Shown here piece after piece: positions 1 through 64,000 of a stretch of DNA of 64,000 nucleotides. A program made the position numbers and the translations under genes. The stretch covers positions 22,499-86,498 of the forward strand of contig JAITFE010000067.1 in assembly GCA_031281585.1 (NCBI GenBank). Direction: 5' to 3'. How positions within the stretch are numbered: position 1 is the stretch's first letter; every line of letters begins with the position of its first letter. The notes below the pieces were generated by a model. That model did not search any database, was not told the origin of the DNA, and saw only the letters and a list, made by a program, of their open reading frames with translations. Source of the stretch: Bifidobacteriaceae bacterium. GTDB taxonomy: Bacteria; Actinomycetota; Actinomycetes; Actinomycetales; WQXJ01.

Positions 1-662
1 TCGCCAAGCGGGCCGTCCGCCACCACCCGGCCGTGGCTCAGGACAATCCCGCGCTGGAGGTAGCGCTCGAAGGGCCCCAAGTCGTGGAGCACCACCAGGC
101 AGGTCAGGCCGGCGCGGGCCTCGAGCGCCGCCACCAGTTGCTCCGCTGAGGCCGAGTCGACTCCGGCCAGCGGTTCGTCCATGATCAAGAGCTCGGGATC
201 CCTTACCAGGGCGCGGGCCAGGAGCACTCGGTGCCGCTGGCCGCCCGAGAGCTGGGCGACGGCCCGCTTGGTGGCGTTTGGCAGTCCCACCGCGTTCAGC
301 GCGGCGGCGGCGCGGACCTTCGAGCCGCGAGGCGGCCAAGGTCGCCAACCCGTCAGCATCCCGGCCCGGACCACCTCCATTGGCGAGGTCGGAACGCCGG
401 ACCCGACCTGGGAGGACTGGGGCACATAGGCCAGCTTGCGCCAGGTCAGGGTGCGCCCCGGCGGCCTTCCGAGCACCTCGACTTGGCCGGCCGTGACGGG
501 GATCAACCCGAGCAGCGCCTTGACCAGGGTCGACTTGCCGGAGCCGTTCGCGCCCAGAATGCCGACTCGCTCGCCTTCTTGGACGGTCAGGCTGATGTCG
601 CTGAGGATGCGGTTGCCTCCCAGGTTGACGTCAGCGCCGATGGCTTTGGCGACGGCGGTCAA
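1..662 (-). CDS. metal-type ABC transporter ATP-binding protein (3' end outside window)
   Basis: Own translation of the minus strand gives Walker A GANGSGKST, signature LSGGQRHRV and Walker B LLIMDEP. A TTG at 662 overlaps the stop of the upstream SBP gene (TTGA). It is absent from the ORF track because it runs off the window. Confidence 0.8.
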   Translation of the reverse strand, partial: MTAVAKAIGADVNLGGNRILSDISLTVQEGERVGILGANGSGKSTLVKALLGLIPVTAGQVEVLGRPPGRTLTWRKLAYVPQSSQVGSGVPTSPMEVVRAGMLTGWRPWPPRGSKVRAAAALNAVGLPNATKRAVAQLSGGQRHRVLLARALVRDPELLIMDEPLAGVDSASAEQLVAALEARAGLTCLVVLHDLGPFERYLQRGIVLSHGRVVADGPLG

Positions 663-1651
663 GGCGCGACCAGTCCCGATTGGAGGGCTCCTAGGTTTGA
701 TTGCATGACTTGAAGGTAGTCGCCGGCGCTGTCGTTTTCGAGCGGGCTCAGCACAGCCGTGGTCATGCCGAGCCGGTCGGCTAGGACCTCGGCGGTCTTC
801 GGCGACGCCTGGTCTTCGAAGTAGATGGTCTTGACCTTGAGGCCTTCCAACTGTTTGGCGACCTCGGAAATGCGGGCGGGGCTCGGCTCCGCCTCCGGGT
901 CAACCCCGGAGATCGAGATCGCGTCCAGCCCGTAGCGGTTGGCGAAGTAGTTGAAAGCGGCATGGGTGGTGACCAGCGTGGCGCCCGCGAAGCCCGTGAG
1001 GCCTTCGGCCAGCTCCTCGTCAAGCGCCTTGAGCTGGTCGGCTGTGGCGTTGGCGCGCTCCTCGTACCCCTGGGCGCCTTCCGGGTCGGCCTGGGCCAAG
1101 GCTTCGCCGATGGGGCCGGTCAGTTCCGCCATCAGGGTCGGGTCCAGCCAGAAATGCGGATCGCCGTCCAGGATTTGGACCACGTCCGCCGCGTCCAAGA
1201 CCGCCTTGGGCGGGTTGGAGGTGATCGCCTCATCCACCGCTGCCTGGAAACCGCCCAGCGTGACCAGAAGGTCGGCCTGGCCAAGGGCCGAGACCTGGGA
1301 CAGCTCAAGCTCCGAGTCATGCGGCTCCGCGCCCTTTGGCGTGAGGCTCCCAACGCTAATCTGGTCCCCGGCGATCTGCTGGGTCAGCCACTGCAACGGG
1401 TAGAAGGACGCCATCACCTTGGGGCCGCTGGCCGCCTGCTGACTGTCGTCATCCCCGGACCGGCCAGACCCGGCCGGCGCGCCGCAGGCGCTTACCAGCA
1501 GGGTCAGCCCGACGGCGGTCGCCAGGACCCTCGGAAGGGGCCTTCTTGGGGCGCGCCCGGAGCTGCGCGCGGGGATGCGGGCGGACGGCGGGGTCTGGCG
1601 TTTCAACGCGCGAAGGCGTTTAAGAGTCTCTAACACGCAAATGATTATCAT
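659..1651 (-). CDS. metal ABC transporter substrate-binding lipoprotein (ZnuA/TroA family)
   Basis: 330-aa ORF with lipobox LLVSACG after a basic N-terminus and a DPHFWLDP motif typical of ZnuA/TroA SBPs. It is coupled to the downstream ATPase. The start is uncertain: ATG 1651 lies inside the palindromic operator, with alternatives GTG 1636 and TTG 1606. Confidence 0.8.
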
Positions 1652-1653
1652 TT
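1639..1653. promoter_or_regulatory. Fur-family (Zur-like) operator, perfect 7-1-7 palindrome AAATGATTATCATTT
   Basis: AT-rich perfect palindrome in the divergent znuA-like/glyQS intergenic region. It resembles actinobacterial Zur/Fur boxes (ATGAnnnTCAT core) and sits next to a Zn/Mn-type uptake operon. Confidence 0.55.
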
Positions 1654-1817
1654 TGTGGGGTGACGGAAGTCAAGTCGGGTGGCGGCGGGTCTCATTCTCT
1701 GGCGGTGCCAGACGGGCGAGATCGCCGGTTGGTCCGTCCAAACGCGAGCGAAAACGCGATCATGATCCGGCGGTCATCCCCGAGGGGCACGGCGGCCCTG
1801 GGCTAGGCTTGTGCGCC

Positions 1818-3206
1818 ATGGCAGCACCTTCCTCCACAATCGATTCGGTTATCTCACTGGCCAAACGGCGGGGCTTCGTTTTCCCGTGCGGGGAAATCTA
1901 CGGTGGGACCAGGTCGGCCTGGGATTACGGGCCGCTCGGGGTCGAATTGAAGGAGAACATCAAGCGGGCGTGGTGGCAGGCGATGGTGACCTCGCGGGAC
2001 GACGTGGTGGGGCTTGATTCGTCGGTGATCCTGCCGCGCCAAGTCTGGGAGGCCTCCGGCCATGTGGCTGTCTTCACCGACCCGCTGATCGAATGCACAA
2101 ACTGCCACAAGCGCTTCCGCGAGGACACGCTGCTGGAGGAGTTCGAGGAGCGCAAACACCACGCGCCTGAAGGCGGCCTGGCGGGACTGCCCTGCCCGAA
2201 CTGCGGGGTCAAGGGCGCCTGGACGGAGCCAAAGCAGTTCTCGGGGCTACTCCGCACATTCCTGGGCCCCGTGGAGGATGAGAAGGGACTGCACTACCTG
2301 CGCCCCGAAACCGCACAGGGAATCTTCGTCAACTTCGCCAACGTGCAGGCGGCGTCCCGCAAGAAGCCGCCATTCGGGATTGGGCAGGTGGGGAAGTCGT
2401 TCCGCAACGAGATCACTCCGGGCAACTTCATTTTCCGCACGCGCGAGTTCGAGCAGATGGAAATGGAGTTCTTCGTGGTGCCGGGGACGGACGAGGAATG
2501 GCACCAATACTGGATTGACGAGCGGACCCGTTGGTACACGGACCTTGGCATCAAACCGGAGAACTTGCGCCATTACGAGCACCCGCAGGAGAAGTTGTCG
2601 CACTACTCCAAGCGCACCGTCGACATTGAGTACCGGTTCCATTTCCAGGGGTCCGAATGGGGCGAGCTCGAGGGGATCGCCAACCGAACCGACTTCGACC
2701 TGACCACGCATTCGCAGCACTCCGGCCAGGACCTGTCGGTGTTTGACCAGGCCAGTGGCGAGCGCTACGTGCCCTATGTGATCGAGCCGGCGGCGGGTCT
2801 GTCGCGTTCCGTCATGGCTTTCCTGGTGGACGCCTACGCGGTGGACGAGGCGCCCAACACCAAAGGCGGCGTGGACCAGCGCACGGTCTTGCGCCTGGAC
2901 CCCCGGCTGGCGCCCGTCAAGGCCGCCGTGCTGCCGCTGTCCAGGGACGCCCGGCTCTCGCCGAAGGCCCGCGACCTGGCCGCCGAGTTGCGCAAGTACT
3001 GGAACATCGACTTTGACGACGCGGGCGCTATTGGCCGCCGCTACCGCCGGCAAGATGAGATCGGCACGCCGTTGTGCGTCACGATCGACTTCGATTCTTT
3101 GGACGATGACGCCGCCACCATCCGTCAGCGCGACTCCATGGCCCAGGAGCGGGTCGGCATAGGCCAAGTCAAGGAGCGCCTGGCGGGGCTGCTCGCGGGG
3201 GCATGA
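1818..3206 (+). CDS. glyQS: glycine--tRNA ligase (class II, dimeric type)
   Basis: ORF 1575..3206, with the start moved to in-frame ATG 1818 ([30 protein letters not shown]). The upstream 81 codons are R/G-rich and overlap the divergent promoter. Confidence 0.9.
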
Positions 3207-4378
3207 CGAGGGATTCGGCTGTCGGCGGAGCGCTCGACTTCCCGCCACGAGTCCTGCGCCTGGGCCCCGTCAGGGCCCCGTTGCCGGTGATGCTCGCCCC
3301 AATGGCGGGCGTCACCAATCTGCCGTTCCGGTTGCTGTGCCGGGAGTTTGGCCGGGGCCTGTTCGTGACGGAGATGGTCACCAGTCGCGGTCTGGTTGGG
3401 GGCAACGCCGCGACGCGCCGACTGCTGCGCCACGACCCGTCGGAGCAGCCGCGTTCGGTGCAGCTTTACGGCGTGGAGCCGGGCACGGTCGCGGCGGCGG
3501 TGGCGCTGATCCGACGAGAAGACCTGGCGGACCACATCGACCTGAACTTCGGCTGCCCGGCCCCCAAGATCACCCGCCAGGGCGGGGGAGCGGCTCTGCC
3601 CTGGAAGCTGGAACTGTTCCGCCGGATCGTTGGCGGCGCGGTCGCCGCCGCCGGGCCACTCCCTGTCACGGTCAAGCTCAGGCTCGGCATTGACGAGTCC
3701 CACCTGACGTTTCTTGACGCCGGGCTGGCCGCCCAGGCCGAGGGCGCGGCCGGTCTCACCCTGCACGCGCGCACCGCCGCGCAACACTATTCCGGACGGG
3801 CGGACTGGTCGCAGATCGCACTGCTGAAGCGGGAGGTCGCAGCCATCCCCGTGTTGGGGAACGGGGACGTCTTCACAGCGGACGATGCCGTCGCGATGGT
3901 CCGCGAAACCAGTTGCGACGGGGTGGTGGTCGGCCGGGGCTGTTTGGGGCGTCCGTGGCTTTTCGCGGACCTCGAAGCCGCTTTGGATGGTCGGGCGGAT
4001 CGCGTGCGGCCGTCGCTGGGGTTTGTGGCGGACGTGATCCGCCGCCACGCCGAGGGCCTAGTCGCCTTCTTCGGCTCGGAGTCGAAGGCGCTGGCCGACC
4101 TCAGGCGGCACATGAGCTGGTACTTGCGCGGCTATCCGGTGGGCGGCACGGAACGCGCCGCCGCGCACCAATTGTCCTCACTGGCCGACCTGGAGCGGCT
4201 CATCTCCGGGCTTGACCAGGCTTCACCGTATCCCGGTCCGGTCGCCGAGGCCCCGCGCGGGCGCGCGGGCGGACCAAAACACCCCCGCCTGCCGGACCGC
4301 TGGCTGGACTCGCGTGACGTGACCGCGGCCCACCGGGCCGCGCTGGCGGGAGCCGAACTCTCGGTGTCCGGCGGCTAG
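3203..4378 (+). CDS. dus: tRNA-dihydrouridine synthase
   Basis: 391-aa ORF with [31 protein letters not shown] and [14 protein letters not shown] motifs of the Dus family. It has a 4-nt overlap with the glyQS stop. Confidence 0.85.
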
Positions 4379-4415
4379 CGATGGACCGGCGCGGAAATAG
4401 GTACCGTCCCCGTTC

Positions 4416-5810
4416 TTAGGGGGCGCTGGAGATGGATTGGCGCAGGCCCCTGAGGAGGGATGGGAGCGCGACGGCGGTGATCAAGGCCATGCCGGCCACC
4501 ATGACCCCGAGGGGGGCGAGCCAGACCACCGGGTCGAATCCCAAGGTGGCGGGCCATTTGGGGGCAGCGGCCACATTCGCCAGGCCTATTCCGGAGCTCA
4601 GGCCGACCACGGCCACGCCGGCCAAGGCGACCGCGGTCGCGGTGACGGCCAGAATGAACGCCTCGGTGAAGCCGGCCAGCAAGACCTGCCAGGTCGTCGC
4701 ACCGGCCAGGCGCAGGACTTGGGCCTCGGCGGCGCGGCTGCGGGCGGTCACTATGACGGTCAGGACCGAGCCGGTCAGGGCGACCACGACCGGCACGCCG
4801 GCCAGCACAACGCCGGACACGTCACGGGCCTGGACCCAGCCGCGGCCGGCCGGGTCCAGGGCGCTCCGGGAGAAGTAGATCGACAACGTGGCGCCGGCCA
4901 GCAGGGCCCCGACCAGCACCAGGTTGAAGGACTCGAGCGAACGGCGGGCCTGGAAAGCGGCCCCGAGGCGGCCAAGCGACAGCGCCGGAAGGTGGTGGCG
5001 CGGCAGGAACACCGTCCAGGCGCGGATCAGGAGCGGGCAGTAGACGGGCGCGCTCAGCGAGAAGAAGACCGCGAGCAGGACGGTGGTGGCGCCAGCCAGG
5101 GTGGCGCCAATGTTGGCCGCTTCGACCGTGCCCAGGCGGAGCGAGTCAAGCCCGGGCAGGGTGGCCGTCAGACCGGCGGTGACGCAGGCGCCCACGCCGC
5201 AGATCGCGGCGAGCGCCACGCGCTTGCGCGAACGCACGCGGAGCGGCTGAAACGGCAGCGGCTTGATGGCCTCGATCGGCTCGACTGCACGCGCTTGGCT
5301 GGAGCCCTGGGTGGCGGCGATCAAGGCCAAGCCAAGCGTGATGACGAACGCGCCCAGAATCGCGTGCGCGTCCGTGTGGCCGCGCAGGTCGCCCCGGCCT
5401 GAACTGGCCCAGGCGATGAAGCGCATCGCCTGGGGGGCGGTGGCCCAGCCCAAGACGATCCCAACCACGGACGACACGGCCGCTATCCCGACCACTTGGT
5501 GGGAGAACTGGCTGGCTGCCCCGCTCGGCGTGAGGCCGACTATCGCGAGGCGCGCGACCCGCTGGCGTGTGCGCTGGGCCGCCTGGTAGACGGAGATGGC
5601 GGTCGCGCCGACTCCCGCGAGCAGGACCAGCGCCAAGAGGGTGGCGTCGTACTGATCCATCAGCCCGACCTCCTCGTCCGCCAGCGACTCGTTGAGCGAA
5701 CGCATGGAGAAGGTGATGGTCAGCAGGGCAGCGGTCAACCCCAGCAGCGGGCCCGCCGCCAGCCAGAGCCGGATGTTGGTCAGCATCTCGCGGACCGCCA
5801 AGGGGATCAT
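4416..5810 (-). CDS. ABC transporter permease (FtsX-like, multi-TM)
   Basis: 464-aa hydrophobic ORF with many predicted TM helices. It overlaps the upstream ATPase gene by 4 nt. Confidence 0.7.
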   Translation of the reverse strand: MIPLAVREMLTNIRLWLAAGPLLGLTAALLTITFSMRSLNESLADEEVGLMDQYDATLLALVLLAGVGATAISVYQAAQRTRQRVARLAIVGLTPSGAASQFSHQVVGIAAVSSVVGIVLGWATAPQAMRFIAWASSGRGDLRGHTDAHAILGAFVITLGLALIAATQGSSQARAVEPIEAIKPLPFQPLRVRSRKRVALAAICGVGACVTAGLTATLPGLDSLRLGTVEAANIGATLAGATTVLLAVFFSLSAPVYCPLLIRAWTVFLPRHHLPALSLGRLGAAFQARRSLESFNLVLVGALLAGATLSIYFSRSALDPAGRGWVQARDVSGVVLAGVPVVVALTGSVLTVIVTARSRAAEAQVLRLAGATTWQVLLAGFTEAFILAVTATAVALAGVAVVGLSSGIGLANVAAAPKWPATLGFDPVVWLAPLGVMVAGMALITAVALPSLLRGLRQSISSAP

Positions 5811-6577
5811 TCGTCGTCTCCGTAGGGGGTCTGGTCCAGCGCGGCCAGGATCTCCTCGGCGCTGGGGCGCTCCAAGGTCGCGCCGAGCGACCCGTCCACA
5901 ATGGTGATGACCCGGTCGGCTTGGGAGGCGAGGTGGAGGTCGTGGGTGGCGAGCACCACCGCCGTCCCCGTGACGGACAGCTTCTGAAGCGAATGCAACA
6001 CGATCCTCGAGTCGGCGGTGCTGAGGCGGCCGGTCGGCTCGTCGGCGAAAACGATTTTCGGGTGCTGGGTGAGCAAACGCGCTAGGGAGATTTTGGCGGC
6101 CTGCGGCGGGGTCAATTGTTCGGGCGACTTCTTGGCCAGGTCGGCCGCGCCCAATTCCTCCAGGGTCCGCAGCGACAATTCGCGGTTGGACCAGGCCGAC
6201 CGCCCGGCCAGTTGGCCTGGCAGCTCCACGTTCTGGAGCGCCGTCAACGACGGCACCAGCGGCGGGTTGATCAGCAGCAGGCCCACGTTTTCACGCAGCA
6301 TGCCGGCAATGGTGGACCGGGAGGCCCGCGCCAGGTTGGTTTCCAGCAAAACCACGTGCCCCTCGGTGACGGGCTCCAGTCCGGCCAGGCAGCGCAGCAG
6401 CGTTGACTTGCCGGAACCGGATGGGCCCACCAGGGCGAGCATTTCGCCCGCCCGCAAGGTCAAAGAGACGCCGGAGAAGACATGCAAAGGGTGCTTGGCG
6501 TCCTTCATCCAGAAGACTTTTGAAATCTTGTGGGCGCTGAGAACAGTCGGTCCGGGAGTGAGAGCGGCTTGGTCCAC
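5807..6577 (-). CDS. ABC transporter ATP-binding protein (MacB/LolD-like)
   Basis: Walker A GPSGSGKSTL and Walker B IVFADEPTGRL. Confidence 0.85.
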   Translation of the reverse strand: MDQAALTPGPTVLSAHKISKVFWMKDAKHPLHVFSGVSLTLRAGEMLALVGPSGSGKSTLLRCLAGLEPVTEGHVVLLETNLARASRSTIAGMLRENVGLLLINPPLVPSLTALQNVELPGQLAGRSAWSNRELSLRTLEELGAADLAKKSPEQLTPPQAAKISLARLLTQHPKIVFADEPTGRLSTADSRIVLHSLQKLSVTGTAVVLATHDLHLASQADRVITIVDGSLGATLERPSAEEILAALDQTPYGDDE

Positions 6578-6612
6578 AGGCTTAAGGTTATCCGGCCTGA
6601 TAGCGTGCCTGC

Positions 6613-7911
6613 ATGGCAGGTTACGGTCCGCTCGACTCAGAACGTCTGATTGAGGAGACGGACAAGACCTCCAACCGCACCGAATTCGAGCGGGACAGGG
6701 CGCGTTTGCTGCATTCGGCGGCCCTGCGGCGGTTGGGTGCGAAAACCCAAGTCAGAACCCCATGGCGGCGCCTGGACCACCCGACTGGCGACGACTTCAT
6801 CCGCACCCGGTTGACCCATTCGCTGGAGGTCGCCCAGGTGGGCCGCGAGCTGGGAAAAGCCCTGGGCTGCGACCCGGACGTGGTGGACACCGCCTGCCTG
6901 GCCCACGACTTGGGGCACCCGCCTTTTGGCCACAACGGCGAGCGCGCCCTGGCGGAGGTGGCGGAGGAGGCTGGCGGCTTCGAGGGCAACGCCCAGACGC
7001 TGCGGCTGCTGACAAGGTTGGAGGCGAAGGTTTACGCGGACGGGCGCTCGTGGGGCCTGAATCTGTCACGGGCGTCCCTGGACGCCTCGATCAAATACCC
7101 GTGGCGTCGCGGAGAGGGGCCGCCCGGCGCGGATCCCGCCAAGTTCGGCGTCTACGAACCGGAGATGGAGGTCTTCGAGTGGGTCAGGCGCGGGGCCGCG
7201 CCGGCGGCCAAGTGCGTGGAGGCCCAGGTGATGGATTTGGCGGACGACATCGCGTACTCGGTCCATGACGTGGAGGACGGGATAGTCGGCGGCTCGATCG
7301 CCCCGTTGGCCTTGGCCAGCGAGCCAGAGCGGCGGGCCGTCGCGGAACTGGCCGCCCGGCGCTACTGGGGCGGCTCGCCGGCGGAGTTGGAGGGCGCGGC
7401 CAACCGGCTGACGCGCCTGCCGTTCTGGCCGCGCCAATGGGACGGGTCCCGCCAGGCCTTGGCGGGTCTGAAGAACATGACGTCCGGGCTGATCGGGCGG
7501 TTCGTCGTGGCCGCCCAGACCGCCACGCGGCGGCTCTACGGGCCCGGACGGCTGACCCGGTACGCCGCCGAACTGGTGGTGCCACCGGAGACTGGCACTG
7601 AGATCGCGGTGTTGAAGGCGCTGGCCGCGTTGTTCGTCATGGAGCCCCGTCAGGGCGACCCGGTTTACGTGCACCAGCGCACCATCTTGAAAGAATTGTT
7701 CGGTTTTCTGATGGAGCGGGCCCCCGGTTCGCTGCAGCCGGAGTTCCAAGCCGACTTCGCGGAGGCCGCCGATCCCGCCGCCAGGACCCGCGTTGTCGTG
7801 GACCAGTTGGCGTCGTTGACCGATTCGTCCGCTTTGATTGAGCACCGGCGCTTTGCGGCCGGGAGCGAACTGTCCCCGCCGGCGTGGCCCGGTGACAGTG
7901 CCGTCTTCTAG
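6613..7911 (+). CDS. dgt: dGTP triphosphohydrolase-like HD-domain protein
   Basis: 432 aa with RTRLTHSLEVAQVGRELG and LAHDLGHPPFGH HD motifs. It occupies the conserved position upstream of dnaG. Confidence 0.85.
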   Translation: MAGYGPLDSERLIEETDKTSNRTEFERDRARLLHSAALRRLGAKTQVRTPWRRLDHPTGDDFIRTRLTHSLEVAQVGRELGKALGCDPDVVDTACLAHDLGHPPFGHNGERALAEVAEEAGGFEGNAQTLRLLTRLEAKVYADGRSWGLNLSRASLDASIKYPWRRGEGPPGADPAKFGVYEPEMEVFEWVRRGAAPAAKCVEAQVMDLADDIAYSVHDVEDGIVGGSIAPLALASEPERRAVAELAARRYWGGSPAELEGAANRLTRLPFWPRQWDGSRQALAGLKNMTSGLIGRFVVAAQTATRRLYGPGRLTRYAAELVVPPETGTEIAVLKALAALFVMEPRQGDPVYVHQRTILKELFGFLMERAPGSLQPEFQADFAEAADPAARTRVVVDQLASLTDSSALIEHRRFAAGSELSPPAWPGDSAVF

Positions 7912-7913
7912 AC

Positions 7914-9830
7914 TTGGGCTCCGTGGCCGGGCGCATCACCAAAGCGGACGTTGAGGCCGTCAGGGCCGCCGCCCAGGTGGACCAGATAGTCGGCGAGAGG
8001 GTCAACCTCAAACGCGCCGGCGTGGGCTCGTTGAAGGGCCTGTGCCCGTTCCATGACGAGCGCACCGCCTCCTTCCACGTGCGCCCGCAGGTGGGCTTGT
8101 GGCATTGCTTCGGCTGCGGCGAGGGCGGCGACACGATCGCCTTCCTGATGAAGGCGGACGGCCTGAGCTTCACCGAGGCGATCGAATACTTGGCGGGGCG
8201 CTACGGCATCACCCTGCATTACGAGGAGACGGCCCCGGGTCGGGAACGCGACCCGTCGGAGCCGACCCGCGCCCGCCTTCTGGAGGCGAACCGCTTGGCC
8301 GCCGAGTATTACGCCGAGCGGCTGGGCACGCCGGAGGCCCGGCCCGCGCGGGACTTCTTGCGGTCCCGCAACTTTGACCGGGTGGTCGCGGACCGCTTCG
8401 GGGTCGGCTTCGCGCCTGGCGGCTGGGACAATCTGACTCGCCACCTGCGGGGACGCGGTTTCCAGGAGGCGGAATTGGCCGCGGCGGGCCTGACCTCGCC
8501 GGGCCGCCAGGGGCCGGTCGACCGGTTCCGGGAGCGGCTCGTCTGGCCGATCCGGGACTTGACCGGCGCCGTGGTGGGTTTTGGGGCCCGGCGGTTGTCC
8601 GATGCCGCCGAGTCGGCCAAGTATCTGAACACCCCGGAGACGCCGTTGTACCGCAAGTCGCAGCTTCTATACGGCGTTGACCTGGCCAAGAAGGCGATCG
8701 CGCGGCGCCGGCGCGTGGTGGTGGTCGAGGGGTACACAGACGTCATGGCGGCGCATCTGTCCGGGGTGGAGGAGGCGGTGGCGACCTGCGGGACCGCGTT
8801 CGGGAACGACCACATCAGGGTGGTCCGGCGCTTGCTGGGAGACGTCGGCTCGCCGGCGTCTGGCGTGCAGATGTCGGACGGGGCCTCGGTCGGCGGCAAA
8901 GTCGTGTTCACCTTCGACGGGGACGAGGCGGGCCAAAAGGCCGCCATGCGCGCGTTCGGCGAGGAGCAGCGGTTCTACGCGGGAACCTTCGTGGCGGTGG
9001 CGCCCCAGGGGCAGGACCCGTGCGAGTTGTGGGTCGGCCAGGGCGAACAAGCCGTGCGGGACCTAGTCGAGGGCGCCGAGCCGATGTTCCGCTGGGCGGT
9101 GCGCACGGCCCTGAAGTCAGTGGACCTGGAGACTGCGGAGGGCCGGGTGGCCGGGATGCGGATGGCGGCGCCCATGGTGGCGGGAATCCGGGACGACGCG
9201 CTCAGGCGCGACTACACCCGGCTGCTCGCGGGCTGGGTGGGCCAAGACGAGGCGCTGGTGCGGCGCGAGGTGGCTGGGGTGCGGTCCGGGGGAAGGGGGC
9301 GGACGGCATCGGCCAATGGCGGAGGCGGCCCGGGCGGACGGGGGGAGGGCTGGCGGGCGCCCGTCGACTCGGTGGGGCGGTCGGAGCACGACGCCCTGGC
9401 GGCCGTGCTGCAACTGCCCCGGCTGGTGCCGCCCCAATTTGACGACTTGGCGGGAGACGTTTTCCAGGTCCCCGAACTGCGGGCGGTGCATGACGCGATC
9501 CGGGCCGCGGGCGGGGTGGGGGCGGCCCAAGCCGAGGGCGCGGACCCGGCGGCGTGGATGGCGGAGGTTCGGGAACTGGCCGCGCCGCCGGTGGCCGGGG
9601 TGGTCGTGGCCCTCGCGGTGGAAGCGCTGCCGATCCGCGAGGGAGGCGAGGCCGACTACGTGGCGGGAGTGGTGAACGGGTTGCGGCAACTCGGGATCAC
9701 GCGGCGCCTGGGGGAGTTGCGCTCCCGGCTGGGCCGACAGGACGCGGCGGGGGACGCGGCGGGAAGGGCCGCGACGCTGATGGAAATCAATGAGTTGATG
9801 CGCAGCCGCGACGAACTGCGGCCGGACTGA
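7914..9830 (+). CDS. dnaG: DNA primase
   Basis: 638 aa with zinc finger CPFHDERTASFHV...CFGCGEGGD and a TOPRIM region VVVVEGYTDVMA...FDGDEAGQKAA. Confidence 0.92.
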   Translation: MGSVAGRITKADVEAVRAAAQVDQIVGERVNLKRAGVGSLKGLCPFHDERTASFHVRPQVGLWHCFGCGEGGDTIAFLMKADGLSFTEAIEYLAGRYGITLHYEETAPGRERDPSEPTRARLLEANRLAAEYYAERLGTPEARPARDFLRSRNFDRVVADRFGVGFAPGGWDNLTRHLRGRGFQEAELAAAGLTSPGRQGPVDRFRERLVWPIRDLTGAVVGFGARRLSDAAESAKYLNTPETPLYRKSQLLYGVDLAKKAIARRRRVVVVEGYTDVMAAHLSGVEEAVATCGTAFGNDHIRVVRRLLGDVGSPASGVQMSDGASVGGKVVFTFDGDEAGQKAAMRAFGEEQRFYAGTFVAVAPQGQDPCELWVGQGEQAVRDLVEGAEPMFRWAVRTALKSVDLETAEGRVAGMRMAAPMVAGIRDDALRRDYTRLLAGWVGQDEALVRREVAGVRSGGRGRTASANGGGGPGGRGEGWRAPVDSVGRSEHDALAAVLQLPRLVPPQFDDLAGDVFQVPELRAVHDAIRAAGGVGAAQAEGADPAAWMAEVRELAAPPVAGVVVALAVEALPIREGGEADYVAGVVNGLRQLGITRRLGELRSRLGRQDAAGDAAGRAATLMEINELMRSRDELRPD

Positions 9831-9832
9831 GG

Positions 9833-10144
9833 TCAGACCTCCTCGGGCGGGAACGCGCCGGGCTCCGGGGGCCGCTTGCCGTGCTGCTTCTCCCAACTCG
9901 ACAGCTGCTGTTCCAGGGCTTTCATCAGCTCGAACACCTGCGCCGGGGGAATGCGGACGCGGGCGCCCACCACGGCGGTCAAGACCACCTGGCCGGATTC
10001 CCGCCGGGGCGGTTCCAACAGGGCCGCGAAGTCCAGCACGAACGCATCGTTGGTGTGCCAAGCGCGGACGAAGTCGGCGTAGACGCCGGTTTCCAGTTCG
10101 GTCGGAAGCTTGATCTGGATGCGCTGCTCAGTTGCCATTGGCAA
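9833..10144 (-). CDS. DUF3467-like small conserved protein
   Basis: 103-aa ORF (MATEQRIQIKLPTELETGVYADFVRAWHTNDAFVLDFA). It is convergent with dnaG and has compact coding-like composition. Confidence 0.65.
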   Translation of the reverse strand: MPMATEQRIQIKLPTELETGVYADFVRAWHTNDAFVLDFAALLEPPRRESGQVVLTAVVGARVRIPPAQVFELMKALEQQLSSWEKQHGKRPPEPGAFPPEEV

Positions 10145-10229
10145 ATCCTATCGACCCGGCCCGCGCCGCCAGTCAACGACGGGCCGCGCGCCTCGGCGAC
10201 GCGGGCGGGCGCGCGGGTAGGGTGGCGGG

Positions 10230-10742
10230 ATGGTTTACGTGCACGTTGACAAGCCGCCGGGCCACCTGATCGCCGCCTTGGGTTTGCCGCGCGGCGCCAA
10301 GGTCCTGGCCGTCGCCGCCTTGCCCGATGCCGTCACCTGGCTGATCGCCGCCAACCTCGGTTTGGGCGTGGCCAGCACCGAGGCGCAGGAGTTCCACCCG
10401 TGGGATCAGATTGAGCGCGCGAAGATGCGACCCGCTGACGGCGTGCTAACGGTCACCTACTCCGACACCCGGCGGACCGTAGAGTACACGCTGCGTTCGA
10501 AGGACAAACGCTTCGCGTCGATTGTCAACGAACGGGTCAAGGCGTCGGTGGTGGAGGTTGAACACGTGCCCGTGGACGGCGGCCAGGTGATCGTGGCGCT
10601 GCGCCGCCGTCCCACCGACCAGTCCGTTTACCTCCAGGAACTGCCCGGTCCGGGCGTCGACCCGGCGGTCGCGGAGCCCTTGGTGCGGGCCGCGCGCGCC
10701 CGCCTGGGCGAAGCCGCCGGATTGCCGAGCGGCACCTGGTAA
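10230..10742 (+). CDS. hypothetical protein
   Basis: 170-aa ORF with protein-like (not R/P-rich) composition. No motif recognised. Confidence 0.6.
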   Translation: MVYVHVDKPPGHLIAALGLPRGAKVLAVAALPDAVTWLIAANLGLGVASTEAQEFHPWDQIERAKMRPADGVLTVTYSDTRRTVEYTLRSKDKRFASIVNERVKASVVEVEHVPVDGGQVIVALRRRPTDQSVYLQELPGPGVDPAVAEPLVRAARARLGEAAGLPSGTW

Positions 10743-10757
10743 GCTGTAGCCCGCCCT

Positions 10758-10830
10758 TCCCGGCTAGCTCAATCGGCAGAGCATCTGACTGTTAATCAGA
10801 GGGTTACTGGTTCGAGTCCAGTGCCGGGAG
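10758..10830 (+). tRNA. tRNA-Asn (GTT)
   Basis: Hand-folded cloverleaf: acceptor tcccggc/gccggga, D arm gctc..gagc, anticodon stem tctga/tcaga with loop ctGTTaa, T arm actgg-ttcgagt-ccagt. An encoded CCA follows. Confidence 0.9.
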
Positions 10831-10846
10831 CCACCCGCCCAGCGCG

Positions 10847-10920
10847 GGGCCAGTAGCTCAGCCGGTCAGAGCAGCGGACTCATAATCCGCCGGTCGCGGG
10901 TTCAAGCCCCGCCTGGCCCA
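10847..10920 (+). tRNA. tRNA-Met (CAT); could equally be a lysidine-modified tRNA-Ile2
   Basis: Cloverleaf: acceptor gggccag/ctggccc, anticodon stem gcgga/tccgc with loop ctCATaa, T arm gcggg-ttcaagc-cccgc. No encoded CCA. Confidence 0.85.
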
Positions 10921-10924
10921 CCGT

Positions 10925-11400
10925 GGACAGGCGGTCCTCGTCTGGGGGGTGTCTCGGAGGCAGGTTGTGATTCCGGCGAGGACTATCCCGGCCCAGTAGT
11001 TGCGGGCATGTCTGTCGTAGCGGGTGGCCGGCCGCCGAGGGAGCCTTTGGCTTTGCGCCGGGCGATCTGGTCCGCCCTCTCCGGGATCGTCGCTCTGATC
11101 TTCTCGGTCCGAAGCGTCCGCCTGGTCGAGGGATGCGAGAACGCCTTGTCGGCGATCACCCGGCCGACTCGGCAGCCGGTCTGGCCCAGGACGTCGAACA
11201 GGCGGGGATTCTCGCCGGCCTGGCCGGGCGTGACGACCACCGAACGCAGATGCCCGTCGCCGTCGACCACGACGTGCGCCTTCGTGCTCCACCCGCCCCG
11301 CGAATGCCCAAGCGCGTGGCCTCCGGGCTCGGCGCCGGTCTCCTTGTAATTCGGGTCAGCCCCCTTTTCGCTCCCCGGCCGCGTGCTGATGCGCCCTCGC
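10925..11400 (-). pseudogene. IS5-family DDE transposase remnant (5'-truncated, internal deletion and frameshift)
   Basis: ORF 10983..11447 carries HALGHSRGGWSTKAHVVVDG...VVTPGQAGENP...ADKAF...GGRPPA. The family-typical end ATRYDRHARNYWAGIVLAGI lies in another frame (ORF 10858..11292). The N-terminal third is missing, and the remnant abuts the tRNA-Met 3' end. Confidence 0.7.
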
Positions 11401-11436
11401 CACGCAACCCACCATGCCACGCCACAACGCCAACCC

Positions 11437-11796
11437 CTATGAGACACGCCCCAGACGGCTGGCCGCTAGCGCCAAACCGTAGTTGTCGCAGGCGGGCATA
11501 GTGATCGCCGCACGCCACAGGTCGATTTCTTGGGCACGGTCTGGCCGAGCGGACAGCCCGCGTGCCTCCAGCGCCATCAGCAAAGCGATTGACCCGCAGG
11601 TGACCAAAGTGGTTTGGCGGCAATAGCCGAGTTCCCGCGCAGGTCCCGGCGAGGCGCGGGCCACCGAATTGGGAGGATGGCTCGACCCGGTCCATGGTGA
11701 GCCTCGGATGACGGACCGGGGACCGGGTACTTGGTTATCGCGCCCAAGAACCGGCAGAACCTGGTCAAGGCGCGGCGCCGCCCTTGGGGCGGCCAT
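11437..11796 (-). pseudogene. possible papain-like/C39-like cysteine peptidase fragment
   Basis: 119-aa ORF with Q..TLVTCGSIALLMALEARG, resembling the catalytic Cys region of C39-type peptidases. It ends where the IS remnant begins. Weak call. Confidence 0.3.
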
Positions 11797-11885
11797 GAAC
11801 GCTGAGGGAAAGCGAGCGCTTTCACTTTGCCGCGTAAAGGCGGCGAGATGAAGCCCAGGCCGGCTTTACAAATGGGCATTTCCGC

Positions 11886-13124
11886 GTGGCGTCGCCCTAT
11901 GTTGGCGGGGTGACTAATCGCCCGGCTCGGGATGACCCGGCAACTCTCCGGTTCGCTAGTGCGGCTGTCCACGCCGGTAACGCCGTCGATGAGGGAACTG
12001 GCGCGATCCGTTCGCCGCTCATAATGGCCAACTCCTATGCGCTGCCGGAAGATCCTTCAGCGCTGTCATGGTCGGCTGCCGACGGGCTGCTTTACACTCG
12101 CAACTCGGGGGCGAACCAACTTGGGTTGCAGCGCAAAGTCGCCGCCTTGGAGGGCGGCGAGGACGCCGTGGTGTTGGCCTCGGGCGTTGCGGCGTTGCAC
12201 GCGGTCTTCTTCACTTTCCTGCGGACCGGCGATCATGTGGTGGTGGCGGATGTGACATATGAGGCCACGTGGCGGTTGTGGGCGGAGTTGTTGCCCCAGA
12301 AGTATCAGATTGACGTTGCGTTCGTGGACGCGGCCGATGAGGCGGCAATGGCCGGGGCGATTGGGCCGCGCACCAAGCTCGTCCATGTCGAGACGATTGG
12401 CAATCCCACCACCAAGGTCAGCGACATTGGCGCTGCGGTGCGCCTGGCGCACGCGGCGGGAGCGCTGGTCAGCGTTGATTCGACGTTCACGCCGCCGCCG
12501 TTGTACCGACCTTTGGACGACGGTGTCGATCTGGTGGTCCACTCATTGACCAAGTACATCAACGGACACGGCGACGCCATGGGCGGCGCGGTCGTCGGGC
12601 GGCGCGACTTGATCGAGCCGATCAAGGCCGACGCGATGGTGGACGCCGGTGGGGTGATCTCGCCTTTCAACGCTTGGCTGATCCAGCGGGGATCGGTCAC
12701 GCTACCGCTACGTCTAGCTCAGCAGCAGGCATCAGCGGCACGTGTGGCGGCGTTCCTAGAAGCCGACCCGCGCGTCGCCTACGTTTACTATCCGGGTCTT
12801 GCATCGCATCCCCAGCACGAGTTGGCGACCCGCCAGTTCGGTGGGCGCGGCCACGGCGCCATGATCGCCTTCGCGCTCGACGGGGACCGTGACACCCAGA
12901 ATCGGTTCGTCGCCAACCTTCGGCTTATCACATCAGCGGTGTCATTAGGCCACGACGAGTCGCTGATAGTCCACATCGGCGCAACCGGGCCACGCGTGAC
13001 CGCCTACTTCGAGCCGATTCGCCGCTTCGGCCAACTCCGCCTGTCAATCGGCCTAGAAGACCCCGAAGACCTGACCGCCGACCTGGCCGCAGCCCTCGAC
13101 CAAACCTTCGCCCCCGGCCGTTAG
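11886..13124 (+). CDS. PLP-dependent trans-sulfuration family enzyme (cystathionine gamma-synthase / methionine gamma-lyase-like)
   Basis: 412 aa with the PLP-lysine motif SLTKYINGHGD and family-wide similarity (AVHAG..., NPT..V.DI). GTG start is approximate. Confidence 0.85.
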   Translation: MASPYVGGVTNRPARDDPATLRFASAAVHAGNAVDEGTGAIRSPLIMANSYALPEDPSALSWSAADGLLYTRNSGANQLGLQRKVAALEGGEDAVVLASGVAALHAVFFTFLRTGDHVVVADVTYEATWRLWAELLPQKYQIDVAFVDAADEAAMAGAIGPRTKLVHVETIGNPTTKVSDIGAAVRLAHAAGALVSVDSTFTPPPLYRPLDDGVDLVVHSLTKYINGHGDAMGGAVVGRRDLIEPIKADAMVDAGGVISPFNAWLIQRGSVTLPLRLAQQQASAARVAAFLEADPRVAYVYYPGLASHPQHELATRQFGGRGHGAMIAFALDGDRDTQNRFVANLRLITSAVSLGHDESLIVHIGATGPRVTAYFEPIRRFGQLRLSIGLEDPEDLTADLAAALDQTFAPGR

Positions 13125-13510
13125 CGCGCGTCTGGGGCCTTGCCGGGCGGAACTACTCGGCTCGGCGCGTGGATGCCTGCCGGCCTGGGGGTCGATCTTG
13201 GCTTGGCGCCTGTGGGGACTGGGTGGTGGCGGACGGCGGTGTCATGACAGTGGCTGCGGTCTTTGACTGGCCAAATGACGGGCGCGACGCGCGGTTGGGG
13301 TATTCGAAGCTCGTGCCAGCCGCGCCGGCCGGGCAATGGTAAGAGTGCTGGCTCCGGGCTTGGCCGGTGGCGGTGGAGAACGACCAATTGCTCAAAGCGG
13401 TGGTGGGGCTCAGCGCACACATTGACGATCAACTCAGCGTTGGGCGGTTCGGTTTGCCGCCGGACGATTTGACAGCGGCTTCAGGGGCCTGGCACAGTTA
13501 TCCCCAACGC

Positions 13511-13525
13511 GAACGATTATCATTC
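13511..13525. promoter_or_regulatory. second Fur/Zur-like box GAACGATTATCATTC
   Basis: It shares the 10-nt core GATTATCATT with the box at 1639-1653 and is a near-palindrome (one mismatched pair). It lies in an otherwise GC-rich 930-bp non-annotated gap. Confidence 0.4.
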
Positions 13526-13565
13526 CTACCGGGGCGGCTTTCGTCCCCGCGACCGACGGGGCGAG

Positions 13566-13859
13566 GTGGACATGCGGTTGCTCAGACGTGGCGGCACCCG
13601 CCCGATGGCGCGCGCGGTCGCCCGCCGCTCAGACCCGGCAACCGGGTTCGCGGCCGGCGCGCACCTGCACGGCCGCAGCCACCTCGGGCGCGGCGGGGCG
13701 CCCCGGTGCGGCTGCGGGCCTGCCACCCCGGCAGGGGAAACCCGCCAAGACCCTTCGTGGGCTGTGCGCGCCGGCGCGCCCGTCCCGGCCCGCCAACGGC
13801 ACGCCTACGTCAGAAGCCACTTCATCTACTCCGACCGAATGGCCCACACGTTCCGCTAG
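13566..13859 (+). CDS. hypothetical small His/Cys-containing protein (low confidence)
   Basis: 97 codons with SD-like GAGGTGG just upstream. My hand count gives GC3 of about 87% in this frame against about 73% and 68% in the other two plus frames. The box at 13511-13525 ends 41 nt upstream. The product is R-rich, so the ORF may be spurious. Confidence 0.25.
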   Translation: MDMRLLRRGGTRPMARAVARRSDPATGFAAGAHLHGRSHLGRGGAPRCGCGPATPAGETRQDPSWAVRAGAPVPARQRHAYVRSHFIYSDRMAHTFR

Positions 13860-14051
13860 CCCAACACCCAGCCCGCGGCCAAGCCACGGGCGCCCGAATA
13901 CCGCAGCGGAACGAACCAACGGCCGCCAGCCTGCTCGCAGCACCGCCACCATCACGGCGACGCCCTGTATCGGGGGCGAATCGCCACGCACCGTGCCACA
14001 CGGCCACGGTCAATCCAAGAACTAGCAAGAAGGAAGAATCCAGAGAGCACC

Positions 14052-17000
14052 ATGACCCCAACCCGACTGCGGCGAGACCGCACCTCGACCATCCGAACCA
14101 CCTCGCTCCTTTCGATCTCGGCACTCGTCCTCGGAGGCATCTCCTTCCTTAGCAGCACACCGGCCATCGCCGACGAACCCGCTGCGGCGGTGGAGCGGGC
14201 GGTGGTGGATTCGGGTTGGGCGTTCCTGGATACGACGTTGGTCGATGGTGTGCCGACGCTTGGGCTGGTGCGCAGCGAGCACTCGACGACGACGAACGCG
14301 GCGGCGAACCCGGTTTCCTATGACCTGGACGAGGTCGTGGTGCGGATCGACGACTCGCACAAGACGGTGCTGCCGAGTGACGACACGCTGGCGGGGCAGA
14401 GCTGGCGGGAGTTCGGCCCAGCAGGCGCGGAGGTCTGGGAGACTTCGAGCACCACGGCGTTCAGCTCATCGTCCTTCCCCTCTAGCGACTTCCTGGTGGC
14501 CGGCTACAACGCACGAGGGATCCCGAAGTCCGCTTTGTCGTCGGGCAACGATCGGGTGACGATCGAGGTCGAGTCGTTCGCCGGGCCTGGCCGCTGGTAT
14601 TCCGGCGCCGGCTCTGCGACCGTCAACACGATGTCGACCAGTCGCCTGGACAGCTTCACCGAAGGCGGAACGGTGTCGGTTCCGGCGGCGAATGCCGGTC
14701 GACACTACTGGGACTTCACCGCGGCCGGGGTCTACTGCATCAGTTTCACCGCGACCGTGACGCTCGCCAGCGCGACCGAGCCGGTGACCAGCCAGCCCGG
14801 AACCCTGCGCATCATCGTCGGCGAGGTCGAGAACTGGGAAACCGCCGCCTGCGGCAGCGGCGAGGAGGAGTACGTTCCGCCGGAGATCGATCTCATGGAC
14901 CCGGCGAACAACTGGCTGCTTCCGAATGCGCACGCCGATGTCGCGGCCAAGCTCGAGAGCGACGGCTCGCTCGGTCTGCATCTTCGCAGCGGTCGTTGGT
15001 GGGAGTTCGCCAACACGATCGTATTCATGTCCGACGCGACCGAAGTCACAATTCCAGAGCCGACCGCGACCCGTGACTATACCTTCATCGCCCCAGCAGG
15101 GTCGACGGTCTGGCGACTGTCCAAGGCTCCGATCGACTATGCGACGTGGCTCGGGTTTTCGTCCGAGCACATCAGCGACGCCGACTTCGAGCGACTGCTG
15201 ACCTGGCAACTCTATGGCGTGGCGGGAATCGACGGTGGCGCCGCGCCCGGCGAGTTCGTGCTCGGTGCTGAAGAGTCCCTTGTCGCGGCCGGCGGTAGTC
15301 CCATTTTCTCGACCAGGCAAGGCATGCCGCAGGCGCTCCAGATGATCCCGGCCGCCTGGGCGCACAGGCACGCCTCATGGGACTTCACCGCGCCGGGGGT
15401 CTACTGCCTCGACATGGGGATGAGCGGCCGCCTGCCGGATGGCACGCCGGTGAGCGACCGCCAGGTGATGACAGTCGTCGTCGGCGGCGACAGCCTCAAT
15501 CCGAAGTCCATGCAGACCTGCATGCAGGCTGGCATCACCGCGACCGACACCCCGAGCGCCAACACCACGCTGGCCCTCGACACGGATGCCCCCATTGTGC
15601 TCCGACCCGAGAGCACGTCGCGAACCCTTACGACGATGCTGAGGCCGACCGTGAGCGACGGCACGCTGACGGTGGATCTCGTCGTCGAGGACCAGTTGAG
15701 CGGCGGAACCGCCTACGATCCGAACGATGTCGTGATCCCAGTCCGCGCGCCCGGAGATGCGGGTCAACAACTGGGGGGCTCACGCCCGTGGGACGGGTCT
15801 GCTGGTGATCGCTACTGGGCGCTCAACGGTGCCGTCGGTCGGGTTTCGCTCGGCTGGGATGCGACTAGGCTCCCGACGAGCGCCATTAGTGGCGACCTTG
15901 GCTGGACGATGACTGAGATCGCCGGCGGGGATCTCATCCTCAGCGACAACTACACGTCGGTGTCTCATCAGCCGGTCTTCAGCAGCCGTGCTGGATACGA
16001 ATCGTATTCCTACCCGATCTGGCCGGAGACACGGGTTGAGGATCCTTCGTGGGTCTTCAAGTCAACCGGGGTGTATTGCGTCGCCTTCGAGTGGTCAGGC
16101 ACTGCGGCCGGCGGCGCTTCGCTGGGGCCGGTGCAGAAGACGTTGACCTTCGCCGTGGGCGTCGATCCCGCCAAGATCATCCCGTGCTCGTGGGAGGGTG
16201 GCGGCGATCAGGGCGGCGGAGATGATGACGACCCCGACCCGGGCGAGGAGGTGCCGGACGATTGGTCGCAGCTCCCGCTGTCCGGGCGGCATGTGCTCGA
16301 CGGCGGTCACGTCGACATTCGTTCCGTGTTGACTGCGAGCGAGCACACCGTGGCGGTGCATGACGACAACACCCAGCCTGCGACGCTGCGCGCGGTCGGC
16401 GAGGTGACATTCTCGGTGCCGCCGGCGGCCGAGCAGACGGTCCCCAGCGCCGAGTTTGCGTTCCTGGGAGCAGAAGGCGACTCTGTGTGGACTCTGCCGC
16501 AGACCGCGCAGGCGGGCCTGGTTTGGCCGGGCTGGAACCTGGAACTCGGTTCGGGCTCGACGGCGACCGGTGTGCGGTGGGTCTTGGACGAGGTCACCGG
16601 TCCGGGTGGGTTCGCGCTCTATCAAAGCCTCAGCTTCGGTGATGTCTCGGTGCTGCTCGACAGCGACGATCCAGAGAACAGCGCGTTCGAGGTCAGTCAG
16701 CACGGGCACGGGAACTGGGCGTTCACTGCCGAGGGGGTCTACTGCGTCGACCTGACGGTATCCCCGGTTCCTGCCGCCGATGGCCTGGACCGAGCGGTCA
16801 CGCTGCTGTTCGGCGTCGGCGGCGTCGACCCGGAGCGGGTCACGCCGGAGCAGTGCGGTAAAACTCCCGCGCAGATCGTCGGGTCAGAGCCCACGCCGGA
16901 CCCGGCTGTGCCGGCCACACCAGGCCAGCCAGGTATCACCACAGACGGCTCCACCGTGTCGGTGACCTGGACGGCGCCCGATGACGGCGGTTCCGCGATC

Positions 17001-18212
17001 ACCGGCTACACGGTGGTGCTTGCCGGCGCGTTCGGGGTCCCGTTGGTGGTGGCGGCGGCCGCGGACGCGACGTCGGTTGTGTTCACTGAAGTGCCTGCCG
17101 GTTCTTGGACGGCGACGGTGGCGGCCGTGAACTCGGTTGGGTCCTCGGAGCCGTCGTCGGCGTCCAACGCGGTCACGGTCGCCTCGGCCCCAGAAGACCC
17201 AGCAGACCCGGACCCGGACCCTGGCCCTGAGCCGACCGTGCCGGCGGCGCCGGCGGCGCCTAGTGTGGTTGTGGACGGGGATGCGGTGACTGTTAGTTGG
17301 GTCGCTCCGGACGATGGGGGTTCCCCGTTGACCGGGTTCACTGTGAGCCTTCTGGGCGGAGGTAACCCGCTGGTGCGGGATGTGGGCGGGGATGCCACCT
17401 CGGCCCGGTTCGCCGGTGTTGATCCGGGCGCCTACCGTGCCACGGTGATCGCGGTCAACGCCGTCGGCGCGTCGGCGGCTTCCCCCGAATCAGCGCCGGT
17501 GACAATCGAACCCACCGCCTCAGAACCCGGTCCCGGCGAACCCGACCCAGGCGAAACAGACCCTGGTGACCCCGATCCCGGCGAACCCGACCCAGGCGAA
17601 ACAGACCCTGGTGACCCTGGTCCCGGTGAGCCTGATCCCGGCGAGCCCGGTCCCGGTGACCTTGACCCCGGTGAGCCCGGTCCCGGCGAGCGCGATCCTG
17701 GCGACCCTGACCCTGGTGACCCTGACCCTGGTGACCCTGACCCTGGTGACCCTGATCCGGAGGTGGCTCCGGTGCCTGAGGGCGAGTTGACGGATGCGTC
17801 GCGCGGTGGGGTGGACGTGCCGGACGCGGCGGCGCCTGGTGCCCAGATTGTGGTCACGGTGCCCGGGCGCGCAGGCCAGCGGGTGCGGGTGTGGCTGCAT
17901 TCGGCCCCGGTTCTGTTGGGCACGGTCACGTTGGACGCGGATGGCCGGGTGGTGGTGACCATCCCGGCTGGCACGCCGCTAGGCGACCACCGGGTCGTGG
18001 TGCAGGCGCTGGACGGCTCCCTGGTCGGGTGGGACGGCATCGTGATCCGCGCGGCCTCCCATCCGGCCGACCCGGACCCGGGCGACAAGGCGCTTCCCGT
18101 GACGGGCGCGGACGTGAGCTGGCCGCTGATCGGGGCGGTCGGGCTGTTGCTGCTCGGAGCGTTCGCGCGGATCAGGGCGCGCGAACACGGCGCCCGCCCG
18201 GCGAACGCCTGA
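14052..18212 (+). CDS. LPXTG cell-wall-anchored surface protein with four ~215-aa repeat domains, two FN3 domains and a (D/E)PG low-complexity tract
   Basis: Signal peptide (SLLSISALVLGGISFLSSTPAIADEP). The motif W-x-F-x-x-x-GVYC occurs four times (HYWDFTAAGVYC, ASWDFTAPGVYC, PSWVFKSTGVYC, GNWAFTAEGVYC). There are two FN3-like units (VSVTWTAPDDGGSAITGYTV, VTVSWVAPDDGGSPLTGFTV). The C-terminus has LPVTG, a TM helix and a basic tail. Confidence 0.9.
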   Translation: MTPTRLRRDRTSTIRTTSLLSISALVLGGISFLSSTPAIADEPAAAVERAVVDSGWAFLDTTLVDGVPTLGLVRSEHSTTTNAAANPVSYDLDEVVVRIDDSHKTVLPSDDTLAGQSWREFGPAGAEVWETSSTTAFSSSSFPSSDFLVAGYNARGIPKSALSSGNDRVTIEVESFAGPGRWYSGAGSATVNTMSTSRLDSFTEGGTVSVPAANAGRHYWDFTAAGVYCISFTATVTLASATEPVTSQPGTLRIIVGEVENWETAACGSGEEEYVPPEIDLMDPANNWLLPNAHADVAAKLESDGSLGLHLRSGRWWEFANTIVFMSDATEVTIPEPTATRDYTFIAPAGSTVWRLSKAPIDYATWLGFSSEHISDADFERLLTWQLYGVAGIDGGAAPGEFVLGAEESLVAAGGSPIFSTRQGMPQALQMIPAAWAHRHASWDFTAPGVYCLDMGMSGRLPDGTPVSDRQVMTVVVGGDSLNPKSMQTCMQAGITATDTPSANTTLALDTDAPIVLRPESTSRTLTTMLRPTVSDGTLTVDLVVEDQLSGGTAYDPNDVVIPVRAPGDAGQQLGGSRPWDGSAGDRYWALNGAVGRVSLGWDATRLPTSAISGDLGWTMTEIAGGDLILSDNYTSVSHQPVFSSRAGYESYSYPIWPETRVEDPSWVFKSTGVYCVAFEWSGTAAGGASLGPVQKTLTFAVGVDPAKIIPCSWEGGGDQGGGDDDDPDPGEEVPDDWSQLPLSGRHVLDGGHVDIRSVLTASEHTVAVHDDNTQPATLRAVGEVTFSVPPAAEQTVPSAEFAFLGAEGDSVWTLPQTAQAGLVWPGWNLELGSGSTATGVRWVLDEVTGPGGFALYQSLSFGDVSVLLDSDDPENSAFEVSQHGHGNWAFTAEGVYCVDLTVSPVPAADGLDRAVTLLFGVGGVDPERVTPEQCGKTPAQIVGSEPTPDPAVPATPGQPGITTDGSTVSVTWTAPDDGGSAITGYTVVLAGAFGVPLVVAAAADATSVVFTEVPAGSWTATVAAVNSVGSSEPSSASNAVTVASAPEDPADPDPDPGPEPTVPAAPAAPSVVVDGDAVTVSWVAPDDGGSPLTGFTVSLLGGGNPLVRDVGGDATSARFAGVDPGAYRATVIAVNAVGASAASPESAPVTIEPTASEPGPGEPDPGETDPGDPDPGEPDPGETDPGDPGPGEPDPGEPGPGDLDPGEPGPGERDPGDPDPGDPDPGDPDPGDPDPEVAPVPEGELTDASRGGVDVPDAAAPGAQIVVTVPGRAGQRVRVWLHSAPVLLGTVTLDADGRVVVTIPAGTPLGDHRVVVQALDGSLVGWDGIVIRAASHPADPDPGDKALPVTGADVSWPLIGAVGLLLLGAFARIRAREHGARPANA
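17524..17760 (+). repeat. in-frame (D/E)PG-encoding tandem repeat inside the surface-protein gene
   Basis: 9/18-bp units encoding PGEPDPGETDPGDPD... It includes a 45-bp tandem duplication with 40 identical nt (cccggcgaacccgacccaggcgaaacagaccctggtgacc, twice) and four consecutive gaccctggtgaccct units. Confidence 0.9.
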
Positions 18213-18362
18213 CAGACCGCGTCCGCCGGCCGCCGGGGCCCCCGTCGCGGCGCCCGGCGGACCCGGCGAGTCCGGGGCGCTCCGGCTGGGGCGCGCAACC
18301 GCAAACGCCGACCCTGAGCAGAGCGGCACTGCACAGACACGTGTGAATCGACGCGAGCGCGT

Positions 18363-18632
18363 TTGCGACGCCTCGGCCGCGCGGTCGAATGCCACCGGGC
18401 GCAAGGCGCCGTCACAAACGCCACCGCAGCCGTCTCCAACGCCTTGGACGCCGTCCTCGCGGCCAGCGACACCGGGATCACCGAGGACGCCTCTCGGGTT
18501 GAGAACGCCGCCAGCGACCTAGCCGCCGAACTGGCGGCCACCGCCCTGGGCCGGGCCGGGGGTCAGGCGGTCGGGTCGGTGACCGCGCCCAGGGAGAGCG
18601 GAACCCCCGTCTCCAAATCCACTATCCCGTAG
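18363..18632 (+). CDS. hypothetical small protein (very low confidence)
   Basis: 89 codons with a TTG start, high GC3 by eye and an Ala-rich helical-looking sequence. It overlaps the convergent serpin 3' end by 70 nt, which argues against it. Confidence 0.2.
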   Translation: MRRLGRAVECHRAQGAVTNATAAVSNALDAVLAASDTGITEDASRVENAASDLAAELAATALGRAGGQAVGSVTAPRESGTPVSKSTIP

Positions 18633-19804
18633 ACGAACGGGCGGTCAAACTCGACCGTGAACGGGTTGGCGGCCAAGTGGGCCGATTGAAGCATCGCGAC
18701 CAGGGTGGCGGCGGCCGCTTCGGTGCCGGTCTCCTCCACCTTGATGACACCCTGGTGGAAAGCCTTGTCGACGTGCCCCGCGTTGGGCGCTATCCCGCTG
18801 AAGTCGGCGTTTTCGCCGAAGGCGTCGACCAGGCCCAACGACTGGAGAATCGGGATCAAGTCGACCGGGCCGCTGTCCGCCTCCCACTTCGGCAGCGTGA
18901 TCGTCAACTCGGTGCTGGGCACGCTCTGGGCAAGCCACGCCCCCAACTGCGCGCCGTTCCAGTCCACTGAGCCAAGGCCGCCGCTTGGCATCACCGCGAC
19001 CATCGCCAGGCTCGACGCGGCATAGGGAAGAACCGCGCCCAACGTGCCATCCGGCAGATTGATGTAGGCGGCCCCGTCCGTGGCCTCAAGCACCGCGTGC
19101 ATCAACTGAGCCTGGACCACCTCGCCGGACGGCAAAGTGAAATCGCCCTCGGCCGTCAAGGGCTCGTCGAATGGCTGCGCCCAAGACGCCTTCAGATAGA
19201 GCGCGTTGACCAACGCGATGGTTGTCGCTGGGTCCAATTGGTCCACCAGCCTCGGGATCAGCTCGTTGGTCTTGTCGGAAACCCAAGCATTAATCAGGTC
19301 CACGGTGTCCGGGTCGGCGAACGACACGTCTTTGACCTCCGCGGCGTAGTTTTCACGGGCATTCGCCTCAAACGAAGGGTCCGCCGAAAGCCGATCAGGG
19401 TCGAACCAAAGCGAGTCGGCCACCGTAAGCAACGGGAGGACCGGTCCCCAATCGTCGCCCTCCCGTGTCCCGTTGTACCCGGACCAGGCCGCGATCAGTT
19501 CGGCCGCGCGGGCGTTCGCGCCCGCCCGGTCCATGCCGAGGACCTCGGCGAATTGGCGCTCGGTCTCGCCGCGCGCGCCTTCGCCCGTCATGGCCAGGGC
19601 GAAGAAAAAGGTTAACTCCTGGCAGGTGGTCAAAAGGTAACCGGCAAGCGTCCGCCAATCCGATCGCCTGGGGCCTGCCCATCCGATCCGCCGCGCCGCC
19701 CGGAACGCGCCACAGATCCGGCAGAAGACCCGGCCGTGCCCCGGACGCCGCGCAGATCTCTGGCGAAAGACCCGGCCGTGCCGTTTGGGTGCCCTCGGCG
19801 TCAA
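18563..19804 (-). CDS. serpin family protein, N-terminal region atypical or possibly damaged
   Basis: Reactive-centre-loop hinge KVEETGTEAAAATLV, FDRPFVYGIVD, and ALAMTGEGARGETERQF (helix B). The region where NxxFSPxSI should precede ALAM is shortened (ELTFFFALAM). The first ~50 codons are R-rich with no signal peptide. Confidence 0.75.
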   Translation of the reverse strand: MTPRAPKRHGRVFRQRSARRPGHGRVFCRICGAFRAARRIGWAGPRRSDWRTLAGYLLTTCQELTFFFALAMTGEGARGETERQFAEVLGMDRAGANARAAELIAAWSGYNGTREGDDWGPVLPLLTVADSLWFDPDRLSADPSFEANARENYAAEVKDVSFADPDTVDLINAWVSDKTNELIPRLVDQLDPATTIALVNALYLKASWAQPFDEPLTAEGDFTLPSGEVVQAQLMHAVLEATDGAAYINLPDGTLGAVLPYAASSLAMVAVMPSGGLGSVDWNGAQLGAWLAQSVPSTELTITLPKWEADSGPVDLIPILQSLGLVDAFGENADFSGIAPNAGHVDKAFHQGVIKVEETGTEAAAATLVAMLQSAHLAANPFTVEFDRPFVYGIVDLETGVPLSLGAVTDPTA

Positions 19805-19838
19805 CGATGACCGGGGCGAACGGTTCCGAACGCGGCGG

Positions 19839-21491
19839 TCAGGCCGACGGCGGGGCCAAGGTCGCCGCCCGCCGTTTCTTGGGCGGTCCCTGGCCGAGCC
19901 GTCGGCGTTCGCCGGTCAGCCAAGACCAGGCGGGCCCCGTCAAAGCGAAGATTGCGGGCATGGCGAGGTAGCGGTAGCGGGGCTGGACCTCAATGGCGAG
20001 GTGGACCAGGGCGTAGGCGGACACGAACAGGGCCAGGAAGACGGCCAGGCGGCTCCACCGGCGGTCGCGGTTCAGCGCGAACACGCCGGCGGCGGCCAGC
20101 AACACGGCTGGCAGGAACACGCCGCGCTCCAGGAGCACCGAGTAGTGCGCCACCGTGAACAGGTGCTTGTCCGGAATGGCGTAGTAGTCGGCCACGGTCT
20201 TGTAGCTGGGGCCGTACTGGGGCCAGAACTGGAAGGTCGAGGTGTCCTGCCGCGCCCACAGGAGGGAGGACTGGCGGTCGACAACATGGGGCCAGCTATC
20301 CGGGAGGCGGCGCAAGCTTTGCTTCAACAGTTCCCGTGCGATCTTCCGGGCCTCCGGATTGGGGGTGGGCGCGTAGGCGCCAATGGATCCGTAATCGCTG
20401 CCCTCCGGCGGCTGAAGGCCAAGGACGAACTTCCACTCCGGCAAGTTGTTGGCGCTTCCCTCCGGATTGATCCCGGACGCCTTGACCACCAGGTTGGCGC
20501 CGACCCCCACCAGCGCGTAGACCGCCAGGGCGGCGAGGGCCGCCGCGACCGATAAGCCCAGCGGGCGCCACGACTGCCCGGCGTGCCGCCGCATAACCGG
20601 CCACACCACCGAAGTGGCTGCAAGAGCCACGCACACCACGATCCCGGCGGGGCGGGCCAAGTTGCCCAATTCGAGCACCAAGCCGCCCAAGACCACCAGG
20701 GCCCAACCGGCCCACCTGCCTTTCCGCAGGCCCCTGCCGCTCCCGCCGCTCGCCGAACCGGCGGCGGGCGACCCGCCACGGGTGGTCCGCGACGTGATCC
20801 GGCCAACGCCGCACAACACCAGATACGCGCCGAGTATCAGGAGGAAGGCCGACAAATGGTCGTTGGTTAGGACGTTGGCCTCGAGATACGGCCCTGGGTA
20901 GGCCAAGTACAGGCAGCCGGCGAACAGGCCGGCCACGGCGGACCCGGTCAAGCGGCGCGCGAACAGGTAGACCAGGAAGTTGGTGCCCGCCATGGCCAGG
21001 GCACCCACAATCAGCAAGGGGATGATCGAGCCGCCGAACAGCTTCAGCATCACCGCCTCGTAAATGGCGAACGGCGTCTGATAGGCGAAGAAGTGCCAGT
21101 AGGCCAACTCGGTGAAGCTGTGGTCGCCCCGCAGGATCGCCTCCGCCGCCTGGTACATGGTCAAGAAGTCGGACCGCTGCTGGGTCTTCCAGCGCAGGGC
21201 GAAAACGGCCTTGACCGCGAAGAACATGAGGAAGATGGCGGCTGGCGCCACCCACTTGGGGAGGCGCCAGGAGCGCCAGACGGCCAGCGCCCGGCGTCCC
21301 GCGATCCGCCAGAGGCCCGCCGCCGCCAGGCATGCCGCCCCGGCGCCCAACCACCACAGCCCGAAGTCCGCCCGCGATCCGCGTAGGACGGCCACGGCCG
21401 CGATCGCCGCCAGGACGGCGAACGATCCGGCGGCCACGAGCCAACGCGTCAGCCACCCCAGTTTGGTCTCCGCTGGCCGGGTCGGGCTCAT
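19839..21491 (-). CDS. polytopic membrane protein, GT-C (family 39 / ArnT-PMT-like) glycosyltransferase candidate
   Basis: 550 aa with more than 10 predicted TM helices and a loop-rich C-terminal half. The assignment rests on overall architecture only. Confidence 0.55.
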   Translation of the reverse strand: MSPTRPAETKLGWLTRWLVAAGSFAVLAAIAAVAVLRGSRADFGLWWLGAGAACLAAAGLWRIAGRRALAVWRSWRLPKWVAPAAIFLMFFAVKAVFALRWKTQQRSDFLTMYQAAEAILRGDHSFTELAYWHFFAYQTPFAIYEAVMLKLFGGSIIPLLIVGALAMAGTNFLVYLFARRLTGSAVAGLFAGCLYLAYPGPYLEANVLTNDHLSAFLLILGAYLVLCGVGRITSRTTRGGSPAAGSASGGSGRGLRKGRWAGWALVVLGGLVLELGNLARPAGIVVCVALAATSVVWPVMRRHAGQSWRPLGLSVAAALAALAVYALVGVGANLVVKASGINPEGSANNLPEWKFVLGLQPPEGSDYGSIGAYAPTPNPEARKIARELLKQSLRRLPDSWPHVVDRQSSLLWARQDTSTFQFWPQYGPSYKTVADYYAIPDKHLFTVAHYSVLLERGVFLPAVLLAAAGVFALNRDRRWSRLAVFLALFVSAYALVHLAIEVQPRYRYLAMPAIFALTGPAWSWLTGERRRLGQGPPKKRRAATLAPPSA

Positions 21492-21579
21492 GCCTTACCA
21501 CTCCTGTTCCTGTCGCAATTCACAAGCGCCCTGCCAGACGGGCGGGCGTGCGGGCGCATGGCCCCCCAACACCCTAACG

Positions 21580-22611
21580 TCACGCGCCGCCCGTCTGGTC
21601 GTCGCCGTCCGGGCGCGAGGCGCGACTTGGGGTGGCGCCCGAAGGCGCCGGCGCCAATGGTTTGGGCCGTGTGGTCTTGGTGGGCCGCGCGGGGGGTCCA
21701 ACCTGTGAGAGGAGGATTCCGGCCATCATCAGGCAGGCGCCCAGGTAGCCGCGCGGCCCCATGTTCTCATGGAGGATCAGCGCTCCGCCCAGCGCCCCGA
21801 AGACGGCCTCCAACGACATGATCAGGGCGGCGGGCGTGGGCGCGGCATCGCGTTGCGCCAGGACCTGGAAGGTGTAGGCCAACCCGACTGAAATCAGACC
21901 CCCGTAAAGCACGGGGATGAGCGCCAGGTCCAGACCCGCGAACGGCCTGGGGTCCAAAACCAGGGCCAGGAGGGCCGAAGTCAAAGCGCAAAAGCCGAAT
22001 TGCGAACAGGCGAAGCGGAGGGCCGGCAGCCGGCCGGCGTAACGGTCCACCGCGAGGATCTGGACTGCGAAGCAAACCGCCGAGAGCATTGCCAGGCCGT
22101 CGCCCCGCGCAAAGCTGAAGGTGTCGGTGATCGCCACGAAATACAGCCCGACCAGCGCCAGCACAATCCCGGCGACGGTCAGCCAGCGGATCCGCATGCC
22201 GATGAACACTCCGAAGACCGGGACCAGCACCAGGTACAAGCCGGTGACGAACGCGGCGTTGCCGGCGGTGGTGTCCGGCATGGCGGCCTGTTGGAGTCCC
22301 GCCGCCGCCGTCAGCAGGGCGCCGCAGGCCAGGCCGGGCAAGATCACCGGCCGGGTCAGGCGCCGCCGCCGCTCCCGGTCGAAGCGCCGCCGCCGGTCGA
22401 GCGCCATCACCACGCCGCCAATCATGGCCGCCCCGAGCGCGAAGCGGACGGCGTTGAAGGTGAACGGGCCAACGTGGTCCGACCCTTCCTTTTGGGCGGT
22501 GAAGGCCAGCCCCCACAGCATCGCTGCCACCACCAGCATCAAGTTGGCTCGGATCAGGCGGCGGTTAGGCGGCAAGGCTCGGCTTTCTCGGCTGACGGGT
22601 GGATGGTGCAC
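21580..22611 (-). CDS. DMT superfamily (EamA-type) transporter
   Basis: Ten-TM-like hydrophobic protein (MLVVAAMLWGLAFTAQKEG...). The first ~130 codons of ORF 21580..23007 are P/R-rich and overlap ogt, so the start was moved to GTG 22611 (ATG 22539 is also possible). Confidence 0.75.
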   Translation of the reverse strand: MHHPPVSRESRALPPNRRLIRANLMLVVAAMLWGLAFTAQKEGSDHVGPFTFNAVRFALGAAMIGGVVMALDRRRRFDRERRRRLTRPVILPGLACGALLTAAAGLQQAAMPDTTAGNAAFVTGLYLVLVPVFGVFIGMRIRWLTVAGIVLALVGLYFVAITDTFSFARGDGLAMLSAVCFAVQILAVDRYAGRLPALRFACSQFGFCALTSALLALVLDPRPFAGLDLALIPVLYGGLISVGLAYTFQVLAQRDAAPTPAALIMSLEAVFGALGGALILHENMGPRGYLGACLMMAGILLSQVGPPARPTKTTRPKPLAPAPSGATPSRASRPDGDDQTGGA

Positions 22612-22799
22612 GGTCCCGTCGCCGCCTCCCCGCCCACCTCCGGTCGTTGAAGACAGGCGTTGGCCGGCCGCTGGCGGCATTGGGTCAACACAGGGTACTC
22701 CGAACGGGCCCATCCCCGCCGCGCGGGCGTCCAGCGTGCGCTGGCCACGAGAGCGCAAGGCCCCAAAGTCGCCAACCGCGGGCTTCCGCCGGTGGAACA

Positions 22800-23372
22800 A
22801 TGGCGGACGTGACTGCCCCGCCCACCTGGCCCGACGCACGGGCTGACCACCGCGCACCACGGCCAGTGACTCTGGCGGCCGGGTCCTTCGAGTCGCCCAT
22901 CGGCCGCTTGGGACTTTTCGCCACCGAGGCGGGGTTGGCGAAGGTGGCCTTCGAGGCGGAGGAGGCCGACCAGACGGCACGGATGGTGGCGGAACAATTG
23001 GGCGCAACGCCGGTCGACCAGCCGGAGCGGCTCGACCCGGTGAAACGGCAGCTTGAGCAGTACTTCGACCGGGGTCGTCGCATCTTCGACCTAAAGCTCG
23101 ACCTGAGCTTGATCCACGGCTTCACCTTGGCGGTGATCAAACGGCTGAACATACTGCCGTACGGTCGAACCATCTCCTACGGCGACATCGCGAAGGCGGT
23201 TGGCCAACCCGACGCGGCTCGGGCCGTGGGCCGGGCCTGTTCGGCCAATCCCGTGCCGGTCGTGGTCCCCTGCCACCGGGTGGTCCGGGGCGACGGGGCC
23301 GTGGGCGGCTTCGGCGGTGGGATCGAAATCAAGAAGGCGCTGCTCCACCTGGAAGGGGTCAAACTGCAGTGA
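22800..23372 (+). CDS. ogt: methylated-DNA--protein-cysteine methyltransferase
   Basis: Active-site PCHRVV with upstream YGDIAKAVGQPDAARAVGRACSANP. The start was moved to ATG 22800 (MADVTAPP...). Confidence 0.85.
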   Translation: MADVTAPPTWPDARADHRAPRPVTLAAGSFESPIGRLGLFATEAGLAKVAFEAEEADQTARMVAEQLGATPVDQPERLDPVKRQLEQYFDRGRRIFDLKLDLSLIHGFTLAVIKRLNILPYGRTISYGDIAKAVGQPDAARAVGRACSANPVPVVVPCHRVVRGDGAVGGFGGGIEIKKALLHLEGVKLQ

Positions 23373-24358
23373 GCGAACTCGGCTGGGGAATCATGGCGAC
23401 CGGCGGGATCGCCCGGCAATTCGCCAAAGACCTGAAACTGGACGGACACCGGCTGGCGGCCGTCGGATCACGGGACGTCCGCAAGGCCCAAGCGTTCGCC
23501 GACCAGTTCGGGGCCGAACGCGCCCACGGCTCCTACGAGGATTTGGCGGCGGACCCGGCGGTCGACATCGTGTACGTGGCCACCCCCCACACCCACCACC
23601 TGACCGGCGCGCTGACGGCCATCGAAGCGGGCAAACACGTGCTGGTGGAGAAGCCGCTGACGGTCAACGCCGCCGAAGCGCGCGCCCTGGCCAAGGCGGC
23701 CCAGCAGGCCGGCGTCACCGCCATGGAGGCCATGTGGACGCGCTTCCTGCCCCACATGATCCGGTTGCGGGAACTGATCGCCGAAGGCGTGCTGGGCGAA
23801 CTGGAAGGCCTGGTGGCGGACCACACGCAGGCTTTGCCTGACGACCCGCGTCACCGCCTCAACGATCCGGCCCTGGGCGGCGGAGCGCTGCTTGACCTGG
23901 GTGTATACCCCATCTCCTTCGCGTTCGACTTGTTGGGCCGCCCGAGCGGGATCGATGTGAAGTCATCCAGCCTGGGTCCCACAGGCGTTGACAAATCAGT
24001 GGCCGCCGAGTTCGCCTACCCCAGCGGCGCGCGGGCGCTGTGGGTGACCGGATCCGACAACCGCGGCCCAAACGTGGCGGTGGTGCTCGGCTCGCGCGCC
24101 CAGGCCAAACTGGACGCAGTCTGGTACACGCCCACCCAGATGCGGATCTCCACACCGGACGGGAAAGTGGTCGGCGCTTTCGAAGGTGCCACTCCGGGCC
24201 GCGGCATGCAGTTCCAAGCCCGCGAACTGGAGCGCCTGGTCGAAGAGGGCAAGCCGACCAGCGACCTGATGCCGCTGACGCAGTCGATCGCCATCATGGA
24301 GGTAATGGACCAGATCAGGGCTCAGATCGGGGTGCGCTACGCCGCCGATTCGGCGTGA
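23369..24358 (+). CDS. Gfo/Idh/MocA family oxidoreductase
   Basis: 329 aa with N-terminal Rossmann WGIMATGGIARQFAKDL and an EKPLTVN motif. It has a 4-nt overlap with ogt. Confidence 0.85.
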   Translation: MSELGWGIMATGGIARQFAKDLKLDGHRLAAVGSRDVRKAQAFADQFGAERAHGSYEDLAADPAVDIVYVATPHTHHLTGALTAIEAGKHVLVEKPLTVNAAEARALAKAAQQAGVTAMEAMWTRFLPHMIRLRELIAEGVLGELEGLVADHTQALPDDPRHRLNDPALGGGALLDLGVYPISFAFDLLGRPSGIDVKSSSLGPTGVDKSVAAEFAYPSGARALWVTGSDNRGPNVAVVLGSRAQAKLDAVWYTPTQMRISTPDGKVVGAFEGATPGRGMQFQARELERLVEEGKPTSDLMPLTQSIAIMEVMDQIRAQIGVRYAADSA

Positions 24359-24471
24359 GCCGCCAGCTGCCGGAACAACAAGTGGGCGTTGAAGTGCGGC
24401 AAACGGCCCCCTGCCGGACATGACCATGGCAGGGGAACGAACCGAACCGTCCTTCCACGAACGGAGCACTT

Positions 24472-24978
24472 GTGACACAGCCCGGCCCCGCCGCCGGCCA
24501 CGGCCTGGTGGAGCAGTTGTTCGCGGAGCACGCGTCCACCGTGTACCGGTATTGCCGCCTCAGGTTGGAGAAAGACGACGCGCACGATGCCGTCAGCGAG
24601 GTTTTCGTGGTCGCTTTGCGCCGCTGGGATCAGATTCCCGAGGCGCGGGTCGCGTGGTTGCTGGGGGTGGCCCGCCGGGTGGTGGCGAACATGCTCCGCA
24701 GTCGTCGGCGCTCCATCGCGCTGGCGCTGAAACTCGGCTTTGACCGGGGCGACCGGGTGCCGGATGTGGCCGAGTCGGTGGTGGCGTCCGACGCCGCCTA
24801 CAGGGCTCTGGCCCGCCTCAGGGCGCCCGACCGCGAGGTCTTGCTCTTGGCTTTGTCCGGGCCGCTGACCCACATGACTCGGGAACCTATTCGGCGGAAG
24901 GCGGCGAGGCACTGGGTCAGAGCCCCGACGGATCCGCTGGCACAAGCCCTGGGACCGTGTTGGAAGAATACGAGCTGA
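24472..24978 (+). CDS. ECF-type sigma-70 family factor (C-terminal region 4 not recognisable in the called frame)
   Basis: Region 2 is clear (VYRYCRLRL..DAHDAVSEVFVVALRRW). After EVLLLA the expected HTH is absent. The +1 frame reads ...TYSAEGGEALGQSP..., faintly region-4-like, so a frameshift is possible. Confidence 0.6.
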   Translation: MTQPGPAAGHGLVEQLFAEHASTVYRYCRLRLEKDDAHDAVSEVFVVALRRWDQIPEARVAWLLGVARRVVANMLRSRRRSIALALKLGFDRGDRVPDVAESVVASDAAYRALARLRAPDREVLLLALSGPLTHMTREPIRRKAARHWVRAPTDPLAQALGPCWKNTS

Positions 24979-25105
24979 GCGCCGAAGAGGTCCTCGACTA
25001 CATGCGCTCCGGGGGGACCTGGCCTCCGCCAGTGGAGCCAAAATGAGCGGCGCTACTCGGAGGCCGTGACCGGGCGGCTGCCCGGAGCCTCGGCCCGCTC
25101 CCTTG

Positions 25106-25384
25106 TCAGACCCCGGAGTAGCGTTTTCGGACCGCCTCGCCGGTGGTGCCAAGGGCCAGGCCGATCTTGTGCCACGACAAGCCGGCCGCGCGCGCCGAGC
25201 CAACCGCCTGACGCATCACCGACTCGCCCCGCTGGACGTAGAGTTGGCGAGCCGCGGCCGCCTGAGTCAGGCGCAGGTCCGGCGGGAGGTCGTCGCCAGG
25301 CTCGTAAACCGTGGCGGTTGCGGGGTCGAATTCCTCGAACCGCCGCGCCAAGGAGGCTTGCTCTTCAGGCGTGAGGATCGTCAT
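25106..25384 (-). CDS. small HTH-containing protein, antitoxin-like partner
   Basis: 92 aa with a C-terminal HTH-like segment LSWHKIGLALGTTGEAVRKRY. It has a 4-nt overlap with the upstream small gene. Confidence 0.55.
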   Translation of the reverse strand: MTILTPEEQASLARRFEEFDPATATVYEPGDDLPPDLRLTQAAAARQLYVQRGESVMRQAVGSARAAGLSWHKIGLALGTTGEAVRKRYSGV

Positions 25385-25683
25385 GGTCTGGCTCGGCTCC
25401 TTCTTTGGTTGGCTGGCAGGAACTTCTTTCTGGCCGGTCGCATCGCGTGGGCTATGGCGCGCGTGCCGTCGCGCAACGAGACCACGCCGACCTCCATGAG
25501 CCGTCCGGCCGAGTCCGGTCCCACGAACATGGTCATGCCGTCGTCCTGTTTGTACGTCCGAACGGCAAGGGCCACCGCGTGGAGGAGATCAGGGTCTGCG
25601 TATCCGCGTTTGCGGGCGCTCTCCAAAATGAGCAGCGCCCCGACCACTCTCACAACGATAGCTTGGCAACGGAGCCTTGGCAA
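25381..25683 (-). CDS. small conserved protein, toxin-like partner of a two-gene module
   Basis: About 100 aa with the pattern ILESARKRG...HAV...FVGPDSAGRLMEVGVV...AIAHAM.PARKKF. From memory, I have seen this pattern annotated as a toxin component in actinobacteria. The start is uncertain. Confidence 0.5.
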   Translation of the reverse strand: MPRLRCQAIVVRVVGALLILESARKRGYADPDLLHAVALAVRTYKQDDGMTMFVGPDSAGRLMEVGVVSLRDGTRAIAHAMRPARKKFLPANQRRSRARP

Positions 25684-25712
25684 CGGGGCCTTGGCAACCT
25701 GTGGTAGCAGCG

Positions 25713-28094
25713 CTACTCGGTGACTAAGGCGTAGGCCGTGACCCGGCGGACGCCGGCGGCCAGGCCGAGGGCCACGGCCAAGGCGAAGGCCGCCAGCGCG
25801 GCGGCGAGCACGGCCACGGCGGCGGCCGGGGCCGCCATGTCGAGCGAGTAGATGCCGAGCGACCGAAACAGGGCTCCCATCAGGGCGGGGAAGAGGGCCC
25901 AGCCGGCGGCGCAGCCCAGCGCCGTTCCGATGGCGGCCGCCGGCCAGTAGGTCGCGGCCACCTGACGGGCCAACTGCCCGGTGGTGAACCCCAAAGCGCG
26001 TTGGACGCCGAAGGCGGTCCGCTGCCGGCGGATGGCCGTCCCTAGCACGCCGACCAACACCAGCGCCGTGACGGCCGCGGCGACGGCCGCCATCACCCCC
26101 GCCACGCCGGCCATGATGGCGCCGTAGGCCTGCAACTGAGCCTGCCCCTGCTCGCGCAGATTCAACGCGCCCAGCAGTGGCGGCCCCACCAAGTCGCCGT
26201 CCGCGAGCCGCGCCGCGAAGTCCGCCGCCTCAGCCGGGTCCCGCAGGTAGACGCCGATCTGGGTCCAGGGGCGGCCGGGCCAGATTCGCTCCAGTCCGGC
26301 TGTTGTCGCCGCCGTGACCAAGCCCGATTCGTTCATCGTTTGGATCAACCCCGTGACCAGGTAGGAGGCTTCGGTCCCCGCCGCGGCGAGCCGGACCTCG
26401 TCGCCCACGGCCAAGTCGAGGAGTTCGGCGTGCCTGGCGCTGACCGCCACCTCGTTCGGGTGGGCCGGGAACCGGCCCTTGAACACAAGCGTGCCCTCAA
26501 ACTTCGCGAAATCGCCGGTGACCAGCCCAAACGTGAGGTCGCCGTTGAGGCGCAGGCGGACGGTGTTGGAGTATTCGGCGGCTTTGCGGACCTGGGGCAG
26601 GCCCTCCAGTTCCGCCAGCGCGCGCGGCGCGTCGAGCGGGTCGGCGACCTCCGCGATCACGTCGGGGACCTCCCCTCCGACGATCCGGTAGAAGCTGTCC
26701 TGCTCCACGCCGATGCCGTTGTAGGCGGCCAGGGCGGCCGTCGCCATGAAAGCAGCGGGCGCCACCACCAGGGCTATGGTGGCCGATTGCGCCGGGGAGC
26801 GGACCACGGCTTTGAGCGCGAGGGCGAAGGGCAGGCGCGCCCGGACGCGCGCCAGCGGCAACCGGTCGCGCTTGAAGTCGTGGACCTCCAGACCGAACCG
26901 CAACGCGGTGAGCGGCGGCAGCGAGCGCAGCCGCCAGCAAGCCCAGCCCGCCACCGCCGCGGCGACGCCGACGATGCCGCCCGCGCAGGTTCCCCCCGCC
27001 GCCCAGTCGAAGCCGGGCCGCCAGGTCAGCGCCGACTGCGCGCTGAGGGCGTCCGCCAACGCGGGCAGGGCGGCGTGCCCCAGCAGGGTCCCGGCCACCG
27101 CGCCCACCGACGCGATCAGCCCGACCTGTAAAACCAGCCCCGCCGCGAGTTGGCCCGACGTGTACCCCAGCGCTTTGAGCGTGCCGATGTCCGCCATGGA
27201 GTCCTCGATTTGGGCGCGCACCCGAAAACGGATCATGATCAGCGCCACCACGCCCACAATCGCGGCGAAGGCCATGGCGATGGTCGCCAAGATGCTCGCC
27301 ATGAAGACTCTGCCCTGGCGCATCACCTCCCAGTCCGTGACCCGAAGGACGGCCTGGCCGGCGGCGACCGCGTCCATGGCGGCCGGGTTGTCCTCGAGCG
27401 CTTGCGAGGAGTAGTCGGTGGCGATCCGGACGGCATCGGCCTTGTCGGCGAACTGCGCCGTTACCAGTGTGGCGCGCGCGTCCGGAAACTGTTCGGCCAA
27501 CCCGGCGAACGTGTCGGGCGAGACGACCAGGCGGTACCACTGGTTGAGGAGGGAACCGAACATGGCCTCGTCGGCGAACCCGGCCACGGTCAACTCGATC
27601 ACATCCTCGCCCCTGGTCAAGGTGATCGGGTCGCCCACCGCGTAGCCGCCGGCCACCTCGAAGAGGTAGGGGAGGTAGACGCCGCCGGCGCGGAGGTCTT
27701 GGGCGCCGGGCCGCATGTCCACCAAGTCCATGGACCGGTCTTGGGTGGCGGAGACGATCATCACGACCATGGTCAACTCGCCGTCGCCGAACCGGGTCTT
27801 GGCTCCGGCGGCGAACACCGGCTCCGTCTCCACGGCCGTGGCGTCGGGGCGGTCGGCCAACTGGTCGCGGTGGGCGGGGGAGTAGACGGAATCAGACTCC
27901 ATGATCACCACGTGCGGCACGTTGGCTTGGGCCGCCGCCTGGTCGTAGGAGGCGGGGTAGCGGAGCCCCACCACCAGCCCGATGGTCGCCACGGCGGCGG
28001 CCAGCGCCACGAAGGCGAGCAGGACGGCCGCCTGGCCGCGCTTGCGGCGCAGGTCGGCGCGGGCCAGCAGCCAAGCGCGCCGCATGGTCACCAC
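25713..28094 (-). CDS. ABC transporter permease with two FtsX-type modules (BceB/MacB-like)
   Basis: 793 aa with an N-terminal TM, a large extracytoplasmic domain and two 4-TM FtsX-like blocks. It overlaps the upstream ATPase gene by 7 nt. Confidence 0.8.
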   Translation of the reverse strand: MVTMRRAWLLARADLRRKRGQAAVLLAFVALAAAVATIGLVVGLRYPASYDQAAAQANVPHVVIMESDSVYSPAHRDQLADRPDATAVETEPVFAAGAKTRFGDGELTMVVMIVSATQDRSMDLVDMRPGAQDLRAGGVYLPYLFEVAGGYAVGDPITLTRGEDVIELTVAGFADEAMFGSLLNQWYRLVVSPDTFAGLAEQFPDARATLVTAQFADKADAVRIATDYSSQALEDNPAAMDAVAAGQAVLRVTDWEVMRQGRVFMASILATIAMAFAAIVGVVALIMIRFRVRAQIEDSMADIGTLKALGYTSGQLAAGLVLQVGLIASVGAVAGTLLGHAALPALADALSAQSALTWRPGFDWAAGGTCAGGIVGVAAAVAGWACWRLRSLPPLTALRFGLEVHDFKRDRLPLARVRARLPFALALKAVVRSPAQSATIALVVAPAAFMATAALAAYNGIGVEQDSFYRIVGGEVPDVIAEVADPLDAPRALAELEGLPQVRKAAEYSNTVRLRLNGDLTFGLVTGDFAKFEGTLVFKGRFPAHPNEVAVSARHAELLDLAVGDEVRLAAAGTEASYLVTGLIQTMNESGLVTAATTAGLERIWPGRPWTQIGVYLRDPAEAADFAARLADGDLVGPPLLGALNLREQGQAQLQAYGAIMAGVAGVMAAVAAAVTALVLVGVLGTAIRRQRTAFGVQRALGFTTGQLARQVAATYWPAAAIGTALGCAAGWALFPALMGALFRSLGIYSLDMAAPAAAVAVLAAALAAFALAVALGLAAGVRRVTAYALVTE

Positions 28095-28984
28095 CCCTGG
28101 TCGATCAGGAAGGAGCGCAGGGCCTGGGCGCGCGCCGCGTCCGGGCCCGAACCGGGGCGGTGGCCCGAACCGCGGGCGTCGGCGGGGCCGGCCGCCACCG
28201 TTTCCGCCCCGCCAGGCCCACGTGCTGCGTTGGCACCCCCGTGGCCCTCGCCAGCCGGGGCGTTTGCGCCGCCGCTTATCGCGCGCAGGTCCAACTCACC
28301 CGCGATTTGCCCGTCGCTCAGATACAACACGCGGTCGCCGCGGCGGGCGGACTTCAGGTCGTGGGTCACCAGGACCACGCTCTGGCCGCCCTGGTTGGCG
28401 GCCGTCAGGGCGTCCAGCACGGCCGTGCCGGACGTCTGGTCGAGGGCGCCGGTCGGCTCGTCCGCGAAGAGCGCCGCCGGGGAGTTGACCAGCGCGCGGA
28501 CCACGGCGGCGCGCTGGGCTTCGCCGCCGGAGGTTTGGGCGGGGAGCTTGCGCCAGGTCGCCTGGTCAATGCCGACCTGCGCGAACAACTCCTCGGCGCG
28601 CCGCGCCACCGCCGCCCGGTCCTTTGACACGAGCAACCCGGCGGCCATCGCGTTGTCGAACAGGGAGAGCGTCTCCAACAGATGGATCTGCTGAAACACG
28701 AACCCGCAGGCGCGCCGGCGGAACCGGGCCAGCGCGCTCTGCGAGAGCCCGGCCAGCGAGCGGCCCTGGAAGCGCACGTCCCCAAGCGTGGGAGTGTCCA
28801 TGCCGGACAGCGCGTACAACAGCGTGGATTTGCCCGCGCCGGACGCGCCCATGATGACGGTGAAGTCGCCTTGGCGGATCGTCAGGTCCAGGTTTCGCAG
28901 AACGTGCTGCTGCACGCCTTCGCGGGAGAACGTCTTGGAGAGCTTCTCGGTCTCGATCAGGGCTGGGGTGGCCATGCCCTCCAT
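28088..28984 (-). CDS. ABC transporter ATP-binding protein with G/A-rich C-terminal extension
   Basis: Walker A GASGAGKSTL, Walker B LFADEPTGALD and H-loop VLVTHD. A low-complexity tail of about 70 aa follows. Confidence 0.88.
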   Translation of the reverse strand: MEGMATPALIETEKLSKTFSREGVQQHVLRNLDLTIRQGDFTVIMGASGAGKSTLLYALSGMDTPTLGDVRFQGRSLAGLSQSALARFRRRACGFVFQQIHLLETLSLFDNAMAAGLLVSKDRAAVARRAEELFAQVGIDQATWRKLPAQTSGGEAQRAAVVRALVNSPAALFADEPTGALDQTSGTAVLDALTAANQGGQSVVLVTHDLKSARRGDRVLYLSDGQIAGELDLRAISGGANAPAGEGHGGANAARGPGGAETVAAGPADARGSGHRPGSGPDAARAQALRSFLIDQGW

Positions 28985-29046
28985 CCTGCCGCCGCAATCC
29001 TTACGCCGTCCCGGCGCGGCGGCCGCAGCGCCTTACGGAATCCTTA

Positions 29047-29310
29047 CGCGAAACCGACTGCGGGCGGACGGCGTCGGCTGTCAGACGGGGGTTGGGCGCA
29101 AGGCCACCGCGAAGCCGCCTGCGGCGCGGACGGCATCGGCGGTCAGGCGGGTGCCGGGCGCGGCGTCGCCGTGAAACCGGTTGCGCGGCGGACGGCATCG
29201 GCGGTCAAGCGGAGGTTGGGCGCAAGGCCATCGCGATACCGACTGTGGGGCGACGGCATCGGCTGTCAGGCGAGGGCCAGGCGCAACGTCACCGCGAAAC
29301 CGCTGCCTTC
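29047..29310. repeat. 4-5 tandem copies of a 61-62-bp unit derived from the histidine-kinase 3' end
   Basis: Units start at 29047, 29108, 29170, 29232 and 29293 (cgcgaaaccg... / cgcgaagccg... / cgtgaaaccg... / cgcgataccg... / cgcgaaaccg...). The last unit is the real HK C-terminus (GFAVTLRLALA, stop). Each copy read on the minus strand keeps a ..LR.... codon string and a TGA. Confidence 0.9.
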
Positions 29311-30540
29311 GGCGTTTTCGCAGGTCAGGTGTCCGCCCATGCGGGTCATCAGGTGATCGGCCAGGTACAGGCCCAAGCCCGCCCCGGTCTTCCCGGCACC
29401 CGCCCGTCCCCGGTAGAACTTGCGGGTCAGGAGCGAGAGCTCCTCCGGGTCCGCGCCGGGGCCGCCGTCCGCCAGGGTCAGGACCAGCCAGCCCGCCTCG
29501 ATGCGCGCCGCCGGCCGGATGGGCGGCGCCCCGTACTTGTACGAGTTCGCGACAATGTTCCCCAGCGTTTGCGCCAGGCGCAGCGGGTCCGCTTTGACCA
29601 GGCAGTCCGGGAGCGCGGCGCCGTCCAGCCAACCCAGGTGGTCGGCCTCGGTCAGCATTTCGGCGACCTCCCGGGAGCCGATCTCGCGGGGGTTGACGGG
29701 CAAGACCTCTAGGTCCTGGAGGGCGCCGTCCAGCAGATTCGACGCGAGGGCGTCTATCTGGTCCGCCTTCGCGCCGATCACAGCCAGCCGCTTGGCCGCC
29801 TGTTCGTCACTGGTCTGGGCGGCCATGAGCTCCGCCACCGCTTTGATGGACGCGACCGGCGTCTTCATGTCGTGACCCAGGGAGGCCACCAGTTCCTTGC
29901 GGGCCCGGTCCTGGGCGCGTTCCCGCTCGCGGGCGTCGCTCAGCTCTCCGCGCATCAGGTCGAACGCCTCCGTGAACGCGCCGAAGGCGTTCGCCTTGTC
30001 CATCCTGAGCGGCGCGTCCAAGTCCCCGGCGGCCACCTGGCGGGCGAACGCCCGCATCTCGCGGAAGGGGCGCAACATGGTCCGGTGCGCTCGCCAAAGG
30101 AGGGCCAGGGCGGCGATCTCCAGGGCCGCCGCCAAGGCGACGAACGTCCACCGGAGGGCTTTGGCCTGGGCGGCCAGGGCGGCATCGTCGGCGGTGGCGA
30201 ACAAAACCTGGCCCGCCAAGCGGTCGCCGTCCAGCAGGTTGAGCACCGTGCCCCGGCGGTTGATAGCGGCGGCGACGGTGCCGGGGGCGTCGGGGCCGGT
30301 GGCGTCGAGCAAGCGGCCATCAGGGCCGACCACCGCGTACGGGGGAGTGCCCGGCGGGTTCGGCAACTCGTATCCAGCGGTACCCACGCGGCTGATCTCC
30401 CGTGTCAACTGGGCCGCGACGTCGTTGAGCGCGGGCAGGTCGGGGGTGGGGGGCTGGGGCGGCTTGATGAGCGCCCAGGCCAGCGCGGTCAACGCGGCCA
30501 CGGCCGCAGTCAACGCGACGGCGAGGCGGCGGGCGGTCAT
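29266..30540 (-). CDS. sensor histidine kinase (TM - extracytoplasmic domain - TM - HAMP - HisKA - HATPase)
   Basis: H box LVASLGHDMKTPVASIK and G boxes GGPGADPEEL / GAGLGLYLADHLM. The start was moved to ATG 30540 (MTARRLAVALTAAV...), which overlaps the RR stop as ATGA. Confidence 0.88.
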   Translation of the reverse strand: MTARRLAVALTAAVAALTALAWALIKPPQPPTPDLPALNDVAAQLTREISRVGTAGYELPNPPGTPPYAVVGPDGRLLDATGPDAPGTVAAAINRRGTVLNLLDGDRLAGQVLFATADDAALAAQAKALRWTFVALAAALEIAALALLWRAHRTMLRPFREMRAFARQVAAGDLDAPLRMDKANAFGAFTEAFDLMRGELSDARERERAQDRARKELVASLGHDMKTPVASIKAVAELMAAQTSDEQAAKRLAVIGAKADQIDALASNLLDGALQDLEVLPVNPREIGSREVAEMLTEADHLGWLDGAALPDCLVKADPLRLAQTLGNIVANSYKYGAPPIRPAARIEAGWLVLTLADGGPGADPEELSLLTRKFYRGRAGAGKTGAGLGLYLADHLMTRMGGHLTCENAEGSGFAVTLRLALA

Positions 30541-31415
30541 GCGGCGGCGCGGTCCGGGTCGAGCGCGTAGCCGACCCCCCAGGCGGTGGAGATCAGTTGG
30601 TCGTGGCCGGGGGCGGCGGCCGCCAGCTTGGCGCGCAGGCGGCGGATGTGGACGTTGAGGGCGCCCTCGCCAACCTGGGTGTGGCCCCACGCGGCCACGA
30701 AGAGCTCGCGTTTGGGCACCACCTGGCCGGGCGCGCGGGCCAGGCGCGCGAGCAGGGCGTACTCGATCGCGGTGAGGGCGATGGGGCCGGCCGGGCCGAA
30801 CGCCCGCTCCAGGTCGAATCGGAGTTGGATTTGGCCGCACCGGAACTCTTGCGACGCGTGGGCGTGGGCGGGGTCTGCGTGGGTCCGGTCTGCGTTGGCG
30901 AGGTCTGCGTTGGCGAACTCCATGGGGGAGAGGTCTGCGTTGGCGAACTCCATGGGGGAGAGGTCGGTGGGGGCGAGGTCTGGGCCGACGAGGTCTCCGG
31001 CCTGGCGGGCCGCTGGCCCCGCCGCGGGTGCCGCGCTCTGGCGGCTTCGGCGCAGCACCGCCTGGACCTTGGCGTGCAGGACCGCCAGGGAATAGGGCTT
31101 GGCGATGTAGTCGTCCCCGCCCACGCCGAGGCCCAACAGGATGTCGTCATCGCCGCCGCGGGCGGAGATGAACAGGATGGGGATGTCGGTCTCGCGGCGC
31201 AGCCGCCGGCACAGCGCGAACCCCGACTCGCCCTCCAAATTGATGTCCAGCAGGATCACGCCGACGTCGTTGTTGGCCAAGAGGGTCAGGGCGCCCGCCG
31301 AGTCCGGCGCCCAAGCGGCCGGGGTTCCCAACATGGTGAAGTACTCGACGGTGGCCTGCGAAAGCGCGGCCTCGTCGTCAATGATCAGGCAGTCAACGCG
31401 CTGGCGGCGGCTCAT
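30537..31415 (-). CDS. OmpR/PhoB-family response regulator with an unusually long repeat-containing linker
   Basis: Receiver domain CLIIDDE...VILLDINLEGESGF...FISARG. The wHTH domain carries LNVHIRRLRAKL...ISTAWGVGYAL. The start was moved to ATG 31415 (MSRRQRVD...). Confidence 0.88.
   Translation of the reverse strand: MSRRQRVDCLIIDDEAALSQATVEYFTMLGTPAAWAPDSAGALTLLANNDVGVILLDINLEGESGFALCRRLRRETDIPILFISARGGDDDILLGLGVGGDDYIAKPYSLAVLHAKVQAVLRRSRQSAAPAAGPAARQAGDLVGPDLAPTDLSPMEFANADLSPMEFANADLANADRTHADPAHAHASQEFRCGQIQLRFDLERAFGPAGPIALTAIEYALLARLARAPGQVVPKRELFVAAWGHTQVGEGALNVHIRRLRAKLAAAAPGHDQLISTAWGVGYALDPDRAAA
30900..30959. repeat. perfect 30-bp tandem duplication inside the response-regulator linker
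   Basis: gaggtctgcgttggcgaactccatggggga occurs twice in tandem and encodes DLSPMEFANA twice on the minus strand. It is flanked by shorter degenerate ggtctgcgt units. Confidence 0.95.
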
Positions 31416-31558
31416 AGGCGGTGTTCCGGACGCGACATGGCGGGCGGGCACGGTTCGCGCGCGGCGCTCGTCGCGGGCGACCCCCGACCGACGCGCGAGA
31501 CGCGGGCGTAGATCGTGGATTCCATCGGCTCAGACACGCGCCACCGCCTAACTTGGGA

Positions 31559-31866
31559 GTCGGGTAGTCCCAGACTAGCGCCGCCGAAAGCGAGTGTAGG
31601 TTCTCATCTGAAGCGGGACGGCGAATGTAGGTTCCTGTCTGGTCTGAACCGGCGAGTGTAGGGTTCCGTCTGGCTTAGCCGCCCGAGTGTACGATCCGAT
31701 CTGCGCGGCCTGCCCGAGCGTAGGATCCCATCTACTCCAAAGTGGACCGCGAGCCTCTGAACAGGCGCTACGCAAATGAGACCAAGACAGGAATCTACAT
31801 TCGACTCCTTGCGCCAGATGGAATCCGACAGTCGACGGCGAAGACCAGACAAGAACCTACGCTCGG
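31559..31866. repeat. phased array of a ~21-bp motif: six direct copies (31-bp period) facing three inverted copies (31-bp period)
   Basis: Motif cGAGyGTAGGwTCCnrTCTGG. GTAG cores on the plus strand are at 31564, 31596, 31627, 31658, 31689 and 31720. Reverse-complement copies have CTAC/CGAC cores at 31795, 31826 and 31857. Confidence 0.9.
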
Positions 31867-32295
31867 CTCCAAAAAGGCTCCAAAAGGCGCACAAAGGGCG
31901 ACATTCGAGGCCGAGCGCACCGCTGGGTCAACCCTTTCGTCTGGGCGGGCGTGAGGCCGCCAAGAAGCGACACCAGGTAGTGGTCGGCGATGAGCGCTTC
32001 GAGCACGTCCCCGAAGCGGGGATCGTCGCCGCACCGTTCCCGAATGGCTTTCACGGTGAGGCTCGCGGGTGCCGTCGCCGTGGTCGAGGATCTTGAAGGC
32101 CAGGTCCTTGTCGTCGGCGTAGTAAGGATCGATTCGGGTGACGAACTCGGTCACCGCGTGGCTCTGGTCGCGGTCGTCAACGAAAGCGTCAAAGGTGTGA
32201 CCGACCTCTTGCGCCGTGATGCGGTCGCGGCCCACGAAGTTGGCCGGGTCGAGTTCGGATCCGGGGTTGGGCTTGATGGGCCGCAGGCCGTCCAT
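31857..32295 (-). pseudogene. hypothetical gene, apparently frameshifted or truncated
   Basis: GGAGG lies 5 nt before ATG 32295 (MDGLRPIKPNPGSELDPANFVGRDR...KILDHGDG). Protein-like sequence continues in another frame from about 32050 (TVKAIRERCGDDPRFGDVLEALIADHYLVSLLGG...) and runs into the inverted repeat copies. No family recognised. Confidence 0.35.
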
Positions 32296-32332
32296 GGCTG
32301 CCTCCTGGCGCATGCCGATGCGAGGGCGAGAT

Positions 32333-32380
32333 TTATACTCGCCAGTTCGAGTACAAATAGACTCGAAATGGCGAGTATAA
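32333..32380. promoter_or_regulatory. 48-bp inverted repeat (20-bp arms, 1 mismatch, 8-nt loop) in an AT-rich promoter region
   Basis: ttatactcgccagttcgagt - acaaatag - actcgaaatggcgagtataa. A third half-site, ggcgagattta, lies at 32325. It contains a TATAAA -10-like element for the minus-strand gene starting at 32295. Confidence 0.7.
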
Positions 32381-32433
32381 CCAGCGATCCGATGAACGCC
32401 CTGGTCAAGTGGGTATAGGGACGCCTCCGCCGT

Positions 32434-33816
32434 CTAATCGCCAGGCATCAGTTCCCTGATCGTCTCGCGCTCCCCGAAGGTGTAGACCGCGAACAGCCGG
32501 CTCTCTGTCCAGCGGTACCAGACCGAGTCCGCTCCGGCCAGGGCCGGGCTGGTGTCGATCGACCAGAGTTCCTCCAGGCCGTCAAGGGCGTAGGCGGTCA
32601 GTTCACGGCGGTCGCCGTCCCAGGGCTGGAGGTAGACGGTGGCGGATCCGGCGCCGACAAAGCTGAAGCTTGGGGGAAGGGTCATGCGGGCCAGTTCCCG
32701 TCCTGAGCGCAGCTTGCGTGTCGTCATGTGCTGGCCGCGCAGGATCAGGGCGGCGTCCCCGCGAACCGCGCCGATTCTGCCGGCGCCCGTCCACAGGGCG
32801 GTGCCCGTCGCCAGGTCGCGGGCCCACAGCAGGCCGGATCGCTCCCGCACTGTGGGTCCCACCAGGAGGGTGCGTCCGCGGGTCTCAAGCGCTAGGTCCC
32901 CCTGCGCGCTGGCCGCCGCGGATTCCCACAACGGAGCGCCGGTCGCCGGATCGACCAGCATGACGGGGCCGTCCTCGCCCACTCGGCGCAGGACCAGATC
33001 CCCAGGCCCGTGGACTAGGGAGAAAGTGACTCCGGGGTTGAACGGGCCGACGCGCAGTTCGGTGGGTTGGCCGGTGTCCACGTCGACGACTTGGTCGTTC
33101 GGCGCGGTCCAATAGGTGCCCGTCCACGAGTTGTGGGTTCTGGTCGACAGCGAGTCGGAATAGGCGTGGGCCCGCCACAGCGGACGGCCGAGGTCCGTGG
33201 CGTCATAAGCGGCCTGATGCTCTTCGCCCAGCGTGCTGGACCAGACCAACACCACGCCGGTGCCCAAGCCCACCATTTCGCCGCCGATGTCCGACGTCTT
33301 TGACAGAACCTCTCCCGAGGCCCCGATCGTCGCGGCCGGATAGCGGAAACCGCCGTCATCGATCTTGACGGCGTACACCGCGATCAACCCGTCGGGGTCC
33401 AGCAGCACCTCTGGGATGTACGCGTCGGAGAATTCCTCGCCCAAGGACTTGTCGACGTCGATCAGCCATGAGGGTTCGCCGGAGTCCAGGTCGAACGCCA
33501 CGAGCCTGGCGGGCGGGTCAGCCTGGGGACTGCCAGGCTCGTCGGCCAACTGCACCGCCACGTCGCTCGTGGCGACCACCAGCCCGGTCTGTTCGCCCAG
33601 GAACCCCCGAAACTCGACGGCGGCAAAGTCGCCGCCGGCCAGCTCCGCCAAGTCGATCGCGTCGCCCCACACGGGCTGGGCCGCGAAGTCCGGCAGTTGG
33701 CCGGGCGTGTAGTTGTCGCTCTTGTGCGGCAGCGACGGCCATACGAAGACGGCCGCCACCGCCAAAATGGCCAGGGCGGAACCCGGTGGACGATGCCGCC
33801 ACACCGCTCCCAGCAC
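32434..33816 (-). CDS. membrane-anchored PQQ-like beta-propeller repeat protein (paralog 1)
   Basis: 460 aa with an N-terminal TM (ALAILAVAAVFVW) and recurring D..tG...W strand motifs (DLDSGEPSW, DPATGAPLW, DLATGTALW). Confidence 0.75.
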   Translation of the reverse strand: MLGAVWRHRPPGSALAILAVAAVFVWPSLPHKSDNYTPGQLPDFAAQPVWGDAIDLAELAGGDFAAVEFRGFLGEQTGLVVATSDVAVQLADEPGSPQADPPARLVAFDLDSGEPSWLIDVDKSLGEEFSDAYIPEVLLDPDGLIAVYAVKIDDGGFRYPAATIGASGEVLSKTSDIGGEMVGLGTGVVLVWSSTLGEEHQAAYDATDLGRPLWRAHAYSDSLSTRTHNSWTGTYWTAPNDQVVDVDTGQPTELRVGPFNPGVTFSLVHGPGDLVLRRVGEDGPVMLVDPATGAPLWESAAASAQGDLALETRGRTLLVGPTVRERSGLLWARDLATGTALWTGAGRIGAVRGDAALILRGQHMTTRKLRSGRELARMTLPPSFSFVGAGSATVYLQPWDGDRRELTAYALDGLEELWSIDTSPALAGADSVWYRWTESRLFAVYTFGERETIRELMPGD

Positions 33817-33937
33817 CGACTCACCTCCCGTCCGGCCCGTTCAGGCGCACGGACCGGTCTTCGACAATACCGGCCTCCACCGCCCGGCGCCCCGCTGAAG
33901 TTGCGGATACCGGAACGGAGAAACCTCCCAAGCGGAC

Positions 33938-35305
33938 CTATCCGGCCGGAACCAGTTGGCGGATGACATGGTCGTGATCGGAGGAGAACTCCGCGAACAG
34001 CCGGTTGTCGGTCCAGCGGTACCAGATCCAATGGTCGCTGGCTTGGACGGCGGAGTCGAGCGACCAGAGTTTGTTCAGGCCGTCAAGGGAGTAGGCGGCA
34101 AGTTCGCGGCGGTCGTCCCCAATCACTTGGATGTACACCGTCTTGGCACCCACGCCGACCAGGCGGTAGCGGCCGGTTATGCGGGTGTGGGCGAACTGCC
34201 GCCCGGTGCGCAGGTCTCGGGTGGCTATGCTCGAACCGTTGAGGATCAGGGCGGTTCGGCCGCGAACCGCACCCACAGTCCCGGTGGCGGTCCACAAGCC
34301 CCGGCCGGTGGCCGCGTCCCGGGCCCAGATCGTGTCCGCCGCGTCGGCCGTTGTCGGGCCTGTCAGCAAAGTGTCCTCCCGGACCTCGAGCCGCTGATCG
34401 GGGTTGAGATCCTCCACGGGCGACCCCCACAAAGGCTCGCCGGTTTGCGGATCGACCCGCATGGCCTTGCCGTCTCGCCCCTCCCACCGCAAGACCAGGT
34501 CGTAGGGGCCGTTGGCCAGGAGATGGGCCCCGCCCGCAAGGTTGCGGCGCAGCGCAGTCGGTTGGCCGGTGTCCACGCTGATCACGCGGGCTTCCGGCGC
34601 GGTCCAGTAGGTCCCGGTCCACAGGTTGAAAGTGGTGGTGTCAAGCGAGTCCGGAAGGGCGTACGCCTCCCAAACCGGCTGGCTCAGGTCTTCGGCCCGG
34701 TAGGCGGATTGGCGCTCATATCCGGGCGTGTTGTCCCAGATCAACAGCACTCCGGTGCCCAACCCGAGCAGTTGGCCGCCAATGTCGTCCGTCACCGACA
34801 TGACCTCGCCCTGGGCCCCGATCGTCGCGGTCGGATGGGACTGGCCGCCGCCGGACTCGCCGAAGGCGGAGACGGCGACCATGCCCCTGGGGTCCACCAT
34901 GAAGTCGCCGAACGTGGCCGAGGCGAATCCTTGGCTGAGCGATCCGTCTATGTCGACCTGCCACCGGCGTTCGCCGGAGTCCGGGTCGAACCCGGCGACG
35001 GCGGCGATGGGCGCGTCGGCGCGAGGGGGTTCGCCTTCTTCAAGCGCCCAGTCGTTCTGGGCCAACACCAGGCCGGTGTGGTCGCCCAGGAAGCCTTTGA
35101 AGTCCACGGAGTCGAATTCGCCGTCCACCAACCCCGCCAGGTCGATGGCGGCGCCCCAGGTCGGCTTGGCCGGCAGGTCTGGCGGCTGCCGGGGCCCGCT
35201 CGCGTCGACTTGGGGCGGGTGCGGGGGGAGGAGCACAATCGCGGCGGCGATCAGCAAGAACAGCGACGCCCCCGGTGGACGATGCCGCCACAACGATCCC
35301 AGCAC
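33938..35305 (-). CDS. membrane-anchored PQQ-like beta-propeller repeat protein (paralog 2)
   Basis: 455 aa, colinear with the neighbour along its full length (roughly half the residues identical by eye). Both share the N-terminus ML.GxxWRHRPPG. Confidence 0.75.
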   Translation of the reverse strand: MLGSLWRHRPPGASLFLLIAAAIVLLPPHPPQVDASGPRQPPDLPAKPTWGAAIDLAGLVDGEFDSVDFKGFLGDHTGLVLAQNDWALEEGEPPRADAPIAAVAGFDPDSGERRWQVDIDGSLSQGFASATFGDFMVDPRGMVAVSAFGESGGGQSHPTATIGAQGEVMSVTDDIGGQLLGLGTGVLLIWDNTPGYERQSAYRAEDLSQPVWEAYALPDSLDTTTFNLWTGTYWTAPEARVISVDTGQPTALRRNLAGGAHLLANGPYDLVLRWEGRDGKAMRVDPQTGEPLWGSPVEDLNPDQRLEVREDTLLTGPTTADAADTIWARDAATGRGLWTATGTVGAVRGRTALILNGSSIATRDLRTGRQFAHTRITGRYRLVGVGAKTVYIQVIGDDRRELAAYSLDGLNKLWSLDSAVQASDHWIWYRWTDNRLFAEFSSDHDHVIRQLVPAG

Positions 35306-35597
35306 CCGCTCGCCTCCCGCCCGCTTTGGTTTGGGCCGCCAAAGCCCATCCCCGACAATACCGGGCTGGTGGCAGCGCTCGGGTCGCCAGGCGAAGCCCG
35401 CGATTGGGGCACGCCGCCGGTTCCGTGTTAGGTTGACAACGAGGCGCGGATGGAAACCGGTCCATCCGAACCCGGCGTCAGTCCCCCTTGGCGTGGCGCA
35501 CCGGACCTCAACGGCTCAGACCTCGCCACTGAGGAAGAAGACAGTGTTTAACTGCCTTGTGAAGGCCCCGGCGGTGGTACGCGGGAATTGGGCCGGG

Positions 35598-35987
35598 TCA
35601 ACGCGTGCCCGGATCCAGCAGCATGTTTGTGATTCGAACGGTCGCGATCAGGCGGCCCGAATCGTCCTCGACCGTCACCTCGTGGCTGGTCAGGTGTTCT
35701 CCCAAATGCAAAGGGCGGGCGGTGCCGGTGACATGGCCATCGCGAACGCCCAGGTAATGGGTGGTGTTCACGTCCACGCCCACGGCGATCCGCCCTTGTC
35801 CGGCTGCGTGCGCGGTGGCCGCCAAAGAGCCGAGGGTTTCCCCCAAGGCCGCCGTGGCGCCGCCGTGGAGGCGGCCGAACGGCTGGCGGTTCCCCGCGAC
35901 CGGCATGCGGCCAACGAAATGGTCGGGCGAGGGGTCGATTATCTCAATGCCGAGTTTGGACGCCAATTCTCCGAGTTTCAACTCCAC
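35598..35987 (-). CDS. PaaI-family hotdog-fold thioesterase
   Basis: 129 aa with the signature NRQPFGRLHGGATAALGETLGS. Confidence 0.85.
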   Translation of the reverse strand: MELKLGELASKLGIEIIDPSPDHFVGRMPVAGNRQPFGRLHGGATAALGETLGSLAATAHAAGQGRIAVGVDVNTTHYLGVRDGHVTGTARPLHLGEHLTSHEVTVEDDSGRLIATVRITNMLLDPGTR

Positions 35988-36004
35988 GCCCGAAAGGATA
36001 TGCG

Positions 36005-37495
36005 ATGACCAGCTTCAGTTATGTCGGGGGCGACTGGGTGGCCACGAGCGGCGATTCGGCTGATCCGCTGGTCCCCGCCGCGCTCAGGTTCGCGCGCCGC
36101 GCCGGTGTGCCGGGGATGACGCGGTTGACCTTTCACGAACGCGCCCGGATTCTGTTGAAATTGGCGGATCACCTGCAGGCCAATTCGGAAAGCCTGTATC
36201 GCCTCAGCATTCGGGTGGGCGCCACCCGGCGGGACGCGGTGGGCGACTTGGCCGCCGCTCTGGGCGTGATGCGGGGTTTGGCCGACGCGACGCTGGCGGA
36301 CTTGCCGGACGCGACCATCGCGCCGGACGGCCCGGCCGTGGCGCTTGGGCGCGATTCGGACCTGACCGCCCGCCACCTGTACGTGTCGCCGCGGGGTGTC
36401 GGGGTGATTGTCAACGCCAGCAGCTACTTCCGTTGGAGTTCGACAGCCCGCCTGACGCCGGCGTTCCTGGCTGGTGTCCCGATCATTGTCAAGCCGGCGG
36501 TGGCGACCGCGCCGGTCGCCACCGAGATCATCCGGCTGTTGGTGGAGGCCCGGCTGGCGCCATCCGGTTCGCTGCAATTGCTGAACGGGAACATTGAGAC
36601 GTATTGGGATCACCTCAAACTGGGGGACCGGGTCTGCTTCACCGGCTCGGGGCGGGCTGCGCTCAAGCTGTCGCAGCAGCCAAAGGTCGCCTCCGGCCGG
36701 GTCAAGCTCATCACGGGGACCATGTGCGTCAACGCGGCCGTTCTGGGGCCGGACGAGGCCCCGGGGTCCAGGGGTTTCGAGGCCCTGGTGCGTTGCGTGG
36801 CCCACGAGATGACCACCCATGCGGGCCAGACCGGCACGGCGATTCGCCGGGTGTTGGTGCCGCGTCCGCGGGTGAACCAGTTCGCGGACGCGCTCAGCCG
36901 CTACCTTGACCGGACCGCCAAGGTGGGCGATCCGGCCGATCCGACAACCACCGTGGGCCCGTTGATGGATCACAGCCAACTGCGCCATCTGCGCCGCCAG
37001 GTCAAAGAATTGGTGACGTTCGGCGGCCGGATTGTCCGGGGCGGCGCCAAACCCCGGCACTTGAACGGCCCGTATTTCGAGCCCACGGTTCTGGTGTTCG
37101 ACCAGCCGACGCCGGTCCTTTGCGACGTGGAGCCGTTTGGGCCGGTCGTGTCGATAGCCGGCTACGGGTCCATAGGCGGCGCTGTGCGCCTGGCCAACGA
37201 CGGGGGCAGTTCGCTGGTCATCACCTTGGCCAGCCGCGACGAAGAGTTCCTGGCTGAGGTGGCCCACGGCGTGGCGCCGTATCATGCGCGGGTGCGCTTG
37301 CTCTGCCCGACTGCGCCGACCGGCGAGGCGGGCGAGGAGGCGAAGCCGAAGGCCGGGTTCGGCTGGCTGAAGCGGCCCGAGGAGCTTTCAGGGGTCAGGG
37401 CGATTCACCAATGGCTGCATCAGGTGACGGTTGAGGGCCCTTGGGCGGCGGTCGATCAGTTGACCCATGCCGGAGCATTGGCCCACGCCAAGTAG
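36005..37495 (+). CDS. PaaZ-N-terminal-like aldehyde dehydrogenase family protein lacking both catalytic residues
   Basis: 496 aa, colinear with the ALDH domain of PaaZ / 3,4-dehydroadipyl-CoA semialdehyde dehydrogenase (FTGS..., EMTTHAGQTGTAIRRVLVP). See the finding on Cys and Glu loss. Confidence 0.8.
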   Translation: MTSFSYVGGDWVATSGDSADPLVPAALRFARRAGVPGMTRLTFHERARILLKLADHLQANSESLYRLSIRVGATRRDAVGDLAAALGVMRGLADATLADLPDATIAPDGPAVALGRDSDLTARHLYVSPRGVGVIVNASSYFRWSSTARLTPAFLAGVPIIVKPAVATAPVATEIIRLLVEARLAPSGSLQLLNGNIETYWDHLKLGDRVCFTGSGRAALKLSQQPKVASGRVKLITGTMCVNAAVLGPDEAPGSRGFEALVRCVAHEMTTHAGQTGTAIRRVLVPRPRVNQFADALSRYLDRTAKVGDPADPTTTVGPLMDHSQLRHLRRQVKELVTFGGRIVRGGAKPRHLNGPYFEPTVLVFDQPTPVLCDVEPFGPVVSIAGYGSIGGAVRLANDGGSSLVITLASRDEEFLAEVAHGVAPYHARVRLLCPTAPTGEAGEEAKPKAGFGWLKRPEELSGVRAIHQWLHQVTVEGPWAAVDQLTHAGALAHAK

Positions 37496-37505
37496 TCTTG
37501 GGGGC

Positions 37506-38480
37506 ATGGCCGAACCGATCCAGCGGGCAGAGCTAGAACAAACAGTCGCTTTGGTTGAGCGGCTGTCGCAGTCGTACCGCACCCGCGTGGTGGGGCAGAC
37601 CGGGCTTTGGTGGTCTCTGCTGGCGGGGTTGCTGGCGAACGGGCACGTGCTGTTGGAGTCGGTGCCGGGGCTGGCCAAGACCACGGCGGCGCGGACGTTG
37701 GCCACGCTTTGCGGGGGCACGTTCTCCCGCATTCAGTGCACGCCGGATTTGCTGCCTTCGGACATTGTGGGCACCCAGGTGTTCGACTCGGCCCGGTCCA
37801 CTTTCTACACGGAGATCGGCCCGATCAACGCCAACTTCGTGCTGGTCGACGAGGTCAACCGGGCCAACACCAAGACGCAGTCCGCCATGCTGGAGGCCAT
37901 GCAGGAACGTCAGGTCACGCTGGCGGGCCAGATCCACCGGTTGCCGGAACCCTTCATAGTCTTCGCGACGCAGAACCCGATCGAACAGGAGGGCACGTAC
38001 GAGTTGCCGGAGGCGCAACTCGACCGGTTCCTCCTCAAAGAGGTCATCACGTATCCATCGCCGGACGAGGAGCTCAAGATCATGGATCAGGCGGACCAGG
38101 ACGCGGCCGCGTTGACCGCCGTGGTCAGCCCCGAACACATTATGGCCATGCAGGCGTTGGCGCGGCGGGTCCACATCGCCCGTTCCGTCAAGGACTACAT
38201 TGTGCGCCTGGTCGCGGCGACCCGGAACGCCAGAGCGGTGGGCGACTTGGGACGGTACATCGAATACGGCGCCTCGCCCAGGGCGTCGCTGGCTTTCCAG
38301 TCCGCTGGACGCGCGATCGCCCTGCTGTCCGGCCGCGACCACGTTGTGCCGGAGGACGTGAAGTATCTCCGCCACCAAGTCCTGCGCCACCGGTTGATCC
38401 TGACCTATGAGGCGGTGGCGGACTCGGTGCGGCCGGAGTCGGTCATCGACGCGATTTTCGCGGCCACGCCCACGCCATGA
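37506..38480 (+). CDS. MoxR-family AAA+ ATPase
   Basis: Walker A LLESVPGLAKTT and Walker B FVLVDEVNRA. The start was moved to ATG 37506, just after the ALDH stop. Confidence 0.9.
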   Translation: MAEPIQRAELEQTVALVERLSQSYRTRVVGQTGLWWSLLAGLLANGHVLLESVPGLAKTTAARTLATLCGGTFSRIQCTPDLLPSDIVGTQVFDSARSTFYTEIGPINANFVLVDEVNRANTKTQSAMLEAMQERQVTLAGQIHRLPEPFIVFATQNPIEQEGTYELPEAQLDRFLLKEVITYPSPDEELKIMDQADQDAAALTAVVSPEHIMAMQALARRVHIARSVKDYIVRLVAATRNARAVGDLGRYIEYGASPRASLAFQSAGRAIALLSGRDHVVPEDVKYLRHQVLRHRLILTYEAVADSVRPESVIDAIFAATPTP

Positions 38481-39379
38481 CCGGCCGGCCTGGCCGCCCC
38501 GGCCGCCTCGCGGCCGTCCAGGCGCTGCTCGAGTTGCATTCGCACCGCCGCGCGCGGCTGGTGCTGGACGGCGACTACACGTCGGTGTTCCGGGGCCGGG
38601 GAACCGATTTCGAGGATCTGCGCGAATACGTGCCCGGCGACCCGGTCTCCGACATCGACTGGAAGGCGACGGCCCGCGCCGGCAAGCCGCTGGTGCGCCG
38701 CTATCTGCCGGAGCACAAGAACCACCTGCTGCTGCTCGTTTCGACGGGGCGGTCCATGACCGCGGTCGCGCCCGACGGCACCTCGAAGCTTCAGTTGGCG
38801 CTGGACGTGGCGGGGGTGTTCGCGCATTTGGCGATCCGGCACCGCGACGTGGTGGGGGCGGTCTTCGGGGACGCCGGGGGCCTGGCCGCGATCGCCCCGC
38901 GCGGATCGCGGGCGCACGCCGAGTACTTGCTGCAGCGCCTGTCAGATGAGACGGTGGACCCGGACGGGCCGGAATCCGACCTGCCGGCCGTGCTGGACCT
39001 GGCCGTGCGGTCCCGTCTTCCGCACGGCATAGCGGTTCTGATCACAGACGATGCCGATTTGGGGCCAAACGGGGCACGGTCCCTGACCATGCTGCACGCC
39101 CGCCACCAGATCATGGTGGTGAGGATCGCGGACATGAATCTGGCGGACGCGGGCGCGCTCGACCCGTTCGACGTGGAGACCGGGCTGCGGGTCCCGGACG
39201 AGGTGCGCTGGCACCCCCGGTTGCGGTACGAGGCGGCCACCGTCACGTCGGTGCGGGCGCAGACCATTGAGCGGGCATTGGCCACGCGGGGGATCGCCCA
39301 CGGGCGCGTGACCGGGCAGGATGATTTGGTGGAAACGCTCATCGGGGTGCTGGAGAGGCATCGGCATGCCGGGCGGTGA
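38477..39379 (+). CDS. DUF58 domain protein (MoxR partner)
   Basis: Signature FEDLREYVPGDPVSDIDWKATARAGKPLVRRY. It has a 4-nt overlap with moxR. Confidence 0.88.
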   Translation: MTGRPGRPGRLAAVQALLELHSHRRARLVLDGDYTSVFRGRGTDFEDLREYVPGDPVSDIDWKATARAGKPLVRRYLPEHKNHLLLLVSTGRSMTAVAPDGTSKLQLALDVAGVFAHLAIRHRDVVGAVFGDAGGLAAIAPRGSRAHAEYLLQRLSDETVDPDGPESDLPAVLDLAVRSRLPHGIAVLITDDADLGPNGARSLTMLHARHQIMVVRIADMNLADAGALDPFDVETGLRVPDEVRWHPRLRYEAATVTSVRAQTIERALATRGIAHGRVTGQDDLVETLIGVLERHRHAGR

Positions 39380-39839
39380 CGTGGTCGAGCCGCTGCCGCC
39401 GGAGGCGTTTTCCGCCTGGTGGCCGGCCCTCGCCATTGTGCTGCTGGTCGTGGCGGCCGTGCTCGCGGCCTGGCCGTGGCTGCGGCGGCTGCTCGGACGG
39501 CATCGGCGGAAGGCTGGCGAGGCCGCTGCCCGCAGTCTTGACCCCGTGACGGGGCCGACCGGGGCGGAGGCGGCGCTGGCGGAGATCGACCGGCTGGAGC
39601 GGGCCTGGCGGGCGGGCGAGCTGACCGACCGGGCCGCCGCGGAGGCGTTGGCGGCGCTGGTGCGGGACTTCACCGGCCGCGACGCGGCCGTGTTGACGCT
39701 CCTGGACCTGCGGGTGAAGGGCGACTTGCCGAAGCTGACCGCCCTGATCGAGGCCGCCTATCCGGTGGAGTTCGGGGTCAAGGGGCAGGGCGACGTGGGC
39801 GAATTGGCCGAGCGGGCGCGGCGGGCGGTGCGCGCATGA
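39366..39839 (+). CDS. small membrane protein of the MoxR/VWA operon
   Basis: About 157 aa from ATG 39366 with a single TM (WWPALAIVLLVVAAVLAAW). It is overlapped by its neighbours on both sides. Confidence 0.6.
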   Translation: MPGGDVVEPLPPEAFSAWWPALAIVLLVVAAVLAAWPWLRRLLGRHRRKAGEAAARSLDPVTGPTGAEAALAEIDRLERAWRAGELTDRAAAEALAALVRDFTGRDAAVLTLLDLRVKGDLPKLTALIEAAYPVEFGVKGQGDVGELAERARRAVRA

Positions 39840-41839
39840 GCTTCGCCTACCCGTGGCTGCTGGCGATCCTGCCCCTGGCGGTGGCGGGGGTGTTGGCGGC
39901 GGTCTGGCGTTGGCGCTGGCGGCGGCGCGACCGGGAGCGTGCGGGCACCCGCCTGGCCAACACGACCAGCTTCGCGAGCCTGCCGGGTTACGCGCAGGTG
40001 GCGCGGCAGCATTATGTGGGGACCGCGCTCGGGCTGGCGGCCGGACTGGTGGCCGCGCTCGGCGCCGTGGTGCTGGCGGCGCGCCCCGTGTCCGTGGAGG
40101 TCGTGGAGCAGGAGAAGCGCTCCCGCGACGTGGTGCTGTGCCTGGACGTGTCCGGCTCCATGTTCCCCGTGGACGCGGAGGTGATAGGCCAGTTTCGGGA
40201 GATCATCGAGGGTTTCGACGGGGAGCGGGTGGCCATGTCGTGGTTCAACTCGTCGTCTGTGACGCTGTTTCCCCTGACGGACGACTACGTGTACATCGAG
40301 GACGTGCTGCGGCCGCTGGAGAAGCAGTTCCGGGCGGTCGCCGAGGCGATGAGCTGGTTGGATTGGCTCACCGTGCCGCTGGACCAGGTGCCGGACCTGG
40401 CGGGAACGGAGTTGGGGGAGGGGTCCTCGCTGCCGGGAGACGGCCTGGTGTCCTGTCTATCGCTTTTCGACGATTCGGACCAGGAGCGGTCGCGGTCGGT
40501 CATCCTCGCGACGGACAACGTGGTTGAGGGCCAGCCGATCTTCCCGCTGGCGGAGGCGGCCGGGCTGGCCTCCGGCGCTGACGTACATGTGTTCGCTTTA
40601 TGTCCATCCTTGTACGGCGTACCGATGGGTGATCCGGACACGGACGCGTACGTCGCCGCGGCGGAGGAACTGGAGACGCAGGTCGAGGCGGCGGGGGGCA
40701 GCTACTACGAGGTCGGCGACCGGCAGTCGGTCAACCGGATTCTGGACTCGATCCTGGCCCAGGCCGCCGCGCCCGTGGACGGGCCGCCCCGGCGGCTGGT
40801 CACCGATCGGCCGGCGTGGGGGATAGCCTTGCTGGCCACGGGACTGGCCGGGGTGGCCGTCTGGGGCGGGTGGCGGCGGAGACCCGCTTGGCCGGCTTGG
40901 GTCCGGCGGGGCGGGGCGGCGGCCCTGACCGTGATGATCGCGTGGAACCCGGCGTTTGGCGCGGAAAGGGTTTCGATCCAGGCCGCCGATGCCGATGTGC
41001 TGATTCTGGTGGACACGTCGCCTTCCATAGCGGCGGAGGACTGGGACGGGTCGGAGCCCAGGCTGGACGGGGTCCGCGCCGACCTGAAGGCTTTGGCGGA
41101 GGAGTACGCGGGCGCGCACGTCGGGATAATCGTGTTCGACTCCTCGGCCCGGCTCCTGATGCCGTTGTCCACGGATCCGGGGGCCGTGGCGGCCGCCGCG
41201 GACACTTTGACGCCTGTGCCGGCCTGGGTGGCCAGCGGGTCGTCCATCAGCGCGGGCCTGGACCTGTTGGAGGACACGTTGGCGCGCCTGGCCGACGAGC
41301 ATCCCGAGCGCGCGCGCCTGGTCTACTACCTGGGCGACGGCGAGCAGACGACGGAGGCGGTCGTGGACTCGTTCGCCGGGGTCGCGCCTTTGGTGGACGG
41401 GGGAGCGGTGTTCGGATACGGCACGGCCGAGGGCGGTCCCATGCTGGAGGACCGCCAGACGATTGTGGGTCAGTCGACCGGGCCGGGCGAGTACATCCGA
41501 GGCCCCGACGGTGAACGGGGGATCTCGCGCATCGACGAGGAGGCGCTCCGAACGATCGCGTCCGAACTGGGTGTCGAGTACGTGCACCGGGCCGCCGACC
41601 AGCCGGTGGAGGAGGCGTTTTGGAGGGGCGACCTGCCCCAGCGTTCAATCCCCGATTCGGCCACGACGGGGCGGCGCCTCGGCTTCGTGTTCGCGTGGGC
41701 TGTGCTCGGGCTGCTGGTGTGGGAGCTGGCCTTGGCGTGGCGCCGGGCCGCCCAGGCGAAGTCGGCCAGCCAGATGGCCGCCGGACCGCGCCTTGCGGTT
41801 GGCGGCGGGGTCCCGAGGATCCCAGAGGTGGCGCGATGA
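39836..41839 (+). CDS. double VWA-domain membrane protein (BatA/BatB-like)
   Basis: 667 aa with a MIDAS-type motif VVLCLDVSGSM, a second VWA-like block VLILVDTSPSI, and N-terminal, central and C-terminal TM helices. Confidence 0.85.
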   Translation: MSFAYPWLLAILPLAVAGVLAAVWRWRWRRRDRERAGTRLANTTSFASLPGYAQVARQHYVGTALGLAAGLVAALGAVVLAARPVSVEVVEQEKRSRDVVLCLDVSGSMFPVDAEVIGQFREIIEGFDGERVAMSWFNSSSVTLFPLTDDYVYIEDVLRPLEKQFRAVAEAMSWLDWLTVPLDQVPDLAGTELGEGSSLPGDGLVSCLSLFDDSDQERSRSVILATDNVVEGQPIFPLAEAAGLASGADVHVFALCPSLYGVPMGDPDTDAYVAAAEELETQVEAAGGSYYEVGDRQSVNRILDSILAQAAAPVDGPPRRLVTDRPAWGIALLATGLAGVAVWGGWRRRPAWPAWVRRGGAAALTVMIAWNPAFGAERVSIQAADADVLILVDTSPSIAAEDWDGSEPRLDGVRADLKALAEEYAGAHVGIIVFDSSARLLMPLSTDPGAVAAAADTLTPVPAWVASGSSISAGLDLLEDTLARLADEHPERARLVYYLGDGEQTTEAVVDSFAGVAPLVDGGAVFGYGTAEGGPMLEDRQTIVGQSTGPGEYIRGPDGERGISRIDEEALRTIASELGVEYVHRAADQPVEEAFWRGDLPQRSIPDSATTGRRLGFVFAWAVLGLLVWELALAWRRAAQAKSASQMAAGPRLAVGGGVPRIPEVAR

Positions 41840-42780
41840 GCGGCGGCGCGATGGGCGGCGGCGTTGGCGGGTCGGCGGGGCGAGGCGATGGCGTGGCGGC
41901 GGGGCGGGCTCGGGGCGGCCGCGCGGCCGGGCGGGCCGGCGGCGCGACGGGGGACCGGGCGGCGGTCGCGCGGTTCCTGCGGTTCACGGCCGCCGCGATC
42001 GCGGTGCTGTTGGCGGCCTGGTTGGGGTTCATCTGGTGGGCGGGGCAGTCCGGCGCGCGCGCCTACAGCTCGGGGGACCACGCCAAGGCCGAGGACCGGT
42101 ATTCGCTGGCCGGTTCGTTCATGATGGCGGAGCGGTGGAAGGCCTGGTTCGGCGACGGCACGGCCGTGCTCGCGGGCGGGAACGCCGCGCGGGCGGAGGA
42201 CCTGCTCAAAGAGGCTCTGGCGGGGGTGCCCGCCGCCAAGGAGTGCGTGGTGCGGATCAACCTGTCGCTGGCGCAGGAGCGCCAGGGCGACCAGGCCGCG
42301 GCAGCGGACCCCCTGACCGCCCAGGAGCTCTACACCGAGGCCCTGGAGACGCTGCGCGCGGGCGGATGCCCGGCCGAGGACCAGACCGCCGCCGAGGCGG
42401 AGCAGCGCCTGGAGCTGAAGCGCAAAGACCCGGGCGAGGAGCCGGAAGACGACCCTTCGGATGGAGGCGACGAGGAGGACGACCAGTCCGGTGAGGGCGA
42501 CGAGTCGGATGACGGGGAGGATGGGGAAGGCGGCGAAACCGGCGGCACCGGCGGGCAGAGCGGTCAGGGGAGCGCCAGCGCCGAGACCGGCCAGACGAGC
42601 GACCCGACCGGCTCTGGGGACGGGGGCGACCCGACCGGCGGCCAGGAGTCCGAGGACGACGACCTGAACGACCGCCTTGAGGAACTGCGGGAACGGAACC
42701 GCCAAGGCCAGATGGACCGCCAGGACGGCCAGGTTGAACCGGATTGGTCCGGCCGCTATTGGGACCGGCCCATCTGGTGA
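41836..42780 (+). CDS. membrane-anchored TPR-like protein with strongly acidic tail (BatC-like position)
   Basis: ATG 41836 overlaps the VWA stop (ATGA). It has a TM (FTAAAIAVLLAAWLGFIWW), a helical repeat region and then a D/E/G-rich tail. Confidence 0.65.
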   Translation: MSGGAMGGGVGGSAGRGDGVAAGRARGGRAAGRAGGATGDRAAVARFLRFTAAAIAVLLAAWLGFIWWAGQSGARAYSSGDHAKAEDRYSLAGSFMMAERWKAWFGDGTAVLAGGNAARAEDLLKEALAGVPAAKECVVRINLSLAQERQGDQAAAADPLTAQELYTEALETLRAGGCPAEDQTAAEAEQRLELKRKDPGEEPEDDPSDGGDEEDDQSGEGDESDDGEDGEGGETGGTGGQSGQGSASAETGQTSDPTGSGDGGDPTGGQESEDDDLNDRLEELRERNRQGQMDRQDGQVEPDWSGRYWDRPIW

Positions 42781-43094
42781 TCGCGCCTCCGGCGCGGCGG
42801 GCGGCGATTGGGGGAGGGCGCTTCGTCATCCGGGGCCGACGGGCCGGCGGGCGGCCCGGACGGCGAGGGCGGAGACGCCTCTCTCAACCTCGATCGGACA
42901 TAATGTCGATTATCGGCGCTTCGGGGGTGGGGCGCGGGGCGGGCTGGGAGTCTTGGCACGGCATCGGCGGAGTCACGGCCGGGCCTCTCAACTGTGACGA
43001 CGGCGGGCCGCGGGCTTGCCACGGCGGCGGGCGTCCACCCATACTGAGTTTCAAGCGCGACATTCTGGTCGCGGCCGACGAAAGGACAAGCCCC

Positions 43095-43730
43095 ATGAAA
43101 CCCGCAACCACAGCGCTGGTTTTGATCGAGTTCCAGAACGACTTCACCTCGCCCGGCGGAACCTTGCATGACGCGGTGGCGGGCGTCATGGAGCGGACGA
43201 ACATGCTCGTCAACGCCGCCAAGACGGCGGCCGCGGTCCGCCAGGCTGGCGCCACCGTGATCCACTCGCCGATCCAATACGCTCCCGGCTACGGCGAGCT
43301 GACCCCGAAGCCCTACGGGATCCTGGCCGGCGTGGTGGACACCGGCTCGTTCGTCAAGGGCACCTGGGGCGCCCAGATTGTCGACGAGTTGACCCCGGTG
43401 GCCGGCGACATCGTCCTGGAGGGCAAGCGCGGGCTGGACGCCTTCGGGTCGACCAACATCGACTTTATTTTGAGGTCGAAGGGCATTGAGACGGTCGCGT
43501 TGGCCGGATTCCTGACGAACTGCTGTGTCGAGTCGACCATGCGTTCGGCCTACGAACGCGGTTTCGAAGTCATCACTCTGACGGACGCGGTCGCCGCGAC
43601 CAGCGTCGAGGAGCATGAGAACGCGATCAAGTTCGACTATCCGATGTTCTCCAAGCCGATGACCCACGCCGAGTTCATCGCCGCCGTGCAGGTGGGCGCG
43701 TCGGTGGCCGACTCGTCGCGCGGGTACTGA
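43095..43730 (+). CDS. isochorismatase-family cysteine hydrolase
   Basis: ALVLIEFQNDFTSPGG and GFLTNCCVESTMRSAYERGF. The start was moved to ATG 43095. Confidence 0.85.
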   Translation: MKPATTALVLIEFQNDFTSPGGTLHDAVAGVMERTNMLVNAAKTAAAVRQAGATVIHSPIQYAPGYGELTPKPYGILAGVVDTGSFVKGTWGAQIVDELTPVAGDIVLEGKRGLDAFGSTNIDFILRSKGIETVALAGFLTNCCVESTMRSAYERGFEVITLTDAVAATSVEEHENAIKFDYPMFSKPMTHAEFIAAVQVGASVADSSRGY

Positions 43731-43743
43731 GAGGGGCACGGCC

Positions 43744-46653
43744 TCAAGCCCTCCGGGCGAGCGGCGCCAGCACCTCCAGGATGTGGCGGTAGGTGCGGCC
43801 GGTGGCGCGGCTGATGCCGAGTTCGCAGGTGCGGTTTGCGCTGACGTAGGCGTCGAAGCGGCCGCCTGGTCCAGGGCTGGCGGGGGTCGCCTGGCGGGCC
43901 CTTTCGGCCTCCGCCGCCCAGACCGCTTGCGCCTCGGGGCGGGTCGCGGCGGCGGTCAACTCCGGGTGGAGCATGCCCCGGTCGCCGGCGAAGGCGCAGC
44001 AACCCCAGGTCAGCGGCACGAACACGGTTTGGGCGGCCTGCCCGGCCAAGGCGATCAAGTCCTCCTTGGCCCCGAGTTGCACGGTTGAACAGGTCGGATG
44101 CACGGCCACCGCGCCGAGTTTGCCGTCCACCGTCAGGCGCGGCATGATCGAGCCGCGCGCGAAGGTCACGGCGTCCACAACCCGCAGATCTGCGGCCTGT
44201 GCCGCCCGCCTCTCGTCAAGATGGTCCCGCAGGCCGGTCAGGCCGTGCGTGCAGGAGGCCGCGTCGCTCACGACGGGCAGTTCTCCCCCGGCGGTCGCCT
44301 CCCAAAGGGCGTCGAAGGTGAGCCGGGCCATGGTGGCCGAGCCCTTGGTCAAACCCTTGGATTCCCAAACCGTGCCGCAGCAGAGAGCTCTGATCGCGGA
44401 CGGAACGGTCAACCTGAGGCCCGCCTCGCGGCACAGGCGGTCCAGCGCCTCGCCCACGCCTGGGCCGTCCGGCGCCGGGGCGAAAAGCGAGTTGATGCAG
44501 GTGGCGAAGTATACGGCGGCGACCGGGGCGCGGGGGTCGCCCAGCACTCCCCCGGCGGCGCGGCGCGGTCCGGGACCCGGCAGGTCGGGCCCGGCCTGCG
44601 GAACCCAATCCTCGGGCAGCACGGATCTGGCTGCCTTGGTGACTGCGGGAAGGACGGGCGCGGGAAGCAATTGGGCGGCGCCGAGCGCTGTTCGCAGCGT
44701 GGCGACCGCGCCGCCCCAATGGTTCGCGGCCCACTCCCCCGCCGCCTGCACCGCGGCGGGATGCCTGGCCGCCCGTTGGGCCTTCATGAGCTTCCCGGTG
44801 TCGATCCCGACCGGGCAGGCGATCACGCAGAGGGAGTCCGCGGCGCAGGTGTCGACGGCGCTGTAGGCGAAGTCCTTCTCTGCCGCGCGCCTGGCGGACG
44901 GGCCCAGGCGGGCAATGGTCCGCATCGCTGCGATGCGTCCCCTGGGCGTGAGGGTGAGGTTCCTGGCTGGGCACGTCGGCTCGCAGTAGCCGCATTCGAC
45001 GCAACGGTCGAAGGCTTGGTCCACTTGGGGAATGGCCTTGATGTGCTCCATGTGTTCGCGCGGGTTCGCGGTGATTAGGACCCCCGGGGACAGCATGTCG
45101 GTTGGGTCAAACAAACGTTTGACTTCCCTCATGATTTGATATAGCTCCTTGCCGAACTGCCTTTCGACGAAGGGCGCCATGATGCGGCCGGTGCCGTGTT
45201 CGGCCTTAAGCGTTCCGCGGTTGCCCAGCACCAAGTCCACCAGGCCGTCCGTGAACCGGTCCAGGTTCCTGAGCTGGTCGGACCGGTCCAAGTCGAGGGT
45301 CATGAGGAAGTGGAGGTTGCCGTCCTTGGCGTGGCCGAAGGTCACCGAGTCGGGGAATCCGTGCTGGTCAAAGAGCTGTCTGAGCCCCGCGCAGGTCTCG
45401 GATAGAGCCGGCACCGGAACCGCGATGTCCTCGATCAGGGCGGTGGTGCCCGGAGGGCGGGCGCCGGCCACCGCTGTGTAGAGGCCGTTGCGCGAGGACC
45501 AGAGGCGGTCGCGCTCGGCCGGGTCGCGGGTGAACGCGGCGGGGGCATCCAGCCTCAGGTCTGGCAGAACGGCTGTAAGGGCCTTTACCCTTTCGTTCAG
45601 CGTTTCCTCGTCTTCGGCGCGGACTTCGACGATCAGGGCGGTCTGGGTCGGCTTGGTCGCCTGCGGCACGGGGTCCGGGCCTTTCGCGGCGGCCCTGGCC
45701 GCCCTGATGGACGCCGGATCCATGAGTTCCAGGGTCTTGGCTCCCGCCGCGCGGAGGGTTTCGATGGAGTCGGTCGCGTCTTCAAGGCGCGCGAACACCA
45801 TCAGGGCGGTCGCCGCGTACGGCTCCACGGGGATGGTGCGGAGCGTGACCGAGGAGATGAACCCCAGCGTGCCCTCGGAGCCGACCATCAGGTGTTCCAG
45901 GATCTCGATCGGCTCCGCGAAGTCCGCGAACGAGTTCAGGCCGTAGCCCATGGTGTTCTTCATCGAGTACTGGGCCGCGATGCGGCGGAGCGAGTCCTGG
46001 TTGGAGCGCACGCGGTCGCGCAGTTTGGCCAACCCCGCGCAGAGTGCGGGCTCCAGTTCGGCGAGTTTCGCGGCGGCGTCCGGCGAGGTTGTGTCTATGG
46101 TGGTCCCGGACGGAAGCGTGACGGTGAGCCCTTGGATTGTGCTGTAGGTGTTGAACTCGGTGCCGCAGGCCATGCCGGAGGAATTGTTGGCCACCACTCC
46201 CCCGATGGTCGCCGCGACGCCGCTGGCCGGGTCGGGGCCCAGCTGCCGTCCGTGGCGGGCCAACGCGGCGTTGACCGCCCTGACCGTGAGGCCGGGGCCG
46301 CAACGCACCTGGTCTTTGTGCTGATCAATGTGAAGGTCGGTGAACCCGCGCCTGACGTCCACCATCACCCCGGCGCCGCCGGCCTGGCCGGAGAGCGACG
46401 TCCCGGCGGAGCGGAACGTCAAAGCAACCCGCTCGGCGCAGGCCAGGCGCATCGCCGCCGCCACGTCCTCAACGGAATCCGCCGTCACGACTCCGCGCGG
46501 CACCAGCAGGTAATGCGACGCGTCGTGGGCGGCCGTGGCAACGTCTAGGGGTTGGCTCCGCAACCGCGCCCCGAACCGCTCCTGCCAGGCCGCGCCCAGG
46601 GGCTCGGCGCCACGTGACGCCACGTTGCGAGGTGCTGATGACACGGATGCCAC
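43744..46653 (-). CDS. FAD-binding (PCMH/GlcD-like) and Fe-S/CCG-domain fusion oxidoreductase (D-lactate dehydrogenase-like)
   Basis: FAD domain (RSAGTSLSGQ), 4Fe-4S motif CVECGYCEPTCP and C-terminal Cys-rich CCG-like domains. The start was moved to GTG 46653 because the longer ORF translates decayed CRISPR repeats (MPFIEA...). Confidence 0.8.
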   Translation of the reverse strand: MASVSSAPRNVASRGAEPLGAAWQERFGARLRSQPLDVATAAHDASHYLLVPRGVVTADSVEDVAAAMRLACAERVALTFRSAGTSLSGQAGGAGVMVDVRRGFTDLHIDQHKDQVRCGPGLTVRAVNAALARHGRQLGPDPASGVAATIGGVVANNSSGMACGTEFNTYSTIQGLTVTLPSGTTIDTTSPDAAAKLAELEPALCAGLAKLRDRVRSNQDSLRRIAAQYSMKNTMGYGLNSFADFAEPIEILEHLMVGSEGTLGFISSVTLRTIPVEPYAATALMVFARLEDATDSIETLRAAGAKTLELMDPASIRAARAAAKGPDPVPQATKPTQTALIVEVRAEDEETLNERVKALTAVLPDLRLDAPAAFTRDPAERDRLWSSRNGLYTAVAGARPPGTTALIEDIAVPVPALSETCAGLRQLFDQHGFPDSVTFGHAKDGNLHFLMTLDLDRSDQLRNLDRFTDGLVDLVLGNRGTLKAEHGTGRIMAPFVERQFGKELYQIMREVKRLFDPTDMLSPGVLITANPREHMEHIKAIPQVDQAFDRCVECGYCEPTCPARNLTLTPRGRIAAMRTIARLGPSARRAAEKDFAYSAVDTCAADSLCVIACPVGIDTGKLMKAQRAARHPAAVQAAGEWAANHWGGAVATLRTALGAAQLLPAPVLPAVTKAARSVLPEDWVPQAGPDLPGPGPRRAAGGVLGDPRAPVAAVYFATCINSLFAPAPDGPGVGEALDRLCREAGLRLTVPSAIRALCCGTVWESKGLTKGSATMARLTFDALWEATAGGELPVVSDAASCTHGLTGLRDHLDERRAAQAADLRVVDAVTFARGSIMPRLTVDGKLGAVAVHPTCSTVQLGAKEDLIALAGQAAQTVFVPLTWGCCAFAGDRGMLHPELTAAATRPEAQAVWAAEAERARQATPASPGPGGRFDAYVSANRTCELGISRATGRTYRHILEVLAPLARRA

Positions 46654-46857
46654 GATACAGGCAGGCGCTGCCCAGGGCAGCGGGCCCTTGGCTACTTCAC
46701 GTGGGACCCGAAGCAGGACCCTCGGCGGAATGGGCCAGGCACAACCCGATGGCGGTTGGGGCAATCGGTCCCGGACTCCGTGACCGGCGGTGCTCGTGAG
46801 CCGAGTCTGAGCCTGCCGTAGGCAATCAAGTGCCGAAAAGCGGCCTGGTTTCAGCCC

Positions 46858-49800
46858 AGGGCAAAGAAGGGCGCCGCACTCACGGCGACGCATCGGAAAG
46901 GCGGCTGAGGACGAGTTTGAATTCCTCCTGGCCTCAATGAAGGGCACCGCTCAAGAGCAGCGCAATCAGACGGCACCGCCGAGTTTGGCGGCTACACGAT
47001 CAGGCCTCAATGAAGGGTGCCGCTGATGAGCGGCCCAATAAGGCGAGCTGGCCCCCGTCCACGGCGCGCACGCGGAGCCTCAAGGAAGGGCGCAATGTGA
47101 AGTCCGCCCGAATGACTCCGAAGCGTTCATGGCCTCAATGAAGGGAGCCGCTGATGAGCGGCGCAATCCCGCCGGCGGACGCTGCCCAGGCCGGCGCTGG
47201 AATGCCTCAATGAAGGGCGCCGCTGAAGAGCGGCGCAATTTGGCCTTGCTGGAGAAAGTCGGTTTGCCAGACCATGCCTCAATGAAGGGCGCCGCTGAAG
47301 AGCGGCGCAATCCTTCTCACCATGACGGCTCCGGCGTCGTGAACTCACCTCAATGAAGGGCGCCGCTGAAGAGCGGCGCAATGCCACAAACCGAAATTCG
47401 TTCGTTTGTTCGAACAGCCTCTTTGAGGGGTGCCGCTGAAGAGCGGCGCAATACCGTCAATCCCCCCGACACGCCGTTGGTCCACCGCGCCTCAATGAAG
47501 GGCGCCGCTGCAGAGCGGCGCAATCAGGTCAACCCGACGGTTCAGAGGCCGCTCTACGTGCCTCAATGAAGGGCGCCGCTGAAGAGCGGCGCAATTTCGC
47601 GCCGTCAAAGAAGGGATCGGCAATGGTCGCGCCTCAATGAAGGGCGCCGCTGCAGAGCGGCGCAATGACGCGTTCGCCGGATCCGCCCGAAGGTTGCTCG
47701 GGCCTCAATGAAGGGCGCCGCTGAAGAGCGGCGCAATTTCCCTTCAGTCTGCCACAAGGATCTCTTCTCATGCAGCCTCAATGAAGGGCGCCGCTGAAGA
47801 GCGGCGCAATTTGGTGTCCCGAATGTCACGGAACCGATCTGCATGCGCCTCAATGAAGGGCACCGCTGAAGAGCGGCGCAATCTGGGCGTTCCGGAGGGT
47901 CAACGACGAGTCAAGCAGCCTCAATGAAGGGCGCCGCTGAAGAGCGGCGCAATCCGTCCACGGGCACCGTCAGGGAGCCGTCGGACTCGTTGCCTCAATG
48001 AAGGGCGCCGCTGAAGAGCGGCGCAATCGGGCGCTGGACGGCGGATCGGATAAAGGAGATGCGCCTCAATGAAGGGCGCCGCTGAAGAGCGGCGCAATCT
48101 CTTCCTCCCACACCACGTTGGCGAGCGCCTGCTCTTCGCCTCAATGAAGGGCGCCGCTGAAGAGCGGCGCAATAGCACCTGCGCCAGGCCCACGGCATGA
48201 CCGTCGAAGAGCCTCAATGAAGGGCGCCGCTGAAGAGCGGCGCAATGGGGCTGCTGGAATTGTCTGGTGGTGGACTAGCGGCCTCAATGAAGGGCGCCGC
48301 TGAAGAGCGGCGCAATTGCCGCTTCCCCCGGCGATGGCGGAAATCCTGCGGAGGCCTCAACGAAGGGAGCCGCTGAAGAGCGGCGCAATACGAATCCGGA
48401 CGCGTTGGACGATTGGGAGTGTTAGCCTCAATGAAGGGCGCCGCTGAAGAGCGGCGCAATCAATTTGAAGGCGATGTGTCAGGGCTGCCACCTGTTGCCT
48501 CAATGAAGGGCGCCGCTGAAGAGCGGCGCAATCCGGGTGAAGTGGTCGCCCAACCCATGCGGGTCCTGGCCTCAATGAAGGGCGCCGCTGAAGAGCGGCG
48601 CAATGGCGTGGCGGGGAGGCAACACCCTCACGGCCCTCAGGCCTCAATGAAGGGCGCCGCTGAAGAGCGGCGCAATAATGCTCGATGAGTTGTTCCCCGA
48701 TGAACTGCGTGCCTCAATGAAGGGCGCCGCTGAAGAGCGGCGCAATCGCTCCGACATCGACGGAGCCCTGGACGTCCGCGAGCCTCAATGAAGGGCGCCG
48801 CTGAAGAGCGGCGCAATGCGTCAGCGTCTCGCGGAGTCCGGGCGGAAGCCTGACGCCTCAATGAAGGGCGCCGCTGAAGAGCGGCGCAATCCGAGACGCG
48901 AACCGCAGAACCCGCTCCGTCAGAATGCCTCAATGAAGGGCGCCGCTGAAGAGCGGCGCAATACCTCTTCCTGCGCCAGCCGCAGGTCGGCGTTCGCGCC
49001 TCAATGAAGGGCGCCGCTGAAGAGCGGCGCAATGCCCGCAACGCCCGGTAGAACGCCTCCGTCGTGGTGCCTCAATGAAGGGCGCCGCTGAAGAGCGGCG
49101 CAATGCGGGTTTGGGGTTGACGCAGCCCCAGGCACGGGTGCCTCAATGAAGGGCGCCGCTGAAGAGCGGCGCAATTTGGAAGCTTTGGCATGGGTTCGTG
49201 CTAAGGAGATTGGCCTCAATGAAGGGCGCCGCTGAAGAGCGGCGCAATTTCCGGATGAAGGACGGGGCGTCGAAGGTGCGCCTGCCTCAATGAAGGGCGC
49301 CGCTGAAGAGCGGCGCAATTTGGGGGGCGCGGCTGGGGGCCGTTTCATGCGGTCGGGCCTCAATGAAGGGCGCCGCTGAAGAGCGGCGCAATAGGTCGCC
49401 GCGTCGGCGGTCGCGGCGGCGGTCGAGCCTCAATGAAGGGCGCCGCTGAAGAGCGGCGCAATCTCAGCACCGTTGACCACAGAACACTGAACTGCGAGCC
49501 TCAATGAAGGGCGCCGCTGAAGAGCGGCGCAATCCGGCCGACACGTACCGTGCGGCCGGGCTCCAAGCCTCAATGAAGGGCGCCGCTGAAGAGCGGCGCA
49601 ATTCGAGAAGAACTCGCCTATCGCCCCCCAGTTCTGGAGCCTCAATGAAGGGCGCCGCTGAAGAGCGGCGCAATGGCGACGTTCGGGAGTTACGCGGGCG
49701 CGGGGCTCACGCCTCAATGAAGGGCGCCGCTGAAGAGCGGCGCAATAACCTGCGGAGGCGCATTGAAACTGCCCTTTCCAGGCCTCAATGAAGGGCGCCG

Positions 49801-50955
49801 CTGAAGAGCGGCGCAATGTCCCAGCTCAGAGACGTGCTGGGACCGGTTTCCCGCCTCAATGAAGGGCGCCGCTGAAGAGCGGCGCAATGAGGCCGGAATC
49901 ACCGAGGTTCGTGCGCAGACCCGCCTCAATGAAGGGCGCCGCTGAAGAGCGGCGCCATCCACTCAAGTTTGACCGGCGCCGAGATGAGGCCCGGCCTCAA
50001 TGAAGGGCGCCGCTGAAGAGCGGCGCAATCCGTGGCGGTCCGGGCTTGCTGGAGCCGCTCCAGGTGCCTCAATGAAGGGCGCCGCTGAAGAGCGGCGCAA
50101 TACGATCACCGCCAGGCGGTTCGGAAAACACTGGACGCCTCAATGAAGGGCGCCGCTGAAGAGCGGCGCAATAACTCGATCCCCTCTCGCGACGACTACG
50201 GGGTCCTGCCTCAATGAAGGGCGCCGCTGAAGAGCGGCGCAATCTTGCCCTCGACCAGGGCCTCCGCCAGTTCGTTGTCGCCTCAATGAAGGGCGCCGCT
50301 GAAGAGCGGCGCAATCCCGACTGACGGGGCACGACGATAACAATTTCTCTGCCTCAATGAAGGGCGCCGCTGAAGAGCGGCGCAATATCGCCACCCGCGC
50401 CCCACAGGCGGGAGATTTGGGGCCTCAATGAAGGGCGCCGCTGAAGAGCGGCGCAATTCGAGCGGGTGAGGCCCGGCGGCGTGACGGGGGGAGCCTCAAT
50501 GAAGGGCGCCGCTGAAGAGCGGCGCAATGGCGCTGGGTTCATCCATGGTGACGACTGTATCATCGCCTCAATGAAGGGCGCCGCTGAAGAGCGGCGCAAT
50601 CCGCGACCAGCGCTTTTAACCGGACCGAAGCCCGAGCCTCAATGAAGGGCGCCGCTGAAGAGCGGCGCAATACGGCACCTTTGATCCCCTCACCCTAGTG
50701 AGTTGCCTCAATGAAGGGCGCCGCTGAAGAGCGGCGCAATCAATCCCCACCATCAGAACATTTATTCCTTGCCCTTGCCTCAATGAAGGGCGCCGCTGAA
50801 GAGCGGCGCAATGTGTTCCCGCCACGGGTGTCCCGCCGGGATGAGCGCGCCTCAATGAAGGGCGCCGCTGAAGAGCGGCGCAATTCTAGGGAGGTGTGGC
50901 CGACGTTTTCCCAGTCCGCGCCTCAATGAAGGGCGCCGCTGAAGAGCGGCGCAAT
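46858..50955 (-). CRISPR. CRISPR array, about 57 repeats of 36 nt (plus one more decayed unit), spacers 33-39 nt
   Basis: Plus-strand repeat is gcctcaatgaagggcgccgctgaagagcggcgcaat. Transcribed (minus) sense is ATTGCGCCGCTCTTCAGCGGCGCCCTTCATTGAGGC, with stem GCGCCGCT/AGCGGCGC. I located every unit from 46931 to 50920 at 69-75-bp spacing. Decay is seen at 47417, 47077, 46931 and 46858, and an 18-nt spacer remnant lies at 47114-47131. Confidence 0.97.
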
Positions 50956-51147
50956 AGTGCCTAGATTACACCGGTTCGGACCTGCGGAGGTGCGCTGGCG
51001 CGCGAGCGCTGTCGGAGAATCGGTGGCGAGGATGGGGCCTGGATGGCCGGTGGGCCTGATCTAGGGCTGTGGCCAGGGCAGATGTCCCGCGAGCGCCCGA
51101 GCACGGAGGCCGTGTCATCGGAGCGCTCGCGGGGTGCCAGCGGCCTG
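50956..51147 (-). promoter_or_regulatory. CRISPR leader
   Basis: 192-bp non-coding gap between cas2 and the first, perfectly conserved repeat. Repeat decay increases away from it. Confidence 0.7.
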
Positions 51148-51450
51148 CTAGAGGATGATCGCCTCATTGGGTGTGACTGGCCGGTCCCGGCCGATGAAAG
51201 AGAACTTGGATTCTTCCAGTGACGAGACTGGCCCCAGATCGCAGAGAAGCACAGAATCCTCTTCGAGATTGATTTCCGCTCCGACGGCAACCTTGAGCCT
51301 GACAAGAGCCGCTGGCTTGGCGTCAACGACAAACACCGAATACTGAACGCGGTCGCCGTAGGTCTGAAGGCACTTGGCGACCCGTGTGCGTCGTTTGTCC
51401 TCCGGAATGTCATAGGCGATCAGATACCTTCTGGCGGTGTCGGGTATCAT
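51148..51450 (-). CDS. cas2: CRISPR-associated endoribonuclease Cas2
   Basis: 100 aa (RYLIAYDIPEDKRRTRVAKCLQTYGDRVQYSVF). It has a 4-nt overlap with cas4/cas1. Confidence 0.92.
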   Translation of the reverse strand: MIPDTARRYLIAYDIPEDKRRTRVAKCLQTYGDRVQYSVFVVDAKPAALVRLKVAVGAEINLEEDSVLLCDLGPVSSLEESKFSFIGRDRPVTPNEAIIL

Positions 51451-53048
51451 CGGGTTCGGACCCCGATGTAGCGGTCCTGCGTACCGTCAAGGACGCCAAG
51501 GACGAGTCGAGCTTGAATCTCGATTGCCCGTCTCCAACTGCAGCTGTAATCGAAGGTTGGGTGCACAAACTCGGTACTCACACGACGCTCGTACGCTGCG
51601 ATCAGAGCCTTGCGTCCCTTGTCGGTCAGATTGACGGCCGCGAGGTTCACCTGGAAATCGCCGCTGCGAAGCTCGCCGTTGTTGAGCGCCCTGACCACTG
51701 CGGAGTCCGCTACGGGTGCCCGGAATTCCTCGGCGAGGTCCAAAGCCAACGCGGGCTTGTTGCGGTTGCTGCTGTGCAGGAACCCGGCGTGCGGATCCAG
51801 CCCGCAACTTCGAACCGCGCGGATGCAGTCTCCCAGTAGAAGCGCGTAGGCGTAATTGAGAGCGGCATTCACTGGGTCGTGAGCGGGGCGGCGCGACCTG
51901 GTTGAGAACTCGAAGTCGGGCGCGCGGAGCATTGTGCCAAACGAGCCAAAGTAGAGGCCGGCGGCGGCACCTTCCACGCCAAGAAGTTCGTTGACTGACG
52001 GGGCGTCGGCGGCCTGGCTGGCGAACGATCTCAACCTGGCCACGGCTTCCGGTGCGTTGCCATTCCTCCTCAAGAAGGTCGCTTGGTTGGACACCTTCGA
52101 CGCCACGAACTCCTGCGCAAGGTCCAGCCGACCGGAGTGTGCGCTGGCGTACTGCAACGCTCGGGCCGATCCATTGGGCCCGGATGCCGAGGCGGCGTCT
52201 CCGACCACGCGCCCGGTGCTGGTGCACCACACGATGGATAGGCCGCGCCACAGAAGCTCCCGAATCAGACCTCCCGTGAGGTCAACGTTGCCATGTACTG
52301 CCACGCCTTGAACCCTTTCAAGGGGTATTGAAGCGGCTTCCTCTCCGTGCGTTGCCACGATCATTCGGCCGCTTCGGACGAACGCGCGGCTTCCGGGAGT
52401 GGCGAGGTGCACAATCTGCGTGTCTGGGTCGGCGACCACAATTCGGCGCTTGATAGACGCGAGTTTTCGCTCATCCGGCAAGCAGACGCTGGCATGCGAA
52501 CAGCGTGTGCATTTCGGATCATCCTCAAGTGGCTGTGGTGCTGTATCGCTCTCAACACAGGTCCGGGTGGCCTCTACTGCCGCGCGAGCGCGCTCGAAGT
52601 CGATATCCGAAAGCTCGACCTCAACCCGGCGTTTGTGTTCGGTGAAATACACGTACTGCGCGTGGACCCGCTCGCCCATGTCTATCAGAGCGGCGACCTG
52701 AAGAGCGAGTTGGGTGCGCATAGGTTGGGTGACGTCCGTGCGGCGGCGCACAGGCGTGGCCTTGTATTCGACCACCTCCAGTGACCCGTCCGGATTGACC
52801 TCGATCGTGTCGCATCTGCCCGTGTATGACCATCCCAGGTGGGCAACGTCAACGGCTCGCTTGATGTCGCGGCGACCAGTGCTCGGATCATCGGTGGCCG
52901 CATGGGAGGCGACTCCAACAGCCATCTGCCGGGTGTCTGTGCGCTCGCCAGCGGCCTCCAGCCAGGCGCGACGTGGGCAGAACTCGTGATGGGCGACCAA
53001 GCTGATCGTAACGGCATCGCCCCGCTCGGTTGCTTGGTGGTCGCTCAT
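51447..53048 (-). CDS. cas1: Cas4-Cas1 fusion protein
   Basis: The N-terminal part is a Cas4 RecB-type nuclease with Cys cluster (HHEFCPRRAW ... CTRCSHASVC). The C-terminal part is Cas1 (GLDPHAGFLHS). Confidence 0.92.
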   Translation of the reverse strand: MSDHQATERGDAVTISLVAHHEFCPRRAWLEAAGERTDTRQMAVGVASHAATDDPSTGRRDIKRAVDVAHLGWSYTGRCDTIEVNPDGSLEVVEYKATPVRRRTDVTQPMRTQLALQVAALIDMGERVHAQYVYFTEHKRRVEVELSDIDFERARAAVEATRTCVESDTAPQPLEDDPKCTRCSHASVCLPDERKLASIKRRIVVADPDTQIVHLATPGSRAFVRSGRMIVATHGEEAASIPLERVQGVAVHGNVDLTGGLIRELLWRGLSIVWCTSTGRVVGDAASASGPNGSARALQYASAHSGRLDLAQEFVASKVSNQATFLRRNGNAPEAVARLRSFASQAADAPSVNELLGVEGAAAGLYFGSFGTMLRAPDFEFSTRSRRPAHDPVNAALNYAYALLLGDCIRAVRSCGLDPHAGFLHSSNRNKPALALDLAEEFRAPVADSAVVRALNNGELRSGDFQVNLAAVNLTDKGRKALIAAYERRVSTEFVHPTFDYSCSWRRAIEIQARLVLGVLDGTQDRYIGVRTR

Positions 53049-54121
53049 CGGAGTTCCCCCGGTTCAATGATTTGCCCGAGCTCGGCCCACTTTTCGGGAG
53101 CATTCGGATTGTTGCTCCGGTGCACGGGGAACCTGACCACGGCTGGCGCTCCCCTGGCCTCGAGCCAGTCCCATGCGGCAAGACAGTCGCTTGACGATGG
53201 CCGCAGCGCCTTGGGAACGCTTTGATCGGGAAGGCCAAAGGCGCATACGCGGACCAGTTGCGGTGACCGCAAAACAGTCCGCAGCCGGCCCAGCGTCCAT
53301 GGCCGGGTCATCACCGGCAGGCAAAAGTAGCCGTCAAGATGACTGCCGAAGTGCGCCGTTGTGAGCGACGCACCAGACGCCTGGTGGGTCACGGACATTT
53401 GAGAAATCCCCCACAACGCGCACCAAGCGCGTGTGTTGTCAGTCTTCTCCGGCGCCTTCAGCCCGGTGGGTGTCCGTGAGTCGGCCGACTCCTTGCCGAC
53501 AATATCCAAGGTGAGCTGACCGCTCAAGCCCCCGGCCACCTCGGTCTCTGTCATGCCCGCGACAGCTGCGGCGAGGAGCCGTAGCCGATTGGCCATGAAG
53601 TCTTCGCCCCTGTTCCGGGTCTTCATTTCCCATCGACTGGCCCCGTAGTCCGGCCGGGACTGCCGCTCCCTGCTAAACGACCAGTAAGAAGGCTCGCCCA
53701 GGCTCCCAATCATGTCGAAGTCGAGTTCATCGAGTTCGGCCGTTCCGTCAAGAACCGAATACTTCCGTTCTCGCCAGGCCCGCGCGCCTTCTTGGTTGAG
53801 CGCCATCACCCTGGGGCTGAATAGTCCCGCGGAAGCGCTTTTCGGCTTTTTCCCGGGATTCGCCTGCCAGTCCGCTGGTATCTCGCAACAGATCTGCACC
53901 CAAGAGTCCGGCAATGAGTGGCGCTGGGCGTGCTCAAGCACTGCGTTCCCAAGTTCGTCCAAGGAGAGGCCCAACACGCGGACGCGCGACTCCAGGTCCG
54001 GCGTCCAGGCAAAGCCGACTTCCTTGCCCGTCACGGCCTGGCCTATCGCAGCAGCTCCGTAGGCCGCGAGATGGTCGAATGCGACCTTGATGTCGCCCTT
54101 CAATTCAATCGCGTCGCTCAT
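53045..54121 (-). CDS. type I-G large-subunit-position protein (Cas8g2/Csb3-like, assigned by context)
   Basis: About 358 aa from ATG 54121, which overlaps the cas3 stop as ATGA. It sits between cas3 and cas4/1 as in actinobacterial I-G/I-U operons. No motif personally recognised. Confidence 0.55.
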   Translation of the reverse strand: MSDAIELKGDIKVAFDHLAAYGAAAIGQAVTGKEVGFAWTPDLESRVRVLGLSLDELGNAVLEHAQRHSLPDSWVQICCEIPADWQANPGKKPKSASAGLFSPRVMALNQEGARAWRERKYSVLDGTAELDELDFDMIGSLGEPSYWSFSRERQSRPDYGASRWEMKTRNRGEDFMANRLRLLAAAVAGMTETEVAGGLSGQLTLDIVGKESADSRTPTGLKAPEKTDNTRAWCALWGISQMSVTHQASGASLTTAHFGSHLDGYFCLPVMTRPWTLGRLRTVLRSPQLVRVCAFGLPDQSVPKALRPSSSDCLAAWDWLEARGAPAVVRFPVHRSNNPNAPEKWAELGQIIEPGELR

Positions 54122-57078
54122 GATCCGCTCCTCGAAACGTTTGCGTCGGCCGCTCGAAGGAGGGCCTCGAGGTAGGCGCAGCCCCATGTCCCCCATTGCC
54201 GGTGTGTCCGCTCAAGTAGGGCGTCCCAGCCGCCGCGCTCGAAGAGAGCCTCTCGGCCCCGCAAACCCAATTCGGCGTCGGAGAGGTTTCTGCCAGTGTG
54301 TGGAAACTCGTGTCGGCCTCGGCCGTGGGAAGTGCCAATGAGCCGCAGTACTAGATCCGTCTGATCCAGAAGTGCGTCCTCAGCCAACTCCCACGCGATC
54401 GCTGCCGACAGTTGCTCGTGGCGCCATCCTCTGGGCAGGCCTGAGGCCGCCTTTGCCTGGCCGATGGCGCGTTGGCTTGTCATCCCGCTCTTGGCCAGCC
54501 AAAGGCCGGGATGATCCCCTTCGCGCCACCGCAAGAGACGCTGGAAACGGGGATCCCGTTTGCCTTCGTCGTGCACGAGTCCCGCGAACGACAGCGCAGT
54601 CACCAATTGGTCGGAAAGGCCCAATTCCCTTGTTAGCAAGCGCGCCAACCTTTCCACCGCCTGCTGGTGCTGGGCAAGCTGAACAGGATGACGGATCTCC
54701 CGTGGAGTGTTTGGCTGGGAGCCCTCGCCATTCAGCGCCTTGTCAGCGTTGGCCTTCTTGGCAGGGTGCCAAACCTGCAGAGACTCGTCATCGGCCAAAG
54801 CCTCAGAGCCCGCCAACACCACCCAAAAATCGTCGGGGATGCCCGACGGGCGTGTGTCGTACGCCGGGTATTCGGCCGGGACAACCTCGAGATCCTCAGA
54901 TTTCAGAAGGGCGGCCAGCAGGTTGAGGCGGTCGTTTCCACGGTCTGCCTCCGGCACGCTGGACAGCCAGCCGCTGACCAATTCCTGAACGCCGCCGCCC
55001 ACGTCCTCGCCGCCGGAGGCGGTCACCAAACGGTATACGTCGCTCAGCAAATCGACCGCGCCTGCGATCAGTCCGTCTTTGGCGCGGAGGGCCGGCGCTG
55101 ACGCGGCCAGGCGGACCCAGCGGCGTTTCGGGCGCCCGTCCGGGCCGCCCGGCAGTTCGCCCACATCTTCTCGCTCGTTGCCGTCTGCGGACTCCGTGGT
55201 GATGACGCCTTCTTGACGGCTGATGCTTTTCACGGAGTCCAACACCACCAAGTCCCCGGGCCGAAAAGCGAAGGTCGCCACGGCCTCCCTTCCCGACAGG
55301 GCCTCGATTCCCGAGGGTCTGACCACAAATGCCCTCCGGCGAGAGATTGACTCTTCGGGTGAGCTCGCGATCGTTCGCCACACCGGCAGGCTTACCGGGA
55401 AGACCTCGTGGTTCAGCGGCGGTGTGGCGGCGATCTGTTGGCGCGCTGACGTGTCGTCTTCTGGGAGGCCGGCTCGCACTAGGAGTCCCACCGCCAGGTC
55501 TGGGTCGAGGCTGTCTGAGAGCCAAAGGTCGAGCCAGGGCTCGGTCACGGGCCAGTCCCCAGTCCGCGCCCACTCCTTGACGTCCCAGCGTTCAGGTCTG
55601 TGAAGAACGCCGCGGGGCAATGACGCGGCGGGCGGTGACATTCCTCCCCCACGGGGATGGATTGACCACGGAGCGAGGCCGAGAGGCGACTCGGCGATCT
55701 CTTTCAGCCACTCATACGCCTCGCAGATCTCGGCACCCGCATACGGCCGGGTTGTCGACATGTCCGCAGCGGTCTCATCGGGCACGATCACGTAGACCGG
55801 ACCGGCGGGGCGGTCCCCTGAGCGGTTCACTCGTCCCGCCCGCTGGGCGATCGCCGACCCGGACGCAAGCTGCGTGACTAGGCATGACAGATTCAGGTCC
55901 ATCCCCACTTCTACCGTCTGCGTGGCGACGAGGACATCCACTGACGCATCTCCCGCCAGAGTGAAGAGGGGGCTGTGTTCGTTCCGGAGATTGTGAAGCT
56001 CGACTGGGCGCATCGGTCCGACCAACGTCACGACTTCCAAGGAGCGACCGAGCCCGGTTGCACTCTCGGATCGAGATCGCCCCGCCGGCGTTTGAAGTCT
56101 TCGGGAAACCGCCAAGGCAAGTTCGACCCGGTTTACCACACAGCCCACAGTGGACCCATGCTCTGCATGGGCCTGCCTGACCAGATCGGCTATCTGCCGA
56201 GCCATCATGTCGACGTCATGCCGCTTCGGAGACCACGCGCTGGTCGGAACGATGGTGACAGGCTTCGGCCGGGTAAGACGGTCAGCCAGCGTCGCGTCGG
56301 AGCCGCCTGCCTCCAGATCCTCAGCTTCCACGCCAATCTCCTGTCCGATGCCGTCCGCCTGAGTCGCCGTCATAGCGCAGACTCCCAGCGGAGGCACGCC
56401 GATTCCGGAAGACTCTTCGGTGACGAGCTGGCCGATCCGCCTGCCGGTGGTGACGAGTTGCCGGTTGAGGTGCGCCTCGTCCACCACCATCACGGTGTCG
56501 AACGCAAGGAGCCCGGCTTCGCGCGGCCAAGCAAAACGGGTGGAGCCATATCCCCGGAACAGGAGCCGGCTGCCGATCATGTCGGGAGTGCCCGCGATCA
56601 CCTGGCAGGCGGTCGGGGCGTCGAGCCATTCCCTGTCCGGCTTCGCGCCGCCTCGAAGCTTGGCCGTCACCAGCGGCATGTCAGTATGTTCTTCACCCTC
56701 AGCTCTCATTTGGCGCAGTGCGTTGGCCACAGATTGCACCAACGGGTCGGCTCGTGGATTGGCTAGCAAGAGGGCCAAACGGTCGGCTCGTTCGCTGTGG
56801 TCATCGACCAAAGCCCTTCTGTCGACTGTGATGGCCAGGCGTCTGGGGGGCCGGGCGGTGCCTTTGCCCAGTCCGGACCGGCATGCTGCCACCGCATTCA
56901 CGAACGCGTGAATCTCGATCACGGCGCTCTTGCCGGATCCCGTGGGCGCGTCAATTTGGTCTGGCCAGCGGCCCTCCCGCAAAATGTGCTCCACGAGGCG
57001 CATCTGCCAGGAGAAGGGCTGTAGACCGTGGTTCACTGCTCCGAAGAAGCGCGGAAAATCAGCAAGATGGACGCTCAT
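54118..57078 (-). CDS. cas3: type I-G Cas3 helicase with C-terminal HD nuclease
   Basis: Motif I DAPTGSGKS and motif II VVDEAH. An HD-like segment lies at the C-terminal end (LVHDEGKRDP...GTSHGRGRHEF), the arrangement typical of I-U/I-G. ATG 57078 overlaps the csb2 stop. Confidence 0.9.
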   Translation of the reverse strand: MSVHLADFPRFFGAVNHGLQPFSWQMRLVEHILREGRWPDQIDAPTGSGKSAVIEIHAFVNAVAACRSGLGKGTARPPRRLAITVDRRALVDDHSERADRLALLLANPRADPLVQSVANALRQMRAEGEEHTDMPLVTAKLRGGAKPDREWLDAPTACQVIAGTPDMIGSRLLFRGYGSTRFAWPREAGLLAFDTVMVVDEAHLNRQLVTTGRRIGQLVTEESSGIGVPPLGVCAMTATQADGIGQEIGVEAEDLEAGGSDATLADRLTRPKPVTIVPTSAWSPKRHDVDMMARQIADLVRQAHAEHGSTVGCVVNRVELALAVSRRLQTPAGRSRSESATGLGRSLEVVTLVGPMRPVELHNLRNEHSPLFTLAGDASVDVLVATQTVEVGMDLNLSCLVTQLASGSAIAQRAGRVNRSGDRPAGPVYVIVPDETAADMSTTRPYAGAEICEAYEWLKEIAESPLGLAPWSIHPRGGGMSPPAASLPRGVLHRPERWDVKEWARTGDWPVTEPWLDLWLSDSLDPDLAVGLLVRAGLPEDDTSARQQIAATPPLNHEVFPVSLPVWRTIASSPEESISRRRAFVVRPSGIEALSGREAVATFAFRPGDLVVLDSVKSISRQEGVITTESADGNEREDVGELPGGPDGRPKRRWVRLAASAPALRAKDGLIAGAVDLLSDVYRLVTASGGEDVGGGVQELVSGWLSSVPEADRGNDRLNLLAALLKSEDLEVVPAEYPAYDTRPSGIPDDFWVVLAGSEALADDESLQVWHPAKKANADKALNGEGSQPNTPREIRHPVQLAQHQQAVERLARLLTRELGLSDQLVTALSFAGLVHDEGKRDPRFQRLLRWREGDHPGLWLAKSGMTSQRAIGQAKAASGLPRGWRHEQLSAAIAWELAEDALLDQTDLVLRLIGTSHGRGRHEFPHTGRNLSDAELGLRGREALFERGGWDALLERTHRQWGTWGCAYLEALLRAADANVSRSGS

Positions 57079-58652
57079 GACCCCAACCTCCAACTCTCAG
57101 CGACATCCTCCGGCACGTCATTCGGAACCAGGAGGCCGCCACCTAGATGGCGGCTCTGCCCAATCGCGGCGAATGCCGTACCCGCGCCTTCGAGTTCTCC
57201 CAACTCGACGCTCGCCTGGTATGGCAGAGGCGCTAGACCCTCCGGAGTCTTGTGGACAAACCGCTCGACCTGGCTGACCGGAAGGGAGTGAACGCTCAAC
57301 ACGCGAACGCCTGCGGCGCGAGCGGCGGCCAACACGAGCCGGTAGCGCTCGCTCCCCCGCGCGGTGGACCAGTGGTCTTGGTCCAACTGATCCTTCCAGA
57401 CCAACCCAATTGACAGGGTCACCGCATCCGCAAGCGACCAGTTGTGGCCTTGGGCGCGCGTTTCCACAACGGCGGGTAGCACGGACCAGGTCCGGTACAG
57501 CCCGTCTTCCGGCGGCCGCCAGAAGGCGGCCGCGTCGACCAGCGCGGACCGGTCGGCATCCACAGAGAGCCTCACAGCGCGGCCGAGCGCGCGGATGGTC
57601 TCGGCCGCCATCAGCGCTTCTCCGATCACGGCAACGTCGGCGGGATCCGCGCTCCGGGGCACCGCCACCACAAACGCTTGGCGCGTTGGAATGGGTTCAG
57701 CGGTACAAGCCGAAGCGGACACGATCTGGATAGCCAGCCGATTCGAAGGCTTCGCCACGCCCTCGGCATATCTGCCGGTGAGTAACGAGGGAGCGTCTCC
57801 ATCGAAATGCGAAATCAGGGTCTTCCGAAACGCGACGCTGAAGGCCACGGCCTGTTCCCTGGTGATCCGTGCGCTGGCCTCAAAAGGAACCACCCAGCAC
57901 CATTCCCAGGGTCCTTCGGCTGGTTGCGCGTCAACACTCTGGAATCGTTCGATTCCCAAACTGGATGAGCAGACTGCGGGCGTGAGCTCCCTTTCATCCG
58001 TTTTCGAAGCGTCAGCGCTCACGGTGGGAACCTTGGCGCTGGCCTCTAGGTCATGGAGTTGCGAGAGTGCGGCGGTTCGGCCCCTTCTGGGGACCGCGAG
58101 GTCGAGCGAGCCCGGTCGCCGCGAACCGAGCCGAGCTCCGGGGTTCCGGCGGTGCGACAGGCGGGGCAATGCCGCGCGCTCCACTCTCAGCCGAACAGGC
58201 GAGTCCGCCTGGCCAAGATAGGGGACGTCAGGGCAGAGCGCCTCAAGGCTTTGGCGCACATCCGGCGGGGGGTCGGTCTCCCAAACCCAGCAGACGGAAC
58301 CTCCCAGCGCCACGCCCGCAAGATCTTGCTTGCCAATTTGCTTGATGCCGGTTCGTTTGGGCTTCAGCAAGCCGAGGTTCCGGTAGGCGGTGGCATCAGT
58401 CCGGCTCTGGGCACGGGTTGGCATCACCATGCCATCTGATGGGTTCTCTTCGATCCATTCCAATGCGGCGGTGTCGGCCGGGCACGGGCGAAGCGTTGAC
58501 TGGCCGGCCGTTTCGGCGCGGGTGCCGGAGCCAGCTGCGGCGAGCAGCGCGGCATGAAGCCGCGCCTGGGACGGAAACAAGTCGACCTCTCCCTGCCCTG
58601 TGTGCCCGCGATATGTGCCAAACGGAAAGGTTGCGACAATCGCGAAGGCCAT
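57075..58652 (-). CDS. csb2: type I-G Csb2 (Cas5/Cas6-fusion-type RAMP)
   Basis: 525 aa. The N-terminus (FPFGTYRGHTG...LFPSQARLHAALLAAA) matches my memory of the Csb2 family, and its position after csb1 fits. Confidence 0.7.
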   Translation of the reverse strand: MAFAIVATFPFGTYRGHTGQGEVDLFPSQARLHAALLAAAGSGTRAETAGQSTLRPCPADTAALEWIEENPSDGMVMPTRAQSRTDATAYRNLGLLKPKRTGIKQIGKQDLAGVALGGSVCWVWETDPPPDVRQSLEALCPDVPYLGQADSPVRLRVERAALPRLSHRRNPGARLGSRRPGSLDLAVPRRGRTAALSQLHDLEASAKVPTVSADASKTDERELTPAVCSSSLGIERFQSVDAQPAEGPWEWCWVVPFEASARITREQAVAFSVAFRKTLISHFDGDAPSLLTGRYAEGVAKPSNRLAIQIVSASACTAEPIPTRQAFVVAVPRSADPADVAVIGEALMAAETIRALGRAVRLSVDADRSALVDAAAFWRPPEDGLYRTWSVLPAVVETRAQGHNWSLADAVTLSIGLVWKDQLDQDHWSTARGSERYRLVLAAARAAGVRVLSVHSLPVSQVERFVHKTPEGLAPLPYQASVELGELEGAGTAFAAIGQSRHLGGGLLVPNDVPEDVAESWRLGS

Positions 58653-58654
58653 GA

Positions 58655-59878
58655 TCAGTCCTCGGGCGTCTCGTCAGCGGCACCGGCCAAGACGGCGGGA
58701 TTCCCCGCGACGTCGAAGCACTGGCCGTGCCAATCGAGGCCCGCAACGTGCGCGGCGTGGCTGATGGCGGCGTCCAAAAGGGCGTCGGCCTGCTCAATCG
58801 AGGACGGTTCCAATTCCTCAAATGAGCCGCCGCGCTGGTCAATAACCATGCGGGTCGGCCCCGCCTCGACCAGGTGGCAGTTGGCGCGTATGTAGAGTTC
58901 CGCGTTGGAGCGGGTGAGTCCGTTCAGAGCCAATGCCGCCAGCACTGCCCGCAGCGCCGCATCGCCCTCGGGCCCTTTGCCGAATCGGATTTGCCTGAGG
59001 GAAGCGAAGCTCACGACTTGGGTCCTGGTGACCGCGCGGCACGACACGGCCCCGAGTTGCGAGAGCGTCGGCGGGATCCCGCCGAATCCGAGCGCCGAGG
59101 CGCTGGCCTTTTCCCCAGCTTTCAGCTTGCGCGCGCCGTCAACGACCTTCTTGAAGGTGGCCGCGCTCAATTCGTCCTCCTGTTGTACGGCGAGGGCTTC
59201 CAACGTGGCGCCGTCCAACTGCGCGCTCATGCCGATCGGATCGACGCGCGCGCCGCCCTTCTTTGGCGTGGAACGCTCTGTCGCGCCGCCCTGGTCGGTC
59301 AGGACGCCGATGATCTCGCCGGTCACAACACTCGGCCAGCGGCCTTGCCTGGCCTTTCGCGAGGCGTCCCAGCTGCCTAAAGCAAGCGAACAGGGTGACA
59401 GGTTGAGCAGATCCCACGCGTTGGCGGGCGACGAGTCACGTGCCGCTCGGTAGGCCGCGTGCTGGGTCACCGGCTTTCCATCTACCGTGCCGGCGCGGAC
59501 GTGTGCGTCAAATGCGCGGTGAGGCAGTTCAAGGTCGGTGTAGCTCTCCACAAGACCGTCCCGCTCATAGGTCACCCGGATTCGCGGCAGGCGGCCGAGG
59601 ACGGCGTTCCCGTCATCGATGGCCTGCACAAGGGCGATCTCCATGCGGTTCCGGGAGGATTGGGCCGAGTCGATGAGGACCGTGTGGACGGCTTCCCCGT
59701 CTACGAAGCGCACTTCGTAGACGTAAGTGCCAAGGTCGCCTCGCGGCGACGCGTATTTTGCCGGGGCGATGGCCGCCTGCGGACCTGCGGCCGGCGCCAA
59801 CGGCGTGGTGGCGCTGAGGGCGCTGGGCCCCCCGGCCGAGGTGGCTTGCAGCAAGAGATTGAAATCGAGGTTTGCCAT
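58655..59878 (-). CDS. csb1: type I-G Csb1/Cas7g backbone RAMP protein
   Basis: 407 aa with PAKYA...VLIDSAQSSRNRMEIAL, resembling the Csb1/GSU0053 signature (DSvqSqaNR.E). It is the first gene of the operon, with AAGGAG 8 nt before the ATG. Confidence 0.75.
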   Translation of the reverse strand: MANLDFNLLLQATSAGGPSALSATTPLAPAAGPQAAIAPAKYASPRGDLGTYVYEVRFVDGEAVHTVLIDSAQSSRNRMEIALVQAIDDGNAVLGRLPRIRVTYERDGLVESYTDLELPHRAFDAHVRAGTVDGKPVTQHAAYRAARDSSPANAWDLLNLSPCSLALGSWDASRKARQGRWPSVVTGEIIGVLTDQGGATERSTPKKGGARVDPIGMSAQLDGATLEALAVQQEDELSAATFKKVVDGARKLKAGEKASASALGFGGIPPTLSQLGAVSCRAVTRTQVVSFASLRQIRFGKGPEGDAALRAVLAALALNGLTRSNAELYIRANCHLVEAGPTRMVIDQRGGSFEELEPSSIEQADALLDAAISHAAHVAGLDWHGQCFDVAGNPAVLAGAADETPED

Positions 59879-60004
59879 GATGGCAGCTCCTTAGATCGCT
59901 GGATCAAGTTGGCGCCGGTTGGTGCCGACTCCGAAGCTAGACGCCGCCTCTGACAGTCAAAAGAAACGTCGAGCTCGCCCCCAATAGACCAAACCCTACA
60001 CCAT

Positions 60005-60053
60005 GAATCCCAGTATATGGCAGACCACTTAGCGGCATGCTATGCTTGGGGTG
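60005..60053 (-). promoter_or_regulatory. putative cas-operon promoter region
   Basis: A TATACT -10-like hexamer lies on the minus strand at 60017-60012, about 134 nt upstream of the csb1 ATG. The adjacent 37 nt carry the seed match to the mini-array pseudo-spacer. No experimental support. Confidence 0.3.
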
Positions 60054-60193
60054 CCAGCTGGTCCTCATCTATCGGCTCGGAGCGGGAAAGGAAAGGGGTA
60101 CAGGCCAGTGCTCACTCGAACTGTTGTACTGGTGCGCCGGGTCGCTTGGGTCCGATGAGATCCCAAGCCACCCGGCGTCGAAGCAGCATTGCG

Positions 60194-60302
60194 CTGCGAA
60201 TGAAGGGCGCCCCGGCCTTGCAGGCGCTGCACCTTGGATGCCGCAAGACAAGAAGTGGTCGGCCATCCCTCAATGAAGGCTTCCTTGGCAGTCTACCCAC
60301 GG
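60194..60302 (-). CRISPR. degenerate two-repeat mini-array (psiR - 37-nt pseudo-spacer - psiR), possible regulatory crRNA-like gene
   Basis: 60267-60302 keeps cctcaatgaagg, which is 12 of 13 nt of the repeat end that forms the 5' handle. 60194-60229 keeps aatgaagggcgcc and a GCGCC/GGCGC stem. The units are 73 bp apart, equal to the array period, and in the same orientation as the main array. A weaker in-phase unit lies at 60121-60156. Confidence 0.6.
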
Positions 60303-60556
60303 GAACTCGCCGCAAGTTGGGCCGCGTCGGAACTAGTAATGAAATGGCAAAAGGCAGGACCTTGGCCTCTGTCTCGGGCAGTGGACACCACTTAAACGTG
60401 ACCATCAGATCACATGGCTATGACCTGCGGCTATGCCTCCCGTGCGCCCCGCGACTTGTTCGTGTGGCGAACATCACAGGCCGCGGGCCTACCTCGGCGC
60501 GCATGCGGCCGGTACGATTTACGGAAATTACTTAGCCAACGAAGGGGGAGTTGGTC

Positions 60557-60907
60557 ATGGCTGATAGGTCATTGCGGGGCAGCGGGATTGGGTTTCAGTC
60601 GCTGGAGTCCGAGGACGGCGTCGAGTTCGCTGAACGAGTCGAAGTGGCCTATGACTGCCCCGACGGCCACACGACCATCTTGCCCTTCGCCCTCGAAGCT
60701 GAAGTCCCGGACTATTGGCAATGCCGGTGCGGCATGGTGGCGATCCTCCGGGACGCGGTGAACCCGATCCTGCCGAAGGAGAAGCGCCAACGCAGCCACT
60801 GGGACATGCTGATGGAACGCCGCACGGTCGAGGAGCTCGAAGAGGTCCTCGCCGAACGACTCGGCGTTTTGCGCGCCCGCCGCGCCGAGCAAACCGTCGC
60901 CGCCTGA
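60557..60907 (+). CDS. rbpA: RNA polymerase-binding protein RbpA
   Basis: MADRSLRGSGIGFQSLESEDG...YDCPDGH...WQCRCG...SHWDMLMERRT is the characteristic RbpA sequence. GGGGGAG lies 6 nt before ATG 60557. Confidence 0.9.
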   Translation: MADRSLRGSGIGFQSLESEDGVEFAERVEVAYDCPDGHTTILPFALEAEVPDYWQCRCGMVAILRDAVNPILPKEKRQRSHWDMLMERRTVEELEEVLAERLGVLRARRAEQTVAA

Positions 60908-60946
60908 GGCGAAGGACCGCGCGGGGGCCGGGAAAGAACGCCCTGA

Positions 60947-62749
60947 TCAAGCGGTTGGCCGCCGGCGGCGGGCCGACTGGACCTTCGCCAGGCGCGCGCC
61001 CACCCCGGCGACTGCCAAGCCCAGCGGCCCGATCATCAAGGCCCAGCAGACCGCGTCCCCGATCCGCGTCGCGGGCGTGATGGAGGTCCGCAGGGGCAGG
61101 TCGGCTATGAAATAGGCGGGCTCATAGAGCGACGTCAAAGGGGTCAGCAGCGACCCATCCGGCGCGATCGCGGCCGAAACCCCAACGGTGGAAATCTGGA
61201 CGGTGGCGCGGCCGTGCTCAATGGCGCGCAGGCGCGCCATGGCGAACTGCTGCGTGGACTCCTCGCTGAAGCCGAAGGACGCGTTGTTGGTCTGCACCAC
61301 CACGACCTCGGCGCCCTCCCGCACCACGTCCGCGACGATCGAGTCGTAGGCGACCTCGAAGCAGATGATGTCCCCCAGTGCCACCTCGCGCCCAAGCGCG
61401 GCGCCGTCGAACCGCATCACCCCCACCTCGGAGCCGGGCAGCATGTCCGTGTTGATCAAGTCGACCTTGGAGGTGAAGAGCCGGAAGAACGACCGGGCGG
61501 GCATGTACTCCGCGAACGGCGCCGGATGGCGCTTCGCGTACACCTCCACCACGCCCAGCCCCGGCTGCCACAGCAAGCCCTGGTTGTACCGGTTGGAGCG
61601 GTTGACGTACTCCATGGCCCCGACCAGCACGGGCACGCCCAACTCATCGGCGGCGGCCTCGATCGAGGCGTACGCCTGCTCGTCGGTCCTGGGGTCTATG
61701 TCGGTCGAGTTCTCCGGCCATAGCACAATGTCGAGCCGCTCCCCCTTAGCGGCCACCTGGGCGGCCAACTCCCGGCTGACTTCCACATGGTTCTCAAGGA
61801 CCTCGCGCTGGCGAGCGAACAAACCCTCCGACGTCACCTCGACGTCGCCCTGCACCGCCCCGACCTTGAGCGACCCGCCCTGCGCTGCGGCGTTGATCGG
61901 CGCGGTCAACGGCAACAAGACCGCCGCCGCCGCCAGGGCAACAGCCCAGGCGAAGGTCCGCCAGCGCCCCCCGGACCCGCCGGGGCGCCCAGCCCGCGCA
62001 ACCCCCGAGCCCGCCCCCGCCGATGCCGCCGGGCCGCGCCGGGAGCCCTTCCCCGCCCCGCTCGCGGTGCCAGCCCCAGAACCGGTGCCAGAACCAGCTT
62101 TGGGACCGGCCGTGGAAGCTGTCCCGGCACTCCGCGCCGCATTCGCCGCGGCCGCGCGGGCCCGTGTTCCGCCCCCCGCCCTCGCAGGGCCCCGCCAGCG
62201 CGTCAGCGCCAGCACCGCCACGCCCAACGCCGACCCGGCCAAAGCCGCCGCCAATCCGACCAGCGGCACGCCGCCCAGCCAGGCCCAACGTGCCATGGGC
62301 CCGACGGCCTGGGTGAAACCGAGCCTCCCCCACGGGAACCCGCCGAACGGGAAGAACTGGCGGAAAGTGTCGGCGGCGGTGAAGGCGAGGGCGAACAGGA
62401 CGGCATCGGGCACGGAGGCCGAGCGGTCCCGCAACAGGAACCGGGCATACCCGTACAAGACCGCGCTCAAGGCCAGAAGCGCGGCGCTGGTCAAGCTGAG
62501 CGCCAAATACGGGAGCACGCCGGCGGCGTTGTAAGCCCAGGTGAGCATGGGCAGGAACTGGGCCAGCCCGAAGACCAAGGCGACCGCGAACCCCCGCCAG
62601 GGCCTGAGCGTCCGCAGCGTGAGATAGAGCAAAGCCAGCGCCGCTGGGGCGGCGAACCACCAACCCGCCGGGCGGAACGACAAATATGAGACGACTCCCG
62701 CGACCGCCGCGACAATCCAAACGGTCCAACGGGGTGGGGCAGCCGGCAT
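60947..62749 (-). CDS. lnt: apolipoprotein N-acyltransferase with a ~78-aa G/A/S-rich insertion
   Basis: Multi-TM N-terminal half followed by a CN-hydrolase domain (IVLWPENS, DIICFEVAYD). Confidence 0.85.
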   Translation of the reverse strand: MPAAPPRWTVWIVAAVAGVVSYLSFRPAGWWFAAPAALALLYLTLRTLRPWRGFAVALVFGLAQFLPMLTWAYNAAGVLPYLALSLTSAALLALSAVLYGYARFLLRDRSASVPDAVLFALAFTAADTFRQFFPFGGFPWGRLGFTQAVGPMARWAWLGGVPLVGLAAALAGSALGVAVLALTRWRGPARAGGGTRARAAAANAARSAGTASTAGPKAGSGTGSGAGTASGAGKGSRRGPAASAGAGSGVARAGRPGGSGGRWRTFAWAVALAAAAVLLPLTAPINAAAQGGSLKVGAVQGDVEVTSEGLFARQREVLENHVEVSRELAAQVAAKGERLDIVLWPENSTDIDPRTDEQAYASIEAAADELGVPVLVGAMEYVNRSNRYNQGLLWQPGLGVVEVYAKRHPAPFAEYMPARSFFRLFTSKVDLINTDMLPGSEVGVMRFDGAALGREVALGDIICFEVAYDSIVADVVREGAEVVVVQTNNASFGFSEESTQQFAMARLRAIEHGRATVQISTVGVSAAIAPDGSLLTPLTSLYEPAYFIADLPLRTSITPATRIGDAVCWALMIGPLGLAVAGVGARLAKVQSARRRRPTA

Positions 62750-63194
62750 GACGCCCGATCATACCGGCCCCGGCCAGCGTCCACCGGCCTAGTTCGCCCC
62801 AGCGCTCGGCCCGGCCTGGCTTCGGCCTCGACGCCAGCCCAGGTCCCGGTCCCGACCCGGCCCGGCCCGGCCCGGCCCAAGTCTCAACGCCACCCCGGCT
62901 TCGGCCCGAACGCCCGGCCGCCGGGGACAAGGAAAGGATCAAACGGCCCCGGACTCCAGACCGGCGAGGGGGCGGCGCCCGCTCACCCTTCGGACCAGGT
63001 CGAGCCTGTTTTCTACTGAGCGGCGGGCGCCGGCGCAGCCTAGGGCTAATACGCGGGGGGCGACTCGCTCAGCGTTGTCGCGGGACGATTACTCAAGCTG
63101 CACTAGGAAAGCTACTCGACACGCCGATGGATGCCAAACTGGCTGTGTCGCGCCTCGGCGTGTCTGAAGCTGAACTTCAAAGCCCGCCGCGAAG

Positions 63195-64000
63195 TCACAG
63201 GTCAGCGGCCACAACCCCGCGCCGCAGAGCGTTAATGGCGGCGTCCGCTACCTCAAATAGCCGCTCTTCGGGGGCAACGGCCCGGATATGGTCAAGAACG
63301 TCGATCAAGCGTGTCACCAGACGGACAAAATCTCCGGGCGAGAGCAAATCCGAGGTCAGCGTGCTAAGGAGGGTTCGCCCCGAGGCCCACCGCCACACCG
63401 TCGCGGACGCGGCCGGCTCCACCCCCTGCGAGGGCGCCAAAGAATGCCGCTCCTCCGCCTCGCGGATGCGCGCCCAAGCCTCCTCCTGGGCGCTGACCGC
63501 CTCCCTGATCGGGCGGCTCAGCGGCTCCACCGGCGGCGTCAGATCGCTCCTCGGCTCGTACACCAGCGCCGCCACGGCCGCCGCCAGGCCCGCCGGGTCG
63601 AGTCCGTTCCACACCCCCGAGCGCACGCATTCCGCCATCACCAAGTCCCGCTCGGCGTAGACCCGCGCCAGGATCCGGCCCGCCGCCGTGACGTGGCCGT
63701 CCTTCAGGTAGCCCAAGTCCTCCAGCACCGAGCTGACCCGGTCGAACTGCCGGGCCAAGGAGCCCGTGCGATTCTCCATTGAGCGGACCAGGCCGTTCCG
63801 CTGCCGCACCGCCTTCAGCCAGCGCCGTGCCCAGCGCGCGTGCGCCTCCCGGTCCGGGCAGTTGTGCACAGGGTGGGCTTTGAGCGCCGCCCGCAGCTCG
63901 GCGACGGTCGGCTCGGGTCCGTCCCCCGCGCCCGATGCCGTCCCCGTGCCCCCACCCTGACGCCCGGGGGCGGCCCCAATCGGATCGGCCCCGACCGGGT
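63195..64000 (-). CDS. helY: Ski2-like DEAD/DEAH helicase HelY, C-terminal part (5' end outside window)
   Basis: AALKAHPVHNCPDREAHARWARRW...FDRVSSVLEDLGYL matches the HelY C-terminal domain. The reading frame continues upstream of the listed Met to the window edge. Confidence 0.75.
   Translation of the reverse strand, partial: PVGADPIGAAPGRQGGGTGTASGAGDGPEPTVAELRAALKAHPVHNCPDREAHARWARRWLKAVRQRNGLVRSMENRTGSLARQFDRVSSVLEDLGYLKDGHVTAAGRILARVYAERDLVMAECVRSGVWNGLDPAGLAAAVAALVYEPRSDLTPPVEPLSRPIREAVSAQEEAWARIREAEERHSLAPSQGVEPAASATVWRWASGRTLLSTLTSDLLSPGDFVRLVTRLIDVLDHIRAVAPEERLFEVADAAINALRRGVVAADL

Follow-up and report, generated by a model that had tools for sequence, protein, structure and literature searches.

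Within the 64-kb stretch of DNA analyzed here (the window), we examined a box (Box 2) that very probably serves as an operator for Zur. We put the probability at roughly 0.8 that Zur acts at this site and that the two genes downstream of it, encoding a small Cys/His-rich protein and a giant surface protein, form an operon expressed under zinc shortage. An earlier note on this DNA had proposed that Box 2 and a similar box (Box 1) at a metal-uptake operon 12 kb away represent a shared metal-responsive operator. This proposal is borne out by a Zur matrix, by conservation in the closest related locus (L008), by occurrence of a box in all other loci with upstream DNA, by the family to which the giant protein belongs and by a precedent in Corynebacterium diphtheriae. 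In the mechanism that we propose, Box 2 would be the core of a 21-bp Zur operator located just 3′ of a conserved promoter. When zinc is sufficient, zinc-loaded Zur would bind this operator as well as Box 1, which lies over the -10 element and leaderless start of znuA. When zinc is short, Zur would leave both sites, resulting in expression of the ZnuABC importer and also of the operon for the small protein, predicted to be cytoplasmic, and the wall-anchored giant protein. The features involved are given in Table 1.

Table 1. Positions of the features of the znuA and surface-protein loci in the window
Feature	Position	Strand	Details and basis
znuC-like ABC ATPase, 5′ part	1..658	-	Walker A GANGSGKST; directly after znuA; runs past the left edge of the window
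Zinc-type substrate-binding lipoprotein (ZnuA/AztC-like)	659..1651	-	NCBIfam, solved relatives, lipobox
Predicted Zur operator of znuA	1633..1653	.	21-bp register with Box 1; overlaps -10 element and leaderless start
znuA promoter	1644..1673	-	-35 TTGACT 1673-1668, 18-nt spacer, -10 GATAAT 1649-1644; promoter scan
Predicted operon promoter	13469..13498	+	-35 TTGACA 13469-13474, 18-nt spacer, -10 CACAGT 13493-13498; conservation
Candidate Zur operator	13505..13525	.	21-bp register with Box 2; Zur matrix and conservation
Small Cys/His-rich protein, 95 aa	13572..13859	+	ORF97 from its ATG; Shine-Dalgarno GAGG 13563-13566
Giant sortase-anchored surface protein, 1386 aa	14052..18212	+	Family models, sorting signal
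Metal-ligand pair of domain 2	14931..15371	+	HAD294 14931-14939, HRH438 15363-15371; motif, 144 aa apart
Metal-ligand pair of domain 4	16308..16709	+	HVD753 16308-16316, HGH884 16701-16709; motif, 131 aa apart

Both boxes were found where they had been reported, Box 1 (AAATGATTATCATTT) at 1639-1653 and Box 2 (GAACGATTATCATTC) at 13511-13525. Box 1 is indeed a perfect palindrome, with perfect 7-1-7 arms and 14 of 15 positions self-complementary (12/15 in Box 2). Their common 10-nt core, GATTATCATT, was found nowhere else in the 64 kb; when one mismatch was allowed, three occurrences were observed against 0.37 expected, a number reached by none of 100 shuffles. The shared core noted earlier thus stands, and the similarity is larger than was then described, as the boxes agree at 16 of 21 positions when extended to a 21-bp register, which takes in the ACGC that directly precedes each of them. 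It has been reported that the actinobacterial Zur operator is a 21-bp 10-1-10 palindrome, TAATGAAAATCATTTTCATTA (Schroeder et al. 2010, PMC2823685), and the 7-1-7 core of Streptomyces coelicolor Zur is TGAAAATGATTTTCA. The 15-nt palindrome was rejected as the true dyad, because alignment on its own centre misfits the Zur consensus and the 21-bp register, offset by 3 bp, fits.

A Zur weight matrix derived from 65 published actinobacterial sites, the weakest of which scores 20.5 bits, independently picked out both boxes. With 21.6 bits, Box 1 was the best match in the window and fell among the scores of known sites, and 20.5 bits was reached by no shuffle. Box 2 ranked third with 11.4 bits, and matches at this score are expected only about 0.24 times per 64 kb and about 0.003 times in the gap upstream of the giant gene. 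In both boxes, the right half and the centre fit the actinobacterial consensus (…GATTATCATT), whereas the left half in this lineage reads (A/C)CGC(A/G)AA instead of ATGAAAA, with CGC in place of TGA in Box 2. Because of this changed left half, the sites are strongly asymmetric and Box 2 falls below all 65 reference sites. Zur sites of this high-GC lineage have drifted to a form with one strong half that generic matrices would reject, which matters for regulon prediction in metagenome-assembled genomes.

Box 2 also matches the znuA operator of a relative (L002) at 18 of 21 positions. The flanks are non-homologous, which argues that Box 2 is not a translocated fragment. Derivation from the znuA promoter was rejected on additional grounds, including flanks at background identity (16/60 on each side), lack of TTGAC at the corresponding place and a minus-strand frame that stops after 8 codons. 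We consider Box 2 very probably a real Zur binding site, judging from matrix and conservation.

The box, its promoter and the order of the genes are conserved in 17 loci, i.e., the window and 16 others (11 genome loci with upstream DNA, four metagenome loci and L005). In L008, where the small protein is 55% identical, the Box 2 15-mer is 100% conserved as part of an identical 17-nt block at the same position amid diverged flanks. Other conserved parts of this alignment were limited to the TTGACA promoter block and the Shine-Dalgarno/ATG region of the small gene. A Zur-matrix match was present upstream of the small ORF in 16/16 other loci, with scores from 10.7 to 36.2 bits, and its end lies 16-64 nt upstream of a start codon preceded by a Shine-Dalgarno sequence in the 13 loci with an assigned start. 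This match was the best of its locus everywhere except in L009, where two boxes scored higher and it came third. Those two boxes are located at a divergent ZigA-like GTPase/oxidoreductase pair, which belongs to a kind of target already known for Zur and thus provides a positive control. The box at the equivalent position in other genera is a canonical actinobacterial Zur site (26-36 bits). All four operon boxes of the Bifidobacteriaceae-like lineage are weak (10.7-14.9 bits), suggesting that repression may be partial or need lineage-specific recognition.

The promoter of the unit is similarly conserved. Its -35 element is a perfect TTGACA in 16 of the 17 loci, including the window and 4/4 metagenome loci, and TTCACA in L005. 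Among 13 loci whose sequences were read by eye, 12 had TTGACA 24-38 nt upstream of the box, followed after 17-18 nt by an nAnnnT hexamer. In the window, the -10 hexamer CACAGT is weak, and a sigma-70 scanner detected neither a promoter nor a terminator in the gap. The operator begins 6 nt after this promoter and therefore would cover the transcription start region, with a start expected near 13505. Known Zur operators overlap the core promoter or transcription start, and both boxes do likewise, the start at Box 2 being a predicted one. The same layout, a -35 hexamer, an nAnnnT -10 element (where examined), a Zur box and the small gene, was found in 16/16 other loci.

The earlier note had seen no convincing gene in the gap and had regarded Box 2 as its only AT-rich island. 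Neither view held, as ORF97 is a real gene by family conservation and coding-type evolution, and the AT content of Box 2 is equalled (10/15) by the ribosome-binding region at 14017-14031. The distances and codon statistics of the earlier note were correct: Box 2 ends 40 nt before GTG 13566 and 527 nt before the giant-gene ATG 14052, and third-position GC of ORF97 was computed as 0.867 (about 87% had been given). ATG 13572, 46 nt from Box 2, is the better supported start. No RNA family was detected in the gap by Rfam at either threshold. A search of 1.84 billion proteins gave 29 matches to the small protein at E<=1e-3; about 25 of these were 70-122 aa long and aligned end to end, and the signature HxHxRGHL…PRCGCGP…QHxGFVRxHFIYSDRM is conserved. 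The gene evolves like coding sequence in its codon-position pattern, which together with family conservation ruled out both a spurious ORF of high GC and an element acting purely at the RNA level. Pfam, NCBIfam and PDB contained no relative, a zinc-independent ribosomal-protein paralogue was likewise rejected for lack of an NCBIfam or Pfam match, and literature searches for the motifs and TIGR03769 returned nothing. The AlphaFold2 model was too uncertain to be of use (pLDDT 60, pTM 0.18). This is an unannotated, previously undescribed protein family, and the evidence supports its gene as the immediate target of Box 2.

The giant protein has a signal-peptide-like N-terminus, four choice-of-anchor M/TIGR03769 domains, two FN3 domains, a Pro/Asp/Gly linker and a C-terminal sortase signal composed of LPVTG (18093-18107), a hydrophobic stretch and RIRAREHGAR. 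The repeat domain does fall in the family named in the earlier note, with four TIGR03769 repeats at 113.8 bits (cut-off 30.9). The protein also exceeded the curated cut-offs of NF038134 (284 bits against 55) and TIGR03773 (264.5 bits against 190.3). An HxD motif and an HxH motif bracketing about 150 aa were present in domains 2 and 4, and domains 1 and 3 lack both motifs; the motif definition is taken from PMC12445094. The presence of such putative ligands in two of four domains suggests that the giant protein probably serves to capture zinc or to hold it on the cell surface. Its closest orthologue (P0130, 57% identical) ends at a contig edge and is without upstream DNA. Scans of genomes and metagenomes with the giant protein revealed no relative, and a homology search with the whole protein returned nine proteins, candidates probably having been swamped by the low-complexity linker. 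Most small-gene loci carry, after the small gene, a TIGR03773/TIGR03769/choice-of-anchor M protein, and all downstream large proteins tested were above the TIGR03773, NF038134 and TIGR03769 cut-offs.

At the other locus, Box 1 overlaps the -10 element and leaderless start of znuA, as had been claimed for the promoter and start of this gene. The znuA promoter has 10/12 matches (0.0 expected in shuffles), and its -10 element is contained within the Box 1 operator. The box and the TTGAC of the -35 element are kept in L002 and L003, where flanks are at background identity. GTG at 1636 is the likely true start of znuA, and codon 6 is GTG, GTG and ATG in three relatives; the box on a leaderless start resembles the situation in Corynebacterium glutamicum. 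The product contains the lipobox LLVSAC and scored 135 bits with the NCBIfam AztC model, below the equivalog cut-offs of AztC and ZnuA. Its best solved relatives are the zinc binders AdcA, Lmb, AdcAII and YcdH, with manganese binders lower, and it contains a TTHAAF motif whose His is presumably the third metal ligand, replaced by Glu in manganese binders. The relatives and this His point to a zinc-type binding protein. In the window, the first two znu genes (znuA and znuC) adjoin glyS.

In L002, whose ZnuA is 77% identical, the order is znuA-znuC-znuB followed by a Fur family gene, similar to znuACB-zur of S. coelicolor and Leifsonia xyli, with a Zur box at znuA. As the zur gene of this genome lies outside the window, its presence is deduced from L002; it is most likely the last gene of the znuACB operon, located just past the left edge of the window. 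The link drawn earlier between the surface protein and this uptake operon holds with respect to a shared regulator and fails as a dedicated transporter partnership. The window contains a single metal transporter, and unlike in TIGR03773 systems its binding protein is a plain ZnuA that scores far under the TIGR03772 cut-off (95.9 bits against 350.45). The genes next to the giant gene encode a PLP enzyme, a serpin, a PMT_2-like membrane protein and an EamA transporter instead of an anchored-repeat transporter (TIGR03770-03772). The transporter is an ordinary housekeeping znuACB, and the two loci would be linked as one regulon through the regulator only.

Could the boxes be bound by another member of the Fur family (iron Fur, or a regulator of the PerR/Mur/Nur type), so that the operon answers another metal or oxidative stress? 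The classical Fur consensus is GATAATGATAATCATTATC, and the central 13 nt of Box 1 on the complementary strand (AATGATAATCATT) equal its centre. In addition, the Fur paralogue set of this genome lies outside the 64-kb window, and the L002 regulator is below the cut-off of every NCBIfam model, its best matches being the Fur and PerR models. However, this regulator scored 113-122 bits with solved Zur structures, about twice as high as with any Fur, PerR or Nur (38-62 bits), and the solved structures closest to it are those of S. coelicolor Zur and Mycobacterium tuberculosis FurB. The same motif also guards a zinc-type znuA, other genera have canonical Zur sites at this position and Zur sites stand beside the ZigA-like GTPase in L009. 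These data make a different Fur-family regulator very improbable and support Zur rather than Fur as the predicted regulator of the boxes. A chance origin, in which Box 2 would be an AT-rich stretch or a -10-like element and its likeness to Box 1 would have no regulatory meaning, is disfavoured and hardly credible. Although its matrix score is under every training site, and high-GC intergenic DNA is enriched in AT-rich promoter elements that shuffles do not model, chance would have to account for a match of such rarity in the gap, for the block kept in L008, for the near identity with the znuA operator of L002 and for a Zur box at the same place in every other locus.

An unlikely alternative, which accepts the operator, is that Box 2 controls the small gene only and that the giant gene is transcribed independently of zinc from a separate promoter within the 192-nt spacer (13860-14051). 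This spacer is long enough for a promoter and includes the AT-rich patch at 14017-14031, and co-transcription is itself deduced from gene arrangement. However, no terminator-like site was found between the genes, the spacer in L008 is only 73 nt, and in most loci that extend far enough downstream the small gene precedes the giant gene on the same strand. Moreover, transcription from the C. diphtheriae cmrA promoter reads into downstream genes. The giant gene is most likely co-transcribed with the small gene from the promoter at Box 2.

C. diphtheriae provides the closest known system. Surface proteins of this species that are homologous to the giant protein have been shown to bind zinc and to be repressed by Zur and zinc (PMC6711530, PMC12445094). 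Such repression applies to cmrA, cmrA2 and znuF/G, whose wall-localized products contain HxD/HxH motifs that have been linked to zinc binding (PMC6711530, PMC12445094; Smith et al. 2009 as cited there). In ZnuE/F/G and CmrA, HxD and HxH bracket about 150 aa (PMC12445094). Judging by motif position and spacing, this domain probably corresponds to the choice-of-anchor M domain. The giant protein resembles CmrA/ZnuF/G in being large and sortase-anchored, with several domains of about 150 aa each with HxD and HxH, some intact and others degenerate. As in cmrA, a Zur-type box is present at the promoter and the gene is away from the znu transporter. Unlike in cmrA, whose site is at position -1 in the published Zur-site table with no upstream small gene, the gene for the 95-aa Cys/His-rich protein is located here between operator and surface-protein gene. 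The lineage also differs in being uncultured and Bifidobacteriaceae-like, with a weak, GC-shifted box, and both zinc binding and regulation are predictions here. Streptococcal Pht proteins with AdcAII, a comparison made by the C. diphtheriae authors, are an analogy only: they are zinc-regulated surface proteins with repeated His zinc sites and a presumed role in supplying a zinc ABC importer, but their fold and motif (HxxHxH) are unrelated, their regulator is AdcR rather than Zur and they are anchored without sortase.

To our knowledge, C. diphtheriae is the only species in which experiments have demonstrated that Zur controls CmrA-type wall proteins. The window locus and the 16 others point to the same Zur/surface-protein logic in several other actinobacterial groups. 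What is new here is the strongly conserved promoter-operator layout and the small Cys/His-rich protein directly after the operator in every locus examined. This protein is a concrete new candidate component of zinc homeostasis that may itself bind zinc. Tentatively, it could be a dedicated zinc-starvation factor, such as a cytoplasmic zinc sensor, chaperone or regulator, encoded first in surface-protein operons under Zur control and required for making choice-of-anchor M zinc-capture proteins or for their function; box, small protein and giant protein would then form a previously unrecognized unit for zinc acquisition with a wide distribution among Micrococcales, Propionibacteriales and Bifidobacteriaceae-like lineages. 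The small-gene module is also carried by the cultivable Microbacterium testaceum, M. marinilacus and Arthrobacter gyeryongensis.

The best-supported reading of the window, as predicted from sequence comparison, is a two-armed regulon of Zur, the zinc-uptake repressor. Its first arm, znuACB(-zur), would be controlled via Box 1, and its second, an operon of a small gene and the giant gene for an LPXTG surface protein, via Box 2, these being the two Fur/Zur-like boxes of the earlier note. Zinc shortage would derepress both arms. The wall protein could then capture or retain zinc at the surface, and the small cytoplasmic protein, which has an H-x-H…C-x-C ligand set, may have some zinc-related role.

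The positions proposed for Box 1 (1639-1653, AAATGATTATCATTT) and Box 2 (13511-13525, GAACGATTATCATTC) were confirmed in this 68% GC window, which derives from a 103-kb contig of a MAG labelled "Bifidobacteriaceae bacterium". Box 1 is indeed a 7-1-7 palindrome with perfect arms, and in Box 2, 12 of 15 positions are self-complementary. The 10-mer common to both, GATTATCATT, has no further copy in the window; allowing at most one mismatch, it was observed 3 times against 0.37 expected, and 0 of 100 shuffles reached 3. The window was also scanned, as the earlier note had proposed, with a symmetrised matrix for the 21-bp Zur motif, built on 65 actinobacterial sites that Schroeder et al. 2010 list in their supplement (PMC2823685; training minimum, 20.5 bits). 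Box 1 ranked first (1633-1653, ACACGCAAATGATTATCATTT; 21.6 bits, within the training range), occupying positions 7-21 of the motif, and Box 2, in the same register, ranked third (CAACGCGAACGATTATCATTC; 11.4 bits). The two 21-mers share 16 of 21 positions, including ACGC immediately 5' of each box, and the left half of Box 2 has CGC in place of consensus TGA. None of the matches in 300 dinucleotide-preserving shuffles reached 20.5 bits, and those of at least 11.45 bits occurred on average 0.24 times per 64 kb, which corresponds to about 0.003 in the 927-bp gap holding Box 2. Thus, Box 2 is a statistically unusual but weak Zur match. The second-ranking match (2624-2644, 13.3 bits) lies within the glyS coding sequence, as does a 14.0-bit match in the related locus L002 (2237-2257); both are probably by-products of conserved coding sequence rather than operators.

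The ZnuA-fold lipoprotein at Box 1 scored below the equivalog cut-offs of AztC, ZnuA and TIGR03772, and its nearest solved relatives (AdcA, Lmb, AdcAII and YcdH) are all zinc binders. Relatives retrieved for comparison encode ZnuA proteins 74-77% identical to it. In one of them, L002, the operon runs znuA-znuC-znuB and then continues into a Fur-family gene (12461-12880), whose product scored 122 bits against solved Zur of S. coelicolor (3mwm) and 113 bits against that of M. tuberculosis (2o03), compared with at most 62 bits for Fur, 53 for PerR and 38 for Nur. The top matrix match in each relative sits at znuA (L002, AAATGATAATCGTTCGCGTGT, 16.0 bits; L003, AAATGATAATCATTCCCATGA, 26.2 bits); on the same strand, the window's box reads AAATGATAATCATTTGCGTGT. 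Upstream of znuA, conservation between the window and the relatives is confined to the box and a TTGAC -35 element, and the remaining flank is at background identity. A promoter scanner placed the znuA promoter (TTGACT, 18-nt spacer, GATAAT; 10/12 matches) with its -10 element inside Box 1. Codon 6 of the znuA ORFs is GTG, GTG or ATG, 7 nt beyond the -10 element, which fits a leaderless mRNA starting at this codon; such a start is predicted here, and mapped starts of this kind are known from the znu genes under Zur control in C. glutamicum. Box 1 is accordingly described here as a predicted znuA operator. L003 carries a MazE/PemK toxin-antitoxin pair (293-1564) immediately 5' of znuA and, about 8.4 kb upstream of that gene, a group II intron-type reverse transcriptase (9295-9854); the window's glyS synteny is not retained there.

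The gap 5' of the giant gene had been described as devoid of a convincing gene, with Box 2 as its sole AT-rich island. Neither description held: the giant gene's ribosome-binding region (14017-14031) is equally AT-rich, and the 97-codon ORF in the gap, ORF97, is a real gene of an unnamed family. The distances and GC3 (0.867) reported for it were reproduced; the source's gene call gives 95 aa, with the ATG at 13572 as start codon. A profile-free HMMER search against 1.84 billion representative proteins returned 29 matches at E<=1e-3 (best non-self E, 6.5e-11), some 25 of which were 70-122 aa proteins aligned nearly end to end. Across 13 loci, difference rates were 0.37, 0.43 and 0.53 at codon positions 1, 2 and 3, different codons were used in 43% of identical residue pairs, and amino-acid identity was 0.44 in frame versus 0.30-0.33 in shifted frames; the small gene therefore evolves as coding sequence. 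The protein has a basic, variable N-terminus without a signal peptide, and its signature comprises H31-x-H33-x-R-G-H-L, P-R-C46-G-C48-G-P, W-x-P and, near the C-terminus, Q-H-x-G-F-V-R-x-H-F-I-Y-S-D-R-M. No family member matched Pfam, NCBIfam or any solved structure, all public names looked up were "hypothetical protein", no mention of the family was found in the literature, and AlphaFold2 gave no confident fold (pLDDT 60).

Scanning with the small-protein alignment, one genome per species, detected 12 loci, in two Bifidobacteriaceae MAGs (two loci each), a Cellulomonas MAG, Arthrobacter gyeryongensis, two Propionibacteriaceae MAGs, Microbacterium marinilacus, M. testaceum and two Microbacterium MAGs. 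Four further loci came from metagenomes, and L005 was obtained via a giant-protein homologue. Cultivable carriers of the small gene include M. testaceum NS220, M. marinilacus YM11-607 and A. gyeryongensis JCM 18514. Every locus with upstream DNA (11 + 4 + L005) has a Zur-matrix match 5' of the small ORF, ending 16-64 nt before a start codon with a Shine-Dalgarno sequence (13 loci with assigned start). Scores were 10.7-14.9 bits in the Bifidobacteriaceae-like lineage versus 18-36 bits outside it. This box was the top match of the entire locus except in L009 (M. marinilacus), where two stronger boxes (36.6 and 34.0 bits; region 4372-6857) lie between a divergent ZigA-like COG0523 GTPase and flavin oxidoreductase, a pair of the same type as cg0794/cg0795, validated Zur targets of C. 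glutamicum. Of the first 13 loci, 12 have a perfect TTGACA 24-38 nt 5' of the box and L005 has TTCACA, and TTGACA also occurs upstream of the box in 4/4 metagenome loci; in loci read in detail, an nAnnnT hexamer (CATAAT, CAATAT, CAAAAT, CACAGT and others) followed after 17-18 nt. Given this placement behind a promoter, the operator is inferred to cover the transcription start region.

Features of the two predicted Zur-controlled arms and their neighbors in the window
Feature	Coordinates	Strand
ABC ATPase	runs past left edge	minus
ZnuA-fold lipoprotein	659-1651	minus
glyS	near Box 1	plus
-35 TTGACA	13469-13474	
-10 CACAGT	13493-13498	
Candidate operator	13505-13525	
Shine-Dalgarno GAGG	13563-13566	
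Small gene	13572-13859	
Giant gene	14052-18212	
Serpin gene	18563-19804	minus

Two small-gene copies each were found in the Bifidobacteriaceae MAGs Gsp477_bin183 (L008 and L017) and Pcl387_bin30 (L015 and L016), with the full module, small gene plus large surface protein, in L008, L015 and L017; these pairs recall cmrA and cmrA2 of C. diphtheriae. L005 has another Zur-like box (173-193, 19.6 bits), some 20 nt 5' of a gene for an HU/IHF-like DNA-binding protein (216-494) and directly ahead of the box of the small-ORF/giant-protein operon.

Pairwise alignment of the upstream regions of the window and L008 (small protein 55% identical to ORF97; box match GAGTGCGAACGATTATCATTC) revealed three conserved islands amid diverged DNA: the TTGACA block, Box 2 (17/17 nt) and the Shine-Dalgarno/ATG region. 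Box 2 also agrees with the L002 znuA operator at 18 of 21 positions, and the flanks of the two show no similarity (16/60 on each side). Because the site is alike and the flanks are not, Box 2 is predicted to be an independently maintained operator; origin as a moved promoter fragment was ruled out by the dissimilar flanks. The form GCGAAyGATTATCATT recurs at five sites from three or four genomes, and these sequences suggest a Zur in this lineage that tolerates a GC-shifted left half-site.

The small gene is often followed on its strand by a gene for a single-domain protein of about 190-220 aa, and usually by one for a large protein that exceeds the TIGR03773, NF038134 and TIGR03769 cut-offs; a separate promoter of the giant gene's own seems improbable. 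Box 2 could have arisen by chance, which is very unlikely in view of the low expectation for the gap, its full conservation in L008 and the Zur boxes at other module loci. These boxes also argue against binding by another Fur-family regulator, as do the zinc-type binding protein and the L002 regulator, which matches Zur structures best, making this alternative unlikely.

As the earlier note had suggested, the giant protein (1386 aa) belongs with TIGR03769 (four repeats); it scores above the cut-offs of this model, of TIGR03773 (264.5 bits; cut-off, 190.3) and of choice-of-anchor M (284 bits). Besides two FN3 domains, it has a linker rich in Pro, Asp and Gly and the sorting signal LPVTG. Domains 2 and 4 have HxD…HxH pairs spaced 131-144 aa, with HxH immediately before the W-x-F-x3-G-V-Y-C motif. 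Domains 1 (14184-14756) and 3 (15594-16097) retain this core without HxD and HxH, and homologues, e.g., P0131, likewise alternate between intact and degenerate domains. The pairs match the HxD/HxH motif "bracketing approximately 150 amino acids" in ZnuE/F/G, CmrA and CmrA2 of C. diphtheriae (PMC12445094), which are wall-localised, implicated in zinc binding and zinc-repressed via Zur (PMC6711530, PMC12445094); for ZnuE/F/G, zinc binding was assayed by nanoDSF. We infer from the shared motif that the domains are equivalent.

Single-domain proteins of about 175-220 aa (L005, 895-1419; L009, 8408-9067; L010, 8398-8976; L013, 8428-9015) lie between the small and giant genes or in the giant gene's place, the latter in L009 and L010, where no giant gene was detected in the flank. 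They have weak choice-of-anchor M/TIGR03769 matches, the L005 copy has a signal-peptide-like N-terminus, and none is present in the window or L008. L009 has an extra single-domain choice-of-anchor M protein (1065-1904) about 6 kb upstream of the module.

The suggested link between the giant protein and the metal-uptake operon 12 kb away is thus retained as predicted co-regulation and not as a dedicated partnership: that transporter is a housekeeping zinc importer, unlike the TIGR03770-03772 anchored-repeat partner, and no transporter adjoins the giant gene in the window annotation. Between the boxes lie dusB, an FtsX/ABC pair, dgt, dnaG, two tRNA genes and a PLP enzyme (cystathionine gamma-synthase/methionine gamma-lyase family). 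In C. diphtheriae, CmrA-type proteins are known to be under Zur control (PMC6711530, PMC12445094), and such control is predicted for other Corynebacterium species and P. acnes (PMC2823685). What is new here, at the level of prediction, is that this arrangement extends to further actinobacterial groups, with promoter and operator in a tightly conserved layout, that the operon begins with a gene of the small Cys/His protein family, and that the operator takes a degenerate, one-strong-half form in the Bifidobacteriaceae-like lineage.

Past the giant gene, on the opposite and convergent strand, are a serpin (223.7 bits; directly 3' of the giant gene), a PMT_2-like membrane protein and an EamA transporter. 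The window also contains a CRISPR array and cas region (47276-50956 and 51447-59878) of lower GC (0.63-0.65) than the remainder. The array has about 50 repeat-spacer units of about 71 nt each with a 36-nt repeat (GCCTCAATGAAGGGCGCCGCTGAAGAGCGGCGCAAT), and the minus-strand cas genes beside it encode a Cas4-Cas1 fusion, a Cas3-like helicase and a GSU0053-family protein.

Follow-up and report, generated by a model that had tools for sequence, protein, structure and literature searches.

A phased array of 21-bp sites next to a decayed AAA+/winged-helix gene, possibly a multi-site platform for a protein of that family

P1 incA, which titrates and pairs the initiator, contains nine 19-bp RepA iterons according to its annotated record. 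Six direct copies are followed by three inverted ones within 285 bp, and the start-to-start distances are 31, 30, 31, 31, 31, 40, 41, and 31 bp. The boxes recognized by STAND activators (MalT boxes and the heptamer repeats of SARP/AfsR) are short and asymmetric, occur in direct and inverted orientation upstream of promoters, and are bound cooperatively by an oligomerizing ATPase-regulator. For OmpR-family regulators, the expected form of the site is a direct repeat with an 11-bp period. In archaea, the ORB and mini-ORB elements are repeated asymmetric boxes, also inverted, which adjoin orc1/cdc6 genes (PMC3528665; PMC1904270). Here, we describe a phased array found at a single locus in one metagenome-assembled genome, that of an uncultured actinobacterium labeled Bifidobacteriaceae, and compare it to these systems.

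The array was found at positions 31591 to 31865 of the window, by which we mean the whole stretch of 64,000 nucleotides that was analyzed. It comprises eight strong copies of a 21-bp motif with the consensus CGAGTGTAGGWTCCNRTCTGG, five on the plus strand and three inverted. A position weight matrix (PWM) was made from these copies, and the scores below refer to it. The direct arm is formed by copy 1 (31591..31611, CGAGTGTAGGTTCTCATCTGA, 31.7 bits), copy 2 (31622..31642, CGAATGTAGGTTCCTGTCTGG, 34.1 bits), copy 3 (31653..31673, CGAGTGTAGGGTTCCGTCTGG, 29.0 bits), copy 4 (31684..31704, CGAGTGTACGATCCGATCTGC, 27.4 bits), and copy 5 (31715..31735, CGAGCGTAGGATCCCATCTAC, 29.3 bits), with a step of exactly 31 bp from start to start. 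Facing it on the minus strand are copy 6 (31783..31803, CGAATGTAGATTCCTGTCTTG, 29.6 bits), copy 7 (31814..31834, CGACTGTCGGATTCCATCTGG, 26.8 bits), and copy 8 (31845..31865, CGAGCGTAGGTTCTTGTCTGG, 31.3 bits), the ends of which are also exactly 31 bp apart. The GTAG or GTAC cores of the direct copies (at 31596, 31627, 31658, 31689, and 31720) and the CTAC or CGAC cores of the three inverted copies (at 31795, 31826, and 31857) lie where an earlier note on this DNA had placed them. The same note had counted a sixth direct copy at 31559..31580 on the plus strand. There, the core alone is present (GTAG at 31564), and the site scores below -7.9 bits, which is indistinguishable from background. A further related copy had been proposed at 31515-31528; it has only GGATTCCATC in common with copy 7 and scores -5 bits.

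When the 64 kb were searched with a 19-nt consensus allowing up to three mismatches, all eight matches were in the array, compared to 0.20 expected from shuffles. With the PWM, the copies score between 26.8 and 34.1 bits, and the next best site in the 64 kb reaches 9.8 bits. In the gap of 47 bp that separates the two arms (31736..31782), the PWM finds no motif copy (its highest score there is -9.4 bits); a DnaA box is also lacking, and the A+T content is only moderately raised. Outside the array, a partial fourth inverted copy on the minus strand (31887..31907, CGAATGTCGCCCTTTGTGCGC) scores 2.2 bits, above the 99.9th percentile. It is out of phase, since its start is 42 bp from that of copy 8, compared to 31 bp within the array. 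Three A-tracts (CTCCAAAAAGG, CTCCAAAAGG, and CGCACAAAGG; 31867..31900) with a period of 10-11 bp abut the outermost inverted copy and probably form an intrinsic bend.

This layout is close to that of P1 incA. In both cases, asymmetric sites of 19-21 bp are repeated with a 31-bp period, which corresponds to about three helical turns; five or six direct copies face three inverted ones over about 275-285 bp; and the array is located directly 3' of a gene. In contrast to P1 incA, the array described here has an unrelated motif sequence, is chromosomal, is located beside a dead AAA+/winged-helix gene, and is not accompanied by a Rep gene, an origin, or any plasmid or phage context. The inter-arm distance also differs (68 bp from center to center, versus 40 bp in P1). 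The likeness shows how such an array can work; we do not take it as a sign of membership.

For a test of constraint, the array was cut into 31-nt units, and the copies were compared column by column. The pairwise identity was 0.73 in the 21 motif columns versus 0.257 in the 10 spacer columns, where 0.263 is the random expectation. A contrast this strong between the block and the rest was reached in 1 of 5,000 column permutations. Invariant positions of the motif are C1 G2 A3, G6 T7, T12, and T17 C18 T19, and A8 G9 G10 are nearly invariant. None of the units has gained or lost a base. As a control we used a 62-bp tandem repeat (4.2 copies) located 2.5 kb away in the neighboring response-regulator operon; differences between its copies are evenly spread. 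Because of the contrast between motif and spacer and the constant unit length, while the control repeat diverges evenly and the adjacent pseudogene (see below) has gathered indels, the array looks selected for both motif and spacing rather than like a neutral minisatellite. Thus, the general reading of the earlier note, two convergent same-face sets of sites for a sequence-specific protein, is upheld by a conserved motif, random spacers, and an unbroken phase. Its remark that no open reading frame explains the array also stands: no coding signal was detected across it in any frame, and its GC content is 0.56-0.62, compared to 68% for the window.

The surrounding DNA is chromosomal, with genes for a class II aminoacyl-tRNA synthetase, Dus, dGTPase, DnaG, and a serpin, a MoxR/VWA cluster, and a CRISPR-Cas locus. 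To the left, on the minus strand, lies an operon encoding a response regulator (RR), a histidine kinase (HK), an ABC ATPase, and an FtsX permease, and the array sits upstream of it. Its first gene (30537..31415, minus strand) encodes an OmpR-family RR, and the operon is conserved in the related metagenome-assembled genomes L006, L007, L018, L019, and L020. To the right are a broken gene with a palindrome, followed by two genes for PQQ-like beta-propeller proteins.

The broken gene, which the earlier note had described as having its own large palindromic operator, is indeed decayed, and the palindrome is located at 32331..32380. According to a HMMER family match, it is the remnant of an AAA+/winged-helix gene of about 400 codons (31968..32295, minus strand). 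Residues equivalent to 26-50, 302-351, and 375-392 of the family member P0121 are kept. Some 250-270 aa, corresponding to the ATPase core, have been deleted from its interior, the reading frame shifts near 32075, and the 3' end is truncated after DHYLV, with the last ~25 residues missing. What remains includes the N-terminal motif RPIxPNPGSELDPANFVGR and, toward the C terminus, about 90 residues. The stop codon of its last open frame is overlapped by array copy 8. When the two broken frames were merged, their product yielded no match by word-based homologue search, Pfam, or NCBIfam; in a full HMMER scan, it belonged to a rare family of ~385-417 aa with 53 matches. Intact members are always paired with a translationally coupled downstream gene, which encodes a STAND-type protein of 561-801 aa with AAA_16/22-MarR_2(-TPR) architecture. 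Beside the remnant, this partner gene is absent, and the local AAA+/winged-helix copy is dead.

A structural model of P0121 (29-sequence alignment; pLDDT 89.9, pTM 0.89) shows an AAA+ domain, a lid, and a C-terminal winged helix. Its best match in the PDB is the Pyrococcus Walker ATPase 2qen (E 1e-12), and the next ones are archaeal Orc/Cdc6 proteins, including the origin-bound 2qby, followed by yeast ORC/Cdc6, RuvB, and RFC. PADLOC, plasmid tblastn, and a literature search on the ATPase family gave no functional lead. We detected no array within the available flanking DNA of the intact modules in L021, L024, L026, and L030. Thus, modules of this kind do not generally have the array.

The array and the promoter of the remnant share a rare octamer. 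In the palindromic operator/promoter (32331..32380), which is ~500 bp from the array, four CGAGTMYA half-sites form two nested inverted pairs. The P0121 promoter in L021 is a homologue of this palindrome and has the GAGTATAAATCTC block as well. The head of the array motif, CGAGTNTA, occurs seven times in the 64 kb (1.37 expected): three times in the array, three times in the operator, and once elsewhere. Six of the seven occurrences are within 31500-32400 (Poisson P of about 7e-14 for a link between array and operator that was noticed post hoc). The relaxed form CGA[GA]TNTA is present five times in the array, three times in the operator, and once elsewhere. Copies 1, 3, and 4 contain the octamer exactly, and copies 2, 5, 6, and 8 contain it with one mismatch. 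In 77 kb of related actinobacterial loci, CGAGTNTA was found four times, always in the intergenic regions upstream of L021 and L024, the two closest intact family members; one of the L024 sites is exactly CGAGTGTA. More distant members have GACGTAYA repeats at the same upstream position. Such co-variation would be expected of an autoregulatory operator under co-evolution.

We estimated from the window expectation that the octamer would be found in an unrelated 21-bp motif with a chance of ~3e-4, again for a post hoc comparison. The likeness between array and operator is limited to the 8-nt head; none of the operator sites has anything that corresponds to the conserved tail GGWTCC..TCTGG. The array units are also organized differently: each stands alone within the 31-bp phasing and has a tail of 13 nt, whereas the operator sites are palindromic pairs over the -10 region. 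Since the operator octamer overlaps a -10-like TATAAA, part of its conservation in operators may reflect promoter function and not a protein site.

We tentatively favor the view, to which we give somewhat less than even credence, that the array is a phased platform for a DNA-binding protein of the AAA+/winged-helix family. Most likely, the binder would be the regulator of the decayed neighbor gene and not a transposase, a Rep protein, or the nearby RR. The operator is presumably bound by the winged-helix product of the module itself. Because the rare octamer is common to the array, the operator, and the promoters of the relatives, we infer that the same protein is the most likely binder of the array. 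With the local gene copy dead and the STAND partner absent, this binder must be encoded elsewhere, and it could be supplied by an intact paralogue in another part of the genome. The protein would recognize the motif head CGAGTNTA, the element of which the palindromic operator is also composed. From the spacing of the invariant positions, one protein unit per 21-bp site is predicted, with contacts ~10 bp apart. Since a 31-bp step makes about three helical turns, every unit of an arm would present nearly the same face of the DNA, and the opposed arms (five plus three sites) could pair, loop, or wrap to give a single higher-order complex.

In this model, the array would either soak up the winged-helix protein at its many sites or be the platform on which that protein assembles. 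A complex located between the module promoter and the RR operon, where we found no terminator, might act by titration of the regulator, by blocking read-through, or as a platform for activation from upstream. Being positioned just upstream of the RR-HK-ABC operon, the array could also modulate or insulate that operon.

The module includes an AAA_16/22-MarR-TPR protein, a point of likeness to the STAND-activator systems. In contrast to STAND-activator boxes, the array has eight sites with a much larger unit (21 bp) and period (31 bp), and no DNA-binding domain of the LuxR or OmpR type is present in the module. The array would be a variant of phased multi-site binding arrays, tied to an uncharacterized protein family. 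If the proposed platform is real, the palindromic operator and the phased array would be the first DNA target for a rare, uncharacterized two-gene module, and the P1 layout of six sites facing three at 31 bp would recur on a chromosome without any Rep protein. Such a recurrence would hint that this geometry is a general way to assemble or pair DNA-binding monomers.

The earlier note had offered three specific explanations, none of which was confirmed; a platform for the AAA+/winged-helix family was not among them. One of the three was an elaborate platform for the adjacent OmpR-family regulator. In its autoregulatory form, the array units would be weak, compressed tandem boxes on which eight or nine RR dimers assemble. 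We consider this unlikely. As in OmpR/PhoB operators, the array is located upstream of an OmpR-family operon, with 175 bp between the array end and the RR start codon, and the motif shows a gapped likeness to the RR box of the window: GTAGGWTCC and GTCGGATTCC are within edit distance 2 of GTAAGGATTCC, and of the window's 26 clusters at this edit distance, 6 are located in the array region. The motif also contains the half-site-like GTAGGN and GTCTGG, spaced by 10 bp. However, the resemblance to GTAAGGATTCC needs indels within a half-site, and the invariant CGA and TCT of the array have no counterpart in the RR box. The weak RR resemblance falls in the motif tail.

A recognizable RR box is found elsewhere in the operon. 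It is conserved at the ABC-transporter promoter in the HK-ABC intergenic region (28994..29055, minus strand; GTAAGGATTccGTAAGG ... GTAAGGATT), where the window has GTAAGGATy repeats. At the same position, four orthologous loci have two or three G(T/C)(A/C)AGGA units with an 11-bp period. A half-site PWM built from the other loci only (the ABC promoters of L006, L007, L018, and L019) ranked the two ABC-promoter sites of the window first and second of 128,000 positions, which validates it. When applied to the array region, this PWM revealed no enrichment (2 of the top 200 positions, versus 1.2 expected), and the better of the two hits was in a spacer. The conserved RR box has two or three direct repeats at an 11-bp period, and the array units fail its PWM. 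In addition, no array was present upstream of the orthologous RR operons in L006, L007, L019, and L020. A 23-bp repeat upstream of the orthologous RR in L018 was considered as a parallel and rejected; it has neither the array motif nor the RR box and likewise fails the RR-box PWM. What remains of the RR explanation is the gapped likeness.

The second explanation, a plasmid iteron or centromere, would make the array a P1 incA-like set of iterons, left behind by an integrated plasmid or phage-plasmid or else serving as a chromosomal decoy, by which a Rep protein encoded elsewhere is titrated or handcuffed. Unit size, period, arm layout, and total length are indeed as in P1 incA, and asymmetric sites with conserved blocks ~10 bp apart are as expected for a two-domain monomer. 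Bent DNA alongside the array would also fit, and the locally low GC content and the gene decay suggest foreign DNA. Nevertheless, we regard this origin as improbable. Pfam scans of the open reading frames detected no Rep, Par, or relaxase genes in the 64 kb, and the neighbors are housekeeping genes. No DnaA box (up to one mismatch) is present in 31300-32500, and no unwinding element was found; the most A+T-rich 30-mer of the array region (60% A+T) lies over copy 6 and not in the gap. In blastn searches, the array had no match among plasmids or phages, and no second array was detected in the three collections scanned (see below). Moreover, iterons would leave unexplained why the array and the neighboring operator have an octamer in common.

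We also considered a broader proposal, that the array and the AAA+/winged-helix family form a bacterial counterpart of the archaeal ORB/Orc1-Cdc6 or plasmid iteron/Rep systems. Here, an Orc/Cdc6-like protein and its STAND-MarR-TPR partner would load as monomers onto the two phased arms, and the result would be a nucleoprotein machine for loading, pairing, or silencing instead of a simple operator. In a related version, the array would have been orphaned and kept on the chromosome as a decoy, able to titrate the Orc/Cdc6-like protein whenever an incoming element brings it. Like ORB elements, the array consists of inverted asymmetric boxes that adjoin an AAA+ gene with a C-terminal winged helix, and the best structural matches of the family after 2qen are archaeal Orc/Cdc6 proteins. 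In contrast to the archaeal setting, the host is bacterial, the gene is decayed, and no A+T-rich unwinding element lies between the arms. The family is closer to the uncharacterized PAB2304 Walker ATPase than to true Orc1, and the loci of intact relatives have no array in the DNA available. We consider a counterpart of this kind, or a surviving decoy, decidedly unlikely.

Nothing supports mobility or a replicon. A strict two-unit pattern, which matches six of six adjacent array pairs and is blind to diverged arrays or other spacing, was used to scan IMG/VR (viral sequences), the GTDB species representatives, and JGI metagenomes; the source contig is outside these collections. No match was obtained in IMG/VR, and in the GTDB representatives and JGI metagenomes, only unrelated 31-bp tandem repeats were found, some of them eukaryote-like. 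Because these were exact-pattern searches and the rest of the source genome lies outside them, absence from the scans is not proof.

The third explanation was an internally deleted, non-autonomous transposon with arms that serve as subterminal transposase-binding arrays of the Tn7/Mu/Tn402 type. We find this very hard to credit, even with mutually inverted arms, pairing of the outermost copies 1 and 8, and a TGT or CGT in the motif near the outer end. The window contains the array only once, and the scans of viral, GTDB-representative, and metagenome sequences yielded no further copy. No target-site duplication is present: the flanks GCGAG and CTCGG belong to the inverted repeat rather than to a direct duplication. 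The sole transposase trace, a DDE_Tnp_1 fragment at 10983-11465, is 20 kb away and belongs to a family without multi-site ends, and no matching pair of an AAA+ regulator and a DDE transposase of the Tn7/Mu/Tn402 family was detected in the window. A strict 31-bp period over five sites is also not known to be typical of such ends.

A neutral minisatellite, created by replication slippage and an inverted duplication at a locus prone to tandem duplication, is just as far-fetched: the same locus does contain the 62-bp repeat (29047-29306) and a 30-bp repeat (2.6 copies) within the RR gene, and the blocks of copies 2-3 and copies 8-7 are 79% complementary over 53 nt with the spacer included, but under neutral decay, changes should be distributed evenly, as they are in the 62-bp repeat, whereas the spacers of the array are fully randomized, its motif columns are 73% identical, and its unit length is unchanged at a place where, as the pseudogene demonstrates, indels do build up.

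Several other readings were rejected. An assembly artifact, suggested by a period near the k-mer size, does not fit copies that differ by 20-25%. A CRISPR origin was dismissed for a 21-bp repeat with 10-bp spacers, which is unrelated to the real CRISPR repeat of the window. A replication fork trap was dismissed since the cumulative GC skew does not turn at the array. A scan of 30000-34000 against Rfam returned nothing relevant. Both strands fold better than shuffled sequences at the RNA level (z of -4.3 and -5.5); this fold only reflects the inverted motif copies, and the helices are broken at every spacer.

At the ABC-transporter promoter, G(T/C)(A/C)AGGA(T/A)y units follow each other two or three times with an 11-bp period and form a conserved box. 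It is present in the window (28994-29055, minus strand) and in four related MAG loci with an orthologous response-regulator operon: L006 (8062-8110), L007 (8051-8100), L018 (8392-8425), and L019 (8062-8095). In three loci, an additional GTAAG(G/C) follows approximately 46 bp downstream. The box is a good candidate for the binding site of the response regulator. The half-site matrix built from the orthologous promoters (RR-box PWM) was also applied to a different repeat in L018, GACGAGACTCGCAGGACCnCTAC, which occurs there in four or five copies with a 23-bp period (5723-5835), flanked by the genes for an AAA_14/DUF4143 ATPase and the orthologous response regulator. This repeat failed when scored with the matrix, and its motif differs from that of the window's array with its 31-bp period (the 31-bp array). 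After the window, L018 is a second instance of a repeat array next to an ATPase gene upstream of an operon of this response-regulator type.

Two tandem repeats are located within the response-regulator operon itself. Between the histidine kinase and ABC ATPase genes, a 62-bp unit is repeated 4.2 times with 74-81% matches (window 29047-29306). Each unit duplicates the final ~45 coding bases of the histidine kinase gene together with ~17 bases downstream; in orthologous loci, the unit is present only once. Although its period is double that of the 31-bp array, the two sequences are unrelated. A 30-bp repeat (2.2-2.6 copies, identity up to 100%) lies within the response-regulator gene (30862-30982). 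It encodes DLSPMEFANA repeats in the linker joining the receiver to the DNA-binding domain. This linker is unusually long, and orthologues are 40-50 residues shorter.

Immediately outside the last inverted copy of the 31-bp array, three A-tracts follow each other with a 10-11 bp period (window 31867-31900), which suggests intrinsically bent DNA. Such phased A-tracts are unusual for a genome with 68% GC.

A weak second match to RPIxPNPGSELDP, the ATPase family's N-terminal motif, lies in the second PQQ-like gene (window 35019-34957, minus strand; E = 0.04). A 2599-aa protein from the database (P0135) contains this motif 13 times, so the motif may be a short module that is separable. The contig of L021, which bears the closest intact ATPase module, has in common with the window a gene for a large FAD-oxidase/4Fe-4S protein, and the two proteins share their architecture (L021 1-877; window 43744-46950). 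This suggests that the two genomes are related despite the differing gene order.

The window also contains a CRISPR-Cas locus (47276-50956 and 51447-59890). In its array the 36-bp repeat GCCTCAATGAAGGGCGCCGCTGAAGAGCGGCGCAAT occurs approximately 50 times with a period of ~71 bp, and the array is adjoined by genes for a Cas4-Cas1 fusion (51447-53063), Cas3 (54118-57096), and a Cas_GSU0053 protein (58655-59890), and by two further ORFs that are unassigned. Judging by this gene set, the locus looks like type I-U/I-G. The GC content of the region (0.62-0.65) is below that of the rest of the window.

Part of a DDE_Tnp_1 transposase domain is encoded by a 160-aa ORF (10983-11465, minus strand), which is probably an IS fragment. 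Serpins are uncommon in bacteria; a gene for a serpin-family protease inhibitor (18563-19915, minus strand) adjoins that of a 1450-aa fibronectin-type-III protein, which contains 15/45-bp coding repeats (17523-17758).

What the first reader, a model, noticed from the sequence alone, without database searches (positions are those of the whole stretch)
60017..60302. Degenerate mini-array upstream of the cas operon whose pseudo-spacer seed-matches the putative cas promoter (CreR/CreA-like element in a type I-G system?)
Two units resembling the 36-nt repeat lie on the opposite side of the cas operon from the main array. They are exactly one CRISPR period (73 bp) apart and in array orientation.
- 60267-60302 keeps cctcaatgaagg. 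In the transcribed minus sense this is ...CCTTCATTGAGG, the repeat end that becomes the crRNA 5' handle.
- 60194-60229 keeps aatgaagggcgcc and can still form a GCGCC/GGCGC stem.
- A weaker unit sits in phase at 60121-60156.

The 37-nt pseudo-spacer (60230-60266), read in the array sense, is ATGGCCGACCACTTCTTGTCTTGCGGCATCCAAGGTG. Plus strand 60017-60030 reads ATGGCAGACCACTT. That is identical at spacer positions 1-5 and 7-14 and mismatched only at position 6, the flipped-out position that characterised type I Cascades do not read. The match then collapses, apart from GGTG at positions 34-37.

Anchored at spacer position 1, I estimate a chance expectation of order 1e-4 for this ~600-bp region. 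The site abuts a TATACT -10-like hexamer (minus strand, 60017-60012) about 134 nt upstream of the csb1/cas7 ATG.

Seed-only complementarity of a degenerate mini-array to a nearby promoter is the architecture reported for CreA/CreT modules and Cas-regulating CreR RNAs in other type I systems. I do not know of a described type I-G example. The functional reading is inference.
Basis: partly seen in the sequence, partly recalled or inferred. Interest (0 to 1): 0.85.

Follow-up and report, generated by a model that had tools for sequence, protein, structure and literature searches.

The report
Self-regulating guide RNA for type I-G CRISPR
A decayed two-repeat mini-CRISPR upstream of this type I-G cas operon most likely makes a crRNA-like RNA that steers the system's own effector onto its cas promoter region; this is a known kind of self-regulation (CreR), so far only listed and never tested for this subtype.

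Summary
The core observation holds. Outside the 56-repeat array, the repeat's 3' end (CCTTCATTGAGG) occurs only at 60268-60279. A second unit lies 73 bp away and keeps the repeat stem plus CCCTTCATT. The 37-nt pseudo-spacer between them matches 60017-60030 at positions 1-5 and 7-14. The proposed third unit is not a repeat. It is one arm of a strong hairpin (60135-60177).

The CreR-like reading is supported by comparison, not by experiment. Among 77 species-representative type I-G loci, 25 carry a solitary handle followed by a pseudo-spacer that seed-matches a site upstream of csb1. All 25 sites have a TAC or TAT 5' flank. Ten decoy motifs gave none.

Across 32 distinct pairs:
- identity is about 0.8-1.0 at positions 1-5 and 7-11;
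- identity is 0.22-0.25 at positions 6, 12 and 18, the type I Cascade signature;
- seeds and targets co-vary between homologous loci.

TAT is an experimentally validated PAM of the Bifidobacterium lactis type I-G system.

Transcription, processing, promoter identity and repression remain inferred. The element has no close relative.

Verdict: a new member of a known kind. CreR is shown for I-B, I-E, I-F and V-A, and type I-U (the former name of I-G) is only listed in a supplementary figure. Interest is moderate.

The parts
60267..60302 (-). psiR1. Only its 3' part is repeat-like: CCTTCATTGAGGG at 60279..60267. The last 8 nt, AUUGAGGG (60274..60267), correspond to the 8-nt 5' handle; the array repeat has AUUGAGGC. 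The stem part of the repeat is lost.
   Evidence: 12/13 in the last 13 positions, 6/23 in the first 23; unique in the window outside the array. One search shows no repeat-type hairpin. The 8-nt handle of type I-G is from PMC9638904.
60230..60266 (-). Pseudo-spacer psiS, 37 nt: ATGGCCGACCACTTCTTGTCTTGCGGCATCCAAGGTG. The seed is 60266..60253.
   Evidence: Array spacers are 33-39 nt long.
60194..60229 (-). psiR2. It keeps the outer repeat stem, GCGCCU (60227..60222) paired with GGGCGC (60212..60207), followed by CCUUCAUU (60206..60199). This is the part that becomes the 3' hairpin bound by Csb2.
   Evidence: searches (fold, -10.3 kcal/mol; gapped alignment, 22/29), PMC9638904.
60135..60177 (-). 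Strong hairpin 17 nt downstream of psiR2.
   Evidence: -43.5 kcal/mol for the 76-nt stretch folded, z = -5.5, 0 of 200 shuffles fold as well. (the arms occur nowhere else in the window). There is no U-tract, so the terminator function is inferred.
60014..60016 (+). PAM 5'-TAT-3' on the non-target strand, immediately 5' of the protospacer.
   Evidence: TAT is validated for B. lactis type I-G (PMC9335239; PMC12915315). TAC or TAT flanks all 32 class members.
60017..60053 (+). Protospacer-like target. Positions 1-5 and 7-14 (60017-60030) are identical to psiS, position 6 is mismatched, and there is no meaningful identity beyond position 14.
   Evidence: the only ATGGCNGACCA site in the window besides psiS itself.
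60012..60017 (-). TATACT, a -10-like hexamer that overlaps the PAM and protospacer position 1. It is the candidate cas operon promoter; the TSS would lie near 60005, giving a 5' UTR of about 127 nt.
   Evidence: sequence. The strict sigma-70 scan found nothing in 59700-60700, so the promoter identity is inferred.
58655..59878 (-). csb1/cas7g, the first gene of the regulated operon (csb1-csb2-cas3g-csb3-like-cas4g/cas1g-cas2, down to 51148).
46931..50955 (-). Main CRISPR array, 56 repeats. It is the source of the crRNAs that would compete with CreR. The leader is 50956-51147.

Best explanation
The element is a creR-type gene: a degenerate mini-CRISPR encoding a crRNA-like regulatory guide for the adjacent type I-G system.

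**Proposed mechanism**
1. The minus strand of about 60300..60190 is transcribed in the same direction as the cas operon. The strong hairpin at 60177..60135 probably insulates or terminates this transcript.
2. psiR1 supplies the 8-nt 5' handle AUUGAGGG. psiR2 supplies a 3' stem-loop for Csb2.
3. The RNA is loaded into the type I-G effector, made of Csb1 backbone, Csb2, the Csb3-like large subunit and Cas3g. In type I-G, Cas3 is a stable effector subunit and is needed for R-loop formation.
4. The complex recognises the 5'-TAT-3' PAM at 60014-60016 and pairs only spacer positions 1-5 and 7-14 with the target strand.
5. This seed-limited R-loop is too short to license Cas3 degradation, but it parks the complex over 60014-60053. 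That is the stretch immediately upstream of, and overlapping, the -10-like TATACT, 134 nt before csb1.
6. The parked complex represses cas transcription. As shown for CreR elsewhere, abundant crRNAs or anti-CRISPRs that remove the effector would relieve the repression.

**Shown here**
- The sequence anatomy.
- The validity of the PAM.
- The family-wide signatures: PAM, every-6th-position periodicity and co-variation.

**Inferred**
- Transcription.
- 5'-end formation. psiR1 has no stem, so the 5' end may come from a nearby start site rather than from Csb2 cleavage.
- The identity of the promoter.
- Repression itself.
For: **In the window**
- psiR1 keeps exactly the part of the repeat that becomes the 5' handle, and psiR2 keeps the part that becomes the 3' handle. 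This matches the description of CreA/CreR in 10.1101/2023.03.10.532045.
- The seed match starts at spacer position 1 and its only mismatch is at position 6.
- The 5' flank is TAT, a validated type I-G PAM.
- The intergenic ORFs lack the GC3 bias of real genes: 0.61-0.69 against 0.71-0.88. The region is therefore non-coding.
- No Rfam family matches.

**Across the family**
- 15 of 24 solitary handles have a seed run of 9 or more with a TAC/TAT flank. Swap and same-region controls gave 0.1-0.5%.
- 25 of 77 loci are positive, all 25 with TAC/TAT. Reversed and shuffled decoy motifs gave 0.
- Per-position identity over 32 pairs is 0.97-1.0 at positions 1-5, 0.22 at position 6, 0.81-1.0 at positions 7-11, 0.25 at position 12, 0.56-0.75 at positions 13-17, 0.25 at position 18, and random beyond.
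- PAM position -1 is C in 26 pairs and T in 6.
- L096 and L097 are 89% identical upstream. They carry CG to TA at seed positions 7-8 in both psiS and target, while position 6 differs freely.
- The Micromonosporaceae elements are homologous yet have different seeds, each mirrored by its own target. L023 and L071 differ at 4 positions, all compensated.

**Precedent.** The S. enterica I-E CreR target also lies about 140 bp upstream of the first cascade gene, and it represses 8.6-fold.
Against: - There is no expression or processing data.
- psiR1 has lost the stem, so it is unclear how the 5' handle end is produced.
- The psiR2 stem is weak: 6 bp with a 9-nt loop, no better than shuffles.
- No canonical -35/-10 promoter was found by the scan.
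- A second promoter candidate lies downstream of the target: TTGACT, 15 nt, TAGCTT at about 59960-59934 on the minus strand. If that is the real cas promoter, a complex at 60014-60053 would sit upstream of it.
- No relative closer than about 69% Csb1 identity exists. Conservation of this particular element is therefore untested, and three of the nearest relatives (L032, L108, L109) lack such an element.
- No protospacers were found for this array's spacers, so its own PAM is not derived directly.
- In the cell-free (TXTL) assays reported for B. lactis, type I-G Cascade without Cas3 did not repress GFP. Repression by a seed-only complex in type I-G is unproven.
Confidence: 0.75

Rival explanations
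1. CreTA- or CrePA-like addiction module. The same guide represses a divergent plus-strand promoter inside the protospacer. That promoter drives a small toxic RNA or peptide encoded between the target and the hairpin. Control of cas is additional or incidental.
For: - The plus strand has an extended -10-like TGcTATGCT at 60038-60046, inside the protospacer.
- It is followed by an SD-like GGAAAGGAAAGGGG (60084-60097).
- A 16-codon ORF runs from GTG at 60109 to TGA at 60157-60159. It is rich in A/T-ending codons that are rare in this genome (ACT, CGA, GTT, GTA) and ends in the hairpin (sequence).
- In H. hispanica, P_creT and P_cas8 run divergently and flank the CreA target.
Against: - All of these features are weak consensus matches in a 59% GC spacer region.
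- No coding signal is detectable.
- No similar small gene was noted in the other type I-G loci.
- In L096 and L097 the target sits 19-55 nt before the csb1 start, with no room for a divergent gene.
- The plus-strand transcript would run head-on into creR.
Confidence: 0.12
2. Inert remnant of a decayed second array, or of an ectopic repeat insertion, whose spacer resembles the upstream sequence by chance.
For: - Both repeats are only 18/36 identical to the consensus.
- Repeat-like debris is common in CRISPR loci (Shmakov et al.).
- L020 and L021 carry homologous elements with no target within 21 kb.
- The nearest relatives lack the element.
Against: - Decay is not uniform. It spares exactly the two handle-forming parts.
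- A 13/14 match anchored at spacer position 1, with the mismatch at position 6 and a validated PAM, has a chance expectation of roughly 1e-5 to 1e-6 in 680 bp on both strands. This is my arithmetic; one search gives 0.03 per 64 kb for any 1-mismatch hit.
- The same arrangement recurs in a third of type I-G loci, with 0 hits for decoys.
Confidence: 0.06
3. Intramolecular RNA stem. In a read-through transcript, AUGGCCGACCACUU (60266..60253) pairs with AAGUGGUCUGCCAU (60030..60017), forming a long-range 5'-UTR structure that affects cas mRNA.
For: The two segments are complementary on the same (minus-strand) transcript, 222 nt apart. L111 has a similar inverted arrangement close to psiR1.
Against: - The strong hairpin lies between the two segments.
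- The fold of the creR region is not more stable than shuffles (z = +1.6).
- In many class members the target is on the same strand as psiS, so RNA pairing is impossible.
- An RNA stem predicts neither a TAC/TAT flank nor chance-level identity at positions 6, 12 and 18.
Confidence: 0.04

Closest known systems
CreR (Cas-regulating RNA) of type I-B, I-E and V-A systems (Liu et al., bioRxiv 10.1101/2023.03.10.532045), for example the Salmonella enterica I-E creR
   Same: - A degenerate two-repeat mini-CRISPR in the cas locus.
- psiR1 keeps the 5'-handle nucleotides and psiR2 keeps the 3'-handle part.
- Seed-limited match to a PAM-flanked site upstream of the first effector gene. In S. enterica this site is about 140 bp upstream, much as here.
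- No obvious toxin partner.
   Different: - The subtype is I-G. Its effector has no Cas5 or Cas8 of the usual kind and carries Cas3 as a stable subunit.
- The PAM is TAT.
- psiR1 has lost the whole stem.
- A separate strong hairpin follows psiR2.
- Nothing has been tested experimentally. Type I-U is only listed in Fig. S7 of that preprint.
CreA antitoxin of CreTA modules (Haloarcula hispanica type I-B; PMC8501985, PMC9458426)
   Same: psiR1-psiS-psiR2 anatomy, partial complementarity to a promoter, and repression guided by Cascade. In H. hispanica, CreA also represses the cas8 promoter.
   Different: - No convincing creT toxin is present here.
- Haloarchaeal repeats are unstructured and are processed by a wrap-around Cas6. 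Type I-G repeats form a hairpin bound by Csb2.
Regulatory mini-arrays / crRNA-like RNAs of Shmakov et al. (10.1101/2023.03.03.530964), with the I-F1 example validated
   Same: - A mini-array in an intergenic region of the cas locus.
- A target of 10 nt or more, with the canonical PAM, in the promoter region of effector genes.
- A mismatch at spacer position 6 is tolerated.
   Different: - In their description the repeat adjoining the seed is highly similar to the array repeat and the distal one is degraded. Here both repeats are about 50% identical to the consensus.
- Their main text does not mention I-G or I-U.
tracr-L and scaRNA (Cas9 autoregulation or gene repression by partial complementarity)
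   Same: The logic is the same: a natural guide with truncated complementarity turns the nuclease effector into a transcriptional repressor of its own operon or of a host gene.
   Different: These belong to class 2, use a different RNA architecture and are not derived from a two-repeat mini-array.

Membership tests
CreR / regulatory crRNA-like mini-array | A degenerate mini-CRISPR (psiR1-psiS-psiR2) inside or next to the cas locus, in which psiR1 keeps the 5'-handle part and psiR2 keeps the 3'-handle part of the repeat | tested here: met
   psiR1 is 12/13 in the last 13 positions. psiR2 keeps the stem plus CCCTTCATT. The spacing is 73 bp and the spacer is 37 nt.
CreR / regulatory crRNA-like mini-array | Pseudo-spacer with only partial, PAM-proximal (seed) complementarity to a chromosomal site near the cas genes | tested here: met
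   Positions 1-5 and 7-14 are identical, position 6 is mismatched, and identity beyond is random. It is the unique site in 64 kb.
CreR / regulatory crRNA-like mini-array | Target flanked by the cognate PAM of the subtype | tested here: met
   The flank is TAT at 60014-60016. TAT and TAC are functional PAMs of B. lactis type I-G (PMC9335239). TAC or TAT flanks 32 of 32 analogous targets. This array's own PAM could not be derived.
CreR / regulatory crRNA-like mini-array | Target lies in or next to the promoter of the effector cas operon | tested here: inconclusive
   The target is 139-175 nt upstream of csb1 and overlaps a -10-like TATACT. The strict promoter scan found nothing, and a second candidate promoter lies downstream.
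CreR / regulatory crRNA-like mini-array | Seed and target maintained by selection (conservation or co-variation in relatives) | tested here: inconclusive
   For this element there is no close relative. For the type I-G class the feature is met: co-variation in L096 against L097 and in Micromonosporaceae, and periodic freedom of positions 6, 12 and 18.
CreR / regulatory crRNA-like mini-array | Transcribed and matured into a crRNA-like RNA that loads into the effector | not testable with these tools
   No transcript data are available. psiR1 lacks a stem, so the route to the 5' end is unknown.
CreR / regulatory crRNA-like mini-array | Effector-dependent repression of cas transcription, relieved by competing crRNAs or anti-CRISPR proteins | not testable with these tools
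   This needs reporter or knock-out experiments.
CreTA / CrePA (CRISPR-repressed toxin with CreA) | A toxin gene (small RNA or protein) whose promoter is the CreA target | tested here: inconclusive
   There is only a weak plus-strand candidate: TGcTATGCT at 60038-60046, an SD-like stretch and a 16-codon ORF. The region has no coding signal and no other PAM-plus-seed site exists in the window.
Type I-G CRISPR-Cas | Signature genes csb1/cas7g, csb2, cas3g and the cas4g/cas1g fusion, plus an array with a hairpin repeat ending in ...ATTGAGGC | tested here: met
   TIGR02570, TIGR02165, TIGR02621, NF049935; cas2; repeat and its fold.
Ordinary (second) CRISPR array | Two or more near-identical full-length repeats with a leader, able to acquire spacers | tested here: not met
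   Both units are 18/36 identical to the repeat. The third unit is at background level.

The most novel reading that the evidence does not exclude
The guide controls a pair of divergent promoters that share the protospacer. One is the cas operon promoter on the minus strand. The other is a plus-strand promoter (TGcTATGCT at 60038-60046) for a tiny toxic RNA or peptide encoded at about 60054-60160. This would make it the first CreTA-type addiction module of a type I-G system, with a new toxin.
Probability: 0.1. Interest if true: 0.7.

Novelty: new member of a known kind. Interest (0 to 1): 0.45.

Why it matters
**For the subtype.** Type I-G is the least understood type I subtype. Its effector carries Cas3 permanently and lacks a canonical Cas5/Cas8 for PAM reading.

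**What the elements provide.** The family-wide set of natural seed-only guides found here includes this window's element. It gives, from sequence alone:
- the PAM (TAC much more often than TAT);
- the seed length (about 11 nt strict, fading by 17 nt);
- the every-sixth-position rule for type I-G.

It also implies that a Cas3-loaded effector can sit on its own chromosome without cutting.

**Practical use.**
- Endogenous type I-G systems are used for genome editing in Bifidobacterium (TAT PAM). An autorepression loop would set effector levels and could be removed to boost editing.
- Such elements could also be copied as natural designs for type I-G CRISPRi.

**Limit.** For CRISPR biology in general this extends an already accepted principle, CreR autoregulation, to one more subtype. 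It does not reveal a new one.

Tried and rejected
**Searches that found nothing**
- Rfam scan of 59500-61000 at E up to 1: no family.
- Strict sigma-70 and terminator scan of 59700-60700: no promoter, and only an unrelated terminator-like site inside csb1.
- Deriving this array's own PAM:
  - the whole array against the phage records gave only chance-level hits, E about 0.3;
  - against plasmids it gave only a chance Phaeobacter hit;
  - four leader-proximal spacers against IMG/VR, with every 6th base free, gave 0 hits.
- Close relatives for a direct co-variation test:
  - the protein search gave at most 68% identity;
  - genome contigs gave at most 69%;
  - metagenome contigs gave at most 59%;
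  - of four relatives fetched by exact protein look-up, two carry CreR-like elements and two do not.

**Ideas rejected**
- The third repeat unit: it is at background identity and forms part of a hairpin.
- Coding potential of the intergenic ORFs (172, 79, 97 and 65 aa): rejected on GC3.
- A consistent -10 motif overlapping the PAM complement in loci whose target is on the opposite strand: not general.

**Literature checks left open**
- Supplements of the two key preprints were searched for I-G or I-U details. Nothing relevant is held as text.

Full report
**1. The locus**

The window comes from an uncultured Bifidobacteriaceae genome. The Csb1 protein is 100% identical to an NCBI/JGI MAG protein on a 103-kb contig.

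On the minus strand lies a complete type I-G system:
- csb1/cas7g, 59878..58655
- csb2, 58652..57075
- cas3g, 57093..54118
- a 383-aa ORF with only a sub-threshold match to the type I-G 'Cas3-adjacent' family
- cas4g/cas1g, 53048..51447
- cas2, 51450..51148

A leader of about 190 nt and 56 repeats (50955..46931) follow. In the transcribed sense the repeat is ATTGCGCCGCTCTTCAGCGGCGCCCTTCATTGAGGC, an 8-bp hairpin followed by the handle. Decayed repeats at the low-coordinate end fix the polarity. Upstream of csb1 there is a 678-nt gap of 59% GC, against 68% for the window, before the divergent rbpA gene. ORFs in this gap lack the GC3 bias of real genes.

**2. The observation**

It is correct in its essentials.
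- The repeat's 3' end CCTTCATTGAGG occurs outside the array only at 60279..60268.
- That unit (psiR1) matches the repeat at 12 of its last 13 positions and at chance level elsewhere.
- The unit 73 bp downstream in the transcribed sense (psiR2) keeps GCGCC...GGCGCCCTTCATT, which is the stem and the cleavage-site region.
- The 37 nt between them begin with ATGGCCGACCACTT. The plus strand at 60017-60030 reads ATGGCAGACCACTT. This is the only hit with at most 1 mismatch in 64 kb, and the mismatch is at spacer position 6.
- The proposed third unit (60121-60156) is at background identity, 13/36. It is the 3' arm of a very stable hairpin at 60135-60177 (z = -5.5; arms unique in the window).

**3. The comparative test**

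No relative closer than about 69% Csb1 identity exists in any collection.

Setting up the scan:
- In 80 species-representative loci plus 34 metagenomic ones, array repeats end in a conserved ...CTTCATTGAGG(C/G).
- A solitary copy of this handle within 800 nt upstream of csb1 is common, in either orientation.
- I took the 37 nt after the handle as a pseudo-spacer and searched the upstream region for a seed match that ignores every sixth base.

Results:
- 15 of 24 solitary handles had a run of 9 or more. Swapped-spacer and same-region controls gave 0.1-2%.
- With a looser handle, 25 of 77 loci were positive. A reversed motif and eight shuffled decoy motifs gave none.

Three features were not used in that search, and all three agree with Cascade binding.
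- **PAM.** The 5' flank is TAC in 26 and TAT in 6 of 32 distinct pairs. All 25 seed targets found without any PAM filter carry TAC or TAT.
- **Periodicity.** Identity is 0.97-1.0 at positions 1-5 and 0.81-1.0 at positions 7-11, but 0.22, 0.25 and 0.25 at positions 6, 12 and 18. It decays to random after about position 18.
- **Co-variation.**
  - L096 and L097 are 89% identical upstream. Both psiS and target change CG to TA at seed positions 7-8, while position 6 differs freely.
  - Homologous Micromonosporaceae elements carry different seeds, each mirrored by its own target.

These signatures exclude a duplication remnant and an RNA-RNA stem as explanations for the class. In many loci the target is also on the same strand as psiS.

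**4. The PAM question**

For Bifidobacterium animalis subsp. lactis type I-G, the predicted PAM is 5'-TAN-3'. Both TAT and TAC gave more than 2 log plasmid interference, and TAT is the PAM used for editing (PMC9335239; PMC12915315). The window's TAT at 60014-60016 is therefore permissive by the best available proxy. I could not derive the PAM from this array's own spacers.

**5. Mechanism**

The most likely reading is a creR gene.
- psiR1 provides the 8-nt handle. The handle length and Csb2 binding to the 3' hairpin are from PMC9638904. psiR2 provides the 3' hairpin.
- The downstream hairpin separates creR from the cas promoter region.
- The loaded effector binds TAT plus seed and occupies 60014-60053. 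This overlaps the -10-like TATACT (60017..60012), 134 nt before csb1.
- Complementarity stops at position 14, so the target should be bound but not degraded.
- The S. enterica I-E CreR target lies about 140 bp upstream of casA and represses 8.6-fold, which shows that this geometry is workable.

Points specific to type I-G:
- Cas3 is a stable effector subunit and is required for efficient R-loop formation.
- In cell-free (TXTL) assays, B. lactis Cascade repressed GFP only when Cas3 was present.
- The repressing complex would therefore be nuclease-loaded.

Weak points:
- No transcript evidence exists.
- psiR1 has no stem. A TAGACT at 60296..60291 could place a start site a few nt before the handle, but this is a guess.
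- The psiR2 stem is weak.
- The strict scan found no canonical promoter, and an alternative promoter candidate lies downstream of the target.

**6. Rivals**

- **Toxin-coupled (CreTA-like) reading.** It rests on a plus-strand extended -10-like motif inside the protospacer, an SD-like stretch and a 16-codon ORF. All are weak, so I give it about 0.1.
- **Inert remnant with a chance match.** About 0.06, given the selective preservation of the handle parts, the anchored seed with PAM, and the family-wide recurrence.
- **RNA stem.** About 0.04.

**7. Comparison with what is known**

Regulatory mini-arrays are established.
- CreA/CreTA in type I-B.
- CreR in I-B, I-E and V-A (10.1101/2023.03.10.532045).
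- An I-F1 example, plus a survey (10.1101/2023.03.03.530964).

The CreR preprint states that creA-like elements were also found by eye for I-D, I-C, I-E, I-F and I-U, shown in Fig. S7. I-U is the old name of I-G. The Shmakov preprint and later papers I could search do not discuss I-G.

This element is thus a new member of a known kind, in a subtype where the phenomenon has been listed but neither characterised nor quantified.

**8. Side result**

About half of the type I-G elements in other genomes lack a self-contained psiR2 hairpin. Instead, the sequence immediately 5' of the handle pairs with the sequence immediately 3' of psiS, for example over 15 bp in L031 and L035. This looks like a repeat hairpin split around the handle and spacer. 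The window's element is not of this type.

Noticed in passing
Related loci: L019, L023, L031, L034, L035, L039, L058, L065, L070, L071, L075 (upstream of csb1); L030 and L046 with a longer insert: In many type I-G CreR-like elements, the 8-20 nt directly 5' of the handle are complementary to the sequence directly 3' of the pseudo-spacer. An example is L035, GGCGGGAAGCGGTGG against CCACCGCTTCCCGCC. The arms resemble the 3' and 5' arms of the array repeat, so the repeat hairpin appears split, or circularly permuted, around handle plus spacer. I found no description of this in the CreA/CreR papers I read. Haloarchaeal repeats are unstructured.
   Followed up: partly
window 60135-60177: A very stable hairpin (-43.5 kcal/mol for the 76-nt stretch folded, z = -5.5) lies between psiR2 and the target. 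It has no U-tract and its arms are unique in the window.
   Followed up: yes
window 60038-60159 (+): An extended -10-like TGcTATGCT lies inside the protospacer. It is followed by an SD-like GGAAAGGAAAGGGG and a 16-codon ORF (GTG at 60109 to TGA at 60159) rich in A/T-ending codons. This is a possible divergent small gene (creT-like?). All the signals are weak.
   Followed up: partly
window 50956-51450: cas2 is the 100-aa ORF at 51450..51148 (TIGR01573, E = 7e-12). The 150-aa ORF at 51413..50961 abuts the first repeat and has no family match. This leaves a leader of about 190 nt.
   Followed up: yes
window 53045-54196 (-): The 383-aa ORF between cas3g and cas4g/cas1g has no Pfam hit. It has only a sub-threshold NCBIfam hit to the type I-G 'Cas3-extension/adjacent' family (E = 0.003). 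It is presumably the Csb3 or large-subunit equivalent, and it is very divergent.
   Followed up: partly
window 46931-47170: The trailer end of the array is decayed: repeats carry 2-4 substitutions, and a 92-nt 'spacer' contains a broken repeat. The last repeat overlaps the start of the mechanical 1067-aa ORF at 46947..43744.
   Followed up: no
L020 and L021 (about 500 and 240 nt upstream of csb1): These elements are homologous to the Micromonosporaceae CreR-like elements. Their pseudo-spacers have no seed match anywhere in the 21-kb locus. They may be orphaned guides, or guides with distant targets.
   Followed up: partly
L096-L105 and L085-L102 (human-gut metagenome contigs): CreR-like elements with TAC or TAT-flanked targets also occur in human-gut type I-G loci. 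In L096 and L097 the target ends only 19 nt before the csb1 start, and the psiR2 hairpin followed by CUUCUUUG looks like an intrinsic terminator.
   Followed up: partly
window 29047-29306, 17523-17758, 30900-30965: There are tandem repeats unrelated to the finding: a 62-nt unit x 4.2, a 15/45-nt proline/aspartate-type coding repeat, and an exact 30-nt unit x 2.2.
   Followed up: no
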